From positions 1 to 54,871 of the forward strand of contig NW_021833664.1 in assembly GCF_006345805.1 (NCBI RefSeq): a stretch of DNA of 54,871 bases, in the 5' to 3' direction. Shown here piece after piece: positions 1-54,871 of this stretch. The stretch comes from Octopus sinensis. Its lineage: Eukaryota. Each line of letters begins with the position of its first letter. Positions within the stretch are counted from its first letter, which is position 1. The translations under genes and the position numbers were made by a program. Under the pieces are notes generated by a model. It saw only the letters and a list, made by a program, of their open reading frames with translations. It searched no databases and had not been told where the DNA came from.

Positions 1-360
1 GTCAACATCCTCACCGCATCTGCAGCGGTGTTTTGCGCAAACATCCAGGCCGAGACGGTGAGCGACTCCGATGCGTATGGCAGCATCGTCTAGCCACGTC
101 CCGATACATGAGAGAGGGAGAGCATTCAGCCAGCTGCCAGAGTGAGGGGCGGATGCCGCACGAAGGCATGCCAGGCGGTGTTGGTCAAGAGTTGCCGAGA
201 GCTCAGACACAGGCGCTCGGCATAAAATAGTGTCCCAGACATTTTGGAAGGAGAAATCTCCAGGCCTCTCAGAAAAGGAGCGATCCCAGGTAGTAAGCCA
301 ATCCGATAAAGCACCGTCCAGGCAAGATCCGAAAGGTTTGAGTGTTGGACATCAAAAGGG
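1..360 (-). mobile_element. CRE-type RLE non-LTR retrotransposon fragment (copy of 32191-32813, cut by the window edge)
   Basis: Minus-strand translation ...SGSWLNALP...IRIGVAHRLGLDVCAKHRCRCG. The right-hand direct repeat AAGCGTTTGTT lies at 361-371. Confidence 0.88.
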
Positions 361-1291
361 AAGCGTTTGTTGTTCTTTAATTTCAGTTTTGTTGTCAGTG
401 TTTACCACAAAAAATTAATGGTCACTGGATTGGACCATTAAAGTCTATAAAACTATTCAAAAAAGTCGTGTAAATAAATAAAAATTAGATACAATTCGAC
501 TCAATAAACGCAATGTTTTCCAGCTTGTTTTCCTCTTGAAACTTTCTTCTCATTTAATCTTGCTTTTAAAAAATTAATTTTCTACATTAATTTAGTATCG
601 AAAAAAATCAAAGGTTCAAATAAAATTAGTTTTTAGTTTTGAATTAATGCGCCTGCTCTTTCACTTTAAACCAAATCCAATCTCTTCGACGTACACACTC
701 ACCCATCTCATAGGTTGTATTTTTGAGGGCCTTTATTATTTTTCCGATGACAATTTTGTCGTTTTTTAAAATTAAAAACTTCGAAACTACATTCGTCACT
801 GAAAATTGTCCTCATCTATTCAGTGTTTGACACAATGATGAAATGCTTTGACAAATTATAGCGTTTTTAACTATTTATTTTGCTCATACATATATTTTCT
901 CTTTTTTTTAAATAATTTGGGATGGATCTTTTTCGACTTTTTTGCGGTTATTATACGTAGATCATTCCTTAAGAAATCAGATAATTTTATCGAGCGTTAA
1001 AATGCTAAAAATTAAAAATACCACGTTCACACGAATAAAAAGTTTTTTTAAATACCTGTAATTAAAACTTTTATTTCAGATTAATACCAAATTACAAAAT
1101 AATATCACAAAATTAATTTAGGGTTAGTTTAATGATCCCTTTCGATATTTACAAAGAAAATATTGTTCAAAAATGCTGTTTTTTTAAAAAACGGTTTTTT
1201 TGTATATTTGTTTAAATACTTAAATATTGTTTTATAAAAATTCAAGTTAAATAAATTATTACTAAGGAACACTTATTTTATAAAATTAGAA

Positions 1292-2723
1292 ATGTCAAAG
1301 TTGACACAAATTAAAGAAAAATTAAATAGTCCAGATTATTCAGAAAATGGTGATTCTAACATTAATTACTACTTAAATAGAAATATTCAATCTAACAGCC
1401 CCAAGCGAGTGCTTCGAGAAATATAATCCAAATATATTAAACATGCAAATTAAATGGAATAATAAACCTCAAAAGCAGACAAGAGAATTGACGTATATTA
1501 AAGAGTCGTCACAACTATGGATGAAGAAGCTGTTGAAAAGAATAAACAGTCTTTGCATCGAATTCAATTTTACATTGTGCAAAAAACGTCCAGATCAAGA
1601 AAGAAGAAATATTTCACTTTATTGGAAAGAAATGAGTAGCATTCGCCAACAGAAAAAAGATCTCAGGCCAATTTATAACAGCAACGACTTACTAAATTTG
1701 ATTACAGAAATGAGGAATCCAAACCTAAAGGCGGATTGTGGCTCTGACCATTCACTTCCAGCTCTTCTTCAACTACGTCTAAAATGGCTTTCATTTGTTG
1801 ATGTAAAGAACAGATTTGCAACATTGCTTGATGCCATTATTAACAAAGAACAAGCAGAAAATGTTTTTGAGGTTTTAGACTCACAGGAAGTCAAAGGCGC
1901 GTTAGAAATCTGTAAAACTGGTTGCCCTCCTGGAAACCGTGGTTCCCTCTGGAAATTAGCAGTTGGTCTGGACGAGCAGAGAAACAATCAGAATTATTAC
2001 CAGTACATGAAAGATTTGTATCTTGAATATGAAATGATGATCGATTCAATAATTGAAGAGGATATTGCAGGGACAGTAACAAATGACGATCAGTACTTTG
2101 TTTTTGAAGAATTTATCTACCAAATCCTCCTGCCTTTCACAAGAGATCCTCACGTGAGAGAGACCATGAGATCTTTGAATGATGATCGACTGTTAGTACT
2201 CAACCAAAAAGAGTTGGTTATGTATCCACCAAATGGATACGTTCCATATTTGGGTTTCAGTTACTTAGTTGCTCCATTTTGTTACCTCTATACAAATATT
2301 GAAGACATTTATTTTGTTTTTCGGGAATTTTTTGAGCGTCATTTTATATTTTTGACAACAATATCATCACATGAAGAGTCTATTCTATCACTTTGCGTTC
2401 AATTTGAACAACTTTTAATTGAACGAGAACCATACTTGTGTTTTCATATGAAAAAAATTGGGATTTATCCGTTAACCATCGCGTTCAAGTGGATCGTGAA
2501 CGGATTCTCGGGATTTTTGGCTAATGAGGAACTACTTTGCTTATGGGATTGGATCATTGGGCAATCGAGTTTGCTCGTCATTCCAATATTGGCTGTTTCT
2601 ATTTTTTCATTTCGACAAGCAAGTGTGGTAAATGTAAATACTGTACAAGACATCCAAAACATTTTTGCTGACATTTCAAATATTAGAGTGGTTGCTCTAA
2701 TGATACATTTTTTTATTTTATAG
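1292..2723 (+). CDS. TBC1D19: TBC1 domain family member 19 (Rab-GAP TBC-like), 466 aa; exons 1292-1349 and 1381-2723
   Basis: NDDQYFVFEE, YPPNGYVPYLGFS..VAPFC, AFKWIVNGFSGFL and LWDWIIG match remembered TBC1D19 motifs. A 31-nt GT-AG intron (1350-1380) joins ATG 1292 in frame to the 426-aa ORF. Confidence 0.9.
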
Positions 2724-2778
2724 TTTATTTTTATATTTAAAGACAATTTTTGAATTTATTCAAATCCTAAGGTAATCC

Positions 2779-2870
2779 GTCGAGACTTCCTGTGTTTTTG
2801 GGGCCAAGACGCTTGCTCATCTTAAGAAACTTGGCCGCCTGTGCACCTACCGCTCCAGAGATCCGAAGGA
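2779..2870 (+). mobile_element. Short CRE 3' remnant (also about 35232-35323)
   Basis: Translation VETSCVFGAKTLAHLKKLGRLCTYRSRDPKE parallels VETSGVIGEKSLSFLKKLGRMISHKRGDPRE at 50.6-50.8 kb. Confidence 0.75.
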
Positions 2871-3826
2871 ATTTATATTCCTTATTCAGAGGATCTCGCT
2901 GGCTGTTTTACGCGGGAATTGTCTTTCAATCCTGCGAGACAGTACATAATGGCTAGATTTTTTTAACGATCTCTCTTTTTTAAAAAAAATTAACATTTGC
3001 AGATTATTAAAAGACGGATTGTTTGTCGAATCGGAAATGAGTATTGGTTTGAAATTATGAATCACCAAGAACTACTAAATGGAGTTTTAAATAAAGAATT
3101 TTCTATCCACTTTATATAGTTTAACTATAGTATTTTGTGTTTTACACTAATATGTTTGATGCAAAGTTTATATTAGCTATAAATAAACGTTGTTAAGAAT
3201 ATTTTTAAGAATAAAACTCAGAATTTTGAACAATTTTTTTGACACAATTTTGAGCAGTTTGGCGATCCGCCAGGCTGCTTCCTTTCGATTAATCGATATT
3301 AATTAATAACGAATCTTATTAAATATATAGATTATTGTTAATTTTAATAAAATCGATAAAGAAATTCATTAAATTTTATTATTTGATATCAAAATCATGT
3401 TATCGATCTAATTTGTTCAGACATTTTTTCCTAGTGAAGCATTTTGGGTAACATCTACGAATTTGTAAAGGAGGAATAATAAACACGGAAAACATTTCAG
3501 TAGCGCCCAATAGCCCCTAATTATTGTGTATCAAAGTATGCAATTCAGGGCTTTTCGTAGGTTTTCAGGTTGTCTGCTAATTATTAAAAACTTCTCTCAA
3601 TGTAAATTCGGAAAAGCATCATTCTTGAAATCTTTACAAAATTGTCAGATTTGTTTAAACAAGTAGTTAGTTATGCCAAAATTTAATTTTTATTAATCAA
3701 AATATTGGAAAATAAATTTAATTATTTTTTTTACATATTTATGATTATATTTTTATAACATATTATCATAAATAAAATAAATAACGAAAGAACTTGTTGT
3801 TGTTTATATTTTTGCTGGCTACAAAT

Positions 3827-6208
3827 ATGGATTCTGAAACATTGAATTTAAAAAATGCCGAAATGTACATAACCCGTGCATACTCACACTGCTACAAGGA
3901 CACAACTGAAGGACTCTATTCTGCTTTTTCCTATTTTTTAGAAGCAGTCAAATTAGTTCCAAAGAATGCTCAAATTTTCTTAAAATTTGGAGATTTTTTC
4001 CAATATTTCATGAACGATTCAAACCGTGCTTATTCTTGCTATGAAAGAGCCTACATTCTCGATTCCTTAGTACCAGAAATTGCCATTGCCTACCACGGAA
4101 GTAGCTTCGATTTACTAAACAAAGATTCAAGTCAAAAATACCTTCAAAATTTCATTCGAAGTGATCTTTCTCCTGAAATGATCCCCGCACTCCGCAGACT
4201 GGCAATATTTTACATGTGCAATGGGGAATACTCCCAGTCTCTGCGGATTTGTGACCTAGCAATCGACATTGACAAAGATTGTTTCATTTTTGTAATGTTG
4301 AGAACAGAACTGATTCGACTCAGTGGAATGAGTCTGACTTTTAACCACAAATCTTTTCTCGAAAAGTCTCAAGACATTCCCCAATGGAGGCTTTTAGTTA
4401 AACTGATTATTACAATCTCTTCCCTCAAAAGCGGAGACTTTGAAGAGATCGCCTCAACCCTCGAAGAATTGCTGAATTCAACCAACGAAGAATCGGAAGA
4501 TTTGATGATTTTTAAAGTCCTTTATGCTGAAGTTATGTGCTATTTGGGAGACGATTTGTTATCAGAAAATCGTTTTTTGGAAGCTTTTGACATTTATACA
4601 ATTGCTTTCGACAGTCTCCGTGGTTTTTTATCCCAGGAAAGCAGAGATCAGAAAATAGTTCTGTTTTTGTTTGGTTATTCTGCGTTTCGTCTTTGTCAGT
4701 TATGTTTCCATCCCGATTCTCCTCCTGGCCATGAAACCCTTCAGACATACGTCAAGTTGAGTATTTGGGCCTTTGGTCATTTGGCCATCATGACCAGGCT
4801 GTGTTCTGCGTTTTATAACTGTGCTTTGGCTGCCTCATTTCTTTGGAGAATTAATGGAAATGAGAGTGCCCGTGATTTGTCCGTGGGTTGTGCAGTCTCC
4901 TCTGTTTGTGAGAGTGGTGGGAGTTCTGATTCGTGGCTTCTTTTTGGGACTGTTGCTTACTTTTTCAAGGATTACGTTCTCGCAGAAAAATCATTTTTCA
5001 AATCAATTGATGCTTCTCAACACAACGAACGTGCATTTGTCAATTTGGCTGTACTTTATTACACATGTGAGGATTATGAGCACTCCTTTCGTGTTATTGA
5101 AATGTCCAAGAATGTTTCATTTTCTCGGGATAGTGAAATTATGCTAAAAATTCTTCTAATGAAAGCGGGCACTTCAGATCATTGGGAAATTTTTGATGGA
5201 ATTGACAAGCATTTGATGGTAGCTATTAATGGCTTCAATCCATCAATTTTTACCTATCGATTTTTTGCTGTGCACGTGGCGACAAAATTGTGTTCGATAT
5301 CATGTTTTCAGAATGGAAAAAAATATATTCCGTCCTGTAATATCACTAAGGATTCATCTCCAGAGGATCAAGTCACTAAGGCCATTGAAGGTCTTTTTTA
5401 TTATTTGGAGGCTCGACCCAACGATGCAATGGCTCAGTCTCTGCTTGGGTCATTCATGAATTTATTGGATTTCAAAACATCAGATGATCGGCATAAAATT
5501 GCTTTACAGCTCATCTCAGAAAAGAACGACGTATTTTCTCTCATCCCCGAACAACTATCCAGCCTTGATTGTGCGGTTATATTTAACGCAATGAGAAGCC
5601 TTGTTGATGTCAGAATGACTGGAGAATATATTTCTTCTTTGGTCTCATATCCGGGCACTAATCAATGCGAATTATTAAACGGATTTATTGGCTTGTACAA
5701 CATTGGGGAGTACACTTCTGCACTGAATATATTAAATTTACTTCACCGTGATCCTTTCAGTTTTAGATTGCAGGGAATTACTATTTTTAAATGTGGGAGA
5801 CCAAATGATGCCCTTGACTATTTGCTGAAGGTCAAATGTCCAGAATTAGTATTTGATATTTTCTATTTGTCCTTTCTACTGAAAAATCAAGACTCTGCAT
5901 ATCATGCATTCAAAATCATTTCTGCCAAAAAAAGTCTTGAAGCTCTGTTTGTGAAAAGTTTATGGAAGTTCATGTCAGGAGACAGGTCCCCCATTTGTAA
6001 TCTGGGTAATATACAACTTCGTTCTTTTTATAAAATGGGGAAGAATGATTTTATTCAGTATTATCTGGCACTATTATCCAATGAAGTGAGAATTGCAGAC
6101 CTACCCATTTTTCGACGTATGGTTGGTCAGTGTGAAATTCCACCGATGTGCTTGCCTCCACAGCTCTTGCAAGCTTTTCAGAAACATTATTACTTGTCTC
6201 CGCCTTAG
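3827..6208 (+). CDS. SKIC3: TPR protein, SKI3/TTC37-like, 793 aa from the first ATG; no intron required
   Basis: FLEAVKL...FGDFFQYFMNDSNRAYSCYERAYILD resembles the remembered human SKIC3 segment ...[26 protein letters not shown], with TPR-like periodicity throughout. The track's 3794 start is a TTG. Confidence 0.62.
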   Translation: MDSETLNLKNAEMYITRAYSHCYKDTTEGLYSAFSYFLEAVKLVPKNAQIFLKFGDFFQYFMNDSNRAYSCYERAYILDSLVPEIAIAYHGSSFDLLNKDSSQKYLQNFIRSDLSPEMIPALRRLAIFYMCNGEYSQSLRICDLAIDIDKDCFIFVMLRTELIRLSGMSLTFNHKSFLEKSQDIPQWRLLVKLIITISSLKSGDFEEIASTLEELLNSTNEESEDLMIFKVLYAEVMCYLGDDLLSENRFLEAFDIYTIAFDSLRGFLSQESRDQKIVLFLFGYSAFRLCQLCFHPDSPPGHETLQTYVKLSIWAFGHLAIMTRLCSAFYNCALAASFLWRINGNESARDLSVGCAVSSVCESGGSSDSWLLFGTVAYFFKDYVLAEKSFFKSIDASQHNERAFVNLAVLYYTCEDYEHSFRVIEMSKNVSFSRDSEIMLKILLMKAGTSDHWEIFDGIDKHLMVAINGFNPSIFTYRFFAVHVATKLCSISCFQNGKKYIPSCNITKDSSPEDQVTKAIEGLFYYLEARPNDAMAQSLLGSFMNLLDFKTSDDRHKIALQLISEKNDVFSLIPEQLSSLDCAVIFNAMRSLVDVRMTGEYISSLVSYPGTNQCELLNGFIGLYNIGEYTSALNILNLLHRDPFSFRLQGITIFKCGRPNDALDYLLKVKCPELVFDIFYLSFLLKNQDSAYHAFKIISAKKSLEALFVKSLWKFMSGDRSPICNLGNIQLRSFYKMGKNDFIQYYLALLSNEVRIADLPIFRRMVGQCEIPPMCLPPQLLQAFQKHYYLSPP

Positions 6209-6280
6209 TTCTTATTTTTACCGTTACTGAAATTTTTCTTTGTTTTATTATATATGGCTTCTTTTTAATAAAGGCGTATT

Positions 6281-6742
6281 TATTACGATAATAAATACGC
6301 AATACAATTAGCTAATTAATTGTAATTTACTAGAAGTTAATAAAGCCATCCATCCGAAGTGGACCCCGCCAACATAATTGACGTTGCGTTGCCTCTCACG
6401 ATAGCAACGGAGATCAACTGGAGAAGCCACCGGGTCTCACGTGTGTCGTGGCTTTTTAATGTGACTAAGCGTCCAAGGTTCTTTAGGAAGTGAAGCGATT
6501 TCCCACTTATTCCTCCAGTTGTCTCGACCACAATCGGACAGAACACAAATCGGTCTCGCAGCGCTTCATATTTTCTCTTCTTTGCCCTCATCGTTGTTTC
6601 CGCGCCATACAGTGTGTCCACTGCGCTCCCGGCAATGTTGGACGGGTAGAGTGTGTCTACACAGGTTGCGTCCCAGACTAGGGGTTTCCCCTCTTTAAAT
6701 AGGAAAATTGTGATCCCATCAGGACGTTTGCGTCCCTGTCTT
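6281..6742 (-). mobile_element. 5'-truncated CRE-type retrotransposon with 8-bp TSD GGCGTATT (6273-6280 and 6743-6750)
   Basis: Open frame RQGRKRPDGITIF...LVWDATCVDT...KKRKY...FCPIVVETTG...ISVAIVRGNATSI (PD-(D/E)xK RLE domain), flanked by direct repeats. Confidence 0.88.
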
Positions 6743-6899
6743 GGCGTATTAAAACTTCATCCCCATGTTCAATTTCGTCGTACTTCAATCTTCAATTTTT
6801 TCGCCTGATTTCACAATATTTTTGAAGGCAATTCTTCGTTTTTTTTCCCCCTCCAAATTCTTTCAAAGCGAAGTAAAATAGCCTTCAAAATCTAATAGT

Positions 6900-7810
6900 G
6901 CTTGCAATTTTTTTTTTCATATTTTTTTAGAAAGATCCAAATTAAAAAAATTCCAATGGTCTTTGCTTTCTTGTATCGTGGATAGAATAGTTGTAATCAC
7001 GAACAATGTCTCTTATCAAATGAATATAACATTCAAAATTGCCTCTCGATACACTAGAGAATGAGATCCATCGTTTTACCATCGACTTGTCCCCGTATTG
7101 TGGCCATCCAGTAACATGAGAAATATTGTATCTTTCCCAAACGGAATGTAGAATAATCGGAGATCCAATTATCCAAAAAATCATATCCAGGATAACACAA
7201 ATCTCATTTGCAGATTTGCTAACGGTACTTTCTACTACACTGAACTTAGAAAAAGAATCAATTAAAACAAGTATCTGTTGATTATACTCAAAAAAATAAC
7301 CCAGGAATTATTTTCATTTTTGCAGAATATCGCCTAAAATCGACAAGATCTACGATATATCGGTCTCTTGATCCATAAGCCATGATAGGTAAAATTACAG
7401 GTTTAGTCGCAAACATTCGTTTAGAGTAAACTTGTTAAACCAATGATTAACCTGACAATAAACGCATTTAGATACCACAGTACCGACTTCACTACGTATT
7501 GCATCATAAATCGTAAGTGACAATTGTGTTGAGCCTAATTTACATCACTAAATATCAAATTTCAATATATTTTAGCTTTAATTCAGCTTCCTCAATACAA
7601 AAGAATTCCAACTCTAAACCATTTTTAGTAATATAGCCTGCGGATTCTTTGAAAGTAAAAATTTGGACATATCGTTTGATTTTTTCTCTTTCCCTCCAGT
7701 CAATAAATTCGTGAGTAGTCCGGATTTCGTGAATTTTTTATTATTAATAATTTTTTCCAATGAAAAGTTGTCTGCAAAAAATTTTTTTGGTATTTTAAGC
7801 ATTGACATCA
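6900..7810 (-). mobile_element. Degenerate Ginger/Gypsy-like DDE integrase (also about 39353-40263)
   Basis: Fragments VSKCVYCQ, RDRYIVDLVDFRRYS, IDSFSKFS...KSANEI...IFWIIGSPIILHS and IVRDYNYSIHDT occur in collinear order, with stops and deletions. Confidence 0.75.
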
Positions 7811-7899
7811 CCGCCCTGGCGTCTTGCCGCTCTGGACTGTGACATTAAATTTTAATTCGTTCTATTAAAATAAAAAATCCAATTAATTATGTCCAGTCG

Positions 7900-8415
7900 A
7901 ATCGGCATAGTGATTATATTCCTCAGAACATTGTCCTTTGCACCCCTCACTACGCTTTAGAATTGACAATGCCTTTGTAAACCCGTCTTAATTCATCTAC
8001 ATGGAGAATTTCCGATACCGAACTATGGAATCTTGACTTTTTCACAGAAAACAACTTCGTGCCCTAAATGGCGTACTCAGAAAATCAATAACTCATTCTC
8101 TACAGGCTCAGCAACTCAGCGCAAATCACCCGTGACATTATAAACGGCTGCTGGAGTCTATTTGGGCACATCCTAAGAATGGACTCAACTGCACCTGCCT
8201 ACAAGACCATGGAAGAATACTTCCTGTCAGATGGACCAAAATTTCGTGGACAACGCCGAATAACTCTGCCGGCCGTCTTGTAACAAGACCTAACTTGCAC
8301 GGGGAAAACCCTAAACAACTGCGATGACCTGAAACAACTGTGCAGGCAGAGCCAAAACCGCGGAGAGTGGAAACAATGGTTAAAAAGATCGTATCGTGTG
8401 TGTGACGTGTAGGAA
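7900..8415 (+). mobile_element. RTE-like LINE 3' fragment (also about 40353-40868)
   Basis: Broken frames SSTWRISDTELWNLDFF..RKQLRAL and SLFGHILRMD.TAPAYKTMEEYF...KFRGQRRITLPAVL...DDLKQL resemble RTE C-termini. Confidence 0.7.
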
Positions 8416-8933
8416 TATGACTTATTCTGTTCATGTTCCAATGGGAAGTGTTATAATAATTTTGAAGGAAACCAAATCTCAATTTCTGACAGAAAAGTGT
8501 TATTTTTATTCTGATCTTAAAAATTATTTTTCGTAAAAAATGAATATTGTGGGTTTTGAAAGAAGATAGTAAAAAGTATAAACGCGCACGGGTTAATCAG
8601 TTCTCAGAAATAAATGTAAACAAAAAATTACAAACATATATGAGTAAAAAATCAATAAACTCAATTTTCATAACATCATAATAGTACTTATGAACGTGGG
8701 AATTGCATCCAAAGAACTCCTTAAGTCAGTAAATGTAAAAAAACTGCACAAGTACGGTTTAGTTTTTGGAAAAATGCGCAGATCCACAATGAAAAAGTCA
8801 GATATCTTTATTTTATTTACATTGAATGTGACCGGCTTGGCCGAGATAGACTTAGTAGTTTTTTTATTTAACCCAAGAATCACCAACAGTTAATTAGGGT
8901 AAATACTTAGGTGATTTCAACAATCCTCAAGAT

Positions 8934-9335
8934 CAGCGGTTTTCAAATGCGGCCCCGAGGATTTTTTGCGGCCCCTCTAGAGTAACTAACTTTTTTAATT
9001 TTTACCAAAGACAAAGTAATTTTCGATGAACTTTACGATGAAAGATGGATTGCCGATTTGGTTTTTTATGTTAATTTAACCACGCATTTGTCGGATCTCA
9101 ATGTTGAATTACAAGGAAAACTCAAACTCTGTTATCAGTTATATGAATATATTTCTTCGTTTATCGAAAAATTATATTTATGGATGACTTCACTTAAAGG
9201 CGGAGATACATCTCATTTTTATTCACTATCTGAAAACAACGAAGGCGCTGCTTATGAAAAATACATATCCATAATTGGTGATTTAATTAATCAATTTGAA
9301 GCACGTTTTGGGGTACATTTATATAAATTTAATTT
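8934..9335 (+). mobile_element. hAT (Buster/SPIN/GTF2IRD2-like) internally deleted fragment (also about 41385-41790)
   Basis: Starts CAGCGGTTTTCAAATGCGGCCC, a hAT-type end. Encodes ERWIADLVFYVNLTTHLSDLNVELQGK...LINQFEARF. Confidence 0.8.
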
Positions 9336-9897
9336 TTAGAATTTTAAAGAATTCCTTCCTTAATGAAAATATTCGCAACTCCATTCGTCCTTCCTTTTGG
9401 CGATCTGTTTTTGTTGGTTTGTTTTGTTGTCTATCTGTTTTTTAGAAGTCATTAAAACCATTAAAAATAGATTTCAAATTGGACTTAGAAAAAAGTAAGA
9501 TACTTTTTATATAGACGTAATTGATATTAATGAGATTTTGATGCAGTCCATTAATATGCCGAATTCATTAATGAGCCGGTGAAATGAATAATGTGATGAA
9601 CAATATCCAGTCAATTCTACAAACGAGAAAAAATAAGAAAGTATGGCAATTAAACACAGGAATGGCTTGAAATAGAAAATTATGACGATCAAGTTGTCGC
9701 GACAATGAATAATCTTATCACTAAACAAGAACTACAAATGTTAGTTGATTTACCTAAAAAGTCATAATCCTTCATGAAGAAAAAACGAAAAACTACGAAA
9801 AATGACTAATACCGAATGATCACTATAATTCTACAATTTAAAGATGTAGTCTCTTTAAGTATAAATACTTGTCAAATTATAACATAGAAAAAGTACA

Positions 9898-11342
9898 TCA
9901 GTGCGGAGACTGGAAAAAAAATAAGGAATGTCCAGAAGACAGTGCAAAACAATCCTCATGTGGATGCCATGCACAATTCAGAATTTTTGACTCAACTTTA
10001 AATTCGTCAAAGGCATCCTCCCTTTTCTTCCGGAATGGGAAATTTATGGTTTTTACCGGCCTAATTAAAACGGGACGTCCACGGGGTGGATTTCCGTTTA
10101 TATTCGTCTGGTAAACATGGTCTTTATTATTTCGCCTGTCAAATATACGGAAGTAATTATTGTAAGAACCCGTCAGCACAAATCTGAATAAAAAATGCAC
10201 ATTTTATCAACCTGTCATTGTGGCTGCTCACGACTTGGAACTTGTCATAAATCGAATCATTTTGATAAAGAAAATTCAACTTGCCCTTCAAATTATCACT
10301 CACTCGGAAGGTCTCCACTGGCCGACTTTCCATGGAAAGGTCCCAAATTTTGATGGAGAGATAATCCCGGGAAATCACAAACTTCCCACATCTACTAAAC
10401 TTGATGTCCGATATGGTCCCCGTTATCTCGTCGTAGATCGAACTCGTCCTTAGTGAAGGATTATCTCCAAATACTACAAACTTCAAAGCAAAAAAGCCAC
10501 GTTTAGAATGATGGTCGCAAAGCGCGTTTTGTCTCATGTCACATAAACGAATCAGTCCTTTGGTACTTCCGTAGATAAAAGAATGTGAGAAGAAATGGTG
10601 GAATTGAGCACATGTTATCACTTCCGACACATTTTCTGAATATTGCGGCTTCTTGTCCACCACATCTAAATATTTCGTCATTGTGGACTACTCAAAGCTC
10701 GATTGGGATATTCAATGTTCCAAATATTTATTCTCAGGTCATCTCCCGATAGAAATGTCTCCATGTCACAATTCGGACTGAGAGAATTTATTTGGAACAT
10801 ATGAGCCCCCACATATGACCTCTTTGGACTATTCTCCACGACCCTCTCCCCCAAAGTGACCTTCGGAAACCGCATACACCCCCCTTGAGGCCCATCGTGA
10901 TCAATATCAAACAATTTGACATTTTTTTCACTCATTTTCCATAATTTAATACATTTGTCTGTTTATATGAACAGTTGGAGATAACCGTTGGTGGACAATA
11001 AAAAACGTGAGTGATTCGGTTGTGGTAGCCAACAAATCGTGACTATTTTGGGGTCAATCACCACACTTTTGAGGCAATCAAATTCATTAATATGACTCTG
11101 GAAGCCACTGTAGAGCGAATATTGGACATCTCCTGACTAAAAGAATTCGATTATTCAAATTAATAACGTTTGCCTCATTAAAGACAACGATTTGTCCTCG
11201 TTTGTTTCCCACAGCCAGCATATCTCCATTCTTACTGTATTCCAGGGTAGTGATTTGATCGCCTGGAATTTGATTAATATGGGATACTCTCACAGCTGCT
11301 ATCGTCCCTCAGTTCATTTATTTGGGAAAGATACCAATTCAT
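9898..11342 (-). CDS. PPP2R2: PP2A regulatory subunit B55 (WD40), 426 aa, 7 exons
   Basis: Motifs [40 protein letters not shown]...[11 protein letters not shown] and [10 protein letters not shown]. Six GT-AG introns (25, 31, 27, 26, 27, 28 nt) give a 1281-nt spliced CDS. Confidence 0.95.
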
Positions 11343-11976
11343 CAAATCTACTAAAATCCAGGATTAGATAATCCAAAATAACTAAATATGTTATTTATTT
11401 AAAATTTAAATAAAAAGGTTAACTATGATTTATATATAATCAGAATCCTACCACACCTAAAAGTATATATCTTACGCGAATTTATTATACTGAAAAATTG
11501 TAAATAATTTATTATTAAAAAAATAAGTTTTTTCAAGTTTCTATGCAAATTTTAGTAAAAAGATAATTGAACTTATAAACCGATAGCATGGTACGTTTTA
11601 TGTATTTATCAAACCACTTGTTTTCAATTCTGGTAGATATTATTAAAAAAATTAAATAACTGTTAAATCCTAATTAGAATTTTTAATTTAGTAAATATTA
11701 AATGTGGAGGTTTCAATATGTCATTATTTCGAGTCAAGTCGGCAATTAAGGTGTCAACCTGTCACATATAATGTGGTTTAAAGCGTGATTGATAAATTTG
11801 TACTATATTTCTCACAATTTTAATAAGAAACTCTTATTGGATTAAAATAAACGTTTTTAAATGTAGATTTTTAGAACCAAAGTCGATCACATAAACAACC
11901 CCTGTATTTTGTTTTTAAATTTCTTTTCTCAAATTTGATGGCTTTACAGTCGGTTGGTTTTTCTTTCACTCTAGAG

Positions 11977-12470
11977 CAGGGGTGTCAAACTCATTTCGCT
12001 TTGAGGGCCGCATTTTGTAACAATTTTGCTTCGAGGGCCGCATTTATAATAATTTCTCATTAAGGGAAGATTAGTTCTGATATTTATTATGATGAATAAC
12101 CAAAATAAGAAAAACTAAAATTTAGTTTTAGTTAATAATTTAGTTACTAAATTATTCAATTATCGCTTTTTAATTTTGGTGAGAGTTGCTTCCAGAGGAT
12201 TAACAACTTTTTAAGTTTTTAAACTTTCCAGGAAGATATGAAAAGAAAGCAGGTATTCTAACCTCCAAATATTTAGCTTTAAGTATAGAATCTGAGTGGA
12301 TTAGTTCCATTTGTAAACTTTCATCTGCATTAGAAACATTAAAAGAGAATGGTGATGCGAATAGTGAAAATTGTTGTTCAAAAGACGAAAAATCATTAAA
12401 TCTTTCTTGAAATTCCTTTAACACCGATTCCATTTTTAATATCTTTGAGCACAAATATTGCTGATGAATG
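11977..12470 (-). mobile_element. hAT transposon 3' end with transposase C-terminal remnant (also about 44428-44921)
   Basis: TIR-like CAGGGGTGTCAAACTCATTT at 11977, preceded by CTCTAGAG (a Buster-type NNNTANNN target). Encodes LKEFQERFNDF...FASPF...LQMELI. Confidence 0.82.
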
Positions 12471-12479
12471 AAAATGAGC

Positions 12480-13370
12480 AAATGATGACCCGGGATAGAC
12501 CTCATCAAGCGAGTCCCCTCTTGGTCTTCCAGGCTTCAGTATCGGCCTTATTAAGGCCTGTTTCCATAAACCCGGAATTACGTTGTTGTTAATAGAATGG
12601 TTGAAGATTGCTGTTAGAAATCTGACACCTTCGACGCCGAGGTTTTTTAATAGGATCACCGGGATTTTGTCCGGGCTGTGAGAGTAAAAAGGTTTTGTTG
12701 AGTGCAAGGTATCTTCCACCTCCTTTACCGAGAGGAGGAGCGGTTCAGCCCGTTTTTTTAGGCTTCTGTTGGAGGGGAGTGAGTCGGATTTCCTGTGATC
12801 TTTATGTGCATTTTTCGCATAGAAATTCATGAGGTTGTTCACGTCTTTTTTATCAAAATCTTCGAAAGGTTCGGGAGCGTCCCCCATGACCACGTGCCGA
12901 ATGGCTTTCCACACTTCACCCGTTGAACGATTGCGGTTCACGGTAGAAAGAATTCGATTCCATTTCAAATAGGTGTGTCTGAGTTCATTGGACTTCAGTT
13001 CCTTGTTTAAGTGTCGGATGCGGGTAATTATGTCAGAAGACATCCGGTTTGACCTTTTGAGGCGATTTCTCTCCTTGGCCAGACCGGATATCCTTCGACT
13101 ACAAGCAGCGAGAGGTGGACGTTTAGGAATAGCCATTGCTCTTGCTTCCAGAATGATCTTCGAGAAGAAGCCAATGGCTTTGCCGAGAAAGCTAAAGTTG
13201 CAAAGTCTAGAGCGAGTCGGCCTTTTCTGGAGCGACAGTAAGCATCCCGACGGGATGCCGACTCTTTCCTTTCAGGTAAGGCAACTCTCGGGTTTGGGAC
13301 GCCTGCGTCGACTCTTTCGGCGACGATGCTACAAGGTAACCATCCCGTGGTTGCTAAATGTCGACTGTAA
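12480..13370 (-). mobile_element. APE-type LINE fragment (linker plus RT N-terminus) interrupting the hAT (also about 44931-45821)
   Basis: PDKIPVILLKNLG...LTAIFNHSI...IPGLWKQALIRPILKPG is typical of the start of a LINE RT domain. Confidence 0.8.
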
Positions 13371-13559
13371 ATCTATCATAATGCCTGTCACAGTGATTGT
13401 CAAAATTAATTTCATTGATTTATAATCAATAACTGTTTCAAACTATAAAGAATTCATTAAAATTCGGCGTTTATGTTTTTTTTATTTCCCCGAACTTAAA
13501 ACTCTAACATATCAATTATTCACTAAACATACTTTATTTCTAATTGAAAAATCGTATTT

Positions 13560-14000
13560 CGATTGATGAACGTTTATTTTTTTATTCATCCGTTTAAAAT
13601 ACGGTGAATTTAAATTCGATGGAGATTTATTTTTAACTGCTTTACAGATGGCATACTTACTGTAAACATCAATGACGATGAATATCCATTTGTAGCCATC
13701 ATTTGGATCATTAAATATTTTAAAGTCTATATTATAGACTCTATAAGGTCTGGTTGAAATCGTTCATTTGGTCTTTTGACTATCACATGGAATGAAGGTC
13801 GGAAACCTGCATTAATTTTGTACTTTAAGTGGAATAGAAAACTTCAAATTGAGCATTCTTTGACAAATCGTTCTATAACTTTTCGCTTTATTGTAAAAAT
13901 AAAAGTGTAAACATTCCTTTTGGAGTTTACAAATTCCAGAAAGGCTATTTCGATGAATAGAATCTGCAATAGTTTGCATTTTATTCTCATTATTCATGAA
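13560..14000 (-). mobile_element. Second degenerate Ginger-type integrase (also about 46011-46451)
   Basis: TIADSIHRNS...KFSIPLK, RPNERFQPDLI and NDGYKWIFIVIDVYSKYAICKAVKNKS align with the integrase at 18.3-19.2 kb. Confidence 0.75.
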
Positions 14001-14299
14001 AATGACTAGTTTGTGCTTTTAAAATCTTTTGTCTTTGAGGTATAAGCAGTCATCAATAACAATAACTTTGTTAGATTTTTAGTTATATATTTTATTTGCT
14101 CTGAGGATGTCTATACAGGTTCTCCATTTAAAATACTCAGGATAGATTGAGCTATTGATATTTTGAGATATTTTTCACAAAACCTATTATTGTATTTACA
14201 GGGAAAAACATTTTAATGAGGACACTTGAAAATTCTGAATCGATGGGCACACTCATCCATCTCGCAGGGCTGGCCTCTTTTCTGGTCGTTCTCAAGTTC

Positions 14300-14950
14300 G
14301 ACTCAATGGTTTTACTCGGAAAAGGTTCCTCAGTTGTTCTATTTGTAAACCGAGTCCTGCGCGATCATTCCAAACTTATGTTTTGCACGCATACTTTCCT
14401 CAGAATGAATTTAAGCTCGTCTGGGTTCTTTGAGATTAACTGAGCCGCAATGATGTTTATAGAATTTACTCACATTATCGTCCCATATTAGTATCAATGT
14501 TACTGTCGTTATTATGGTTTTATGGATTAGTTCCAATTAATTGGCAAGTAGGTCGTACTTATGGCGTTTTTCCACCTCAACTTGTTTCAGGCCTTTTAGA
14601 GAAGTGATCCGATCTATATGATTGTGATTTTGTTCCTCATTTTGTCAAGTAAGAGATGCCCGGTTCGTTATTTTTGACTTTCGTGAGAAGTATTGGTTCA
14701 CTTAATACAAGTCCTCTTCTGTGTTGGCCACTTGGAAAGTAGAGTCTTTTTTTGTTTGCAAGTTTCAGATGAATTCGATGGTGTACGCGGATATTGCGTA
14801 CATTTTTGTCAATTTGTTAAAATTCGGGCTGTTCAATATCGACGAGCCCAGTTTTGACCTTTTTTCCAATCTGGCGGTTATGCAAATATTTATAGGTCAT
14901 GCATAAAAATAAGTGATTTGTCGTATATGTGATACAAACATGATCTTGGG
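14300..14950 (-). mobile_element. Degenerate R4/Dong-like RLE retrotransposon 3' region (also about 46750-47420)
   Basis: Broken frames LLLDKMKNKITIIEIG..QKGLKQVEVEKRHKYDLLAN...ILKTLESM. Confidence 0.65.
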
Positions 14951-16224
14951 ATATAAAAAATAATTTTCAAAAAATATAAATTTTTGAAAATAAAGACTTT
15001 AGATCTTAAAAATAATTTTATGAAACGCGGCATGCACAGAAAATTGTGAATAAGCATGATCATAAACATCCCAGACTGTATTATTAGTTCAGTATAAATT
15101 TTAACTTTTATCTCAAATCAAAAATTCAAATATTGAGGATCACGAAAATATTATGAAAATTGGCGAACTTCTTAGAAAATTAAACAAAAAAGATAAAATC
15201 TACGATTTCTTTGAAAAAAATAATTCTATTATATTTATTATTTATATAAATGAAATTTTAAAGATTTTATAGATTTTAAAGATCTTAACTTTTAATTAGA
15301 ATTAATTATTTAAAATTTAAATTGTCTCTCGAATCCGCCGATTTTTGAACATACCATTACTTTTGAATACACTTTCTTTGTAACATTTGATTGCAGAAAT
15401 CAGCAAAACTTTATTTTTGTTTTCAATATTTTCTAGCGAATCATTTTCAATCACATGTAGCCTGAAGGCGATCTCATTTGTGGTTTTTGACATCAAATAT
15501 TCTATTTCTTCATTGTTATTTTCCAAAGTTTTATCTTGAGAATTTTAACACGTTTGCATTTTTTGATTGCATTATTTTTGCAAGTTTATAAAAAATCCAG
15601 TTTCTATTTCTTGGATCTTTCATGAAATTGTATGAGAAGTGAGTTTTTATTTCTTTTCAGTTTTTATTTCTCCATATAATTGCTACAATCCGAATCAATG
15701 CCGTTTTTTGAATTTATGAGGGAACTATTCAAATTTTAAAATCATGGAGCTGTATATCATTTACAAATACACTTGACCCTCGAAAATTGGCTTAGAATTT
15801 TGTGATCAATTTGAAAAATGAAATAAATAATTAAAAAAACAATGAGCAAATAATTTTTTAAATGCCCTAAATTAATCAAAAAAGTATTTAAGTTTTATTA
15901 AAATGAAATTTGATTCCTAATTGTTTTTTTTATTTCTTTCAATAATACTCGCTTTGTACTTTCTTATTAAAAAACTTAGAGAAGTTTCATGTTCATTCTC
16001 AACATTGGCTAAGAGTGTCTTCTCTATTCCAGTTAATCTAGTTGCAATATTTATTTTGCCCAAATACTTTGTTTTCTGAGATTTTTGTTTACTATGTCAC
16101 GAGCTGAATAAGCTACCGAGCCGGACGCGTTACACCTGTGGACTTAGAAAAAAATTGACCAAAAAATTCAACTTTAATTTCTCAGGTGATTTTGTCAATA
16201 AAAAATGTATAAATTGACAAATAG

Positions 16225-18250
16225 AGACAAGACAAGTTTTATTTCCCAACAAACCCATAAATTAAAGTTAGGGAGAAAGCCAAGAGCAGAACAAGAAACT
16301 AATTAACGTGGGTTTGATTTCATTGTATAGGGTCATTTTATGAGACACCACATGTCTCTTCTTCGCATATACCCAAAAGAATTACATCATAATTTCCATA
16401 AGTGACGTAACAAATCTTCTATCTTTTTGACTTTAGCGTCATAAGCATCTTCGATTTTTGAATTTAAGTTCAATCCAAATGCCAATTTAATAGCAAATCT
16501 TCTGGTCTTTTCCAACTTTTTCACAAAAATGCTACTTTCTTCGGACCTATACCATCCTTGATAGCCATATATCAAGAATGGCTCAATACATGTAGAATAC
16601 ACAAAAAGGAAAATTTCAGGCTCCAAATGAAATCGAGTTAAGGATTTCAACATTCCTGTAGCTTTCTCTCTTCGTGTTTTGATATGATCTTTAAAAGATC
16701 CTCTTCGGTCTATCGATACTCCGAGATACTCCAATTTTCCAGAGTTTTTTATATCTCCTGTATTTACATATTCATTGATATTTTTTCTTTTACTTGCAAT
16801 CCATGTGACTGTTGATTTTTCTCTTGACAGAGTCAACCCATTGTTTTGGCACCACCTCCCAATGTTTTTTATATGGGTTTCTACCCTTTTCCATGAAATT
16901 TGTTTACTTATGCTTGAATCAAGCACAAGAATGTCATCAGCATAAATAATCATACGACTATTTATGCTCTCAGTTTTTGGTAACTCACTCATTACACAAT
17001 TGAAAAGTAGCGGGCTGAGAATTGATCCCTGCGGAACCCCTCTTCGTAATTCAATTTTCTTAGAAATTAAATTTCCAACACGTATATACGACCTCCTTCT
17101 TGAAAGAAAATTTTCTATCCATAATAATGCGGTTCTCCCAATTCCTGCTTTTGATAACGTATCAAGAAGTCCGTAGTGCCAAACACTGTCAAAGGCCTTC
17201 GTTATATCCAAGCACGCTATTGTAAAAAATTCCTTTTTTCTCCTCGAACTATCAATTGCAGATCTTAGCTCTCTGAGACAATCTCCAGTCCCTTTTTTAT
17301 GTCGAAAACCCAATTGATTGTCAGAGAGAAAATTATTATCCTCAACAAGCCTTGAGAGACGATTGAAAACAATTTTCTCCATAATTTTCGAAATTGAGCA
17401 GATTAAGCTAATTGGCCTATAGCTATCTGCTTTTGACTTAGGCTTTCCTTTTTTCACGACCATACGTACAATTGTTCGTTTCCAGGTCGACGGAACATGT
17501 CCAAAACTCCACGAGGAATTGTACAATATATTTAGTAATCCAACTAACGTCTGGTCCGCATTCTTGAAAATACTCATTGGGATGAAATCCCACCCTGGTG
17601 CTTTATTTTTGCAACCTTTTATCGCAGTATTTATTTCTTCTTGTGTTATAGGTTGGCACAAGGGACTATTCAGTTTCGACGTTTCTTTATAATTACTTCT
17701 TGTATTTTGCATTTCTTGTGGAATAAAGGTGGCTGGATCAGTCTCTTGAATTCTGGACAATTGTTTGCGTAATATATCCGGTATTTCTTCCTTCGGAATA
17801 GTAAAACCATCATCTGATTTCAGAGAAATTTCTTCTTTTTTATTACTTGGCGAAACCATTCTTGCAAATAGTTTCCAAAATTTTGGATTCTTTCGATGTA
17901 GCTTTGAACATTCCCTTTTCCATATTTTTTCTTCATTCTTCTTACAACATCCATTATCTTCCTCTTTATTAACTTGATCTGGATTTTAAGTTCTTGGGAG
18001 TCAAAGGAATCCCAACACCTCCTTAATTTATTTTCTAATTTATTCTTCTCCCGACGTAGAGAACGTTCTTCTACTCCTATTATCATATTTTCCTGCGGTA
18101 GGAGATTTTTTCTTTTTCCATAATTTTCCAGATAACTTAGTAATAAGCATCTTAATTTGTTATCCAGGTTATCGATATCTTTCGGTTTCGAAATCCTCAA
18201 AGAATCTATACCACCAAGTTTCATTCTGATCGAACTAATAACAATTAAAG
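16225..18250 (-). mobile_element. Endonuclease-less LINE segment with a complete RT domain (ORF 16387-17859, frame open to about 17980)
   Basis: Motifs KAPGWD, SYRPISL, QLGFR, LDITKAFDSV, GVPQGSILSPLLF, YADD and YLGV. A putative 3' end AATAAAACTTGTCTTGTCT lies near 16225-16245. There is one frameshift in the A-run at 17925-17930. Confidence 0.92.
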
Positions 18251-19229
18251 GGTTAGATCCTTTAATACCGCGGTATCTATGAAATGGAGTATCACCTAAA
18301 AACTTAGAAAATGTGACAATTTAACCTGTAGAAGAATGTTTGGTTAAATTGTAGAAATATACTGCCTCTTTAATATGCTTTGTCCAACATTTTTCTGAAG
18401 ATTCCGACATCATTTTAGATAAGCTTCTCGTAATCGTTTGATTGAACCGTTCAATAATTCCCTGACTCCTGGGGTTATTTGGTCGGCTATGTATTTGCTA
18501 AATTTGGAATTTTTGAAGAATCTCCCGTACGTAAGAATTTCTAAACTCTGTCCCATTATCCGATTGAAGATATTTGCATGGTCCGTTTTCAAAAAATAAA
18601 TCTTTAAGTTGTTCCGCAACTTCTTTCCCACTCTTATTCCGCAAATTCCTTGTGTAGGCATACTTAGAATAAACGTCGATAATTGTGAGTAACCACGAAT
18701 ATGACTCATTACTTTGTTTGAATCTGATAAAAATAAATTTTAAAATTTTCTACCTCCTTAGATCTATCAAATCTATCTGATATCTTTCATTTGGAAGATT
18801 TGCAACAATATGATTTTGCTCATCGCCAACTTTTAATGGTGTGGAAAAACGACACACTGCAAAATCTGACACTACTTTCCGAATAATTTCCCTTTTTATT
18901 CCGAAGTAACTTCGCATGCAATGGTATTCCAAGCTATTGTGTCCACAATGCGATATGTTGTGGATCTGCTTCGCGACCAAATACATCTCTTGAGTGTTGT
19001 CTGTGGAAATAACCAGCTTATGATCTCCATACGGTTGTCACAGATAAAGTCGTCCATTAATAAGAATAAATTTTTCCGCCTTCTTTCTCAATCGGTAATT
19101 ACGCTGTCTAGATTTATGAGAACATGTTTCAGAATCCAAAATTCGACACAAAAAGTCGTATTCTTCGGAATTTTTGATGAATGAACGAGACATTAACAAG
19201 ATAAATACACGCTTATTTTCTTTATTCAT
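18250..19229 (-). pseudogene. Ginger integrase (HHCC + DDE) with two 30-nt introns (18724-18753, 18296-18325) and two nonsense codons
   Basis: Spliced translation IHNISH...SD(F/C)AVC...RYQIDLIDLRR|FKQ...IDVYSKY...QSDNGTEF...SQGIIERFNQT...FYNLTKHSSTG|DTPF. Stops are TGA at 19038-19040 and TAG at 18498-18500. Confidence 0.9.
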
Positions 19230-19769
19230 TCTTGGATTATAGGCTAGCCAAATAAATAATATAATTTATTTGATTTATTAAAATTAGTTATAGTATTTGA
19301 CAAGAAATTAACAAATTAAAGATTAAAAAAAAATTTTAACAGAAAAAAACACAGGTGTAAAGCGTCCGGCTCGGTAACGCGCCGGGCTCGTGACATACTA
19401 TTTTCTTAATCTTCAAAGAATTTTGATTTTCAATAAATGTTTCATTTTCCGTGTATTGAATGCTTAAAAAATTTTCAACTTTGAAAAGATCGAGAATGCC
19501 TGTTTTTCTGATTGTTGTATTATTAATATTGATTTCAAGTTGTCAATCAATGTAGTACAATTCTTTTTTTTCTTTTTGAGCTGAATATTAAAAATTGATC
19601 AACTAATCCATAAATATAGAATTAGCCATTCAAGCTCATTGTGAATTATAATACTAAATGAAGCATTTATAGTCATAATGTCAAAAACATCACGGCATTT
19701 TTGATCTGAAATCACAACTGATTTCAACTTATGGATTCCGCTTATATTTGAGGACAAAATCCGAACTCT

Positions 19770-19980
19770 TTTGAGTTCGTCCCCACCTTGTCTTTGAAAC
19801 CTCAGGAATTGTCGGCAAGACCGCGATTCAACTTTTCACTGACATTGGTAGAAGAACTGACTCTTTTAGCGAATCTCGGTTTCCCTAGTTTGCGGAAACT
19901 CCTACTCAATACGCATTGCGGTGTCGTTGAGCTGACCCTTAGGCTCTCGACTATTCTTTTAACTCTAGCTAGCATCTAAT
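19770..19980 (+). mobile_element. Old CRE 3' remnant (also about 50995-51205)
   Basis: Frame VFETSGIVGKTAIQLFTDIGRR, homologous to the other CRE ends. Confidence 0.65.
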
Positions 19981-20567
19981 CTTTTCTATTTATCATTATT
20001 TAATTTAAAAAAATTCGTAAATGAAATAATACTTTAGTTGCGTATTTTCATGTCATATTTTTTTCTAAGTCAAGAAAAGAACTATTGACTCAGTGTTGAT
20101 AAAAAATTTGAACGACTAGTCATTAGAAATGAGGAAAAGATTAGATTTTACATTGGATTAAAACTTGAAAAAAATTATTTTATAGATTGATTTTTTAAGT
20201 AAAAAATATAGTAAATATAAGACGATGTTTCAAATTGTTTTATCCATTTAAATCGTACATTTAAACAACATTTTTCTAATTGATGTCTACTGGACTCAGT
20301 CAGTCACTTTTCAGTCTCAGTCACTTTTCAGTCTACTGCTTCAAAGAAAGACAAATATCAACAAATTGTTTCTATTTCAGGTTGGCTCTGTAGCTACTGC
20401 ATTACAATACAAAAAGCTTTAAAATGAGCTATGGTCTTTTTTTGTGACATTTTGTTTTGAAGACAATTTTCAAGAACCGCGTCAACAGATAATCATTAAA
20501 TGAAAAATATGAATAAAAATTATTTAAATTAAAGGTAGTTTTTAAAGAATTGAAATCATAACAGTTT

Positions 20568-20588
20568 TCAGAGCTGCCAGGGTCTCCA
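20568..20588 (-). pseudogene. Orphaned last 7 codons (W-R-P-W-Q-L-stop) and downstream region of the HES gene
   Basis: TGGAGACCCTGGCAGCTCTGA is identical to 51797-51817; the upstream sequence is LINE rather than HES. Confidence 0.9.
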
Positions 20589-21076
20589 ATTATTTCGGTG
20601 TTGGAGTCCTTCTTTAGGCTTGTATACGGTAAGGGATTCTCGAAATATTTTATTCCTCTTTTTATAAGGGTCAGTAGACCCCCTCCATGCTCCGACTCGC
20701 GGTCACATCGTAGTGCATCGTATCCAGCAAAAAGAGGAGTAGGGATCCGTTTCGAAAGTTTCGTCTCTTGGAGAAGACAGATATCTATTCGGTTCTCCTC
20801 CAAAAAACTGGCAAGTTCCGCCGTCTTTCCTCGAATCCCGTCAATATTCAGGCATTGTATTGTTAGCTTTGGACCGGGATTCTGTTCCACGTCACCTGAG
20901 GTCAACAGCAACAATCGATAGTAAGTGCCAACGTTGAGAAGATGCCGTCCAGGGGGAAGTCCTCTGGTTGGCGGGGAGCAAATGGTTCTTTTTAGATACC
21001 GTTTAGGACTGTATCCGGCGCCACCAGAAAAGGTGAACCACATGACGCACGCTAAAAATCGTATAGAATCGAACAA
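20589..21076 (-). mobile_element. LINE 5' region: 2A-like peptide followed by a truncated APE endonuclease
   Basis: LLLLTSGDVEQNPGP followed by CLNIDGI...DICLLQETK...GYDALRCDR...GGGLL. The homology is cut at 20589. Confidence 0.9.
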
Positions 21077-21322
21077 AACTGTACAAATAAAATATTAACT
21101 CGTTCCAAAAAAATATTCCCAAAAAAGTTTTTTTATACCAAATAATAATGCTTTCAATATAGAAATTTCGTAAAAATGATAAATTGTATAGTAGTCAGAA
21201 ATGCACAACAATAATTATAAAACAAATAAACCCTTTTTACGATCCAAAAAAGCTGCAAATAACTTGGTATAAAACTAGTAAAAAGCTAGTTGTTCCTTTT
21301 ATAAGAAAATATTTTCGTAATA

Positions 21323-22417
21323 CAGTCCGACCCCAAAATGGGGCAGACCCCAGGGGTGGGGCACCCTCGGATTTTGGGGCACCCCCGCAATTTGGGGCAC
21401 TTTATTCCAAAAGTACATTTTGGCAGAAAAAAAATAAAAATCGATAAAAAATTATGGAATTTTTGGGGCACCATAAAATCATTTATAAGGAATTAAAAAT
21501 AAAATAAAATTATAATAAATTAATTATTTTTTGTTTTATTTTCAATTTATATTTTTATTGTTGTGGTTATGGATTACGAAACTAAATTGAAGATTGCTAA
21601 AGAAATTTTGAAGAAAAATTTATCTGAGAGGCAACTAATGAAAAAGTACAACACAAGTAAAGGAACAATATCAAGAATAAAACGAAATATTGTACCTTTC
21701 TTGCAACACGGCAATACTATTTCTGAGGAATATGACACATTTAAAGCCGATAAAGATAAATTTGATGATCAAGTCTTTGAAATATTTCAAAGACTACGCG
21801 TAGATAAAATTCCGATTTCAGGCCCTATTTTGAAAAAAATTCCTCTTTCTTAATGGAATTTTTATGTTTTCAAGATTTCGAAAACGATTTTACACATTCT
21901 ATTGGTAAATTAAATTTGCGTCAGGTTATGATGCTAATTTCAAAAGGATGGGAGAAAATAGATGCTAAAAGTATTGTTAATTGTTGGAAGAAAATCGACA
22001 GGAACCGTGATTCTTATGCAACAAAAAACTGTCTAACAGATGAACATTTAGATCAAGTTGTTAACGAAACAATTGATGGAGAATGCGAAGACATGAACAA
22101 TAATGTTTATGATACATATTCAGAAACCGAAAATAGTGAAAATGTCGTAGCAAAAACAAAAGATCTGCTTAACAATTTAGAAGAAAAAATTTCGAATGTT
22201 GCACCAAGTATGCTCCGAGATTTTTTTGATTTTCGGCTGAAATTGACGAACAATATCAGACAAAACTCTACAAATAAAAAGAAAATAACTGAATATTTTA
22301 GTAAAAATGTTTTTTGATGTTTATTAATGGTTTAATTTTTAAAAAAATAACAAACCCCTGTTTTTGGGGCACCCCCGCATTTTGGGGCACTTGGTGCCCC
22401 ATTTGGGGGTCGGACTG
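21323..22417 (+). mobile_element. Internally deleted Tigger/pogo element with TIRs and TA TSD
   Basis: TA|CAGTCCGACCCC(A/C)AAATGGGGCA at both ends (23 bp, 1 mismatch). The CENP-B-type HTH ORF (21563-21853) abuts the post-catalytic ...GWEKID..SIVNCWKK ORF, and the DDE core is missing. Confidence 0.88.
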
Positions 22418-23707
22418 TACTCATCTGGGAATAACTCTTGAGGGATTAAATAACATGTTGAATTAGAAAATAAATGTTGCAAAAAAAGAAATACCACACA
22501 ATAAAAGAAACATTAAATTGTTGATTGATATGGGTAAATTATTTGAAACGCAAGTCAGTGACGTAAAAGTACTGATTTAATGTTCAGATCAGCCTATATT
22601 ACAAAAGCACTTTATAATACTTCATTAATGTGTATAAAAATCAATTATATTTACTTTTCTAGTTCATATTTTTATTTTCGTTTTTTGACTGTTATATTTT
22701 CTTAAATATTTTCACAGCAAGCTTTCTCAAATTGATTGATTAAACTGGAAATTATAAGTATTAAAATCTTCTCTTTTTAAAAAGTAACTATTGAAAACAC
22801 TTTTCACAATTTTTTATGTGTAACAAAACCATTTGAACTATTGACTCGAATATTTATAAGAAATATAATGTATTAAATGAATTTGGTGTATTAACTCGAA
22901 TATTAATCAATCAAATTACAAATTTAAGACAGAATAGCGTTTGTATGAAACCTAAAAAATTTTGAAAATGGTAATTATGAATAATTTAATATACTAATTA
23001 AAGTTATTTAATTAGAATCGCTTAATTATAGTCAACTAAAATATCCAATTAAAAGTCAAATCATCAGTGATTTCCTAATTGAATATACAACATTTAATTT
23101 CAATAGTTAAACTCAATATTTAAATAAATACAGTAAGGTAAATAAATTTTAATATTAGTGGGGTTAAAATTCATGAAATTGAGACTTCAAATAATTTGTT
23201 ACTAAAAAAATGTTTTTCCATCTACTTAAGAATATTTTAATGGTTTAGACTTGAGGCGTTCTATATTAATTTGACGAATTCTAACAACTCTACAAATCGA
23301 ATTAAATTTACTGACTCATTATTATACCTTCGGAATGAAAGAAAATAAAAACTAGGCACAAAATGATCCTAGACTTGTTGGATGCAAACGTTCAATATCG
23401 TCCTTTTGTAGGTCGTCTTTATTTTTGACTGTTTTCTGACAATTTTATGATTTTACTCAGAGCAATTAGAGTCCAATATAGTTTCGGAAAGGAAAAAACT
23501 TTTAGAGAAAGCCATTGATAAAGATTTACCTTTCTATTTATGAATACAAATTAATGATTTTTTTCATGCAAAATGTTTCTAATCATATGTGGCGGATTTA
23601 AGCTTCTCTTGGACAAATAATAATTAATATAAATTTTAAAATAATTTTATAAAATATGTAAAATATTGTAAATAAAACACGTTTACAATTATTAACCTTG
23701 TGTTAAA

Positions 23708-25305
23708 ATGGATGATGATCGATTTAATCACGTGTACACAGATCCAATTTTTAAGCCTATTTCCAAAAAGAATAAAAAAGTTGTAATCGGAAAAAGATTC
23801 AAATCTGCTTTAAAAGACAAGCGATTTAACTCTGTCTCAAAATATGATAGCAGAGGAAAGCCAGTCAGACCAAAAAATGTTGACGATCTCAATAAATATT
23901 ATGAACTTGAAGAACAAGCCTCACAAAGTTCTGCAGAAACTGAATCAGAAGGACCAAATCTCATTAGTTCTGGTAAAAAATCACCAAAAATTTGCAGAAG
24001 AAGAATTATCCGATCTACCTACTGAGGAATCTGCGGCTAAGATAACGGAATCTACAAAGAGACTGGCTCTTTGTGGTGTAGACTGGGATGTTGTATCCGC
24101 AAGCGTTTGCATGAAAATGTTCCAGTCTTTCTTAGAGCCAAACAAAGTCAAAAAAGTCGAGGTAAATTAAAAAAAATATTTTTAAGATTTTTAAATCAGA
24201 TTTCGGAAAGAAACGTGAGGAAGAAGATAATGAGAAAGGACTGGGCGAACCAAATTGTAAATGGGCCAATTTATTAGTTTATAGCCATAGAAGCGAAAAA
24301 ACGTTTAAGAAAGTACGAAAGGGAACGATTATTTTATTATTACGCAATAATTGAGTTTGATTCCAAGGAAAGTGCCCAGCTCATTTACGATGAATGTGAC
24401 GGGAAAGAAATGGAGTTGTCAGGCCTTGTTATCGACCTAAGGTTCTTGATTTTAAATTATTGTGAGATTTGTTGATGACAAAGAAGTCTTTGAAGGTCCA
24501 AATGTGGACTTTTGTGACACACAGGATATCAAAGATCACCCCGTCCTTGAGTTCTCTAAATCTTCTCTTCATACGAAGGTTTGTTTGTGGTTTTATAACT
24601 GAAAGAATCTGCCAGTATGGGACAGAGATCAGGCTTGGAGGGGTAACTTGATGGAAAAGGCTTTTGAGGCCGTCGATTCAGTCAAAACTGAAGACCGTGA
24701 TTTTAGTAGACTCCTTGGGACTCGTTCTGATGGTTTTTTGTTATTTTATTTATTCTTGCAGAGGAAGGAGATTTCAAGAGGGAACGGGAATTACTTCTCG
24801 GAGATTCGGGTTTTGAGTACAAACATAAGGCACGTGATTCGAAGGGCCTCGAATGTTCTTGGCACTTTGGTATTTCATGATTTTTTTATTCTTAGGCTCA
24901 GACGAGTCAGATACGCTTGTCCCTCGAGTTAAAGCTTCGAAAAAGAAGAGTATTTTATTATTTAATTATTCTTAGGAAGGAAACTTGCGGAGAAGGGTAA
25001 GGAGGATGACGAACCTCCTTGTGATGTAACTAAAATAAAAGTTCTGTTGATGTTTTTAATTTTGACAGAATGCCATTGCGGAGGATCCGAGGTTTCGGTC
25101 TCTTTATTCTGATCATCGTTTTAATATCGACATTTCGTCTTCTGAATTTAAACCTTCAAGTGTATATGACGCCTTGCGGGATGATATTATATCTTCTCAG
25201 GATAAGAACCCTTGTGGAAGTGCCAGTTTGGGAGAAGAACAACACTCGAGTTCAATTGCTGATAAAATCAAGAAAAAATTAGCAAAGAAATCTATAAAAT
25301 TTTGA
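23708..25305 (+). CDS. ESF1: ESF1 pre-rRNA processing protein, 452 aa, 10 exons
   Basis: N-terminal DDRF..TDPIFK...KRF, TKRLALCGVDWD, LFYYYAIIEFDS...IYDECDG...IDLRF and NUC153-type DPRFRSLYSDHRFNID. Nine introns (25, 25, 28, 25, 27, 29, 26, 26, 28 nt) give a 1359-nt CDS. Confidence 0.93.
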
Positions 25306-25790
25306 TTTTATAATTTTAATAGTTATGTATTTAAACTTGTCGATGATAGTTAACAAGTATTTTGAAATTATGTGTCTACATCAAAATAAATTAGCTTTTT
25401 GGACATTAACGACTGTGGTGGTATCTTCTGAAACTGAATACGCGAACTAAAGAATGAAAATAAATAATAAATCTACAAAAGAACTATAGTAGATTCAGAA
25501 AAAGTCAACGATATGGGTGATTTATTGTCGAGTGGAAAATTTTTTCTTTTTGCAAATTAGCTCTAATTTGTTCGTTGCCCACTAGTTTCGACAAAGATTA
25601 TAAAACCTAGATTATTCCTCTTTTGATTATTAAATCGTGTCGTAGTTTCATGTGTTAAGTATGACCATTATAACTTAAAGCATCAGATTTTATGAGGACA
25701 AATACCATATTAGAAACTTTTTTGTTAATTTTTTTACGAAAAAATTATTAAAAACAAGAATTTGGTTAAAAATAAATATATAAGATTATG

Positions 25791-27021
25791 TTATTTAAAG
25801 CCAGTACATGAGATCAGATTTTTTCCCGGACTAACTGATTTAATCTCAAACTTGACTCCACTCAAAAACTGTTCGATCAACAAAATAGAAGACTGAGTAT
25901 GTAATGTGATATCCCCGCACAAAATCCGCGACCTTCCCTCAGCCAAAGCCATCCACAACACCACTTGATCCTGCATATACTCATCCAAACATATTTCCGC
26001 TTTCACCAACGCGACCACTTTCCTCCCCAACTCCTCCCCAACTATAATAGGGTCTTCTCTATTTCCAAAAATCACAGAATCCCCTAAAATACAACCAGTC
26101 GACGTTTTCATGATAACCCTACAAATTTACCCGACAATTTTACAATATTGAACAGCAACGGTCCCCCGGACTGTCCTCGGTATAAACTTGTTCGCACATT
26201 CTGGCTTCTGGACAGGCTCGTTGGATTATCCTCCTGACAGTGTCTTTTGCTTTTTTAATAGCCTAAACATTAAATAAGCGAAAAATTACTTTTATTGAAA
26301 AATTATTAAAAACATATATTTCTAGGTCCACGGAAATGACATTGCCGGATTCAGTCATTTCAACTGCCTTCGGAGTGCCTTGAGAGGGGACGGATAACTC
26401 GACTTTCCCGCCTCCTTTTGGATAAAGTCCCCTCGATGTTGTCTTTATCGAAGCATTAACTCCAAATTTTTGAATATTTTTCAAGACTACCTTTTTAATA
26501 TAATTAAATAATTAATAAACTAAATTAAAAAATAAATACATTTTCATAATATTTAATTGGTGGTGATGTGGGCACATCAGTACCCCCGCACAATGTCAGA
26601 TGAGAACTAGCTCCTGCAAATACCAGGCAAGGGAGAGCTGCTTGGATAATCAGGCTTATACTCCTAGTGGATGGGCATGTCAATATACCCTGCAGTGCCA
26701 ATATCACACACGTAATTTCCTCCATATATATTTCCCGGACAATAAGTCAGATCGAGTGTACCTACGGACGTCTGACTAATCTTTGCCGATGATATTTCAC
26801 CGATAATATTCACACAGGCCAAATGCTGTGGTCTGATTGTAGAATAGTTAGTAATTACCGGAGACCCGGTATTGGCCTGCCTCCCCGAATATTGTGTATT
26901 TCCATTGGCTGATTGAGAATAGAGGACAGCGAAAGAGCATTCCTTAATATTTGTCCCCCCTTTATTGCATTAGTCGTGTTTTTACCCCTTCTAATAAATT
27001 CCCTTCTACTATTGTATACAT
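25791..27021 (-). CDS. RTCA: RNA 3'-terminal phosphate cyclase, 350 aa, 7 exons
   Basis: LEGGGQILR, PGLRPQHL, GTAGSISL, GGTDV, RGLYPKGGG, LDEYMQDQ and the catalytic-His motif TLHT. Introns of 26, 26, 25, 49, 27 and 25 nt give a 1053-nt CDS. Confidence 0.95.
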
Positions 27022-27119
27022 TGCCACCACAACAATTCTTTTATTAAATTTACTAAAAATAATTTTAATTAAAATTTTCATAAATGTAAAGTAAATATAG
27101 AATTCTTTAATAAAATTTT

Positions 27120-29854
27120 CTACATTTCAAGTACAAATGATGCGGGAAAGTCCCCAATCTGGTCCCCGACCCTTCCAGTCCACCATCCGTTGATATCCCC
27201 TCTCAACATAATTTCGACCTGATCCCCTCGCCTGAACATAAAGTTATCCCCACTGTAATCCTTCACCGCGATTGCCGTAGAGATAGGTTCACTCTCACAT
27301 AAACTCCTTCTACAATCCACTAAAGAACTCTTATTACGTAACTCCTCTTCTATGTAATCAACTAATAATTAATTACGCCTATATTGGAAGTGTTGGTCAG
27401 AATTTTCAGATACATCAAGACTGTCGGTCTCAGCGTGTTTGCCCTGACTGAGTGGCTCAATTCTGTCGGCGGGAAACCAGCCATTTCTATCGCCGACCCA
27501 TCCCTGTGTATATAAACTTGTACAACTTTGAGCCAATCAGTTCTTATATTGTTTGTTTGTACTATTATTTCCTCACCCAAGTTGAAGAAGAGGGGTTTTA
27601 AACCTTCGGGGGTCATTGGAAGTCCTGTGTAGCTCTGTAGTGACGTTTTCTTTACTAAACTCGAATTTATTTCATTTTATCAGTCATACTGAACACTTTC
27701 CCCTCAAAAATATGATTTTTCGAGACTAAATGTAAATTTAACAATTCGACTTGTTGTGGAATCAAGAGATGGCTCGATGCAGAGTTTATGAACCACTCTT
27801 TCTGTGTCTAAACCACATCAGTTTGTATTGTTACGAGTATTGATGTATCCTTGATTGACTAGTCCTCTGCAAATATTACACAACAAATCACTTTAAAAAA
27901 CATCCACAAACTGAACAAAATGTGGGAATCGGAAATGTTTTGAGTTCAAAAATGTTTTCATGTATAAGAATTGTGTTTAGTTCTCTAAGTCTGACTTTTT
28001 TGTATTTACATCATTTTTTGAATTGTATTAAACTAATCGTCAATATTGAGTGGCGATTTGTCATAAAATGTATATTTTGAATTATTCGAAGTTTGTTTTA
28101 ATGAAAAAGAATTCTCTAAATCAGCAATTTTGTTTCAAACTTTGGATTCTCTTTTTAAGGTCACATTGCATACAAGCAAATAATCTTGTTGTTGATATCC
28201 TTGATTCTGTGGTTGTTAATATTATAAGTGACCAGTTTTTTCACGATTAGAACAAGTCGGGAGACTAGGAATATGTATCTGATATTAAGTTATATGTTTA
28301 GAATACCTTCCTTTGAATATCAGGTCGTGTTTGGAGTTTTTTACTTGTAGAAAACCACTTTTTTGAATCACTCCAAACATCCAAAATGGCTCGTTGTTTG
28401 GCTTAAAATAATATTTATACTTACCAATGCAATCTCATTTATCCTATAAATAATATTTCATAAAAATTAAAAACTCTTTTTCTAGTGCAATCTGGTTGGC
28501 TCTTGTATTGATACTGTTTGAATAACTGTTGATAAAATCTGCCAAATCCTATTGCACAATAATTTAAGCATAAAAAACACTGTAATCAAGTTGTGTGGAC
28601 TTGAGGCACTTTATTTTCAAATTTTCGTTGTTTGCCTCTTTGCAAGCTCGCTTAGGTATAAAGTAGGGACCTTACAGTAAAAAGCAGATTATATCGAAGG
28701 ATGTGTTGCATAGGAAGCAATAGCAAGTCCCCAATTTCTTTTTTATTACCATGAAAGGCTTTCTCACATGACTAAGATAATCTACCAAGTCGATACTTTA
28801 ATGGCCAAATGGACTTGTTGGTTGTTTTTCCGGTACTCGTGAATGAGTAATTTTGACTGAACTGTGTTCCCGACAAGTTCTCCATACAAATAAAAATACT
28901 TGCAGTAGCGAGCGTAAAGTTTTGCGATTTGATTGAACGACTTGGCCTCATCCAAAGACTCAACAAGGCTTCTGTGCAGCATGTAAATTTCCTGAAATTT
29001 TTAAGACTTTAAAACCTGAATGTTAGGAAATATTAGTTCAATATCGTTTTCTGGAATTAGTTTGTTCATTGCAGGAATGTAGCCCTAGTAGATTACGATT
29101 AATTTTTTAATACATTTACGATTTTTTTGAGATTTTCCAAGTATATATGCTCCACTAGAATGATTTCGTCGAATACATATCTCGTAGAGGATCGATCACT
29201 GTTGGAAGGCTGTGACTTAATGTTTCTTTCTAACTTGTTTAAGGTCGTAAGAGTCGTAAAATATGTTTCCTTTCTTGTCAACGTCTTTCGAATAATTGGA
29301 ACTTCTTCCCCTCACCAGAGGTGGTCGACTAGTATTAGTCCCTGAATTTACTACCTCGAATCACTAAGAGGAGAAAAGTTTTCATTTTTTGAGATTTCAA
29401 AATCAAAGGGACTAAAATGAACAAAATTTTGATACTGGGCTATTTGTCGAGCTGTGTCTGAGCTGGATAATTTTGATAAAGCTCTCAAAACCTTTAAAGA
29501 TTAGAAAAGCTCTTACTTTGTCCAGATCAAAAGCCATGTCGTCAAAGGAAAGAATATCGCACTGGCCAAAATTGAAGAAATCAATACAAGCAATATTAAA
29601 CTTGTCAATGTTGGCTCTGATATAGAACTGAGAAATAAATGTGAGTGGACTACTTGTTCTGTGTCCGAAGAAGTATCGTATACTCCTTGGATTAGTCCAG
29701 GCTCAATTATATTGACTAAATGACAAATTATTTCTCCATTTTCAATCAAATTGACAAAGTCGTACTGTGATGAAATACTATCTCTAATGGATGGGGAAAT
29801 GACCCCAATTCTTAGCAACCAGTCACAACATTTTTGAAATATATCTGACTCCAT
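27120..29854 (-). CDS. VAV: Vav-like Rho/Rac GEF: CH, Tyr-containing linker, DH, (PH), C1-like, SH3, SH3; more than 12 exons
   Basis: CH: CCDWLLRIG...ENGEIICHLVN...QFYIRANI...KVLRALSKLS. DH: EIILVEHIYLENL...DLLLLPMQHILRYNLL. C1-like: PTFCSVC...GLVNQGY...HKLC. nSH3: QSYTGLP...GWFPA. cSH3: GWWTG...GDFPASFV. Eleven introns were delimited; the PH/C1 exons were not fully resolved. Confidence 0.85.
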
Positions 29855-30169
29855 GCCAAATATACAATATTGTGGCGCAATAGTTAATTTATAAGACCAA
29901 TAGCGTCATCCCACGCAGATGTTGAAAATATTTTATTTTAATCAATAAAAAATGTAAACCATTTTGTGGTGGTAATACCGCAAACATTCGATTAATGGTA
30001 ATCAATTAGCCTACATATGTTATTATTACTGGCAATTGACAAATTTAAATAGACAATTAAGACTGTATTGAGATGGTCTGCAAGTGGGGAATTCATTTAA
30101 TTCAATTTTAAAAGCATTTCCTATAATCAATTAAATGATATTAATTTTTATATTATTTTAAAAATCCAT

Positions 30170-32090
30170 CGAATCAAACGACGGGGAACGTCTTCTCGAT
30201 CTTTAGTAGTTTTACAAAAAAATAGTGAACACGTCTTGGTCTTTATTTAATCGATCAACAACTTTATTTTGACTTTACTATTCACTCATTTGTTTTATAT
30301 GCTATTTTTTGGATAAAATTAGTTAACAATTTTTAATTCTTTGTTGTTTAAAAAATAGGGCTGTAAGAGTCGAACCTGGGGAAACTTGGATAAAAGAAAA
30401 TTGGAAACACTATTCCGATTTACAACCAGATAGACTATATTCTTTGCAAGCAGCATCAAAAAGCCTTACTGAAAGACTCGAGGTCATGTCATGAACTTAA
30501 AACCGCAAACTTTTGTTGTTGGGCTAATACCTAACAAAATTTATGGAATAAACGAAAAACTCAAAAGCACTGCCCAAACACGATACGGAGAGACTTTGTC
30601 ACAAAAAATCCACCAATCGAATGTCGTCACGAAAAGGTTACCCACATCGACAAACGGGGTATCAGATCACTCAAACACAATAAACTACTAGACTCAGCAC
30701 CTATACAATAATCTCGGTAGTACTGCTACTGAGGATGTCGAAAAAACTAGTATTCTAGCTTCGTACTTTAATTCCTTTTTCAACACGCATATTGAAACTA
30801 ACCACACACAGAAACTTTCGAAATCTGACAAATCGAATCGAAAAATTTTATTGTAGTAAATAAGGAGGAACGAGACAGTACTTAGTGCGAAAAAGATTTA
30901 GACAAGACGATTGCGCTGGGGATTCGAGCTCTTCCGAGGTTCGTCCGCTTTTTCTGCCTAGGAGCAGGAACATCTGTTATTTCCAAGGCATTGGTGTCCA
31001 TTGAGAAGTCCAGAACGAGAACATCGTCCGCGTAGAGGAGTAGGGATGTCCTGGGGTCGGAATATATATTGAGAAAAAGCCCGACTCAGAGATAAAAGAG
31101 TAACGATTTGAGAGGAAGCAGCGCAGCCAGAGATAGACTTCCACTGTAGGCTCACAGAGTTGGATCCTTTCCAGTAGGTCTCTGTGCCAGACGGTGTCGA
31201 AAGCCTTCGAAATGTTCAGACATACAAGAGATAAAGTTTCTTTAAACTCCATTGCTCTTGAAATGGTGACTGTACCGTTATGAAACAGTCACTGCAGCTA
31301 CGCCCAGAGCGAAAAACCCCATTGCTGCGGAAGCAGTATTTTCTTCTCTTCGGAGTTGAAGTCGAGGCCCTTGGCCATGATTTTTTCCATGAGCCTTGAG
31401 ATAGTTTTGGTTAGGCTTATGGGACGGTAGCTGCTAGCGAGATTTACCGGCTTCGCAGGCTTTTTGATCATCCAGACCTCTAAGATTTTCTATTTTCCCG
31501 GCACGTGGAACACATGTAAGTCTTCGGAGGCTTCCTTAAACAGCCGCATCGGTATTTTGTCATGGCCCGGTGCGTTGCCTTTTGACGAACGGATGGCCCA
31601 GGATCGGGTGATGTTCCGACGACAGTGCGCGCGGCAGTGGCTCCAACTCTCGGCTTTGCGACGTTTCCGGATTGGCCTCCTGGATAATAAAAAATCAACA
31701 TTAAAAAATCAAATAAGTGTCTTGGAAACTCTGCAAGCCATTAAAAAACTGAACATCGGAAGATCTGCAGAGGAAACCAATATCCCAGCAGAATTTTTAA
31801 AACATTCCGCAAAGCAGCTAGCTAAAATAATTACTAATACCTTCAATCGGTCTCTCAAGAAAGACAATTCATTGAATCTGGGAAAACGATGGCCAATACC
31901 ATTACAAAAACCCGATAAAGCTAAAAGTCTCGTTTGCAATTTTAGACTAATAATTCTACTAACTTTCATGCACAAAACACTATTTCTCATCGCACTACAC
32001 CAAATAAAAACAGAGTTAAAAGATTCTTATATGCCAAATATACAAAATCTATCGAAATACTTGGCATTGACATTTATTGTGCGTTTGATT
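30170..32090 (+). mobile_element. RTE-like LINE remnant (APE about 30170-30490, linker to about 30790, RT N-terminus about 31700-32090), split by a second LINE
   Basis: NDGERLLDL, IYNQIDYILC, EDVEKTSILASYFNSFF and IPAEFLKH...IPLQKPDK occur in collinear order. Confidence 0.72.
30900..31690 (-). mobile_element. Degenerate LINE RT nested in the RTE remnant, related to the RT at 16387-17859
   Basis: NAPGHDKIPMRLF, SYRPISLTK, ISKAFDTVWH and LYADDVLVLD, with frameshifts. Confidence 0.82.
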
Positions 32091-32190
32091 TAATACACCG
32101 GAGAAAACTTATTCAAGTTCTGAAAAGTTTTATTCACCTTGATAATCAACAAATAATTTTGAACTATAATTTGGAAGAAAAGCGTTTGTT

Positions 32191-32813
32191 TTTTTGTTTT
32201 CCATCCAAAAAAATACTCGACTTTAAGAAGGTATCCACAACGGTAACATCCCATACGAGGGCTTTCCCGGACGAGTACGGGAATATTGTCATCCCGTCAG
32301 GCCTTTTGCCGTCTCCCTGATCGAGTCCGACCGGTACGAATGGCACAAATGTCCCGCCGATTCGAGACCGGCCTTCACGATTTCCTTGAGGGCCTTGTGT
32401 CTGTGTTCCCTGCCTGCACTCCTCTTGCAGGAAAGTGGTGGCAGTCCCTTTTCGTCAACATCCTCACCGCATCTGCAGCGGTGTTTTGCGCAAACATCCA
32501 GGCCGAGACGGTGAGCGACTCCGATGCGTATGGCAGCATCGTCTAGCCACGTCCCGATACATGAGAGAGGGAGAGCATTCAGCCAGCTGCCAGAGTGAGG
32601 GGCGGATGCCGCACGAAGGCATGCCAGGCGGTGTTGGTCAAGAGTTGCCGAGAGCTCAGACACAGGCGCTCGGCATAAAATAGTGTCCCAGACATTTTGG
32701 AAGGAGAAATCTCCAGGCCTCTCAGAAAAGGAGCGATCCCAGGTAGTAAGCCAATCCGATAAAGCACCGTCCAGGCAAGATCCGAAAGGTTTGAGTGTTG
32801 GACATCAAAAGGG
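32191..32813 (-). mobile_element. CRE-type insertion with 11-bp TSD AAGCGTTTGTT (32180-32190 and 32814-32824) and an A-rich 3' tail
   Basis: SGSWLNALP...CRCG...HKALKEIV...GKRPDGMTIFP...LVWDVTVVDT, flanked by direct repeats. Confidence 0.88.
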
Positions 32814-33744
32814 AAGCGTTTGTTGTTCTTTAATTTCAGTTTTGTTGTCAGTGTTTACCACAAAAAATTAATGGTCACTGGATTGGACCATTAAAGTCTA
32901 TAAAACTATTCAAAAAAGTCGTGTAAATAAATAAAAATTAGATACAATTCGACTCAATAAACGCAATGTTTTCCAGCTTGTTTTCCTCTTGAAACTTTCT
33001 TCTCATTTAATCTTGCTTTTAAAAAATTAATTTTCTACATTAATTTAGTATCGAAAAAAATCAAAGGTTCAAATAAAATTAGTTTTTAGTTTTGAATTAA
33101 TGCGCCTGCTCTTTCACTTTAAACCAAATCCAATCTCTTCGACGTACACACTCACCCATCTCATAGGTTGTATTTTTGAGGGCCTTTATTATTTTTCCGA
33201 TGACAATTTTGTCGTTTTTTAAAATTAAAAACTTCGAAACTACATTCGTCACTGAAAATTGTCCTCATCTATTCAGTGTTTGACACAATGATGAAATGCT
33301 TTGACAAATTATAGCGTTTTTAACTATTTATTTTGCTCATACATATATTTTCTCTTTTTTTTAAATAATTTGGGATGGATCTTTTTCGACTTTTTTGCGG
33401 TTATTATACGTAGATCATTCCTTAAGAAATCAGATAATTTTATCGAGCGTTAAAATGCTAAAAATTAAAAATACCACGTTCACACGAATAAAAAGTTTTT
33501 TTAAATACCTGTAATTAAAACTTTTATTTCAGATTAATACCAAATTACAAAATAATATCACAAAATTAATTTAGGGTTAGTTTAATGATCCCTTTCGATA
33601 TTTACAAAGAAAATATTGTTCAAAAATGCTGTTTTTTTAAAAAACGGTTTTTTTGTATATTTGTTTAAATACTTAAATATTGTTTTATAAAAATTCAAGT
33701 TAAATAAATTATTACTAAGGAACACTTATTTTATAAAATTAGAA

Positions 33745-35176
33745 ATGTCAAAGTTGACACAAATTAAAGAAAAATTAAATAGTCCAGATTATTCAGAAAA
33801 TGGTGATTCTAACATTAATTACTACTTAAATAGAAATATTCAATCTAACAGCCCCAAGCGAGTGCTTCGAGAAATATAATCCAAATATATTAAACATGCA
33901 AATTAAATGGAATAATAAACCTCAAAAGCAGACAAGAGAATTGACGTATATTAAAGAGTCGTCACAACTATGGATGAAGAAGCTGTTGAAAAGAATAAAC
34001 AGTCTTTGCATCGACTTCAATTTTACATTGTGCAAAAAACGTCCAGAACAAGAAAGAAGAAAGATTTCACTTTATTGGAAAGAAATGAGTAGCATTCGCC
34101 AACAGAAAAAAGATCTCAGGCCAATTTATAACAGCAACGACTTACTAAATTTGATTACAGAAATGAGGAATCCAAACCTAAAGGCGGATTGTGGCTCTGA
34201 CCATTCCCTTCCAGCTCTTCTTCAACTACGTCTAAAATGGCTTTCATTTGTTGATGTAAAGAACAGATTTGCAACATTGCTTGATGCCATTATTAACAAA
34301 GAACAAGCAGAAAATGTTTTTGAGGTTTTAGACTCACAGGAAGTCAAAGGCGCGTTAGAAATCTGTAAAACTGGTTGCCCTCCTGGAAACCGTGGTTCCC
34401 TCTGGAAATTAGCAGTTGGTCTGGACGAGCAGAGAAACAATCAGAATTATTACCAGTACATGAAAGATTTGTATCTTGAATATGAAATGATGATCGATTC
34501 AATAATTGAAGAGGATATTGCAGGGACAGTAACAAATGACGATCAGTACTTTGTTTTTGAAGAATTTATCTACCAAATCCTCCTGCCTTTCACAAGAGAT
34601 CCTCACGTGAGAGAGACCATGAGATCTTTGAATGATGATCGACTGTTAGTACTCAACCAAAAAGAGTTGGTTATGTATCCACCAAATGGATACGTTCCAT
34701 ATTTGGGTTTCAGTTACTTAGTTGCTCCATTTTGTTACCTCTATACAAATATTGAAGACATTTATTTTGTTTTTCGGGAATTTTTTGAGCGTCATTTTAT
34801 ATTTTTGACAACAATATCATCACATGAAGAGTCTATTCTATCACTTTGCGTTCAATTTGAACAACTTTTAATTGAACGAGAACCATACTTGTGTTTTCAT
34901 ATGAAAAAAATTGGGATTTATCCGTTAACCATCGCGTTCAAGTGGATCGTGAACGGATTCTCGGGATTTTTGGCTAATGAGGAACTACTTTGCTTATGGG
35001 ATTGGATCATTGGGCAATCGAGTTTGCTCGTCATTCCAATATTGGCTGTTTCTATTTTTTCATTTCGACAAGCAAGTGTGGTAAATGTAAATACTGTACA
35101 AGACATCCAAAACATTTTTGCTGACATTTCAAATATTAGAGTGGTTGCTCTAATGATACATTTTTTTATTTTATAG
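33745..35176 (+). CDS. TBC1D19: TBC1D19, duplicate copy (3 amino acid differences)
   Basis: Same structure at offset 32453; differences are E/D, D/E and N/K. Confidence 0.9.
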
Positions 35177-36279
35177 TTTATTTTTATATTTAAAGACAAT
35201 TTTTGAATTTATTCAAATCCTAAGGTAATCCGTCGAGACTTCCTGTGTTTTTGGGGCCAAGACGCTTGCTCATCTTAAGAAACTTGGCCGCCTGTGCACC
35301 TACCGCTCCAGAGATCCGAAGGAATTTATATTCCTTATTCAGAGGATCTCGCTGGCTGTTTTACGCGGGAATTGTCTTTCAATCCTGCGAGACAGTACAT
35401 AATGGCTAGATTTTTTTAACGATCTCTCTTTTTTAAAAAAAATTAACATTTGCAGATTATTAAAAGACGGATTGTTTGTCGAATCGGAAATGAGTATTGG
35501 TTTGAAATTATGAATCACCAAGAACTACTAAATGGAGTTTTAAATAAAGAATTTTCTATCCACTTTATATAGTTTAACTATAGTATTTTGTGTTTTACAC
35601 TAATATGTTTGATGCAAAGTTTATATTAGCTATAAATAAACGTTGTTAAGAATATTTTTAAGAATAAAACTCAGAATTTTGAACAATTTTTTTGACACAA
35701 TTTTGAGCAGTTTGGCGATCCGCCAGGCTGCTTCCTTTCGATTAATCGATATTAATTAATAACGAATCTTATTAAATATATAGATTATTGTTAATTTTAA
35801 TAAAATCGATAAAGAAATTCATTAAATTTTATTATTTGATATCAAAATCATGTTATCGATCTAATTTGTTCAGACATTTTTTCCTAGTGAAGCATTTTGG
35901 GTAACATCTACGAATTTGTAAAGGAGGAATAATAAACACGGAAAACATTTCAGTAGCGCCCAATAGCCCCTAATTATTGTGTATCAAAGTATGCAATTCA
36001 GGGCTTTTCGTAGGTTTTCAGGTTGTCTGCTAATTATTAAAAACTTCTCTCAATGTAAATTCGGAAAAGCATCATTCTTGAAATCTTTACAAAATTGTCA
36101 GATTTGTTTAAACAAGTAGTTAGTTATGCCAAAATTTAATTTTTATTAATCAAAATATTGGAAAATAAATTTAATTATTTTTTTTACATATTTATGATTA
36201 TATTTTTATAACATATTATCATAAATAAAATAAATAACGAAAGAACTTGTTGTTGTTTATATTTTTGCTGGCTACAAAT

Positions 36280-38661
36280 ATGGATTCTGAAACATTGAAT
36301 TTAAAAAATGCCGAAATGTACATAACCCGTGCATACTCACACTGCTACAAGGACACAACTGAAGGACTCTATTCTGCTTTTTCCTATTTTTTAGAAGCAG
36401 TCAAATTAGTTCCAAAGAATGCTCAAATTTTCTTAAAATTTGGAGATTTTTTCCAATATTTCATGAACGATTCAAACCGTGCTTATTCTTGCTATGAAAG
36501 AGCCTACATTCTCGATTCCTTAGTACCAGAAATTGCCATTGCCTACCACGGAAGTAGCTTCGATTTACTAAACAAAGATTCAAGTCAAAAATACCTTCAA
36601 AATTTCATTCGAAGTGATCTTTCTCCTGAAATGATCCCCGCACTCCGCAGACTGGCAATATTTTACATGTGCAATGGGGAATACTCCCAGTCTCTGCGGA
36701 TTTGTGACCTAGCAATCGACATTGACAAAGATTGTTTCATTTTTGTAATGTTGAGAACAGAACTGATTCGACTCAGTGGAATGAGTCTGACTTTTAACCA
36801 CAAATCTTTTCTCGAAAAGTCTCAAGACATTCCCCAATGGAGGCTTTTAGTTAAACTGATTATTACAATCTCTTCCCTCAAAAGCGGAGACTTTGAAGAG
36901 ATCGCCTCAACCCTCGAAGAATTGCTGAATTCAACCAACGAAGAATCGGAAGATTTGATGATTTTTAAAGTCCTTTATGCTGAAGTTATGTGCTATTTGG
37001 GAGACGATTTGTTATCAGAAAATCGTTTTTTGGAAGCTTTTGACATTTATACAATTGCTTTCGACAGTCTCCGTGGTTTTTTATCCCAGGAAAGCAGAGA
37101 TCAGAAAATAGTTCTGTTTTTGTTTGGTTATTCTGCGTTTCGTCTTTGTCAGTTATGTTTCCATCCCGATTCTCCTCCTGGCCATGAAACCCTTCAGACA
37201 TACGTCAAGTTGAGTATTTGGGCCTTTGGTCATTTGGCCATCATGACCAGGCTGTGTTCTGCGTTTTATAACTGTGCTTTGGCTGCCTCATTTCTTTGGA
37301 GAATTAATGGAAATGAGAGTGCCCGTGATTTGTCCGTGGGTTGTGCAGTCTCCTCTGTTTGTGAGAGTGGTGGGAGTTCTGATTCGTGGCTTCTTTTTGG
37401 GACTGTTGCTTACTTTTTCAAGGATTACGTTCTCGCAGAAAAATCATTTTTCAAATCAATTGATGCTTCTCAACACAACGAACGTGCATTTGTCAATTTG
37501 GCTGTACTTTATTACACATGTGAGGATTATGAGCACTCCTTTCGTGTTATTGAAATGTCCAAGAATGTTTCATTTTCTCGGGATAGTGAAATTATGCTAA
37601 AAATTCTTCTAATGAAAGCGGGCACTTCAGATCATTGGGAAATTTTTGATGGAATTGACAAGCATTTGATGGTAGCTATTAATGGCTTCAATCCATCAAT
37701 TTTTACCTATCGATTTTTTGCTGTGCACGTGGCGACAAAATTGTGTTCGATATCATGTTTTCAGAATGGAAAAAAATATATTCCGTCCTGTAATATCACT
37801 AAGGATTCATCTCCAGAGGATCAAGTCACTAAGGCCATTGAAGGTCTTTTTTATTATTTGGAGGCTCGACCCAACGATGCAATGGCTCAGTCTCTGCTTG
37901 GGTCATTCATGAATTTATTGGATTTCAAAACATCAGATGATCGGCATAAAATTGCTTTACAGCTCATCTCAGAAAAGAACGACGTATTTTCTCTCATCCC
38001 CGAACAACTATCCAGCCTTGATTGTGCGGTTATATTTAACGCAATGAGAAGCCTTGTTGATGTCAGAATGACTGGAGAATATATTTCTTCTTTGGTCTCA
38101 TATCCGGGCACTAATCAATGCGAATTATTAAACGGATTTATTGGCTTGTACAACATTGGGGAGTACACTTCTGCACTGAATATATTAAATTTACTTCACC
38201 GTGATCCTTTCAGTTTTAGATTGCAGGGAATTACTATTTTTAAATGTGGGAGACCAAATGATGCCCTTGACTATTTGCTGAAGGTCAAATGTCCAGAATT
38301 AGTATTTGATATTTTCTATTTGTCCTTTCTACTGAAAAATCAAGACTCTGCATATCATGCATTCAAAATCATTTCTGCCAAAAAAAGTCTTGAAGCTCTG
38401 TTTGTGAAAAGTTTATGGAAGTTCATGTCAGGAGACAGGTCCCCCATTTGTAATCTGGGTAATATACAACTTCGTTCTTTTTATAAAATGGGGAAGAATG
38501 ATTTTATTCAGTATTATCTGGCACTATTATCCAATGAAGTGAGAATTGCAGACCTACCCATTTTTCGACGTATGGTTGGTCAGTGTGAAATTCCACCGAT
38601 GTGCTTGCCTCCACAGCTCTTGCAAGCTTTTCAGAAACATTATTACTTGTCTCCGCCTTAG
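36280..38661 (+). CDS. SKIC3: SKI3/TTC37-like TPR protein, duplicate copy
   Basis: The translation in the ORF track appears identical to copy 1. Confidence 0.62.
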   Translation: MDSETLNLKNAEMYITRAYSHCYKDTTEGLYSAFSYFLEAVKLVPKNAQIFLKFGDFFQYFMNDSNRAYSCYERAYILDSLVPEIAIAYHGSSFDLLNKDSSQKYLQNFIRSDLSPEMIPALRRLAIFYMCNGEYSQSLRICDLAIDIDKDCFIFVMLRTELIRLSGMSLTFNHKSFLEKSQDIPQWRLLVKLIITISSLKSGDFEEIASTLEELLNSTNEESEDLMIFKVLYAEVMCYLGDDLLSENRFLEAFDIYTIAFDSLRGFLSQESRDQKIVLFLFGYSAFRLCQLCFHPDSPPGHETLQTYVKLSIWAFGHLAIMTRLCSAFYNCALAASFLWRINGNESARDLSVGCAVSSVCESGGSSDSWLLFGTVAYFFKDYVLAEKSFFKSIDASQHNERAFVNLAVLYYTCEDYEHSFRVIEMSKNVSFSRDSEIMLKILLMKAGTSDHWEIFDGIDKHLMVAINGFNPSIFTYRFFAVHVATKLCSISCFQNGKKYIPSCNITKDSSPEDQVTKAIEGLFYYLEARPNDAMAQSLLGSFMNLLDFKTSDDRHKIALQLISEKNDVFSLIPEQLSSLDCAVIFNAMRSLVDVRMTGEYISSLVSYPGTNQCELLNGFIGLYNIGEYTSALNILNLLHRDPFSFRLQGITIFKCGRPNDALDYLLKVKCPELVFDIFYLSFLLKNQDSAYHAFKIISAKKSLEALFVKSLWKFMSGDRSPICNLGNIQLRSFYKMGKNDFIQYYLALLSNEVRIADLPIFRRMVGQCEIPPMCLPPQLLQAFQKHYYLSPP

Positions 38662-38733
38662 TTCTTATTTTTACCGTTACTGAAATTTTTCTTTGTTTTA
38701 TTATATATGGCTTCTTTTTAATAAAGGCGTATT

Positions 38734-39195
38734 TATTACGATAATAAATACGCAATACAATTAGCTAATTAATTGTAATTTACTAGAAGTTAATAAAGCC
38801 ATCCATCCGAAGTGGACCCCGCCAACATAATTGACGTTGCGTTGCCTCTCACGATAGCAACGGAGATCAACTGGAGAAGCCACCGGGTCTCACGTGTGTC
38901 GTGGCTTTTTAATGTGACTAAGCGTCCAAGGTTCTTTAGGAAGTGAAGCGATTTCCCACTTATTCCTCCAGTTGTCTCGACCACAATCGGACAGAACACA
39001 AATCGGTCTCGCAGCGCTTCATATTTTCTCTTCTTTGCCCTCATCGTTGTTTCCGCGCCATACAGTGTGTCCACTGCGCTCCCGGCAATGTTGGACGGGT
39101 AGAGTGTGTCTACACAGGTTGCGTCCCAGACTAGGGGTTTCCCCTCTTTAAATAGGAAAATTGTGATCCCATCAGGACGTTTGCGTCCCTGTCTT
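38734..39195 (-). mobile_element. Same CRE insertion in copy 2
   Basis: Offset 32453; identical ORF translation. Confidence 0.88.
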
Positions 39196-42100
39196 GGCGT
39201 ATTAAAACTTCATCCCCATGTTCAATTTCGTCGTACTTCAATCTTCAATTTTTTCGCCTGATTTCACAATATTTTTGAAGGCAATTCTTCGTTTTTTTTC
39301 CCCCTCCAAATTCTTTCAAAGCGAAGTAAAATAGCCTTCAAAATCTAATAGTGCTTGCAATTTTTTTTTTCATATTTTTTTAGAAAGATCCAAATTAAAA
39401 AAATTCCAATGGTCTTTGCTTTCTTGTATCGTGGATAGAATAGTTGTAATCACGAACAATGTCTCTTATCAAATGAATATAACATTCAAAATTGCCTCTC
39501 GATACACTAGAGAATGAGATCCATCGTTTTACCATCGACTTGTCCCCGTATTGTGGCCATCCAGTAACATGAGAAATATTGTATCTTTCCCAAACGGAAT
39601 GTAGAATAATCGGAGATCCAATTATCCAAAAAATCATATCCAGGATAACACAAATCTCATTTGCAGATTTGCTAACGGTACTTTCTACTACACTGAACTT
39701 AGAAAAAGAATCAATTAAAACAAGTATCTGTTGATTATACTCAAAAAAATAACCCAGGAATTATTTTCATTTTTGCAGAATATCGCCTAAAATCGACAAG
39801 ATCTACGATATATCGGTCTCTTGATCCATAAGCCATGATAGGTAAAATTACAGGTTTAGTCGCAAACATTCGTTTAGAGTAAACTTGTTAAACCAATGAT
39901 TAACCTGACAATAAACGCATTTAGATACCACAGTACCGACTTCACTACGTATTGCATCATAAATCGTAAGTGACAATTGTGTTGAGCCTAATTTACATCA
40001 CTAAATATCAAATTTCAATATATTTTAGCTTTAATTCAGCTTCCTCAATACAAAAGAATTCCAACTCTAAACCATTTTTAGTAATATAGCCTGCGGATTC
40101 TTTGAAAGTAAAAATTTGGACATATCGTTTGATTTTTTCTCTTTCCCTCCAGTCAATAAATTCGTGAGTAGTCCGGATTTCGTGAATTTTTTATTATTAA
40201 TAATTTTTTCCAATGAAAAGTTGTCTGCAAAAAATTTTTTTGGTATTTTAAGCATTGACATCACCGCCCTGGCGTCTTGCCGCTCTGGACTGTGACATTA
40301 AATTTTAATTCGTTCTATTAAAATAAAAAATCCAATTAATTATGTCCAGTCGAATCGGCATAGTGATTATATTCCTCAGAACATTGTCCTTTGCACCCCT
40401 CACTACGCTTTAGAATTGACAATGCCTTTGTAAACCCGTCTTAATTCATCTACATGGAGAATTTCCGATACCGAACTATGGAATCTTGACTTTTTCACAG
40501 AAAACAACTTCGTGCCCTAAATGGCGTACTCAGAAAATCAATAACTCATTCTCTACAGGCTCAGCAACTCAGCGCAAATCACCCGTGACATTATAAACGG
40601 CTGCTGGAGTCTATTTGGGCACATCCTAAGAATGGACTCAACTGCACCTGCCTACAAGACCATGGAAGAATACTTCCTGTCAGATGGACCAAAATTTCGT
40701 GGACAACGCCGAATAACTCTGCCGGCCGTCTTGTAACAAGACCTAACTTGAACGGGGAAAACCCTAAACAACTGCGATGACCTGAAAGAACTGTGCAGGC
40801 AGAGCCAAAACCGCGGAGAGTGGAAACAATGGTTAAAAAGATCGTATCGTGTGTGTGACGTGTAGGAATATGACTTATTCTGTTCATGTTCTAATGGGAA
40901 GTGTTATAATAATTTTGAAGGAAACCAAAGCTCAATTTCTGACAGAAAAGTGTTATTTTTATTCTGATCTTAAAAATTGTTTTTCGTAAAAAATGAATAT
41001 TGTGGGTTTTGAAAGAAGATAGTAAAAAATATAAACGCGCACGGGTTAATCAGTTCTCAGAAATAAATGTAAACAAAAAATTAAAAACATATATAGGTAA
41101 AAATCAATAAACTCAATTTTATAACATCATAATAGTACTTATGAACGTGGGAATTGCATCAAAAGAACTCCTTAAGTCAGTAAATGTAAAAAAACTGCAC
41201 AAGTACGGTTTAGTTTTTGGAAAAATGCGCAGATCCACAATGAAAAAGTCAGATATCTTTATTTTATTTACATTGAATGTGACCGGCTTGGCCGAGATAG
41301 ACTTAGTAGTTTTTTTATTTAACCCAAGAATCACCAACAGTTAATTAGGGTAAATACTTAGGTGATTTCAACAATCCTCAAGATCAGCGGTTTTCAAATG
41401 CGGCCCCGAGGATTTTTTGCGGCCCCTCTAGAGTAACTAACTTTTTTAATTTTTACCAAAGACAAAGTAATTTTCGATGAACTTTACGATGAAAGATGGA
41501 TTGCCGATTTGGTTTTTTATGTTAATTTAACCACGCATTTGTCGGATCTCAATGTTGAATTACAAGGAAAACTCAAACTCTGTTATCAGTTATATGAATA
41601 TATTTCTTCGTTTATCGAAAAATTATATTTATGGATGACTTCACTTAAAGGCGGAGATACATCTCATTTTTATTCACTATCTGAAAACAACGAAGGCGCT
41701 GCTTATGAAAAATACATATCCATAATTGGTGATTTAATTAATCAATTTGAAGCACGTTTTGGGGTACATTTATATAAATTTAATTTTTAGAATTTTAAAG
41801 AATTCCTTCCTTAATGAAAATATTCGCAACTCCATTCGTCCTTCCTTTTGGCGATCTGTTTTTGTTGGTTTGTTTTGTTGTCTATCTGTTTTTTAGAAGT
41901 CATTAAAACCATTAAAAATAGATTTCAAATTGGACTTAGAAAAAAGTAAGATACTTTTTATATAGACGTAATTGATATTAATGAGATTTTGATGCAGTCC
42001 ATTAATATGCCGAATTCATTAATGAGCCGGTGAAATGAATAATGTGATGAACAATATCCAGTCAATTCTACAAACGAGAAAAAATAAGAAAGTATGGCAA

Positions 42101-42348
42101 TTAAACACAGGAATGGCTTGAAATAGAAAATTATGACGATCAAGTTGTCGCGACAATGAATAATCTTATCACTAAACAAGAACTACAAATGTTAGTTGAT
42201 TTACCTAAAAAGTCATAATCCTTCATGAAGAAAAAACGAAAAACTACGAAAAATGACTAATACCGAATGATCACTATAATTCTACAATTTAAAGATGTAG
42301 TCTCTTTAAGTATAAATACTTGTCAAATTATAACATAGAAAAAGTACA

Positions 42349-43793
42349 TCAGTGCGGAGACTGGAAAAAAAATAAGGAATGTCCAGAAGACAGTGCAAAA
42401 CAATCCTCATGTGGATGCCATGCACAATTCAGAATTTTTGACTCAACTTTAAATTCGTCAAAGGCATCCTCCCTTTTCTTCCGGAATGGGAAATTTATGG
42501 TTTTTACCGGCCTAATTAAAACGGGACGTCCACGGGGTGGATTTCCGTTTATATTCGTCTGGTAAACATGGTCTTTATTATTTCGCCTGTCAAATATACG
42601 GAAGTAATTATTGTAAGAACCCGTCAGCACAAATCTGAATAAAAAATGCACATTTTATCAACCTGTCATTGTGGCTGCTCACGACTTGGAACTTGTCATA
42701 AATCGAATCATTTTGATAAAGAAAATTCAACTTGCCCTTCAAATTATCACTCACTCGGAAGGTCTCCACTGGCCGACTTTCCATGGAAAGGTCCCAAATT
42801 TTGATGGAGAGATAATCCCGGGAAATCACAAACTTCCCACATCTACTAAACTTGATGTCCGATATGGTCCCCGTTATCTCGTCGTAGATCGAACTCGTCC
42901 TTAGTGAAGGATTATCTCCAAATACTACAAACTTCAAAGCAAAAAAGCCACGTTTAGAATGATGGTCGCAAAGCGCGTTTTGTCTCATGTCACATAAACG
43001 AATCAGTCCTTTGGTACTTCCGTAGATAAAAGAATGTGAGAAGAAATGGTGGAATTGAGCACATGTTATCACTTCCGACACATTTTCTGAATATTGCGGC
43101 TTCTTGTCCACCACATCTAAATATTTCGTCATTGTGGACTACTCAAAGCTCGATTGGGATATTCAATGTTCCAAATATTTATTCTCAGGTCATCTCCCGA
43201 TAGAAATGTCTCCATGTCACAATTCGGACTGAGAGAATTTATTTGGAACATATGAGCCCCCACATATGACCTCTTTGGACTATTCTCCACGACCCTCTCC
43301 CCCAAAGTGACCTTCGGAAACCGCATACACCCCCCTTGAGGCCCATCGTGATCAATATCAAACAATTTGACATTTTTTTCACTCATTTTCCATAATTTAA
43401 TACATTTGTCTGTTTATATGAACAGTTGGAGATAACCGTTGGTGGACAATAAAAAACGTGAGTGATTCGGTTGTGGTAGCCAACAAATCGTGACTATTTT
43501 GGGGTCAATCACCACACTTTTGAGGCAATCAAATTCATTAATATGACTCTGGAAGCCACTGTAGAGCGAATATTGGACATCTCCTGACTAAAAGAATTCG
43601 ATTATTCAAATTAATAACGTTTGCCTCATTAAAGACAACGATTTGTCCTCGTTTGTTTCCCACAGCCAGCATATCTCCATTCTTACTGTATTCCAGGGTA
43701 GTGATTTGATCGCCTGGAATTTGATTAATATGGGATACTCTCACAGCTGCTATCGTCCCTCAGTTCATTTATTTGGGAAAGATACCAATTCAT
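42349..43793 (-). CDS. PPP2R2: PP2A B55, duplicate copy
   Basis: Offset 32451; identical ORF translations. Confidence 0.95.
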
Positions 43794-46700
43794 CAAATCT
43801 ACTAAAATCCAGGATTAGATAATCCAAAATAACTAAATATGTTATTTATTTAAAATTTAAATAAAAAGGTTAACTATGATTTATATATAATCAGAATCCT
43901 ACCACACCTAAAAGTATATATCTTACGCGAATTTATTATACTGAAAAATTGTAAATAATTTATTATTAAAAAAATAAGTTTTTTCAAGTTTCTATGCAAA
44001 TTTTAGTAAAAAGATAATTGAACTTATAAACCGATAGCATGGTACGTTTTATGTATTTATCAAACCACTTGTTTTCAATTCTGGTAGATATTATTAAAAA
44101 AATTAAATAACTGTTAAATCCTAATTAGAATTTTTAATTTAGTAAATATTAAATGTGGAGGTTTCAATATGTCATTATTTCGAGTCAAGTCGGCAATTAA
44201 GGTGTCAACCTGTCACATATAATGTGGTTTAAAGCGTGATTGATAAATTTGTACTATATTTCTCACAATTTTAATAAGAAACTCTTATTGGATTAAAATA
44301 AACGTTTTTAAATGTAGATTTTTAGAACCAAAGTCGATCACATAAACAACCCCTGTATTTTGTTTTTAAATTTCTTTTCTCAAATTTGATGGCTTTACAG
44401 TCGGTTGGTTTTTCTTTCACTCTAGAGCAGGGGTGTCAAACTCATTTCGCTTTGAGGGCCGCATTTTGTAACAATTTTGCTTCGAGGGCCGCATTTATAA
44501 TAATTTCTCATTAAGGGAAGATTAGTTCTGATATTTATTATGATGAATAACCAAAATAAGAAAAACTAAAATTTAGTTTTAGTTAATAATTTAGTTACTA
44601 AATTATTCAATTATCGCTTTTTAATTTTGGTGAGAGTTGCTTCCAGAGGATTAACAACTTTTTAAGTTTTTAAACTTTCCAGGAAGATATGAAAAGAAAG
44701 CAGGTATTCTAACCTCCAAATATTTAGCTTTAAGTATAGAATCTGAGTGGATTAGTTCCATTTGTAAACTTTCATCTGCATTAGAAACATTAAAAGAGAA
44801 TGGTGATGCGAATAGTGAAAATTGTTGTTCAAAAGACGAAAAATCATTAAATCTTTCTTGAAATTCCTTTAACACCGATTCCATTTTTAATATCTTTGAG
44901 CACAAATATTGCTGATGAATGAAAATGAGCAAATGATGACCCGGGATAGACCTCATCAAGCGAGTCCCCTCTTGGTCTTCCAGGCTTCAGTATCGGCCTT
45001 ATTAAGGCCTGTTTCCATAAACCCGGAATTACGTTGTTGTTAATAGAATGGTTGAAGATTGCTGTTAGAAATCTGACACCTTCGACGCCGAGGTTTTTTA
45101 ATAGGATCACCGGGATTTTGTCCGGGCTGTGAGAGTAAAAAGGTTTTGTTGAGTGCAAGGTATCTTCCACCTCCTTTACCGAGAGGAGGAGCGGTTCAGC
45201 CCGTTTTTTTAGGCTTCTGTTGGAGGGGAGTGAGTCGGATTTCCTGTGATCTTTATGTGCATTTTTCGCATAGAAATTCATGAGGTTGTTCACGTCTTTT
45301 TTATCAAAATCTTCGAAAGGTTCGGGAGCGTCCCCCATGACCACGTGCCGAATGGCTTTCCACACTTCACCCGTTGAACGATTGCGGTTCACGGTAGAAA
45401 GAATTCGATTCCATTTCAAATAGGTGTGTCTGAGTTCATTGGACTTCAGTTCCTTGTTTAAGTGTCGGATGCGGGTAATTATGTCAGAAGACATCCGGTT
45501 TGACCTTTTGAGGCGATTTCTCTCCTTGGCCAGACCGGATATCCTTCGACTACAAGCAGCGAGAGGTGGACGTTTAGGAATAGCCATTGCTCTTGCTTCC
45601 AGAATGATCTTCGAGAAGAAGCCAATGGCTTTGCCGAGAAAGCTAAAGTTGCAAAGTCTAGAGCGAGTCGGCCTTTTCTGGAGCGACAGTAAGCATCCCG
45701 ACGGGATGCCGACTCTTTCCTTTCAGGTAAGGCAACTCTCGGGTTTGGGACGCCTGCGTCGACTCTTTCGGCGACGATGCTACAAGGTAACCATCCCGTG
45801 GTTGCTAAATGTCGACTGTAAATCTATCATAATGCCTGTCACAGTGATTGTCAAAATTAATTTCATTGATTTATAATCAATAACTGTTTCAAACTATAAA
45901 GAATTCATTAAAATTCGGCGTTTATGTTTTTTTTATTTCCCCGAACTTAAAACTCTAACATATCAATTATTCACTAAACATACTTTATTTCTAATTGAAA
46001 AATCGTATTTCGATTGATGAACGTTTATTTTTTTATTCATCCGTTTAAAATACGGTGAATTTAAATTCGATGGAGATTTATTTTTAACTGCTTTACAGAT
46101 GGCATACTTACTGTAAACATCAATGACGATGAATATCCATTTGTAGCCATCATTTGGATCATTAAATATTTTAAAGTCTATATTATAGACTCTATAAGGT
46201 CTGGTTGAAATCGTTCATTTGGTCTTTTGACTATCACATGGAATGAAGGTCGGAAACCTGCATTAATTTTGTACTTTAAGTGGAATAGAAAACTTCAAAT
46301 TGAGCATTCTTTGACAAATCGTTCTATAACTTTTCGCTTTATTGTAAAAATAAAAGTGTAAACATTCCTTTTGGAGTTTACAAATTCCAGAAAGGCTATT
46401 TCGATGAATAGAATCTGCAATAGTTTGCATTTTATTCTCATTATTCATGAAAATGACTAGTTTGTGCTTTTAAAATCTTTTGTCTTTGAGGTATAAGCAG
46501 TCATCAATAACAATAACTTTGTTAGATTTTTAGTTATATATTTTATTTGCTCTGAGGATGTCTATACAGGTTCTCCATTTAAAATACTCAGGATAGATTG
46601 AGCTATTGATATTTTGAGATATTTTTCACAAAACCTATTATTGTATTTACAGGGAAAAACATTTTAATGAGGACACTTGAAAATTCTGAATCGATGGGCA

Positions 46701-47570
46701 CACTCATCCATCTCGCAGGGCTGGCCTCTTTTCTGGTCGTTCTCAAGTTCGACTCAATGGTTTTACTCGGAAAAGGTTCCTCAGTTGTTCTATTTGTAAA
46801 CCGAGTCCTGCGCGATCATTCCAAACTTATGTTCTGCACGCATACTTTCCAATGTTTTCAGAATAACTTAAGCTCGTCTGGGTTCTTTGAGATTAACTGA
46901 GCCGGAATGATGTTTATAGAATTTACTCACATTATCGTCCCATATTAGTATCAATGTTACTGTCGTTATTATGGTTTTATGGATTAGTTCCAATTAATTG
47001 GCAAGTAGGTCATACTTATGGCGTTTTTCCACCTCAACTTGTTTCAGGCCTTTTTGAGAAGTGATCCGATCTCTATGATTGTAATTTTGTTCTTCATTTT
47101 GTCAAGTAAGAGATGCCCGGTTCGTTACTTTTGACTTTCGTGAGAAGTATCGGTTCACTTTTATGGAAAGTGGATACAAGTCCTCTCCCGTGTTGGCCAC
47201 TTGGAAAGTAGAGTCTTTTTTTGTTTGCAAGTTTCAGATGAATTCGATGGTGTACGCGGATATTGCGTACATTTTTGTCAATTTGTTAAAATTCGGGCTG
47301 TTCAATATCGACGAGCCCAGTTTTGACCTTTTTTCCAATCTGGCGGTTATGCAAATATTTATAGGTCATGCATAAAAATAAGTGATTTGTCGTATATGTG
47401 ATACAACATGATCTTGGGATATAAAAAATAATTTTCAAAAAATATAAATTTTTGAAAATAAAGACTTTAGATCTTAAAAATAATTTTATGAAACGCGGCA
47501 TGCACAGAAAATTGTGAATAAGCATGATCATAAACATCCCAGACTGTATTATTAGTTCAGTATAAATTTT

Positions 47571-48065
47571 AATAATATTAGTTAAAAACAGTTACAGAAT
47601 ATCATCTATGACTTAATCGGTGCCAACTATATAAGAGTGTCGAAACATTTTTTAATTATCTGGATATCTTTTGATAAAAGTCAGAAAAACGTCAATTTAT
47701 AAGCTTGTTTAAAGATTTCTTATACAAACCTCTCGAATCCGCTTGTTTTAGTCTAAAATTTTGAATTTCCTATGGAAGATTTTTGAGATGAAAAATTTTT
47801 GACTCAACTTCAATCAGTACTTGATTTTATTTAATGACTAAAATTAGGAAAAAGTAATGAGGAGGATTATGTTGAAAAAAGTTGAGCTATTGGAAGCTTT
47901 CAGAGCACTAGAGACCATTAAAACTTACATTTCTCAAATCAAAAATTCAAATATTGAGGATCACGAAAATATTATGAAAATTGGCGAACTTCTTAGAAAA
48001 TTAAACAAAAAAGATAAAATCTACGATTTCTTTGAAAAAAATAATTCTATTATATTTATTATTTA
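47571..48065 (+). mobile_element. Tigger/pogo-like transposase C-terminal remnant (shorter in copy 1, about 15107-15230)
   Basis: LEAFRALETIKTYISQ...KIYDFFEK resembles the C-terminal tail of Tigger/CENP-B proteins. Confidence 0.5.
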
Positions 48066-48913
48066 TATAAATGAAATTTTAAAGATTTTATAGATTTTAA
48101 AGATCTTAACTTTTAATTAGAATTAATTATTTAAAATTTAAATTGTCTCTCGAATCCGCCGATTTTTGAACATACCATTACTTTTGAATACACTTTCTTT
48201 GTAACATTTGATTGCAGAAATCAGCAAAACTTTATTTTTGTTTTCAATATTTTCTAGCGAATCATTTTCAATCACATGTAGCCTGAAGGCGATCTCATTT
48301 GTGGTTTTTGACATCAAATATTCTATTTCTTCATTGTTATTTTCCAAAGTTTTATCTTGAGAATTTTTACACGTTTGCATTTTTTGATTGCATTATTTCT
48401 GCAAGTTTATAAAAAAATCCAGTTTCTATTTTTTGGATGTTTCATGAATTGTATGAGAAGTGAGTTTTTATTTCTTGTCAGTTTTTATTTCTCCATATAA
48501 TTGCTACAATCCGAATCAATGCCGTTTTTCGAATTTATGAGGGAACTATTCAAATTTTAAAATCATGGAGCTGTATATCATTTACAAATACACTTGACCC
48601 TCGAAAATTGGCTTAGAATTTTGTGATCAATTTGAAAAATGAAATAAATAATTAAAAAAACAATGAGCAAATAATTTTTTAAATGGCCTAAATTAATCAA
48701 AAAAGTATTTAAGTTTTATTAAAATGAAATTGATTCCTAATTGTTTTTTTTATTTCTTTCAATAATACTCGCTTTGTACTTTCTTATTAAAAAACTTAGG
48801 AAGTTTCATGTTCATTCTCAACATTGGCTAAGAGTGTCTTCTCTATTCCAGTTAATCTAGTTGCAATATTTATTTTGCCCAAATACTTTGTTTTCTGAGA
48901 TTTTTGTTTACTA

Positions 48914-50224
48914 TGTCACGAGCTGAATAAGCTACCGAGCCGGACGCGTTACACCTGTGGACTTGGAAAAAAATTGACCATAAAATTCTCAGGTGATTTT
49001 GTCAATAAAAAATGTATAAATTGACAAATAGAGACAAGACAAGTTTTATTTCCCAACAAACCCATAAATTAAAGTTAGGGAGAAAGCCAAGAGCAGAACA
49101 AGAAACTAATTAACGTGGGTTTGATTTCATTGTATAGGGTCATTTTATGAGACACCACATGTCTCTTCTTCGCATATACCCAAAAGAATTACATCATAAT
49201 TTCCATAAGTGACGTAACAAATCTTCTATCTTTTTGACTTTAACGTCATAAGCATCTTCGATTTTTGAATTTAAGTTCAATCCAAATGCCAATTTAATAG
49301 CAAATCTTCTGGTCTTTTCCAACTTTTTCACAAAAATGCTACTTTCTTCGGACCTATACCATCCTTGATAGCCATATATCAAGAATGGCTCAATACATGT
49401 AGAATACACAAAAAGGAAAATTTCAGGCTCCAAATGAAATCGAGTTAAGGATTTCAACATTCCTGTAGCTTTCTCTCTTCGTGTTTTGATATGATCTTTA
49501 AAAGATCCTCTTCGGTCTATCGATACTCCGAGATACTCCAATTTTCCAGAATCTGATAAAAATAAATTTTAAAATTTTCTACCTCCTTAGATCTATCAAA
49601 TCTATCTGATATCTTTTATTTGGAAGATTTGCAACAATATGATTTTGCTCATCGCCAACTTTTAATGGTGTGGAAAAACGACACACTGCACAATCTGACA
49701 CTACTTTCCGAATAATTTCCCTTTTTATTCCGAAGTAACTTCGCATGCAATGGTATTCCAAGCTATTGTGTCCACAATGCGATATGTTGTGGATCTGCTT
49801 CGCGACCAAATACATCTCTTGAGTGTTGTCTGTGGAAATAACCAGCTTATGATCTCCATACGGTTGTCTCAGATAAAGTCGTCCATTAATAAGAATAAAT
49901 TTTTCCGCCTTCTTTCTCAATCGGTAATTACGCTGTCTAGATTTATGAGAACATGTTTCAGAATCCAAAATTCGACACAAAAAGTCGTATTCTTCGGAAT
50001 TTTTGATGAATGAACGAGACATTAACAAGATAAATACACGCTTATTTTCTTTATTCATTCTTGGATTATAGGCTAGCCAAATAAATAATATAATTTATTT
50101 GATTTATTAAAATTAGTTATAGTATTTGACAAGAAATTAACAAATTAAAGATTAAAAAAAAATTTTAACAGAAAAAAACACAGGTGTAAAGCGTCCGGCT
50201 CGGTAACGCGCCGGGCTCGTGACA
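48914..50224 (-). mobile_element. Deleted (1311-bp) derivative of the Ginger element in copy 2
   Basis: Same TIRs and TACTA TSD (48909-48913, 50225-50229). The junction at 49550 joins the equivalents of 16743 and 18722 through a GA microhomology. Confidence 0.92.
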
Positions 50225-50485
50225 TACTATTTTCTTAATCTTCAAAGAATTTTGATTTTCAATAAATGTTTCATTTTCCGTGTATTGAATGCTTAAAAAA
50301 TTTTCAACTTTGAAAAGATCGAGAATGCCTGTTTTTCTGATTGTTGTATTATTAATATTGATTTCAAGTTGTCAATCAATAGTACAATTCTTTTTTTTCT
50401 TTTTGAGCTGAATATTAAAAATTGATCAACTAATCCATAAATATAGATTAGCCATTCAAGCTCATTGTGAATTATAATACTAAAT

Positions 50486-50884
50486 TCCCGTTTGAGTTCG
50501 GCAAGTCTCTGTTATGGGATGCGACGTGTTCAGACACTTTCTCGGAGCTCAACTTCCTTCTTCAGCTGTCGAGCCTGGCTCAGTCTCTCGCAAAACCGAG
50601 AAGATGAAGATTGGAAAGTACAAGGAGCTCTCTGAACGGTATCTGTTCACTCCCATCGCCGTCGAGACTTCCGGCGTCATCGGCGAAAAGTCTCTTTCCT
50701 TTCTAAAAAAGCTTGGCCGCATGATCTCCCATAAACGGGGAGACCCACGCGAGTCCAAGTGGCTTTTCGGAAGGATTTCCTTGGCCATAGTACGTGGAAA
50801 CTGTGTTTCCATTTACGATGCCGGGAATTTAGTTAGTTAATAACTATTTGTTAATTACATATAAAAAAAAAAAAAATACTAAAT
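50486..50884 (+). mobile_element. Copy-2-specific 5'-truncated CRE insertion with poly(A) and 10-bp TSD AATACTAAAT
   Basis: Encodes LLWDATCSDT...KYKEL...PIAVETSG...RISLAIVRGN. A14 lies at 50863-50876, with repeats at 50476-50485 and 50875-50884. The empty site is near 19650 in copy 1. Confidence 0.95.
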
Positions 50885-51796
50885 GAAGCATTTATAGTCA
50901 TAATGTCAAAAACATCACGGCATTTTTGATCTGAAATCACAACTGATTTCAACTTATGGATTCCGCTTATATTTGAGGACAAAATCCGAACTCTTTTGAG
51001 TTCGTCCCCACCTTGTCTTTGAAACCTCAGGAATTGTCGGCAAGACCGCGATTCAACTTTTCACTGACATTGGTAGAAGAACTGACTCTTTTAGCGAATC
51101 TCGGTTTCCCTAGTTTGCGGAAACTCCTACTCAATACGCATTGCGGTGTCGTTGAGCTGACCCTTAGGCTCTCGACTATTCTTTTAACTCTAGCTAGCAT
51201 CTAATCTTTTCTATTTATCATTATTTAATTTAAAAAAATTCGTAAATGAAATAATACTTTAGTTGCGTATTTTCATGTCATATTTTTTTCTAAGTCAAGA
51301 AAAGAACTATTGACTCAGTGTTGATAAAAAATTTGAACGACTAGTCATTAGAAATGAGGAAAAGATTAGATTTTACATTGGATTAAAACTTGAAAAAAAT
51401 TATTTTATAGATTGATTTTTTAAGTAAAAAATATAGTAAATATAAGACGATGTTTCAAATTGTTTTATCCATTTAAATCGTACATTTAAACAACATTTTT
51501 CTAATTGATGTCTACTGGACTCACTCAGTCAGTCACTTTTCAGTCTCAGTCACTTTTCAGTCTACTGCTTCAAAGAAAGACAAATATCAACAAATTGTTT
51601 CTATTTCAGGTTGGCTCTGTAGCTACTGCATTACAATACAAAAAGCTTTAAAATGAGCTATGGTCTTTTTTTGTGACATTTTGTTTTGAAGACAATTTTC
51701 AAGAACCGCGTCAACAGATAATCATTAAATGAAAAATATGAATAAAAATTATTTAAATTAAAGGTAGTTTTTAAAGAATTGAAATCATAACAGTTT

Positions 51797-52156
51797 TCAG
51801 AGCTGCCAGGGTCTCCATATTTTTTTTGTTTCTCGTTTTACACATGTTTGCAAGTTTTCCACAGTTCTATGCATAGCAGGCTAATGATTACGTAATGTTG
51901 TTGGGATATTTATGCAAATCTCGAATAAACCTCATGTATGTTACAGCGTGCTCTAACAGAACTGCTTTTTCGATTTTCCCACGATATTTTTGCTAAAATA
52001 AAATATTCATTTATACACGATAAGGACAAAGGTCTGACAATATTCTTCCAGTTCAACGATGCTGCGATTAACCCGTGCCCTTCTTTTTCTCTCTACCAAA
52101 TATTTTTCGACTTTGACTTTGTCGGATTCCATCGAAGAATTGAAATTATTTCCCAT
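51797..52156 (-). CDS. HES: Miniature HES/hairy-E(spl)-type bHLH repressor, 102 aa; exons 52156-52019, 51992-51892, 51866-51797
   Basis: Basic region and helix 1 ERKRRARVNRSIVEL, helix 2 KIEKAVLLEHAV, C-terminal WRPWQL*. Introns of 26 and 25 nt restore a single frame. Confidence 0.88.
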
Positions 52157-52629
52157 AAATATTCGGCAAAAAACGTCAAAATAAAACAAAACACTTTATT
52201 GGTTATTAATTGCTCATTGGCACGTTCATTTCATGGGAAAACAGTAATCAGTTAATTATCGGCAATTTATTGACTAATTAATAGAACAGTTCCCGTATTT
52301 CCCATAAATAATTATAAATTTACGTTAACAAGCATTAAATTTTTAGTAAGAGTGCTTTTGTTAAAATACTTTTTGTTATAAATTTTCTCCGATGGAAGTT
52401 GGGTAAAAATATTCATTTATAAATTGGACTTCAAAAAATACGCTAAAATTTTAGTTTAAAAACGACAATTTCATGTTATAGTAAATTATTCTTGGTTTAT
52501 AATAAGTAAAAAATGTACAAACGTCAATCACTGTGCCGCTAGATGTTAAAAGATGTTACATGTAGATCATATTAAGAGACACGATAAAGTAGTTAGATGA
52601 ATTCACTTTCTTTTGCGTCAAGAATTTGG

Positions 52630-52880
52630 ACTCAAGTTGGGATAAAATCTTCCCAAAATTTACAGCAAATGGAGATTGAAAAATGAGAAAATATCACATT
52701 TTATCTAAAGAGCCAGAATTGATTTATCATGCAAGAGTAAAGTACGTATTGTATTAACATGAAATGGACTTGTAACTCAAAAATTCCGACAATATGCACG
52801 ATCGCTTGACATCGATAAGAAAACATAATTTTTCTTATTAAAACAGAGTTAAATCGTGAGAAAGAACTTTTGAATCGGAC
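52630..52880 (+). mobile_element. Degenerate R4/Dong-like RLE remnant
   Basis: QVGIKSSQNLQQMEIEK..KYHILSKEPELIYHARVK parallels the 14.3-14.9 kb remnant. Confidence 0.55.
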
Positions 52881-53384
52881 AAAAGTATACAAAGTAAACA
52901 AATGCAAACTCTATATATATCAAATAAAGTCTTGATGTGGTTCTAAGGCACATTTGAGTTTGAATATCCCCTTCACTAACAAGATAGAAGAAAATTTTCA
53001 CGAACCATTTCACAAAATTTGATGACAAAGAAATAGATGTTGAAAAAAATTGTAATAGTACAATCGAGTAAATTCTTTGAATATGAGAATTGTATCTTAT
53101 TCTTTATTAATTCCCGTTGTTCCAAAAAATTACAATCATGATTTTGATTTGTCTGTATTTTATAATTACAAAATATTATTTTTGAACAGAGTGCATATTT
53201 ATGCAATGCAATGTCTCGCTACAATATCTGGAAAATATTTCTTAATAAGAGTACAAATTCGGAATGAAATGACCAATCAGTGAATTTAAAGTCTGTCCTT
53301 CAGGCTCCAAACAAAATAAAAACTTGTCAGCAATATTTTCTTTAGGAATTCAACTGAATCGCTCTTGAACATTCACTTCGACGA

Positions 53385-53500
53385 ACATGGTTGGCTCCAC
53401 GCATTTGGTACGCTTATGGACGACAATTGTGTGAAAATCGGTGTTGCACAACGTTTGGGTTTGACGTTTGTAAGGAACACAGATGCCGGTGCATTACAAG
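53385..53500 (+). mobile_element. CRE internal remnant
   Basis: GWLHAFGTLMDDNCVKIGVAQRLGL..CKEHRCRC matches the CRE at 32.5 kb. Confidence 0.75.
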
Positions 53501-53824
53501 CATTCCACAACTAACTATGCACCGTTCAAATTGATGTTTGGTGCATCTGTTGAAGAAACTATAAACGATCATTATACGAATTAGAAATAAATGAGCTTTT
53601 TAAAGAAATAGATATTTGGAACGAAGAAGAGCTAACAGATATCGACAATTATCTTGAGTGGTTTTGGGGATCATATGATACAGCGATACAAATAAAAAAC
53701 GGAACACTCATTTTCTCGATTTGTTTCTATTGAATGATTGATTTATTTTAACAAAAATAGAATTTTTAGAAGACAAACATAACTTTAGCCTTTAAAAAAA
53801 TAAAAACAACTTATATTTCGGACC

Positions 53825-54517
53825 GTAATTAAATCCAGTTTTGTCCAAACAAAATAAAAAAGAGAACAAAATAAAATTCTCTATTTTTACAGTTTTTTAA
53901 ACCATTTTTTATTTTATTACACGTGTTGATTCTTGTTACATGGTTTTACAACTTACATTACAACAAAAAGCAGAAATTATTACGTATTATAAAGTCGGAA
54001 AGTCATATAGGAAATAAGAAATTTTACCGGAAGATCTCTGAGTGCCATCTCGAGAGTCATTCGAAACTTCACCATGAATGATTCCTTCCAGAGAAAAAAA
54101 GGCTCAGGACGAAGATTTAAACTTAACTCTGATGATCTCGGAATAATTCAACGTGAACAAAAAACTGACGTTGATTTCAATTCCGTAAAATGTTCGGATC
54201 CAAAGCACACATGCAAAGTGGCTAAAGATTTTTTTAATGAACACCGAATTGAGTTATTACAATGGCCTCCTCAAAGTCCCGATTTGAATCCAATCGAGCA
54301 CATGTGGGCCTTCATGAAACATAAAATAAAAGAGTGATTTATTTGAGGAATTAAAAAATATTTGGAATGATCTTTCAATAGAATATGCGACATCCCTTGT
54401 TGGAACAATGCGGAACAGAATTTTAGACGCAATTAATGCTCAGGGGGGTCATACTAAATTTTGAACTACCATTGTTCTCTTTTTTATTTTGTTTGAAAAA
54501 AATTTGGTTTAAATACA
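53825..54517 (+). mobile_element. Internally deleted Tc1/mariner element
   Basis: KGSGRR...DPKHT...WPPQSPDLNPIEHMW...GGHTKF. There is an exact 24-bp inverted match CAAACAAAATAAAAAAGAGAACAA at 53846-53869 and 54472-54495; the exact termini are uncertain. Confidence 0.85.
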
Positions 54518-54744
54518 TATTAAAATCTTTGACGTTTGGATTTTTATAAAAGGCAAAAGTTAAGATTATTTGAAATTCGATTTTTTATTAAAAGAAATTA
54601 AGCATTATATAGAAAGAAATTGAGAAATTGGCTGTTCCGTTTTTTATTTGTATCGCTGTATAACAAAAGAAAATGGCATTGCATACCAAACAAAAAATGT
54701 CGCCGAACAAAAAATGTTAAAAAAGCGAATGTTCTTTAATGTAA

Positions 54745-54871
54745 AAGTATGATGTGGACATTGTTTTGGTGAAAGAAACGAAGCTCTCATTTAAAAACTG
54801 TTTGCCCGTTTTCCCCGGTTACTCATACATCCGGAAAGACAGACCAGACTCTGTAAATGGCGGCGATCTTT
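54745..54871 (+). mobile_element. LINE APE endonuclease fragment running off the window
   Basis: DVDIVLVKETKLS...FPGYSYIRKDR...NGG, homologous to the APE at 20.6-20.9 kb. Confidence 0.75.

Follow-up and report, generated by a model that had tools for sequence, protein, structure and literature searches.

An apparent integrase–reverse transcriptase fusion is very probably a truncated LINE nested in frame within a Ginger2/TDD-type transposon

Introduction

Ginger2/TDD transposons have TGTNR...YNACA termini and target-site duplications (TSDs) of 4–5 bp at AT-rich targets (Bao, Kapitonov & Jurka 2010, PMC2836005), and they encode a single H2C2 and DDE transposase without a native reverse transcriptase (RT). 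The same paper discusses the hypothesis that LTR retrotransposons originated from a non-LTR RT and a DNA-transposon integrase. Two further systems bear on the present locus: 5'-truncated nested LINE insertions, among them some that remove target DNA and have no TSD (for L1, Sen et al. 2007, PMC1920257), and predicted proteins in which nesting has brought rve and LINE-type RVT_1 domains into one frame (for example, P0252 and P0223).

We analysed a window of 54,871 nt (the whole stretch of DNA under study) in which an element at 16095–19395, bounded by terminal inverted repeats (TIRs), carries an integrase-type transposase (IN) that reads in frame into a LINE RT. The original prediction left two readings of this arrangement, namely a chance nested insertion on the same strand and in frame, or a chimeric class of element. 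Our analysis supports the former: the element is very probably a Ginger2 transposon with a nested, 5'-truncated LINE in its own orientation and phase, and the IN–RT 'fusion' an accident of nesting. It shares with Ginger2/TDD (PMC2836005) the TGTNR...YNACA termini, short TIRs, a 5-bp AT-rich TSD as in TDD-4 and TDD-5 and, in its Ginger part, a single H2C2 and DDE transposase without a native RT. It differs in having two 30-nt introns, an internal deletion and a LINE fragment, and in belonging to a subclade that is so far mainly microsporidian (Dictyocoela, Nosema granulosis, Pseudoloma) and has its own conserved C-terminal region. All coordinates refer to the window, and the features described for the element and its duplicate lie on the minus strand, apart from the TSDs, which are given without strand.

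Results

Element ends and transposase

The element is delimited by TGTCACGAGC at 16095 and GCTCGTGACA at 19395 (TGTCA...TGACA), and the same 5-mer, TACTA, abuts both termini as left (16090–16094) and right (19396–19400) TSD. Comparison of the two ends defined a 46-nt imperfect TIR, at 16095–16140 for the 3' end in the coding sense (TGTCACGAGC...CACCTGTG, with a terminus fitting the Ginger2 TGTNR pattern) and at 19350–19395 for the 5' end. Its outer 10 nt are perfect and its inner 27-nt core matches at 26 of 27 positions, while the 9-nt middle does not match, bringing overall identity to ~80%. The core occurs four times in the window (zero expected) and had no match in metagenome contigs, as expected for a collection other than the host genome. 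A short subterminal inverted match also connects the two ends (16167–16180 with 19313–19326), its first arm lying in a non-coding Ginger2 3' subterminal remnant (16141–16226) that has no homology to L001, the LINE copy described below.

Between the ends, the transposase gene comprises exon 1 (18754–19229; H2C2 finger and first D), exon 2 (18326–18723; second D and the E of the DDE core) and an exon 3 remnant (18231–18295) with the last kept Ginger2 codons, ...DTPFHRYRGIKGSNPLIV ISS, which align to SPFVKYRNIKGFNTIIP in a Dictyocoela homologue. The two introns (18724–18753 and 18296–18325) are each 30 nt long with GT..AG boundaries; both carry in-frame stops, and intronless homologues lack them at exactly those points. 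The gene product contains an rve domain (Pfam E 2e-16), and D153, D214 and E250 of the DDE core are invariant in the homologue alignment. Exon 1 is interrupted by a TGA nonsense codon (19038–19040) and exon 2 by a TAG (18498–18500). These observations agree with the original prediction as regards Ginger-type ends, a 46-bp TIR, a TACTA TSD, two 30-nt introns and two nonsense codons, the ends being more precisely of Ginger2/TDD type. It had further described an HHCC-DDE integrase; in this copy the finger is broken and the integrase incomplete. The H-x4-H...C-x2-C finger, intact in the homologues and in a duplicate copy in the window, is broken here by a Cys-to-Phe change at 18862 (SDFAVC, against SDCAVC in the duplicate). 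Homologues run ~130 aa past the junction with the LINE and include a conserved Y..RMDK...VH.SKYDF..GDKV...SNNR region; alignment to them shows that this conserved C-terminal ~130 aa is absent, and the transposase is thus truncated.

The nearest relatives of the transposase are intronless proteins of 420–460 aa (43–54% identity) encoded by RT-free microsporidian elements of 1.8–1.9 kb. Two of these, L002 and L003, are complete TIR-ORF-TIR elements with TGTCGCG termini, no RT or RNase H, and 5-bp AT-rich TSDs like that of the window element (TATTA and TTTTA, respectively). RT-free Ginger copies outside the locus, which the original prediction had named as one part of the evidence against a chimeric class, are represented only through these microsporidian relatives, which belong to the same transposase family, share the type of ends and retain the C-terminal domain. 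In BLASTP against the reference alignment of PMC2836005, the top four hits were Ginger2 (E 1e-25 to 1e-32), and a neighbour-joining tree placed the window sequence and the microsporidian clade as sister to the Ginger2 references except TDD-4 and TDD-5, with a bootstrap of 76 that we regard as moderate support, since this is a distance method applied to 225 columns. YPYY-like and GP[YF] motifs are absent from eight full-length close homologues, the corresponding C terminus being missing from the window copy. Sequence comparison thus supports a Ginger2/TDD-type assignment for the ends and transposase, and not Ginger1, Gypsy, BEL or Copia. We rejected identity with GingerRoot, whose TSD is 6 bp long and GC-rich and whose termini are mostly TA...TA, and origin of the integrase from an LTR retrotransposon, given TIRs instead of LTRs, relatives with TIR-ORF-TIR organization and the grouping with Ginger2.

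The LINE fragment and its full-length relative

The remainder of the element, 16227–18230, is a 5'-truncated LINE consisting of the post-APE linker, RT and thumb of ORF2 and a 160-nt 3' UTR, as identified by homology to L001, a near full-length LINE on another contig. The RT domain of the original prediction was recovered (RVT_1, Pfam E 1.7e-39) together with the thumb region; it lies within an open RT frame of 490 aa (16387–17859), and the named best relatives of this RT are annotated as jockey- or BS-type. In this comparison with one other copy of the LINE, the fragment is 96.9% identical to L001 positions 10169–12174 over 2009 nt, with 55 substitutions. The 38 substitutions in the RT fall on first, second and third codon positions in numbers of 11, 9 and 18, a third-position excess that is not significant (chi-square ~3.5, 2 df) and is thus uninformative about selection. 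A single difference from L001 breaks the frame, a missing A at ~17943. The original prediction had rightly called one missing base but placed it at 17925–17930; it lies in the run at ~17943–17945, where the window has GTTGTAAGAAG and the sister copy GTTGTAAAGAAG.

Alignment with L001 established both boundaries of the fragment. Homology covers exactly 18230–16227, beginning at ATCAGAATGAAAC and stopping at CTTGTCTTGT in both sequences, with different flanks on both sides. Upstream of the break point, L001 continues into an APE C terminus with an SDH motif (Exo_endo_phos_2, Pfam E 2.6e-8) and, farther upstream, into more APE sequence and then ORF1, which bears three CCHC knuckles; at the APE position, the window has transposase codons. 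Beyond the 3' end, Ginger sequence in the window stands against a U2 snRNA gene in L001. The same 3' nucleotide with different flanks marks the true 3' terminus of the LINE, as expected for target-primed reverse transcription. By sequence, the LINE part has the hallmarks of a retrotransposed, 5'-truncated copy of an ordinary APE-type (Jockey/CR1-like) LINE. L001, with its ORF1 and APE, is also the APE-bearing copy elsewhere that the original prediction had named as evidence against a chimeric class.

The junctions and the open frame

As had been predicted, the integrase frame runs into the LINE linker without a stop: it remains open over 18295–17820, a stretch that includes the IN/LINE junction at 18230/18231. 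For a nested insertion, chance gives same-strand, in-frame continuity in about 1 in 6 cases. At the other end, the LINE 3' terminus (16227) lies 132 nt from the element end, in line with the ~130 bp first proposed as the distance to the TIR, which is only 86 nt when measured to the inner TIR edge. About 0.5 kb of Ginger sequence has been lost between the two junctions, corresponding to the transposase C-terminal ~130 aa and the 3' UTR, a size we infer from distant relatives (43–54% identity). In agreement with the original prediction, the LINE part is not flanked by a TSD: its two flanks have no word longer than 5 nt in common, and that word is adjacent to neither junction.

These features bear on whether the LINE piece arrived by retrotransposition into the element or was instead captured as filler DNA, through template switching during abortive, synthesis-dependent repair of the double-strand gap left by Ginger excision. 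Filler capture would fit the internal deletion of ~0.5 kb, the lack of a TSD around the LINE part and the occurrence of internal deletions at this locus (1976 bp with a 2-nt overlap in the duplicate). However, the captured piece would have to stop exactly at the LINE 3' terminus, as it does in L001, where a random template switch would rarely end, and inspection of the 5' junction revealed no clear microhomology; we consider this route improbable. The insertion resembles the L1 cases of PMC1920257, which likewise keep an intact LINE 3' terminus and combine 5' truncation (here inside ORF2) with lack of a TSD and loss of target sequence. It differs from them in involving a Jockey/CR1-like APE LINE in a compact parasite genome, with an end, CTTGTCTTGT, that is not poly(A).

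We also looked for comparable joins among known proteins. A Ginger2-like IN joined to a LINE RT was not found among the best 150 matches from 1.84 billion representative proteins. Four of these 150 hold rve together with a LINE-type RT, all of them large proteins, and a Pfam scan of three of the four (P0190 was left out) identified two as Copia or Gypsy Pol plus LINE and one as a double APE-LINE. Nesting read-throughs such as P0252 and P0223 resemble the window element in having rve and LINE-type RVT_1 in one frame, but their Copia or Gypsy Pol brings its own RT and RNase H, whereas the integrase here comes from a DNA transposon. Exact-product look-ups of the 490-aa RT ORF, a 134-aa linker ORF, the 159-aa exon 1 ORF of the duplicate and a 793-aa host ORF were unmatched.

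The duplicated segment and decay of the element

The duplicated locus mentioned in the original prediction is a 20.6-kb repeat in the window, in which 1–20595 matches 32454–51825 at ~99.5%. It holds a second copy of the same insertion (48914–50224) with a 1976-bp internal deletion, equivalent to 16744–18719 and with a 2-nt overlap at its junction; this copy keeps the TSD and the LINE-3'/Ginger junction, but the IN/LINE junction is gone. Since the duplication, the duplicate has also received a poly(A) retro-insert, which has a separate TSD. Such near-identical repeats could be uncollapsed haplotypes, and the genome is repeat-rich (PMC6736024), so that the IN/LINE arrangement might be an assembly artefact, produced by wrongly joining a Ginger read to a LINE read or by mis-collapsing repeats. 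We consider this highly unlikely, because the LINE-3'/Ginger-3' junction is present in both duplicated copies alongside independent point differences, and because the two Ginger arms stand on either side of the LINE in the order and orientation expected, and their TIRs and TSD match.

Where the 16095–19395 copy has TGA (19038–19040) and Phe (18862), the duplicate reads AGA and Cys, and all four coding differences between the two copies are non-synonymous or nonsense; across these four differences there is no sign of purifying selection. With two nonsense codons, a Cys-to-Phe change in the CxxC and only protein-changing differences from its duplicate, the 16095–19395 copy is a decaying pseudogene. 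Its RT frame is still open over 490 aa, which shows that the insertion is young and, taken alone, is compatible with expression.

This decay, together with the full-length relative of the LINE, speaks to the chimeric class of the original prediction, in which a Ginger-type integrase would replace the LINE APE in a TIR-bounded unit encoding a genuine IN–RT fusion. The frame open across the junction, the shared strand, the intact TIRs and TSD and the long RT frame would all suit such an element, as would a second IN-then-LINE adjacency at 14.1–12.4 kb. Against it, the LINE part matches an ordinary ORF1-APE-RT LINE at 96.9% identity in DNA, and this homology ends precisely at the junction; the conserved C-terminal domain is missing from the integrase, whose zinc finger is broken, and the unit carries two nonsense codons and one frameshift. 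The duplicates show no sign of purifying selection, nothing comparable appeared among the best matches from the 1.84 billion representatives, and in the second adjacency the LINE is from another family and is separated from the IN by stops in every frame. We consequently regard a chimeric class as very doubtful, and a chance nested insertion, supported by the APE-bearing L001 and the truncated integrase, as the preferred reading.

Host genome and neighbouring elements

Host genes in the window, including a PR55 gene, have introns of 26–27 nt as read from homology breaks. Although the best LINE hit carries the label Octopus sinensis, both the window and the contig of that hit are gene-dense with introns of 24–30 nt, and octopus was rejected as host on these grounds; the host is probably a dicyemid. 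A 793-aa host ORF has no homologues at E <= 0.001, which implies only that the host is very divergent.

The poly(A) retro-insert in the duplicate and several other LINE fragments in the window indicate high LINE activity. The LINE at 30.9–31.7 kb, which had been thought a free relative of the nested one, encodes a protein only ~35% identical to it and belongs to a different family. A second, older Ginger2-like relic occupies 14078–13530 and contains the C-terminal motif at 13616–13530, showing that Ginger2 elements of this host do carry that motif. Next to the relic, and sharing its strand, comes a 5'-truncated LINE fragment, itself of a different family, so that the pair spans 14.1–12.4 kb, a mild coincidence; stops occur in all frames between the two, leaving no frame open across.

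Discussion

We propose that a Ginger2/TDD-type cut-and-paste transposon inserted at TACTA, resembling its intact relatives in size (~1.8–2 kb) and in its one H2C2-DDE transposase gene, here with two host-sized 30-nt introns. An APE-type LINE of the host would then have retrotransposed into it, before the 20.6-kb duplication. Reverse transcription would have begun at the 3' end of the LINE itself and stopped short of the 5' end, which would account for the lack of ORF1 and APE in a copy reduced to the linker, RT and 3' UTR (2004 nt). The ~0.5 kb of Ginger sequence may have been lost as a target deletion at insertion, or in a later internal deletion that also took the 5' part of the LINE. As the LINE landed in the orientation and phase of the transposase, the truncated integrase frame would run into the ORF2 frame by accident. 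The boundaries, the identity and truncation of both partners and the decay are shown directly by the sequences; we infer how many steps there were, in which order they took place, and that the LINE arrived by target-primed reverse transcription.

Nothing indicates a functional IN–RT protein. Given the intact TIRs and TSD, it is possible in principle that the composite moved as a unit once the LINE had arrived. It is conceivable, though we give it very little credence, that an intact Ginger2 transposase mobilized, or still mobilizes, the composite in trans and, at the extreme, that an expressed, truncated IN–RT constitutes an incipient integrase plus LINE-RT element. In the first case, a DNA transposon would be transporting an open LINE RT module within the genome; in the second, the expressed IN–RT read-through would represent the incipient type of element from which LTR retrotransposons have been proposed to originate. 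The element superficially resembles the intermediate predicted under the hypothesis discussed in PMC2836005, with integrase and LINE-type RT in one unit, but both partners here are recent, truncated conventional copies with no sign of joint function or propagation.

The result mainly removes a false lead, in that an apparent missing link between DNA transposons and retroelements comes down to two truncated conventional elements, one nested in the other. Joins of the same kind become 'proteins' through gene predictors in other genomes. The analysis also adds a Ginger2-type family whose 30-nt introns match those of its host in size, the host genome being compact, with tiny introns, and probably that of a dicyemid, and the nesting of its transposase among microsporidian sequences hints at horizontal transfer between parasites.

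Structure of the composite element

The composite element occupies 16095-19395, is coded on the minus strand and is bounded by terminal inverted repeats (TIRs), with TACTA adjoining both ends. Its termini read TGTCACGAGC... at one end and ...GCTCGTGACA at the other. The 46-nt TIR is ~80% matching and consists of a perfect outer block of 10 nt and an inner core of 27 nt (26/27 matching), separated by 9 unmatched nt; the window contains four occurrences of the core, versus none expected. Pfam searches detected the core of an integrase (rve, E 2e-16) together with a reverse transcriptase (RT) of the LINE type (RVT_1, E 1.7e-39). Two 30-nt GT..AG inserts on the minus strand (18753-18724 and 18325-18296), each with an in-frame stop inside, sit at points where aligned homologues run uninterrupted and therefore behave as real introns. 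From 18295 to 17820, the integrase frame runs without a stop. With the ends, TACTA, domains, inserts and open frame all as found, the original prediction described the element largely accurately.

Origin of the LINE portion

The LINE part (16227-18230) represents a conventional LINE in truncated form. Its top protein match is P0001, a gene model labelled Octopus sinensis, whose locus (L001) in another contig holds a near full-length sister LINE. At the DNA level, the window and L001 are homologous over exactly 18230-16227 (96.9% over 2009 nt). Upstream of the point where this homology starts, L001 reads into the tail of an APE endonuclease (...VESDHIP...; Pfam Exo_endo_phos_2, E 2.6e-8), a place taken by transposase codons in the window; additional APE sequence and an ORF1 bearing three CCHC knuckles lie still further upstream in L001. 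Both copies end in ...CTTGTCTTGT, beyond which the flanks differ, with Ginger sequence following in the window and a complete U2 snRNA gene, starting 3 nt on, in L001. A common 3' terminus, differing flanks and a 5' break within ORF2 are marks of target-primed reverse transcription stopping short of the 5' end. No target-site duplication (TSD) was found flanking the LINE part. The window LINE differs from L001 by 55 substitutions and a single frame-breaking change, a missing A that this comparison places at about 17943, rather than at 17925-17930 as first read.

The U2 snRNA gene after the L001 LINE copy lies at 12175-12367 (Rfam RF00004, 118.9 bits); this adjacency could reflect insertion just upstream of the gene or a LINE-U2 chimeric retrocopy.

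Truncation of the transposase

The integrase part belongs to a Ginger2 transposase and is truncated. The proteins closest to it (43-54% identity, 420-460 aa) are mostly microsporidian, from Dictyocoela, Nosema granulosis and Pseudoloma. The alignment of the window transposase ends at ...GIKGSNPLIV; the homologues go on for ~130 aa, and the conserved Y..RMDK...VH.SKYDF..GDKV...SNNR region of this C-terminal stretch is missing from the window copy. A second, older Ginger2-like relic in the window (14078-13530, minus strand; duplicate 46529-45981) has lost its DDE core and has many frame breaks, with no TIRs found, and keeps the C-terminal motif (YFKRMNKKINVHQSKYDF at 13616-13530); the host's Ginger2 elements therefore normally have the motif. 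After this relic comes, in the same orientation, a 5'-truncated LINE fragment of another family (13450-12396, minus strand), extending from the APE C-terminus through the RT N-terminus. Two relatives examined, L002 from Dictyocoela muelleri and L003 from a metagenome contig, are complete 1.8-1.9 kb TIR-ORF-TIR elements with TGTCGCG termini and 5-bp AT-rich TSDs, and neither has an RT.

Search for a chimeric element class

The original prediction had also entertained a chimeric class of element, with the integrase in place of the LINE's APE nuclease. We searched 1.84 billion representative proteins with the conceptual integrase-linker-RT sequence, using X at stops and at the frameshift; a true relative would sum both scores and so rank first. 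Instead, the top matches hit one part or the other, LINE or integrase. The combination of rve and a LINE-type RT occurred in 4 of the 150 best matches, three of which (all but P0190) were scanned with Pfam: two comprise a Copia or Gypsy Pol plus a LINE and one a double APE-LINE, and all three are nested transposons merged by gene prediction. The chimeric class is not supported, because homology to the APE-bearing LINE of L001 starts exactly at the junction and the integrase is C-terminally truncated. We judge the arrangement to be a nested insertion of the ordinary kind within a DNA transposon of Ginger2 type, with the frame running on across the junction by accident; the predicted chance of 1 in 6 holds, as a LINE has a 1 in 2 chance of sharing the strand and a 1 in 3 chance of sharing the phase.

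History and decay of the locus

The most likely history is Ginger2 insertion, LINE retrotransposition into it and loss of Ginger sequence. A Ginger2 element would have entered at TACTA first, to be invaded afterwards by a retrotransposing LINE; the roughly 0.5 kb of Ginger DNA now missing, an estimate based on relatives at 43-54% identity, would have been lost at LINE insertion or in a later deletion also taking the LINE 5' part. For L1, insertions that lack TSDs and delete target DNA are on record (PMC1920257), and a 1976-bp deletion in the duplicate of the element demonstrates that such deletions do happen at this locus.

This duplicate belongs to a 20.6-kb segment present twice, 11.9 kb apart (1-20595 matching 32454-51825 at about 99.5% identity), that contains genes for a TBC-domain protein, a TPR protein and PP2A B55. 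The repeat may reflect a genuine segmental duplication, or else two haplotypes that the assembly placed one after the other. Besides the 1976-bp deletion, the segment copies differ by two indels, of 359 bp (47573-47931) and 12 bp, and by a retro-insert of 389 bp. The second element copy (48914-50224) has the same TSD and lacks the equivalent of 16744-18719, a deletion running through both RT and integrase; it retains the junction between the LINE 3' end and Ginger sequence, so the LINE was in place before duplication. The retro-insert (50486-50874, about 390 bp) carries a poly(A) tail, is flanked by a TACTAAAT duplication and occurs only in the second segment copy, and retrotransposition with TSDs was therefore active after duplication. 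Together with several other LINE fragments, it marks high LINE activity in the region.

The 16095-19395 copy is decaying, with both partners truncated. It carries two nonsense codons (TGA at 19038-19040, TAG at 18498-18500), and at 18862 Phe replaces Cys in a CxxC motif; the duplicate reads AGA and Cys at the equivalents of 19038-19040 and 18862. All coding differences between the duplicates (4/4) are non-synonymous or nonsense.

Host and family affiliation

Long uninterrupted host ORFs in the window encode the TBC-domain protein and the 793-aa TPR protein (3827-6208; duplicate 36280-38661), the latter with weak TPR matches; a search of 5.8 billion proteins gave no homologue of it at E <= 0.001. 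The PP2A B55 gene is interrupted by 26-27 nt introns, and host genes at 11124-9910 (minus strand) and at 20600-27100 of L001 combine 24-27 nt GT-AG introns with long exons. Among animals, only myxobolid myxozoans and Dicyema japonicum have been reported to have introns so short (PMC13644364). The latter lives in O. sinensis, and its genome (36.7% GC, 49% repeats) contains numerous LINE ORF2 copies (PMC6736024). We infer that the window is dicyemid DNA, likely from D. japonicum or one of its relatives among the dicyemids. The L001 contig (VCDQ01001570.1), labelled Octopus sinensis, is gene-dense with tiny introns like the window, including one of 24 nt in a phosphatase gene, and so probably represents dicyemid sequence included in the octopus assembly.

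Bao et al. (PMC2836005) recognise Ginger2/TDD elements by their TGTNR ends, by TSDs of 4-5 bp placed at AT-rich targets and by a transposase that combines H2C2 with DDE and lacks both YPYY and GPY/F. The window element shows all three features (termini, TSD and transposase type), with the H2C2 finger intact in its duplicate and in homologues and the lack of YPYY and GPY/F read from eight full-length close homologues. The top four BLASTP matches of its transposase in the reference alignment of that study are Ginger2 members. GingerRoot, with a 6-bp GC-rich TSD and TA termini, is a poor fit and was rejected. In a neighbour-joining distance tree of 225 columns, the window transposase nests with Dictyocoela (bootstrap 100), and the window plus microsporidian clade lies beside Ginger2 references other than TDD-4 and TDD-5 (bootstrap 76). 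The transposase (18231-19229) falls inside a microsporidian clade of P0121 and P0122 (Dictyocoela), P0126 (Nosema granulosis) and P0132 (Pseudoloma), with which it shares the terminal motif TGTC(A/G)CG and a 5-bp TSD; despite this placement, its introns are host-sized. The sequence comparisons suggest that this Ginger2 family may have moved horizontally between microsporidia and this animal parasite.

Follow-up and report, generated by a model that had tools for sequence, protein, structure and literature searches.

Two nearly identical segments, lying in the same orientation on one contig of an Octopus sinensis assembly, end at the same base and then part company: one runs on into an intact HES-like gene, the other into the middle of a retrotransposon. 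How this junction arose, whether it belongs to a chromosome or to the assembly, and whose chromosome it would be, are the questions that this locus raises. A preliminary description had read it as the novel junction of a tandem duplication that cuts through a LINE exactly at the WRPW codons of a HES gene.

The window, by which we mean the whole stretch of DNA that was analysed (54,871 bp), is the entire record VCDQ01011528.1 of the Octopus sinensis assembly GCA_006345805.1, window position 1 being record position 1. The roughly 12 kb upstream of the window, in which second copies of ESF1, RTCA and Vav had been predicted, thus fall outside the record. We take the assembly to be a long-read draft and the record to be one of its small unplaced contigs. 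It contains no N and no gap. By self-BLAST and MAFFT alignment, positions 1-20588 match 32454-51817 in direct orientation at 99.4-99.7 % identity per block, and the identity of the two copies ends at 20588/51817, the first base of the TGG that opens WRPW, which confirms to the base the edge given in the preliminary description. A global alignment shows 41 substitutions in 18,588 aligned columns (0.22 %), together with about fourteen small indels and three large ones, the copies being 20.6 kb and 19.4 kb long. The resulting layout is as follows:

1 to 20588: copy 1 (R1), matching 32454-51817 and starting at the contig end
20589 to 32453: spacer U, 11.9 kb, single copy in the window
32454 to 51817: copy 2 (R2), running on without a break into spacer U on the left and into the HES gene on the right

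The unit length of 31,229 bp (20589-51817) proposed earlier is arithmetically correct, and the window displays the last 1.66 units of the proposed tandem structure. Both ends of the contig lie in retroelements, the last 120 bp (54751-54870) being a LINE endonuclease fragment. Near the right end lies a Tc1/mariner-like element with 77 % inverted repeats (53678-53869 and 54472-54661), between which a DDE_3 ORF fragment is found at 54074-54337.

Two further contigs of the same assembly carry parts of the locus, VCDQ01001009.1 (509 kb), labelled L004, L005 and L008 where coordinates on it are given, and VCDQ01012945.1 (37.6 kb), labelled L006. The following genes and elements were found in the spacer:

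21324 to 22417: DNA transposon of 1.1 kb with CAGTCCGACCCC terminal inverted repeats, a TA target-site duplication and HTH-like ORFs
about 23696 to 25302, plus strand: ESF1
about 25791 to 27040, minus strand: RTCA
about 27123 to 29899, minus strand: Vav-like GEF, a weak match (CH E 0.039, RhoGEF E 0.011, SH3 at threshold)
30962 to 32663: retroelement fragments, reaching from spacer U into copy 2

ESF1 and RTCA, which had been named in this spacer before, are thus confirmed, and Vav is recovered weakly, at the E values listed. The DNA transposon is present in the window haplotype and its site is empty on the 509-kb contig. Brute-force reconstruction of an RTC gene model returned more than 200 solutions. 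The RTCA RefSeq model (L008 10001-11726; P0103 = XP_029655333.1, "LOW QUALITY PROTEIN: RNA 3'-terminal phosphate cyclase-like") begins within the 3' end of the Vav-like gene, about 480 bp upstream of the first ORF piece with homology to RTC, and comprises just 305 aa over 1,726 bp; a gene predictor unable to model ultrashort introns is the likely reason for this misfit. The exon search for RTCA came back empty though the 100 % identical protein P0103 is annotated, so that the word-indexed search gives false negatives. An exact look-up of ten window ORFs found none of them annotated.

The contig is, with high probability, DNA of a dicyemid-like parasite and not of the octopus. The sole 100 % protein match of the window is an "Octopus sinensis" TBC1D19-like protein on the same contig, this protein is about 35 % identical to its O. 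bimaculoides orthologue, and the best non-self protein matches lie at 35-42 % overall (42 % for RTCA); the best TBC1D19 matches in Logan are from runs SRR24442795 and SRR30522651. The long proteins of the window are encoded in single ORFs, and where introns are present they are of about 30 nt or less in genes of metazoan type: 26 nt in the HES-like gene, 31, 27 and 28 nt in PP2A-B55, and 27 and 25 nt in a helicase on the 509-kb contig. GC content is 34 % in the window and 34-38 % across the dicyemid-like contigs. The combination of 25-31-nt introns, lack of close relatives and low GC argues for a non-octopus, dicyemid-like origin; among animals, introns below 30 nt have been reported just in myxobolids and Dicyema (PMC13644364). 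Dicyema japonicum lives in the kidneys of O. sinensis, and its genome has 36.7 % GC, 49 % repeats with many LINEs, and 1.24 % heterozygosity, the parasites normally being pooled (PMC6736024). Our locus resembles that genome in host, in AT-richness (34 % GC), in LINE and repeat content and in compact genes with ultrashort introns, a likeness in described features and not a species assignment. Dicyemid-like signatures, that is 25-31-nt introns or near-identity to the locus, were found on three contigs, of 54.9 kb, 37.6 kb and 509 kb. The RefSeq proteins XP_029656385/6, XP_029657269, XP_029655331, XP_029655333 and XP_029655350 very probably come from the dicyemid-like parasite. The LINE family met at the junction also occurs on three more contigs of 0.37-0.43 Mb (P0100-P0102).

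On its right side, copy 2 runs into a complete gene:

51797 to 52156, minus strand: intact minimal HES-like gene with exons 52156-52019, 51992-51931 and 51866-51797

Its two introns of 26 and 64 nt are both GT-AG, and the spliced product of 89 aa consists of a bHLH domain plus WRPWQL. Pfam HLH is matched at 29.6 bits (cutoff 20.7), and the best solved-structure match is the bHLH of HES-1 (E 2.5e-4). WRPW occupies residues 84-87 and is followed by QL and the stop; in HES proteins this motif binds Groucho. The protein is thus like the HES / Hairy-Enhancer-of-split repressors in its bHLH and in WRPW near the C-terminus, but it differs from them in having just 89 aa, in carrying QL after WRPW, in the spacing of about 16 residues from helix 2 to WRPW with no match to an Orange domain at E up to 1, and in a basic region that reads KYLVERKRR against KPIMEKRRR in HES-1, with Tyr for the proline of the family. 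Since it has neither the Orange domain nor the basic-region proline, we call it HES-like and not a canonical family member; it may be a HES that has become reduced in an animal that is itself reduced. Within exon 3 the breakpoint separates Ile83 from Trp84 and adjoins an A8 run. All of the gene except its last six codons and the 3' UTR lies beyond the end of the repeat at 51817, so the earlier expectation that HES is excluded from the duplicated unit holds.

The sequences that meet at the junction are the following:

20429 to 21043, minus strand: chimeric ORF that spans the junction, 204 aa when counted from the ATG of the sister LINE annotation
20568 to 20588, minus strand: orphan HES tail, WRPWQL plus stop, followed at lower coordinates by the duplicated HES 3' UTR
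20585 to 20588: junction microhomology TGGA (minus-strand reading), common to the LINE parent and the HES parent
20585 to 21058, minus strand: 5' stump of a young APE-type LINE, 474 bp, cut at the junction, 99.8 % identical to L004 (VCDQ01001009.1) 9986-10459

On the minus strand 51817-51806 reads TGG AGA CCC TGG (WRPW), followed by CAG CTC TGA, and in all six frames of the window the WRPW motif occurs at just these two places, in the intact gene and in the orphan tail. With a slash marking the join, the LINE parent reads ...ATAATTGGA/ATCTC (in longer form ...GAAATAATTGGA/ATCTCAC), the HES parent ...AAATA/TGGAGACC (in longer form ...AAAAATA/TGGAGACCCTGG) and the junction itself ...ATAATTGGAGACC (in longer form ...GAAATAATTGGAGACCCTGG); past the breakpoint, the unrearranged copy of the LINE continues as ATCTCACTT... 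The join is clean, without inserted bases, and 4 bp are common to the two sides; in trials of random joins within this sequence, 2.6 % reached a microhomology of at least 4 bp (p = 0.026). Because the LINE sequence itself extends through 20588-20585, the position of the join is ambiguous over these 4 bp and the boundary between 20588 and 20589 is only its upper edge. A breakpoint "exactly at the WRPW codon" therefore describes correctly where identity ends, the real interval being the TGGA at 20585-20588. The overlap with the WRPW codons has no evident function and looks like chance.

As had been described, and as ORFs and Pfam matches bear out, copy 2 leads into the intact HES-like gene and copy 1 into an APE ORF that then runs through the HES tail out of frame. 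In the chimeric ORF it is the N-terminus of the LINE that reads into this tail; a protein look-up found no annotated protein that spans the junction, and the fusion of LINE and HES tail is probably inert.

The LINE stump on the minus strand retains 474 bp of the 5' end, with the 3' part cut off, and holds a short leader, a 2A-like DVEQNPGP and the first ~95 endonuclease residues, its endonuclease ORF covering positions 4-93 of 225 of Pfam Exo_endo_phos. The 509-kb contig shares this LINE insertion together with its 5' flank in U, and there the element runs through the breakpoint for 1.15 kb further, to a total of 1,625 bp with an A-tail, at 99.6 % identity to a reference copy elsewhere on that contig; homology between the window spacer and this contig starts exactly at window position 20585. 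Since the orthologous LINE runs through the breakpoint, the 474-bp stump of the window is a truncation product, as had been claimed, and this is shown directly by the unrearranged contig. The expectation that "the rest of the LINE" lies upstream has to be narrowed, the remainder on the 509-kb contig being just about 1.15 kb plus the A-tail and not a full element. An ordinary insertion end would carry a 3' tail and a target-site duplication, and the orthologous A-tail lies 1.15 kb further on; here it is the 5' end of the LINE that is present and the 3' part that is missing, so the junction cannot have arisen as such an end.

The element belongs with APE-type non-LTR retrotransposons that carry an N-terminal 2A-like peptide. 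It shares with them DVEQNPGP before the endonuclease, an A-tail, young copies that are nearly identical and, in the sister copy, a reverse transcriptase downstream. That one element encodes first the endonuclease and then the reverse transcriptase is seen in the Exo_endo_phos match and in the sister protein P0095 (PF03372 plus PF14529), and the RT-like ORF downstream in the sister copy on L004 resembles the RVT_1 ORF of the window. Unlike such elements, the copy at this locus is just 1.6 kb long, 3'-shortened and A-tailed, and the rearrangement cuts the window copy to 474 bp. On L008rc, at about 4456-4472, the orthologous 1,625-bp LINE combines an intact 5' end with an A14 tail, which suggests the retrotransposition of a prematurely polyadenylated transcript. 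The 2A-like D-V-E-Q-N-P-G-P stands just before the endonuclease domain in two different LINE families, at window 20870-20893 (minus strand) and at L004 1304-3160 (minus strand).

With both parental sequences identified, the boundary between 20588 and 20589 is indeed a novel head-to-tail junction. The same is not true of 32453/32454, the other boundary that the preliminary description had singled out. VCDQ01001009.1 carries at its end calpain, the LINE, U with its ESF1, RTCA and Vav-like genes and the first 9.9 kb of R, all unrearranged, and breaks off inside R; VCDQ01012945.1 starts 4.7 kb inside U and runs on into R. Both contigs, which are independent of each other, read straight across the equivalent of 32453/32454, and in the window an ORF at 32289-32663 crosses this position uninterrupted. 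The adjacency of U to R is therefore ancestral and the left limit of copy 1 is only the end of the contig, which the edge at 32453/32454 mirrors. The far half of VCDQ01012945.1 must carry either the junction or the passage from R to HES.

Part of the locus (R-left) is thus present in the one assembly in at least four versions. This is more than the three of a diploid with the duplication on one haplotype, though not more than a duplication on both would give, and it shows that the assembly is confused at this locus by a mixed population of parasites or by additional copies. Over the first 9.8 kb of R, the sites that vary among the four versions show these patterns:

both window copies against both other contigs: 23 sites
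private to the 509-kb contig: 84 sites
private to the 37.6-kb contig: 8 sites
private to copy 1: 14 sites
private to copy 2: 0 sites
either window copy grouped with another contig: 0 sites

The window copies are each other's closest relatives among the four assembled versions (23 sites against 0), hence sister sequences, and not a join of two haplotypes that are assembled elsewhere. Differences in TE insertions are frequent among all of the versions. Polymorphic elements include a 1,336-bp 5'-truncated LINE with an (ATGA)n tail at L006 14524-15859 and a 1,330-bp TIR-bounded element at L005 16471-17800; the 509-kb contig ends ~85 bp past the insertion point of the former.

The sister copies have since each acquired changes of their own, and the main differences between them are these:

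1562 to 1754: second divergent patch, inside the TBC1D19-like ORF
8298 to 8710: divergent patch with 10 substitutions and 2 one-base indels, all of the substitutions and one of the indels being found in copy 1 alone
16742 to 18719: 1,978 bp present in copy 1 only, interior to a LINE RT ORF
47573 to 47931: ~353 bp present in copy 2 only in the alignment, by insertion or deletion
50476 to 50874, plus strand: 5'-truncated retroelement of 399 bp present in copy 2 only, with an A14 tail and the 9-bp target-site duplication ATACTAAAT

As the 1,978-bp segment is interior to a LINE RT ORF, it is copy 2 that has undergone an internal deletion, with 1-2 bp of microhomology. Because a TE insertion with its target-site duplication and a 1,978-bp deletion are real events, the copies are two physical segments and not one segment laid out twice.

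Substitutions between the copies are strongly clustered (variance-to-mean ratio 4.9, exceeded in 0 of 5,000 permutations). Runs of 5.7 and 6.5 kb are free of them, and the left 9.8 kb of the copies is identical outside the patches at 1562-1754 and 8298-8710. In these two patches divergence reaches 2-2.4 %, copy 1 alone carries all 14 of the substitutions and one of the two single-base indels, copy 2 being in agreement with both other contigs; the 27 substitutions that remain are found in the right third. A search for the patches as conversion-prone repeats found no other copies in the window or in L004. Simple neutral divergence following a single duplication would not lead one to expect such a mosaic, which would be compatible alike with gene conversion, with an inter-homologue origin in a partly homozygous genome and with local consensus problems. 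For the copy 1 patches, the candidates are conversion from a donor outside the sequences at hand and a consensus or polishing artefact.

We consider it probable that the window records a recent microhomology-mediated tandem duplication with a unit of 31,229 bp that left HES in single copy. Its two direct copies differ by 0.22 % in substitutions, and the junction of a distal end to a proximal start is explained by two parents, HES in copy 2 and the LINE on the 509-kb contig. A downstream end joined in direct orientation to an upstream start within one 31-kb locus is the signature of a tandem duplication and is very unlikely as a random ligation chimera. When the observed adjacencies (calpain-LINE-U, U-R, R-stump-U and R-HES) are combined, the shortest single path is the tandem order. 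In the event so envisaged, HES exon 3, beside the A8 run, would have become attached, through the 4 bp TGGA, to the middle of a 1.6-kb LINE copy already present on the same strand, 31.2 kb upstream, a join of the kind expected of microhomology-mediated end joining or of template switching in replication. The order would then have become calpain, LINE, U, R, LINE stump, U, R, HES; ESF1, RTCA, the Vav-like GEF, the TBC1D19-like gene, a TPR protein and PP2A-B55 would be doubled and HES single, and a non-functional fusion of LINE 5' end and HES tail would be left behind. A second U before copy 1, as the tandem arrangement has it, a germline origin and this kind of repair are the presumed parts of the scenario.

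In its direct repeats of more than 99 % identity, single head-to-tail junction, 4-bp microhomology without inserted bases, and breakpoints that lie in a gene exon on one side and in an unrelated retroelement on the other, the locus resembles the microhomology-mediated duplications attributed to MMEJ or FoSTeS/MMBIR. It differs from them in that just 1.66 units are visible and in that copy divergence is mosaic and not uniform. The tandem duplication of the preliminary description thus stands as the most parsimonious reading, with a novel junction whose parents are both known, and applies to a window in which one junction is visible and copy 1 starts at the contig end.

The strongest competitor, though an unlikely one, is an assembly artefact in which a single-copy locus, represented by two related haplotypes or variants of R, was strung together through a false or single-read join. 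Several features of the setting speak for it: a small unplaced contig whose left end falls exactly at the start of the repeat and whose two ends both lie in retroelements, a 509-kb contig that breaks inside R, several near-identical versions of the locus (four of R-left) in one assembly, odd private substitution patches in copy 1 that could be consensus or polishing problems, and a heterozygous or pooled source, D. japonicum being 1.24 % heterozygous and pooled parasites the rule (PMC6736024). The small contig, its ends in repeats, the near-identical versions and the heterozygous or pooled source are shared with false (heterotype) duplications as seen in long-read drafts. False duplications, however, normally put haplotypes adjacent to each other or across a gap; the window has no N, and it has an 11.9-kb spacer and a microhomology join between points 31 kb apart. 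Haplotype mis-layout alone cannot join the end of R to the start of U, and false joins based on overlap need a long common sequence, where here just 4 bp are shared. A random ligation chimera would rarely link points 31 kb apart in the same orientation. Moreover, the cut in the interior of the LINE fits a clean two-parent join, and the copies are sisters and not two of the other assembled haplotypes.

A real but non-tandem duplication, in which the LINE upstream of U received a copy of R, 20.6 kb or more in length, appears improbable. It would accord with the single visible junction, with a window that ends before the left boundary of copy 1 and with the LINE as the target on one side, but would need two novel junctions instead of one. 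In addition, copy 1 opens with 210 bp of a retroelement fragment that runs on from U without a break in three other versions; very probably, therefore, copy 1 too continues to the left into U-like sequence, as the tandem duplication has it.

Very improbable, finally, is closure of a circle, in which a 31.2-kb gene-carrying segment was excised, or another or programmed somatic rearrangement took place, and reads from circle and chromosome were threaded together. A head-to-tail microhomology junction looks identical for a circle and for a tandem duplication, and somatic genome rearrangement, chromatin elimination and extrachromosomal circle formation have been reported in dicyemids (Noto 2003, as reviewed in PMC6543705). 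The dicyemid circles described are, however, roughly 0.3-2 kb and non-coding or mitochondrial, not 31 kb with six or more nuclear genes, and the old-looking differences between the copies (a TE insertion and a 2-kb deletion) would have to be allelic. Three further mechanisms were rejected: NAHR between repeats, the junction flanks having no repeat in common and just 4 bp; LINE insertion by TPRT, the 5' end being kept, the 3' end lost and the orthologous A-tail lying elsewhere; and a chimeric retrocopy made by RT template switching, the HES side extending over 20.6 kb of genomic DNA in which genes lie on either strand.

As a duplication, the event would be an ordinary one, one more young microhomology-mediated segmental duplication. 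A circle, if true, would be the first large nuclear-gene-bearing one with a defined microhomology junction in dicyemids. Irrespective of the mechanism, the "Octopus sinensis" RefSeq proteins that are very probably mislabelled matter to comparative users of that proteome, and the locus adds long-read contigs for a poorly sampled animal lineage. It also provides a concrete case, testable by PCR, for whether structural variants in dicyemids are germline, population-level or somatic.
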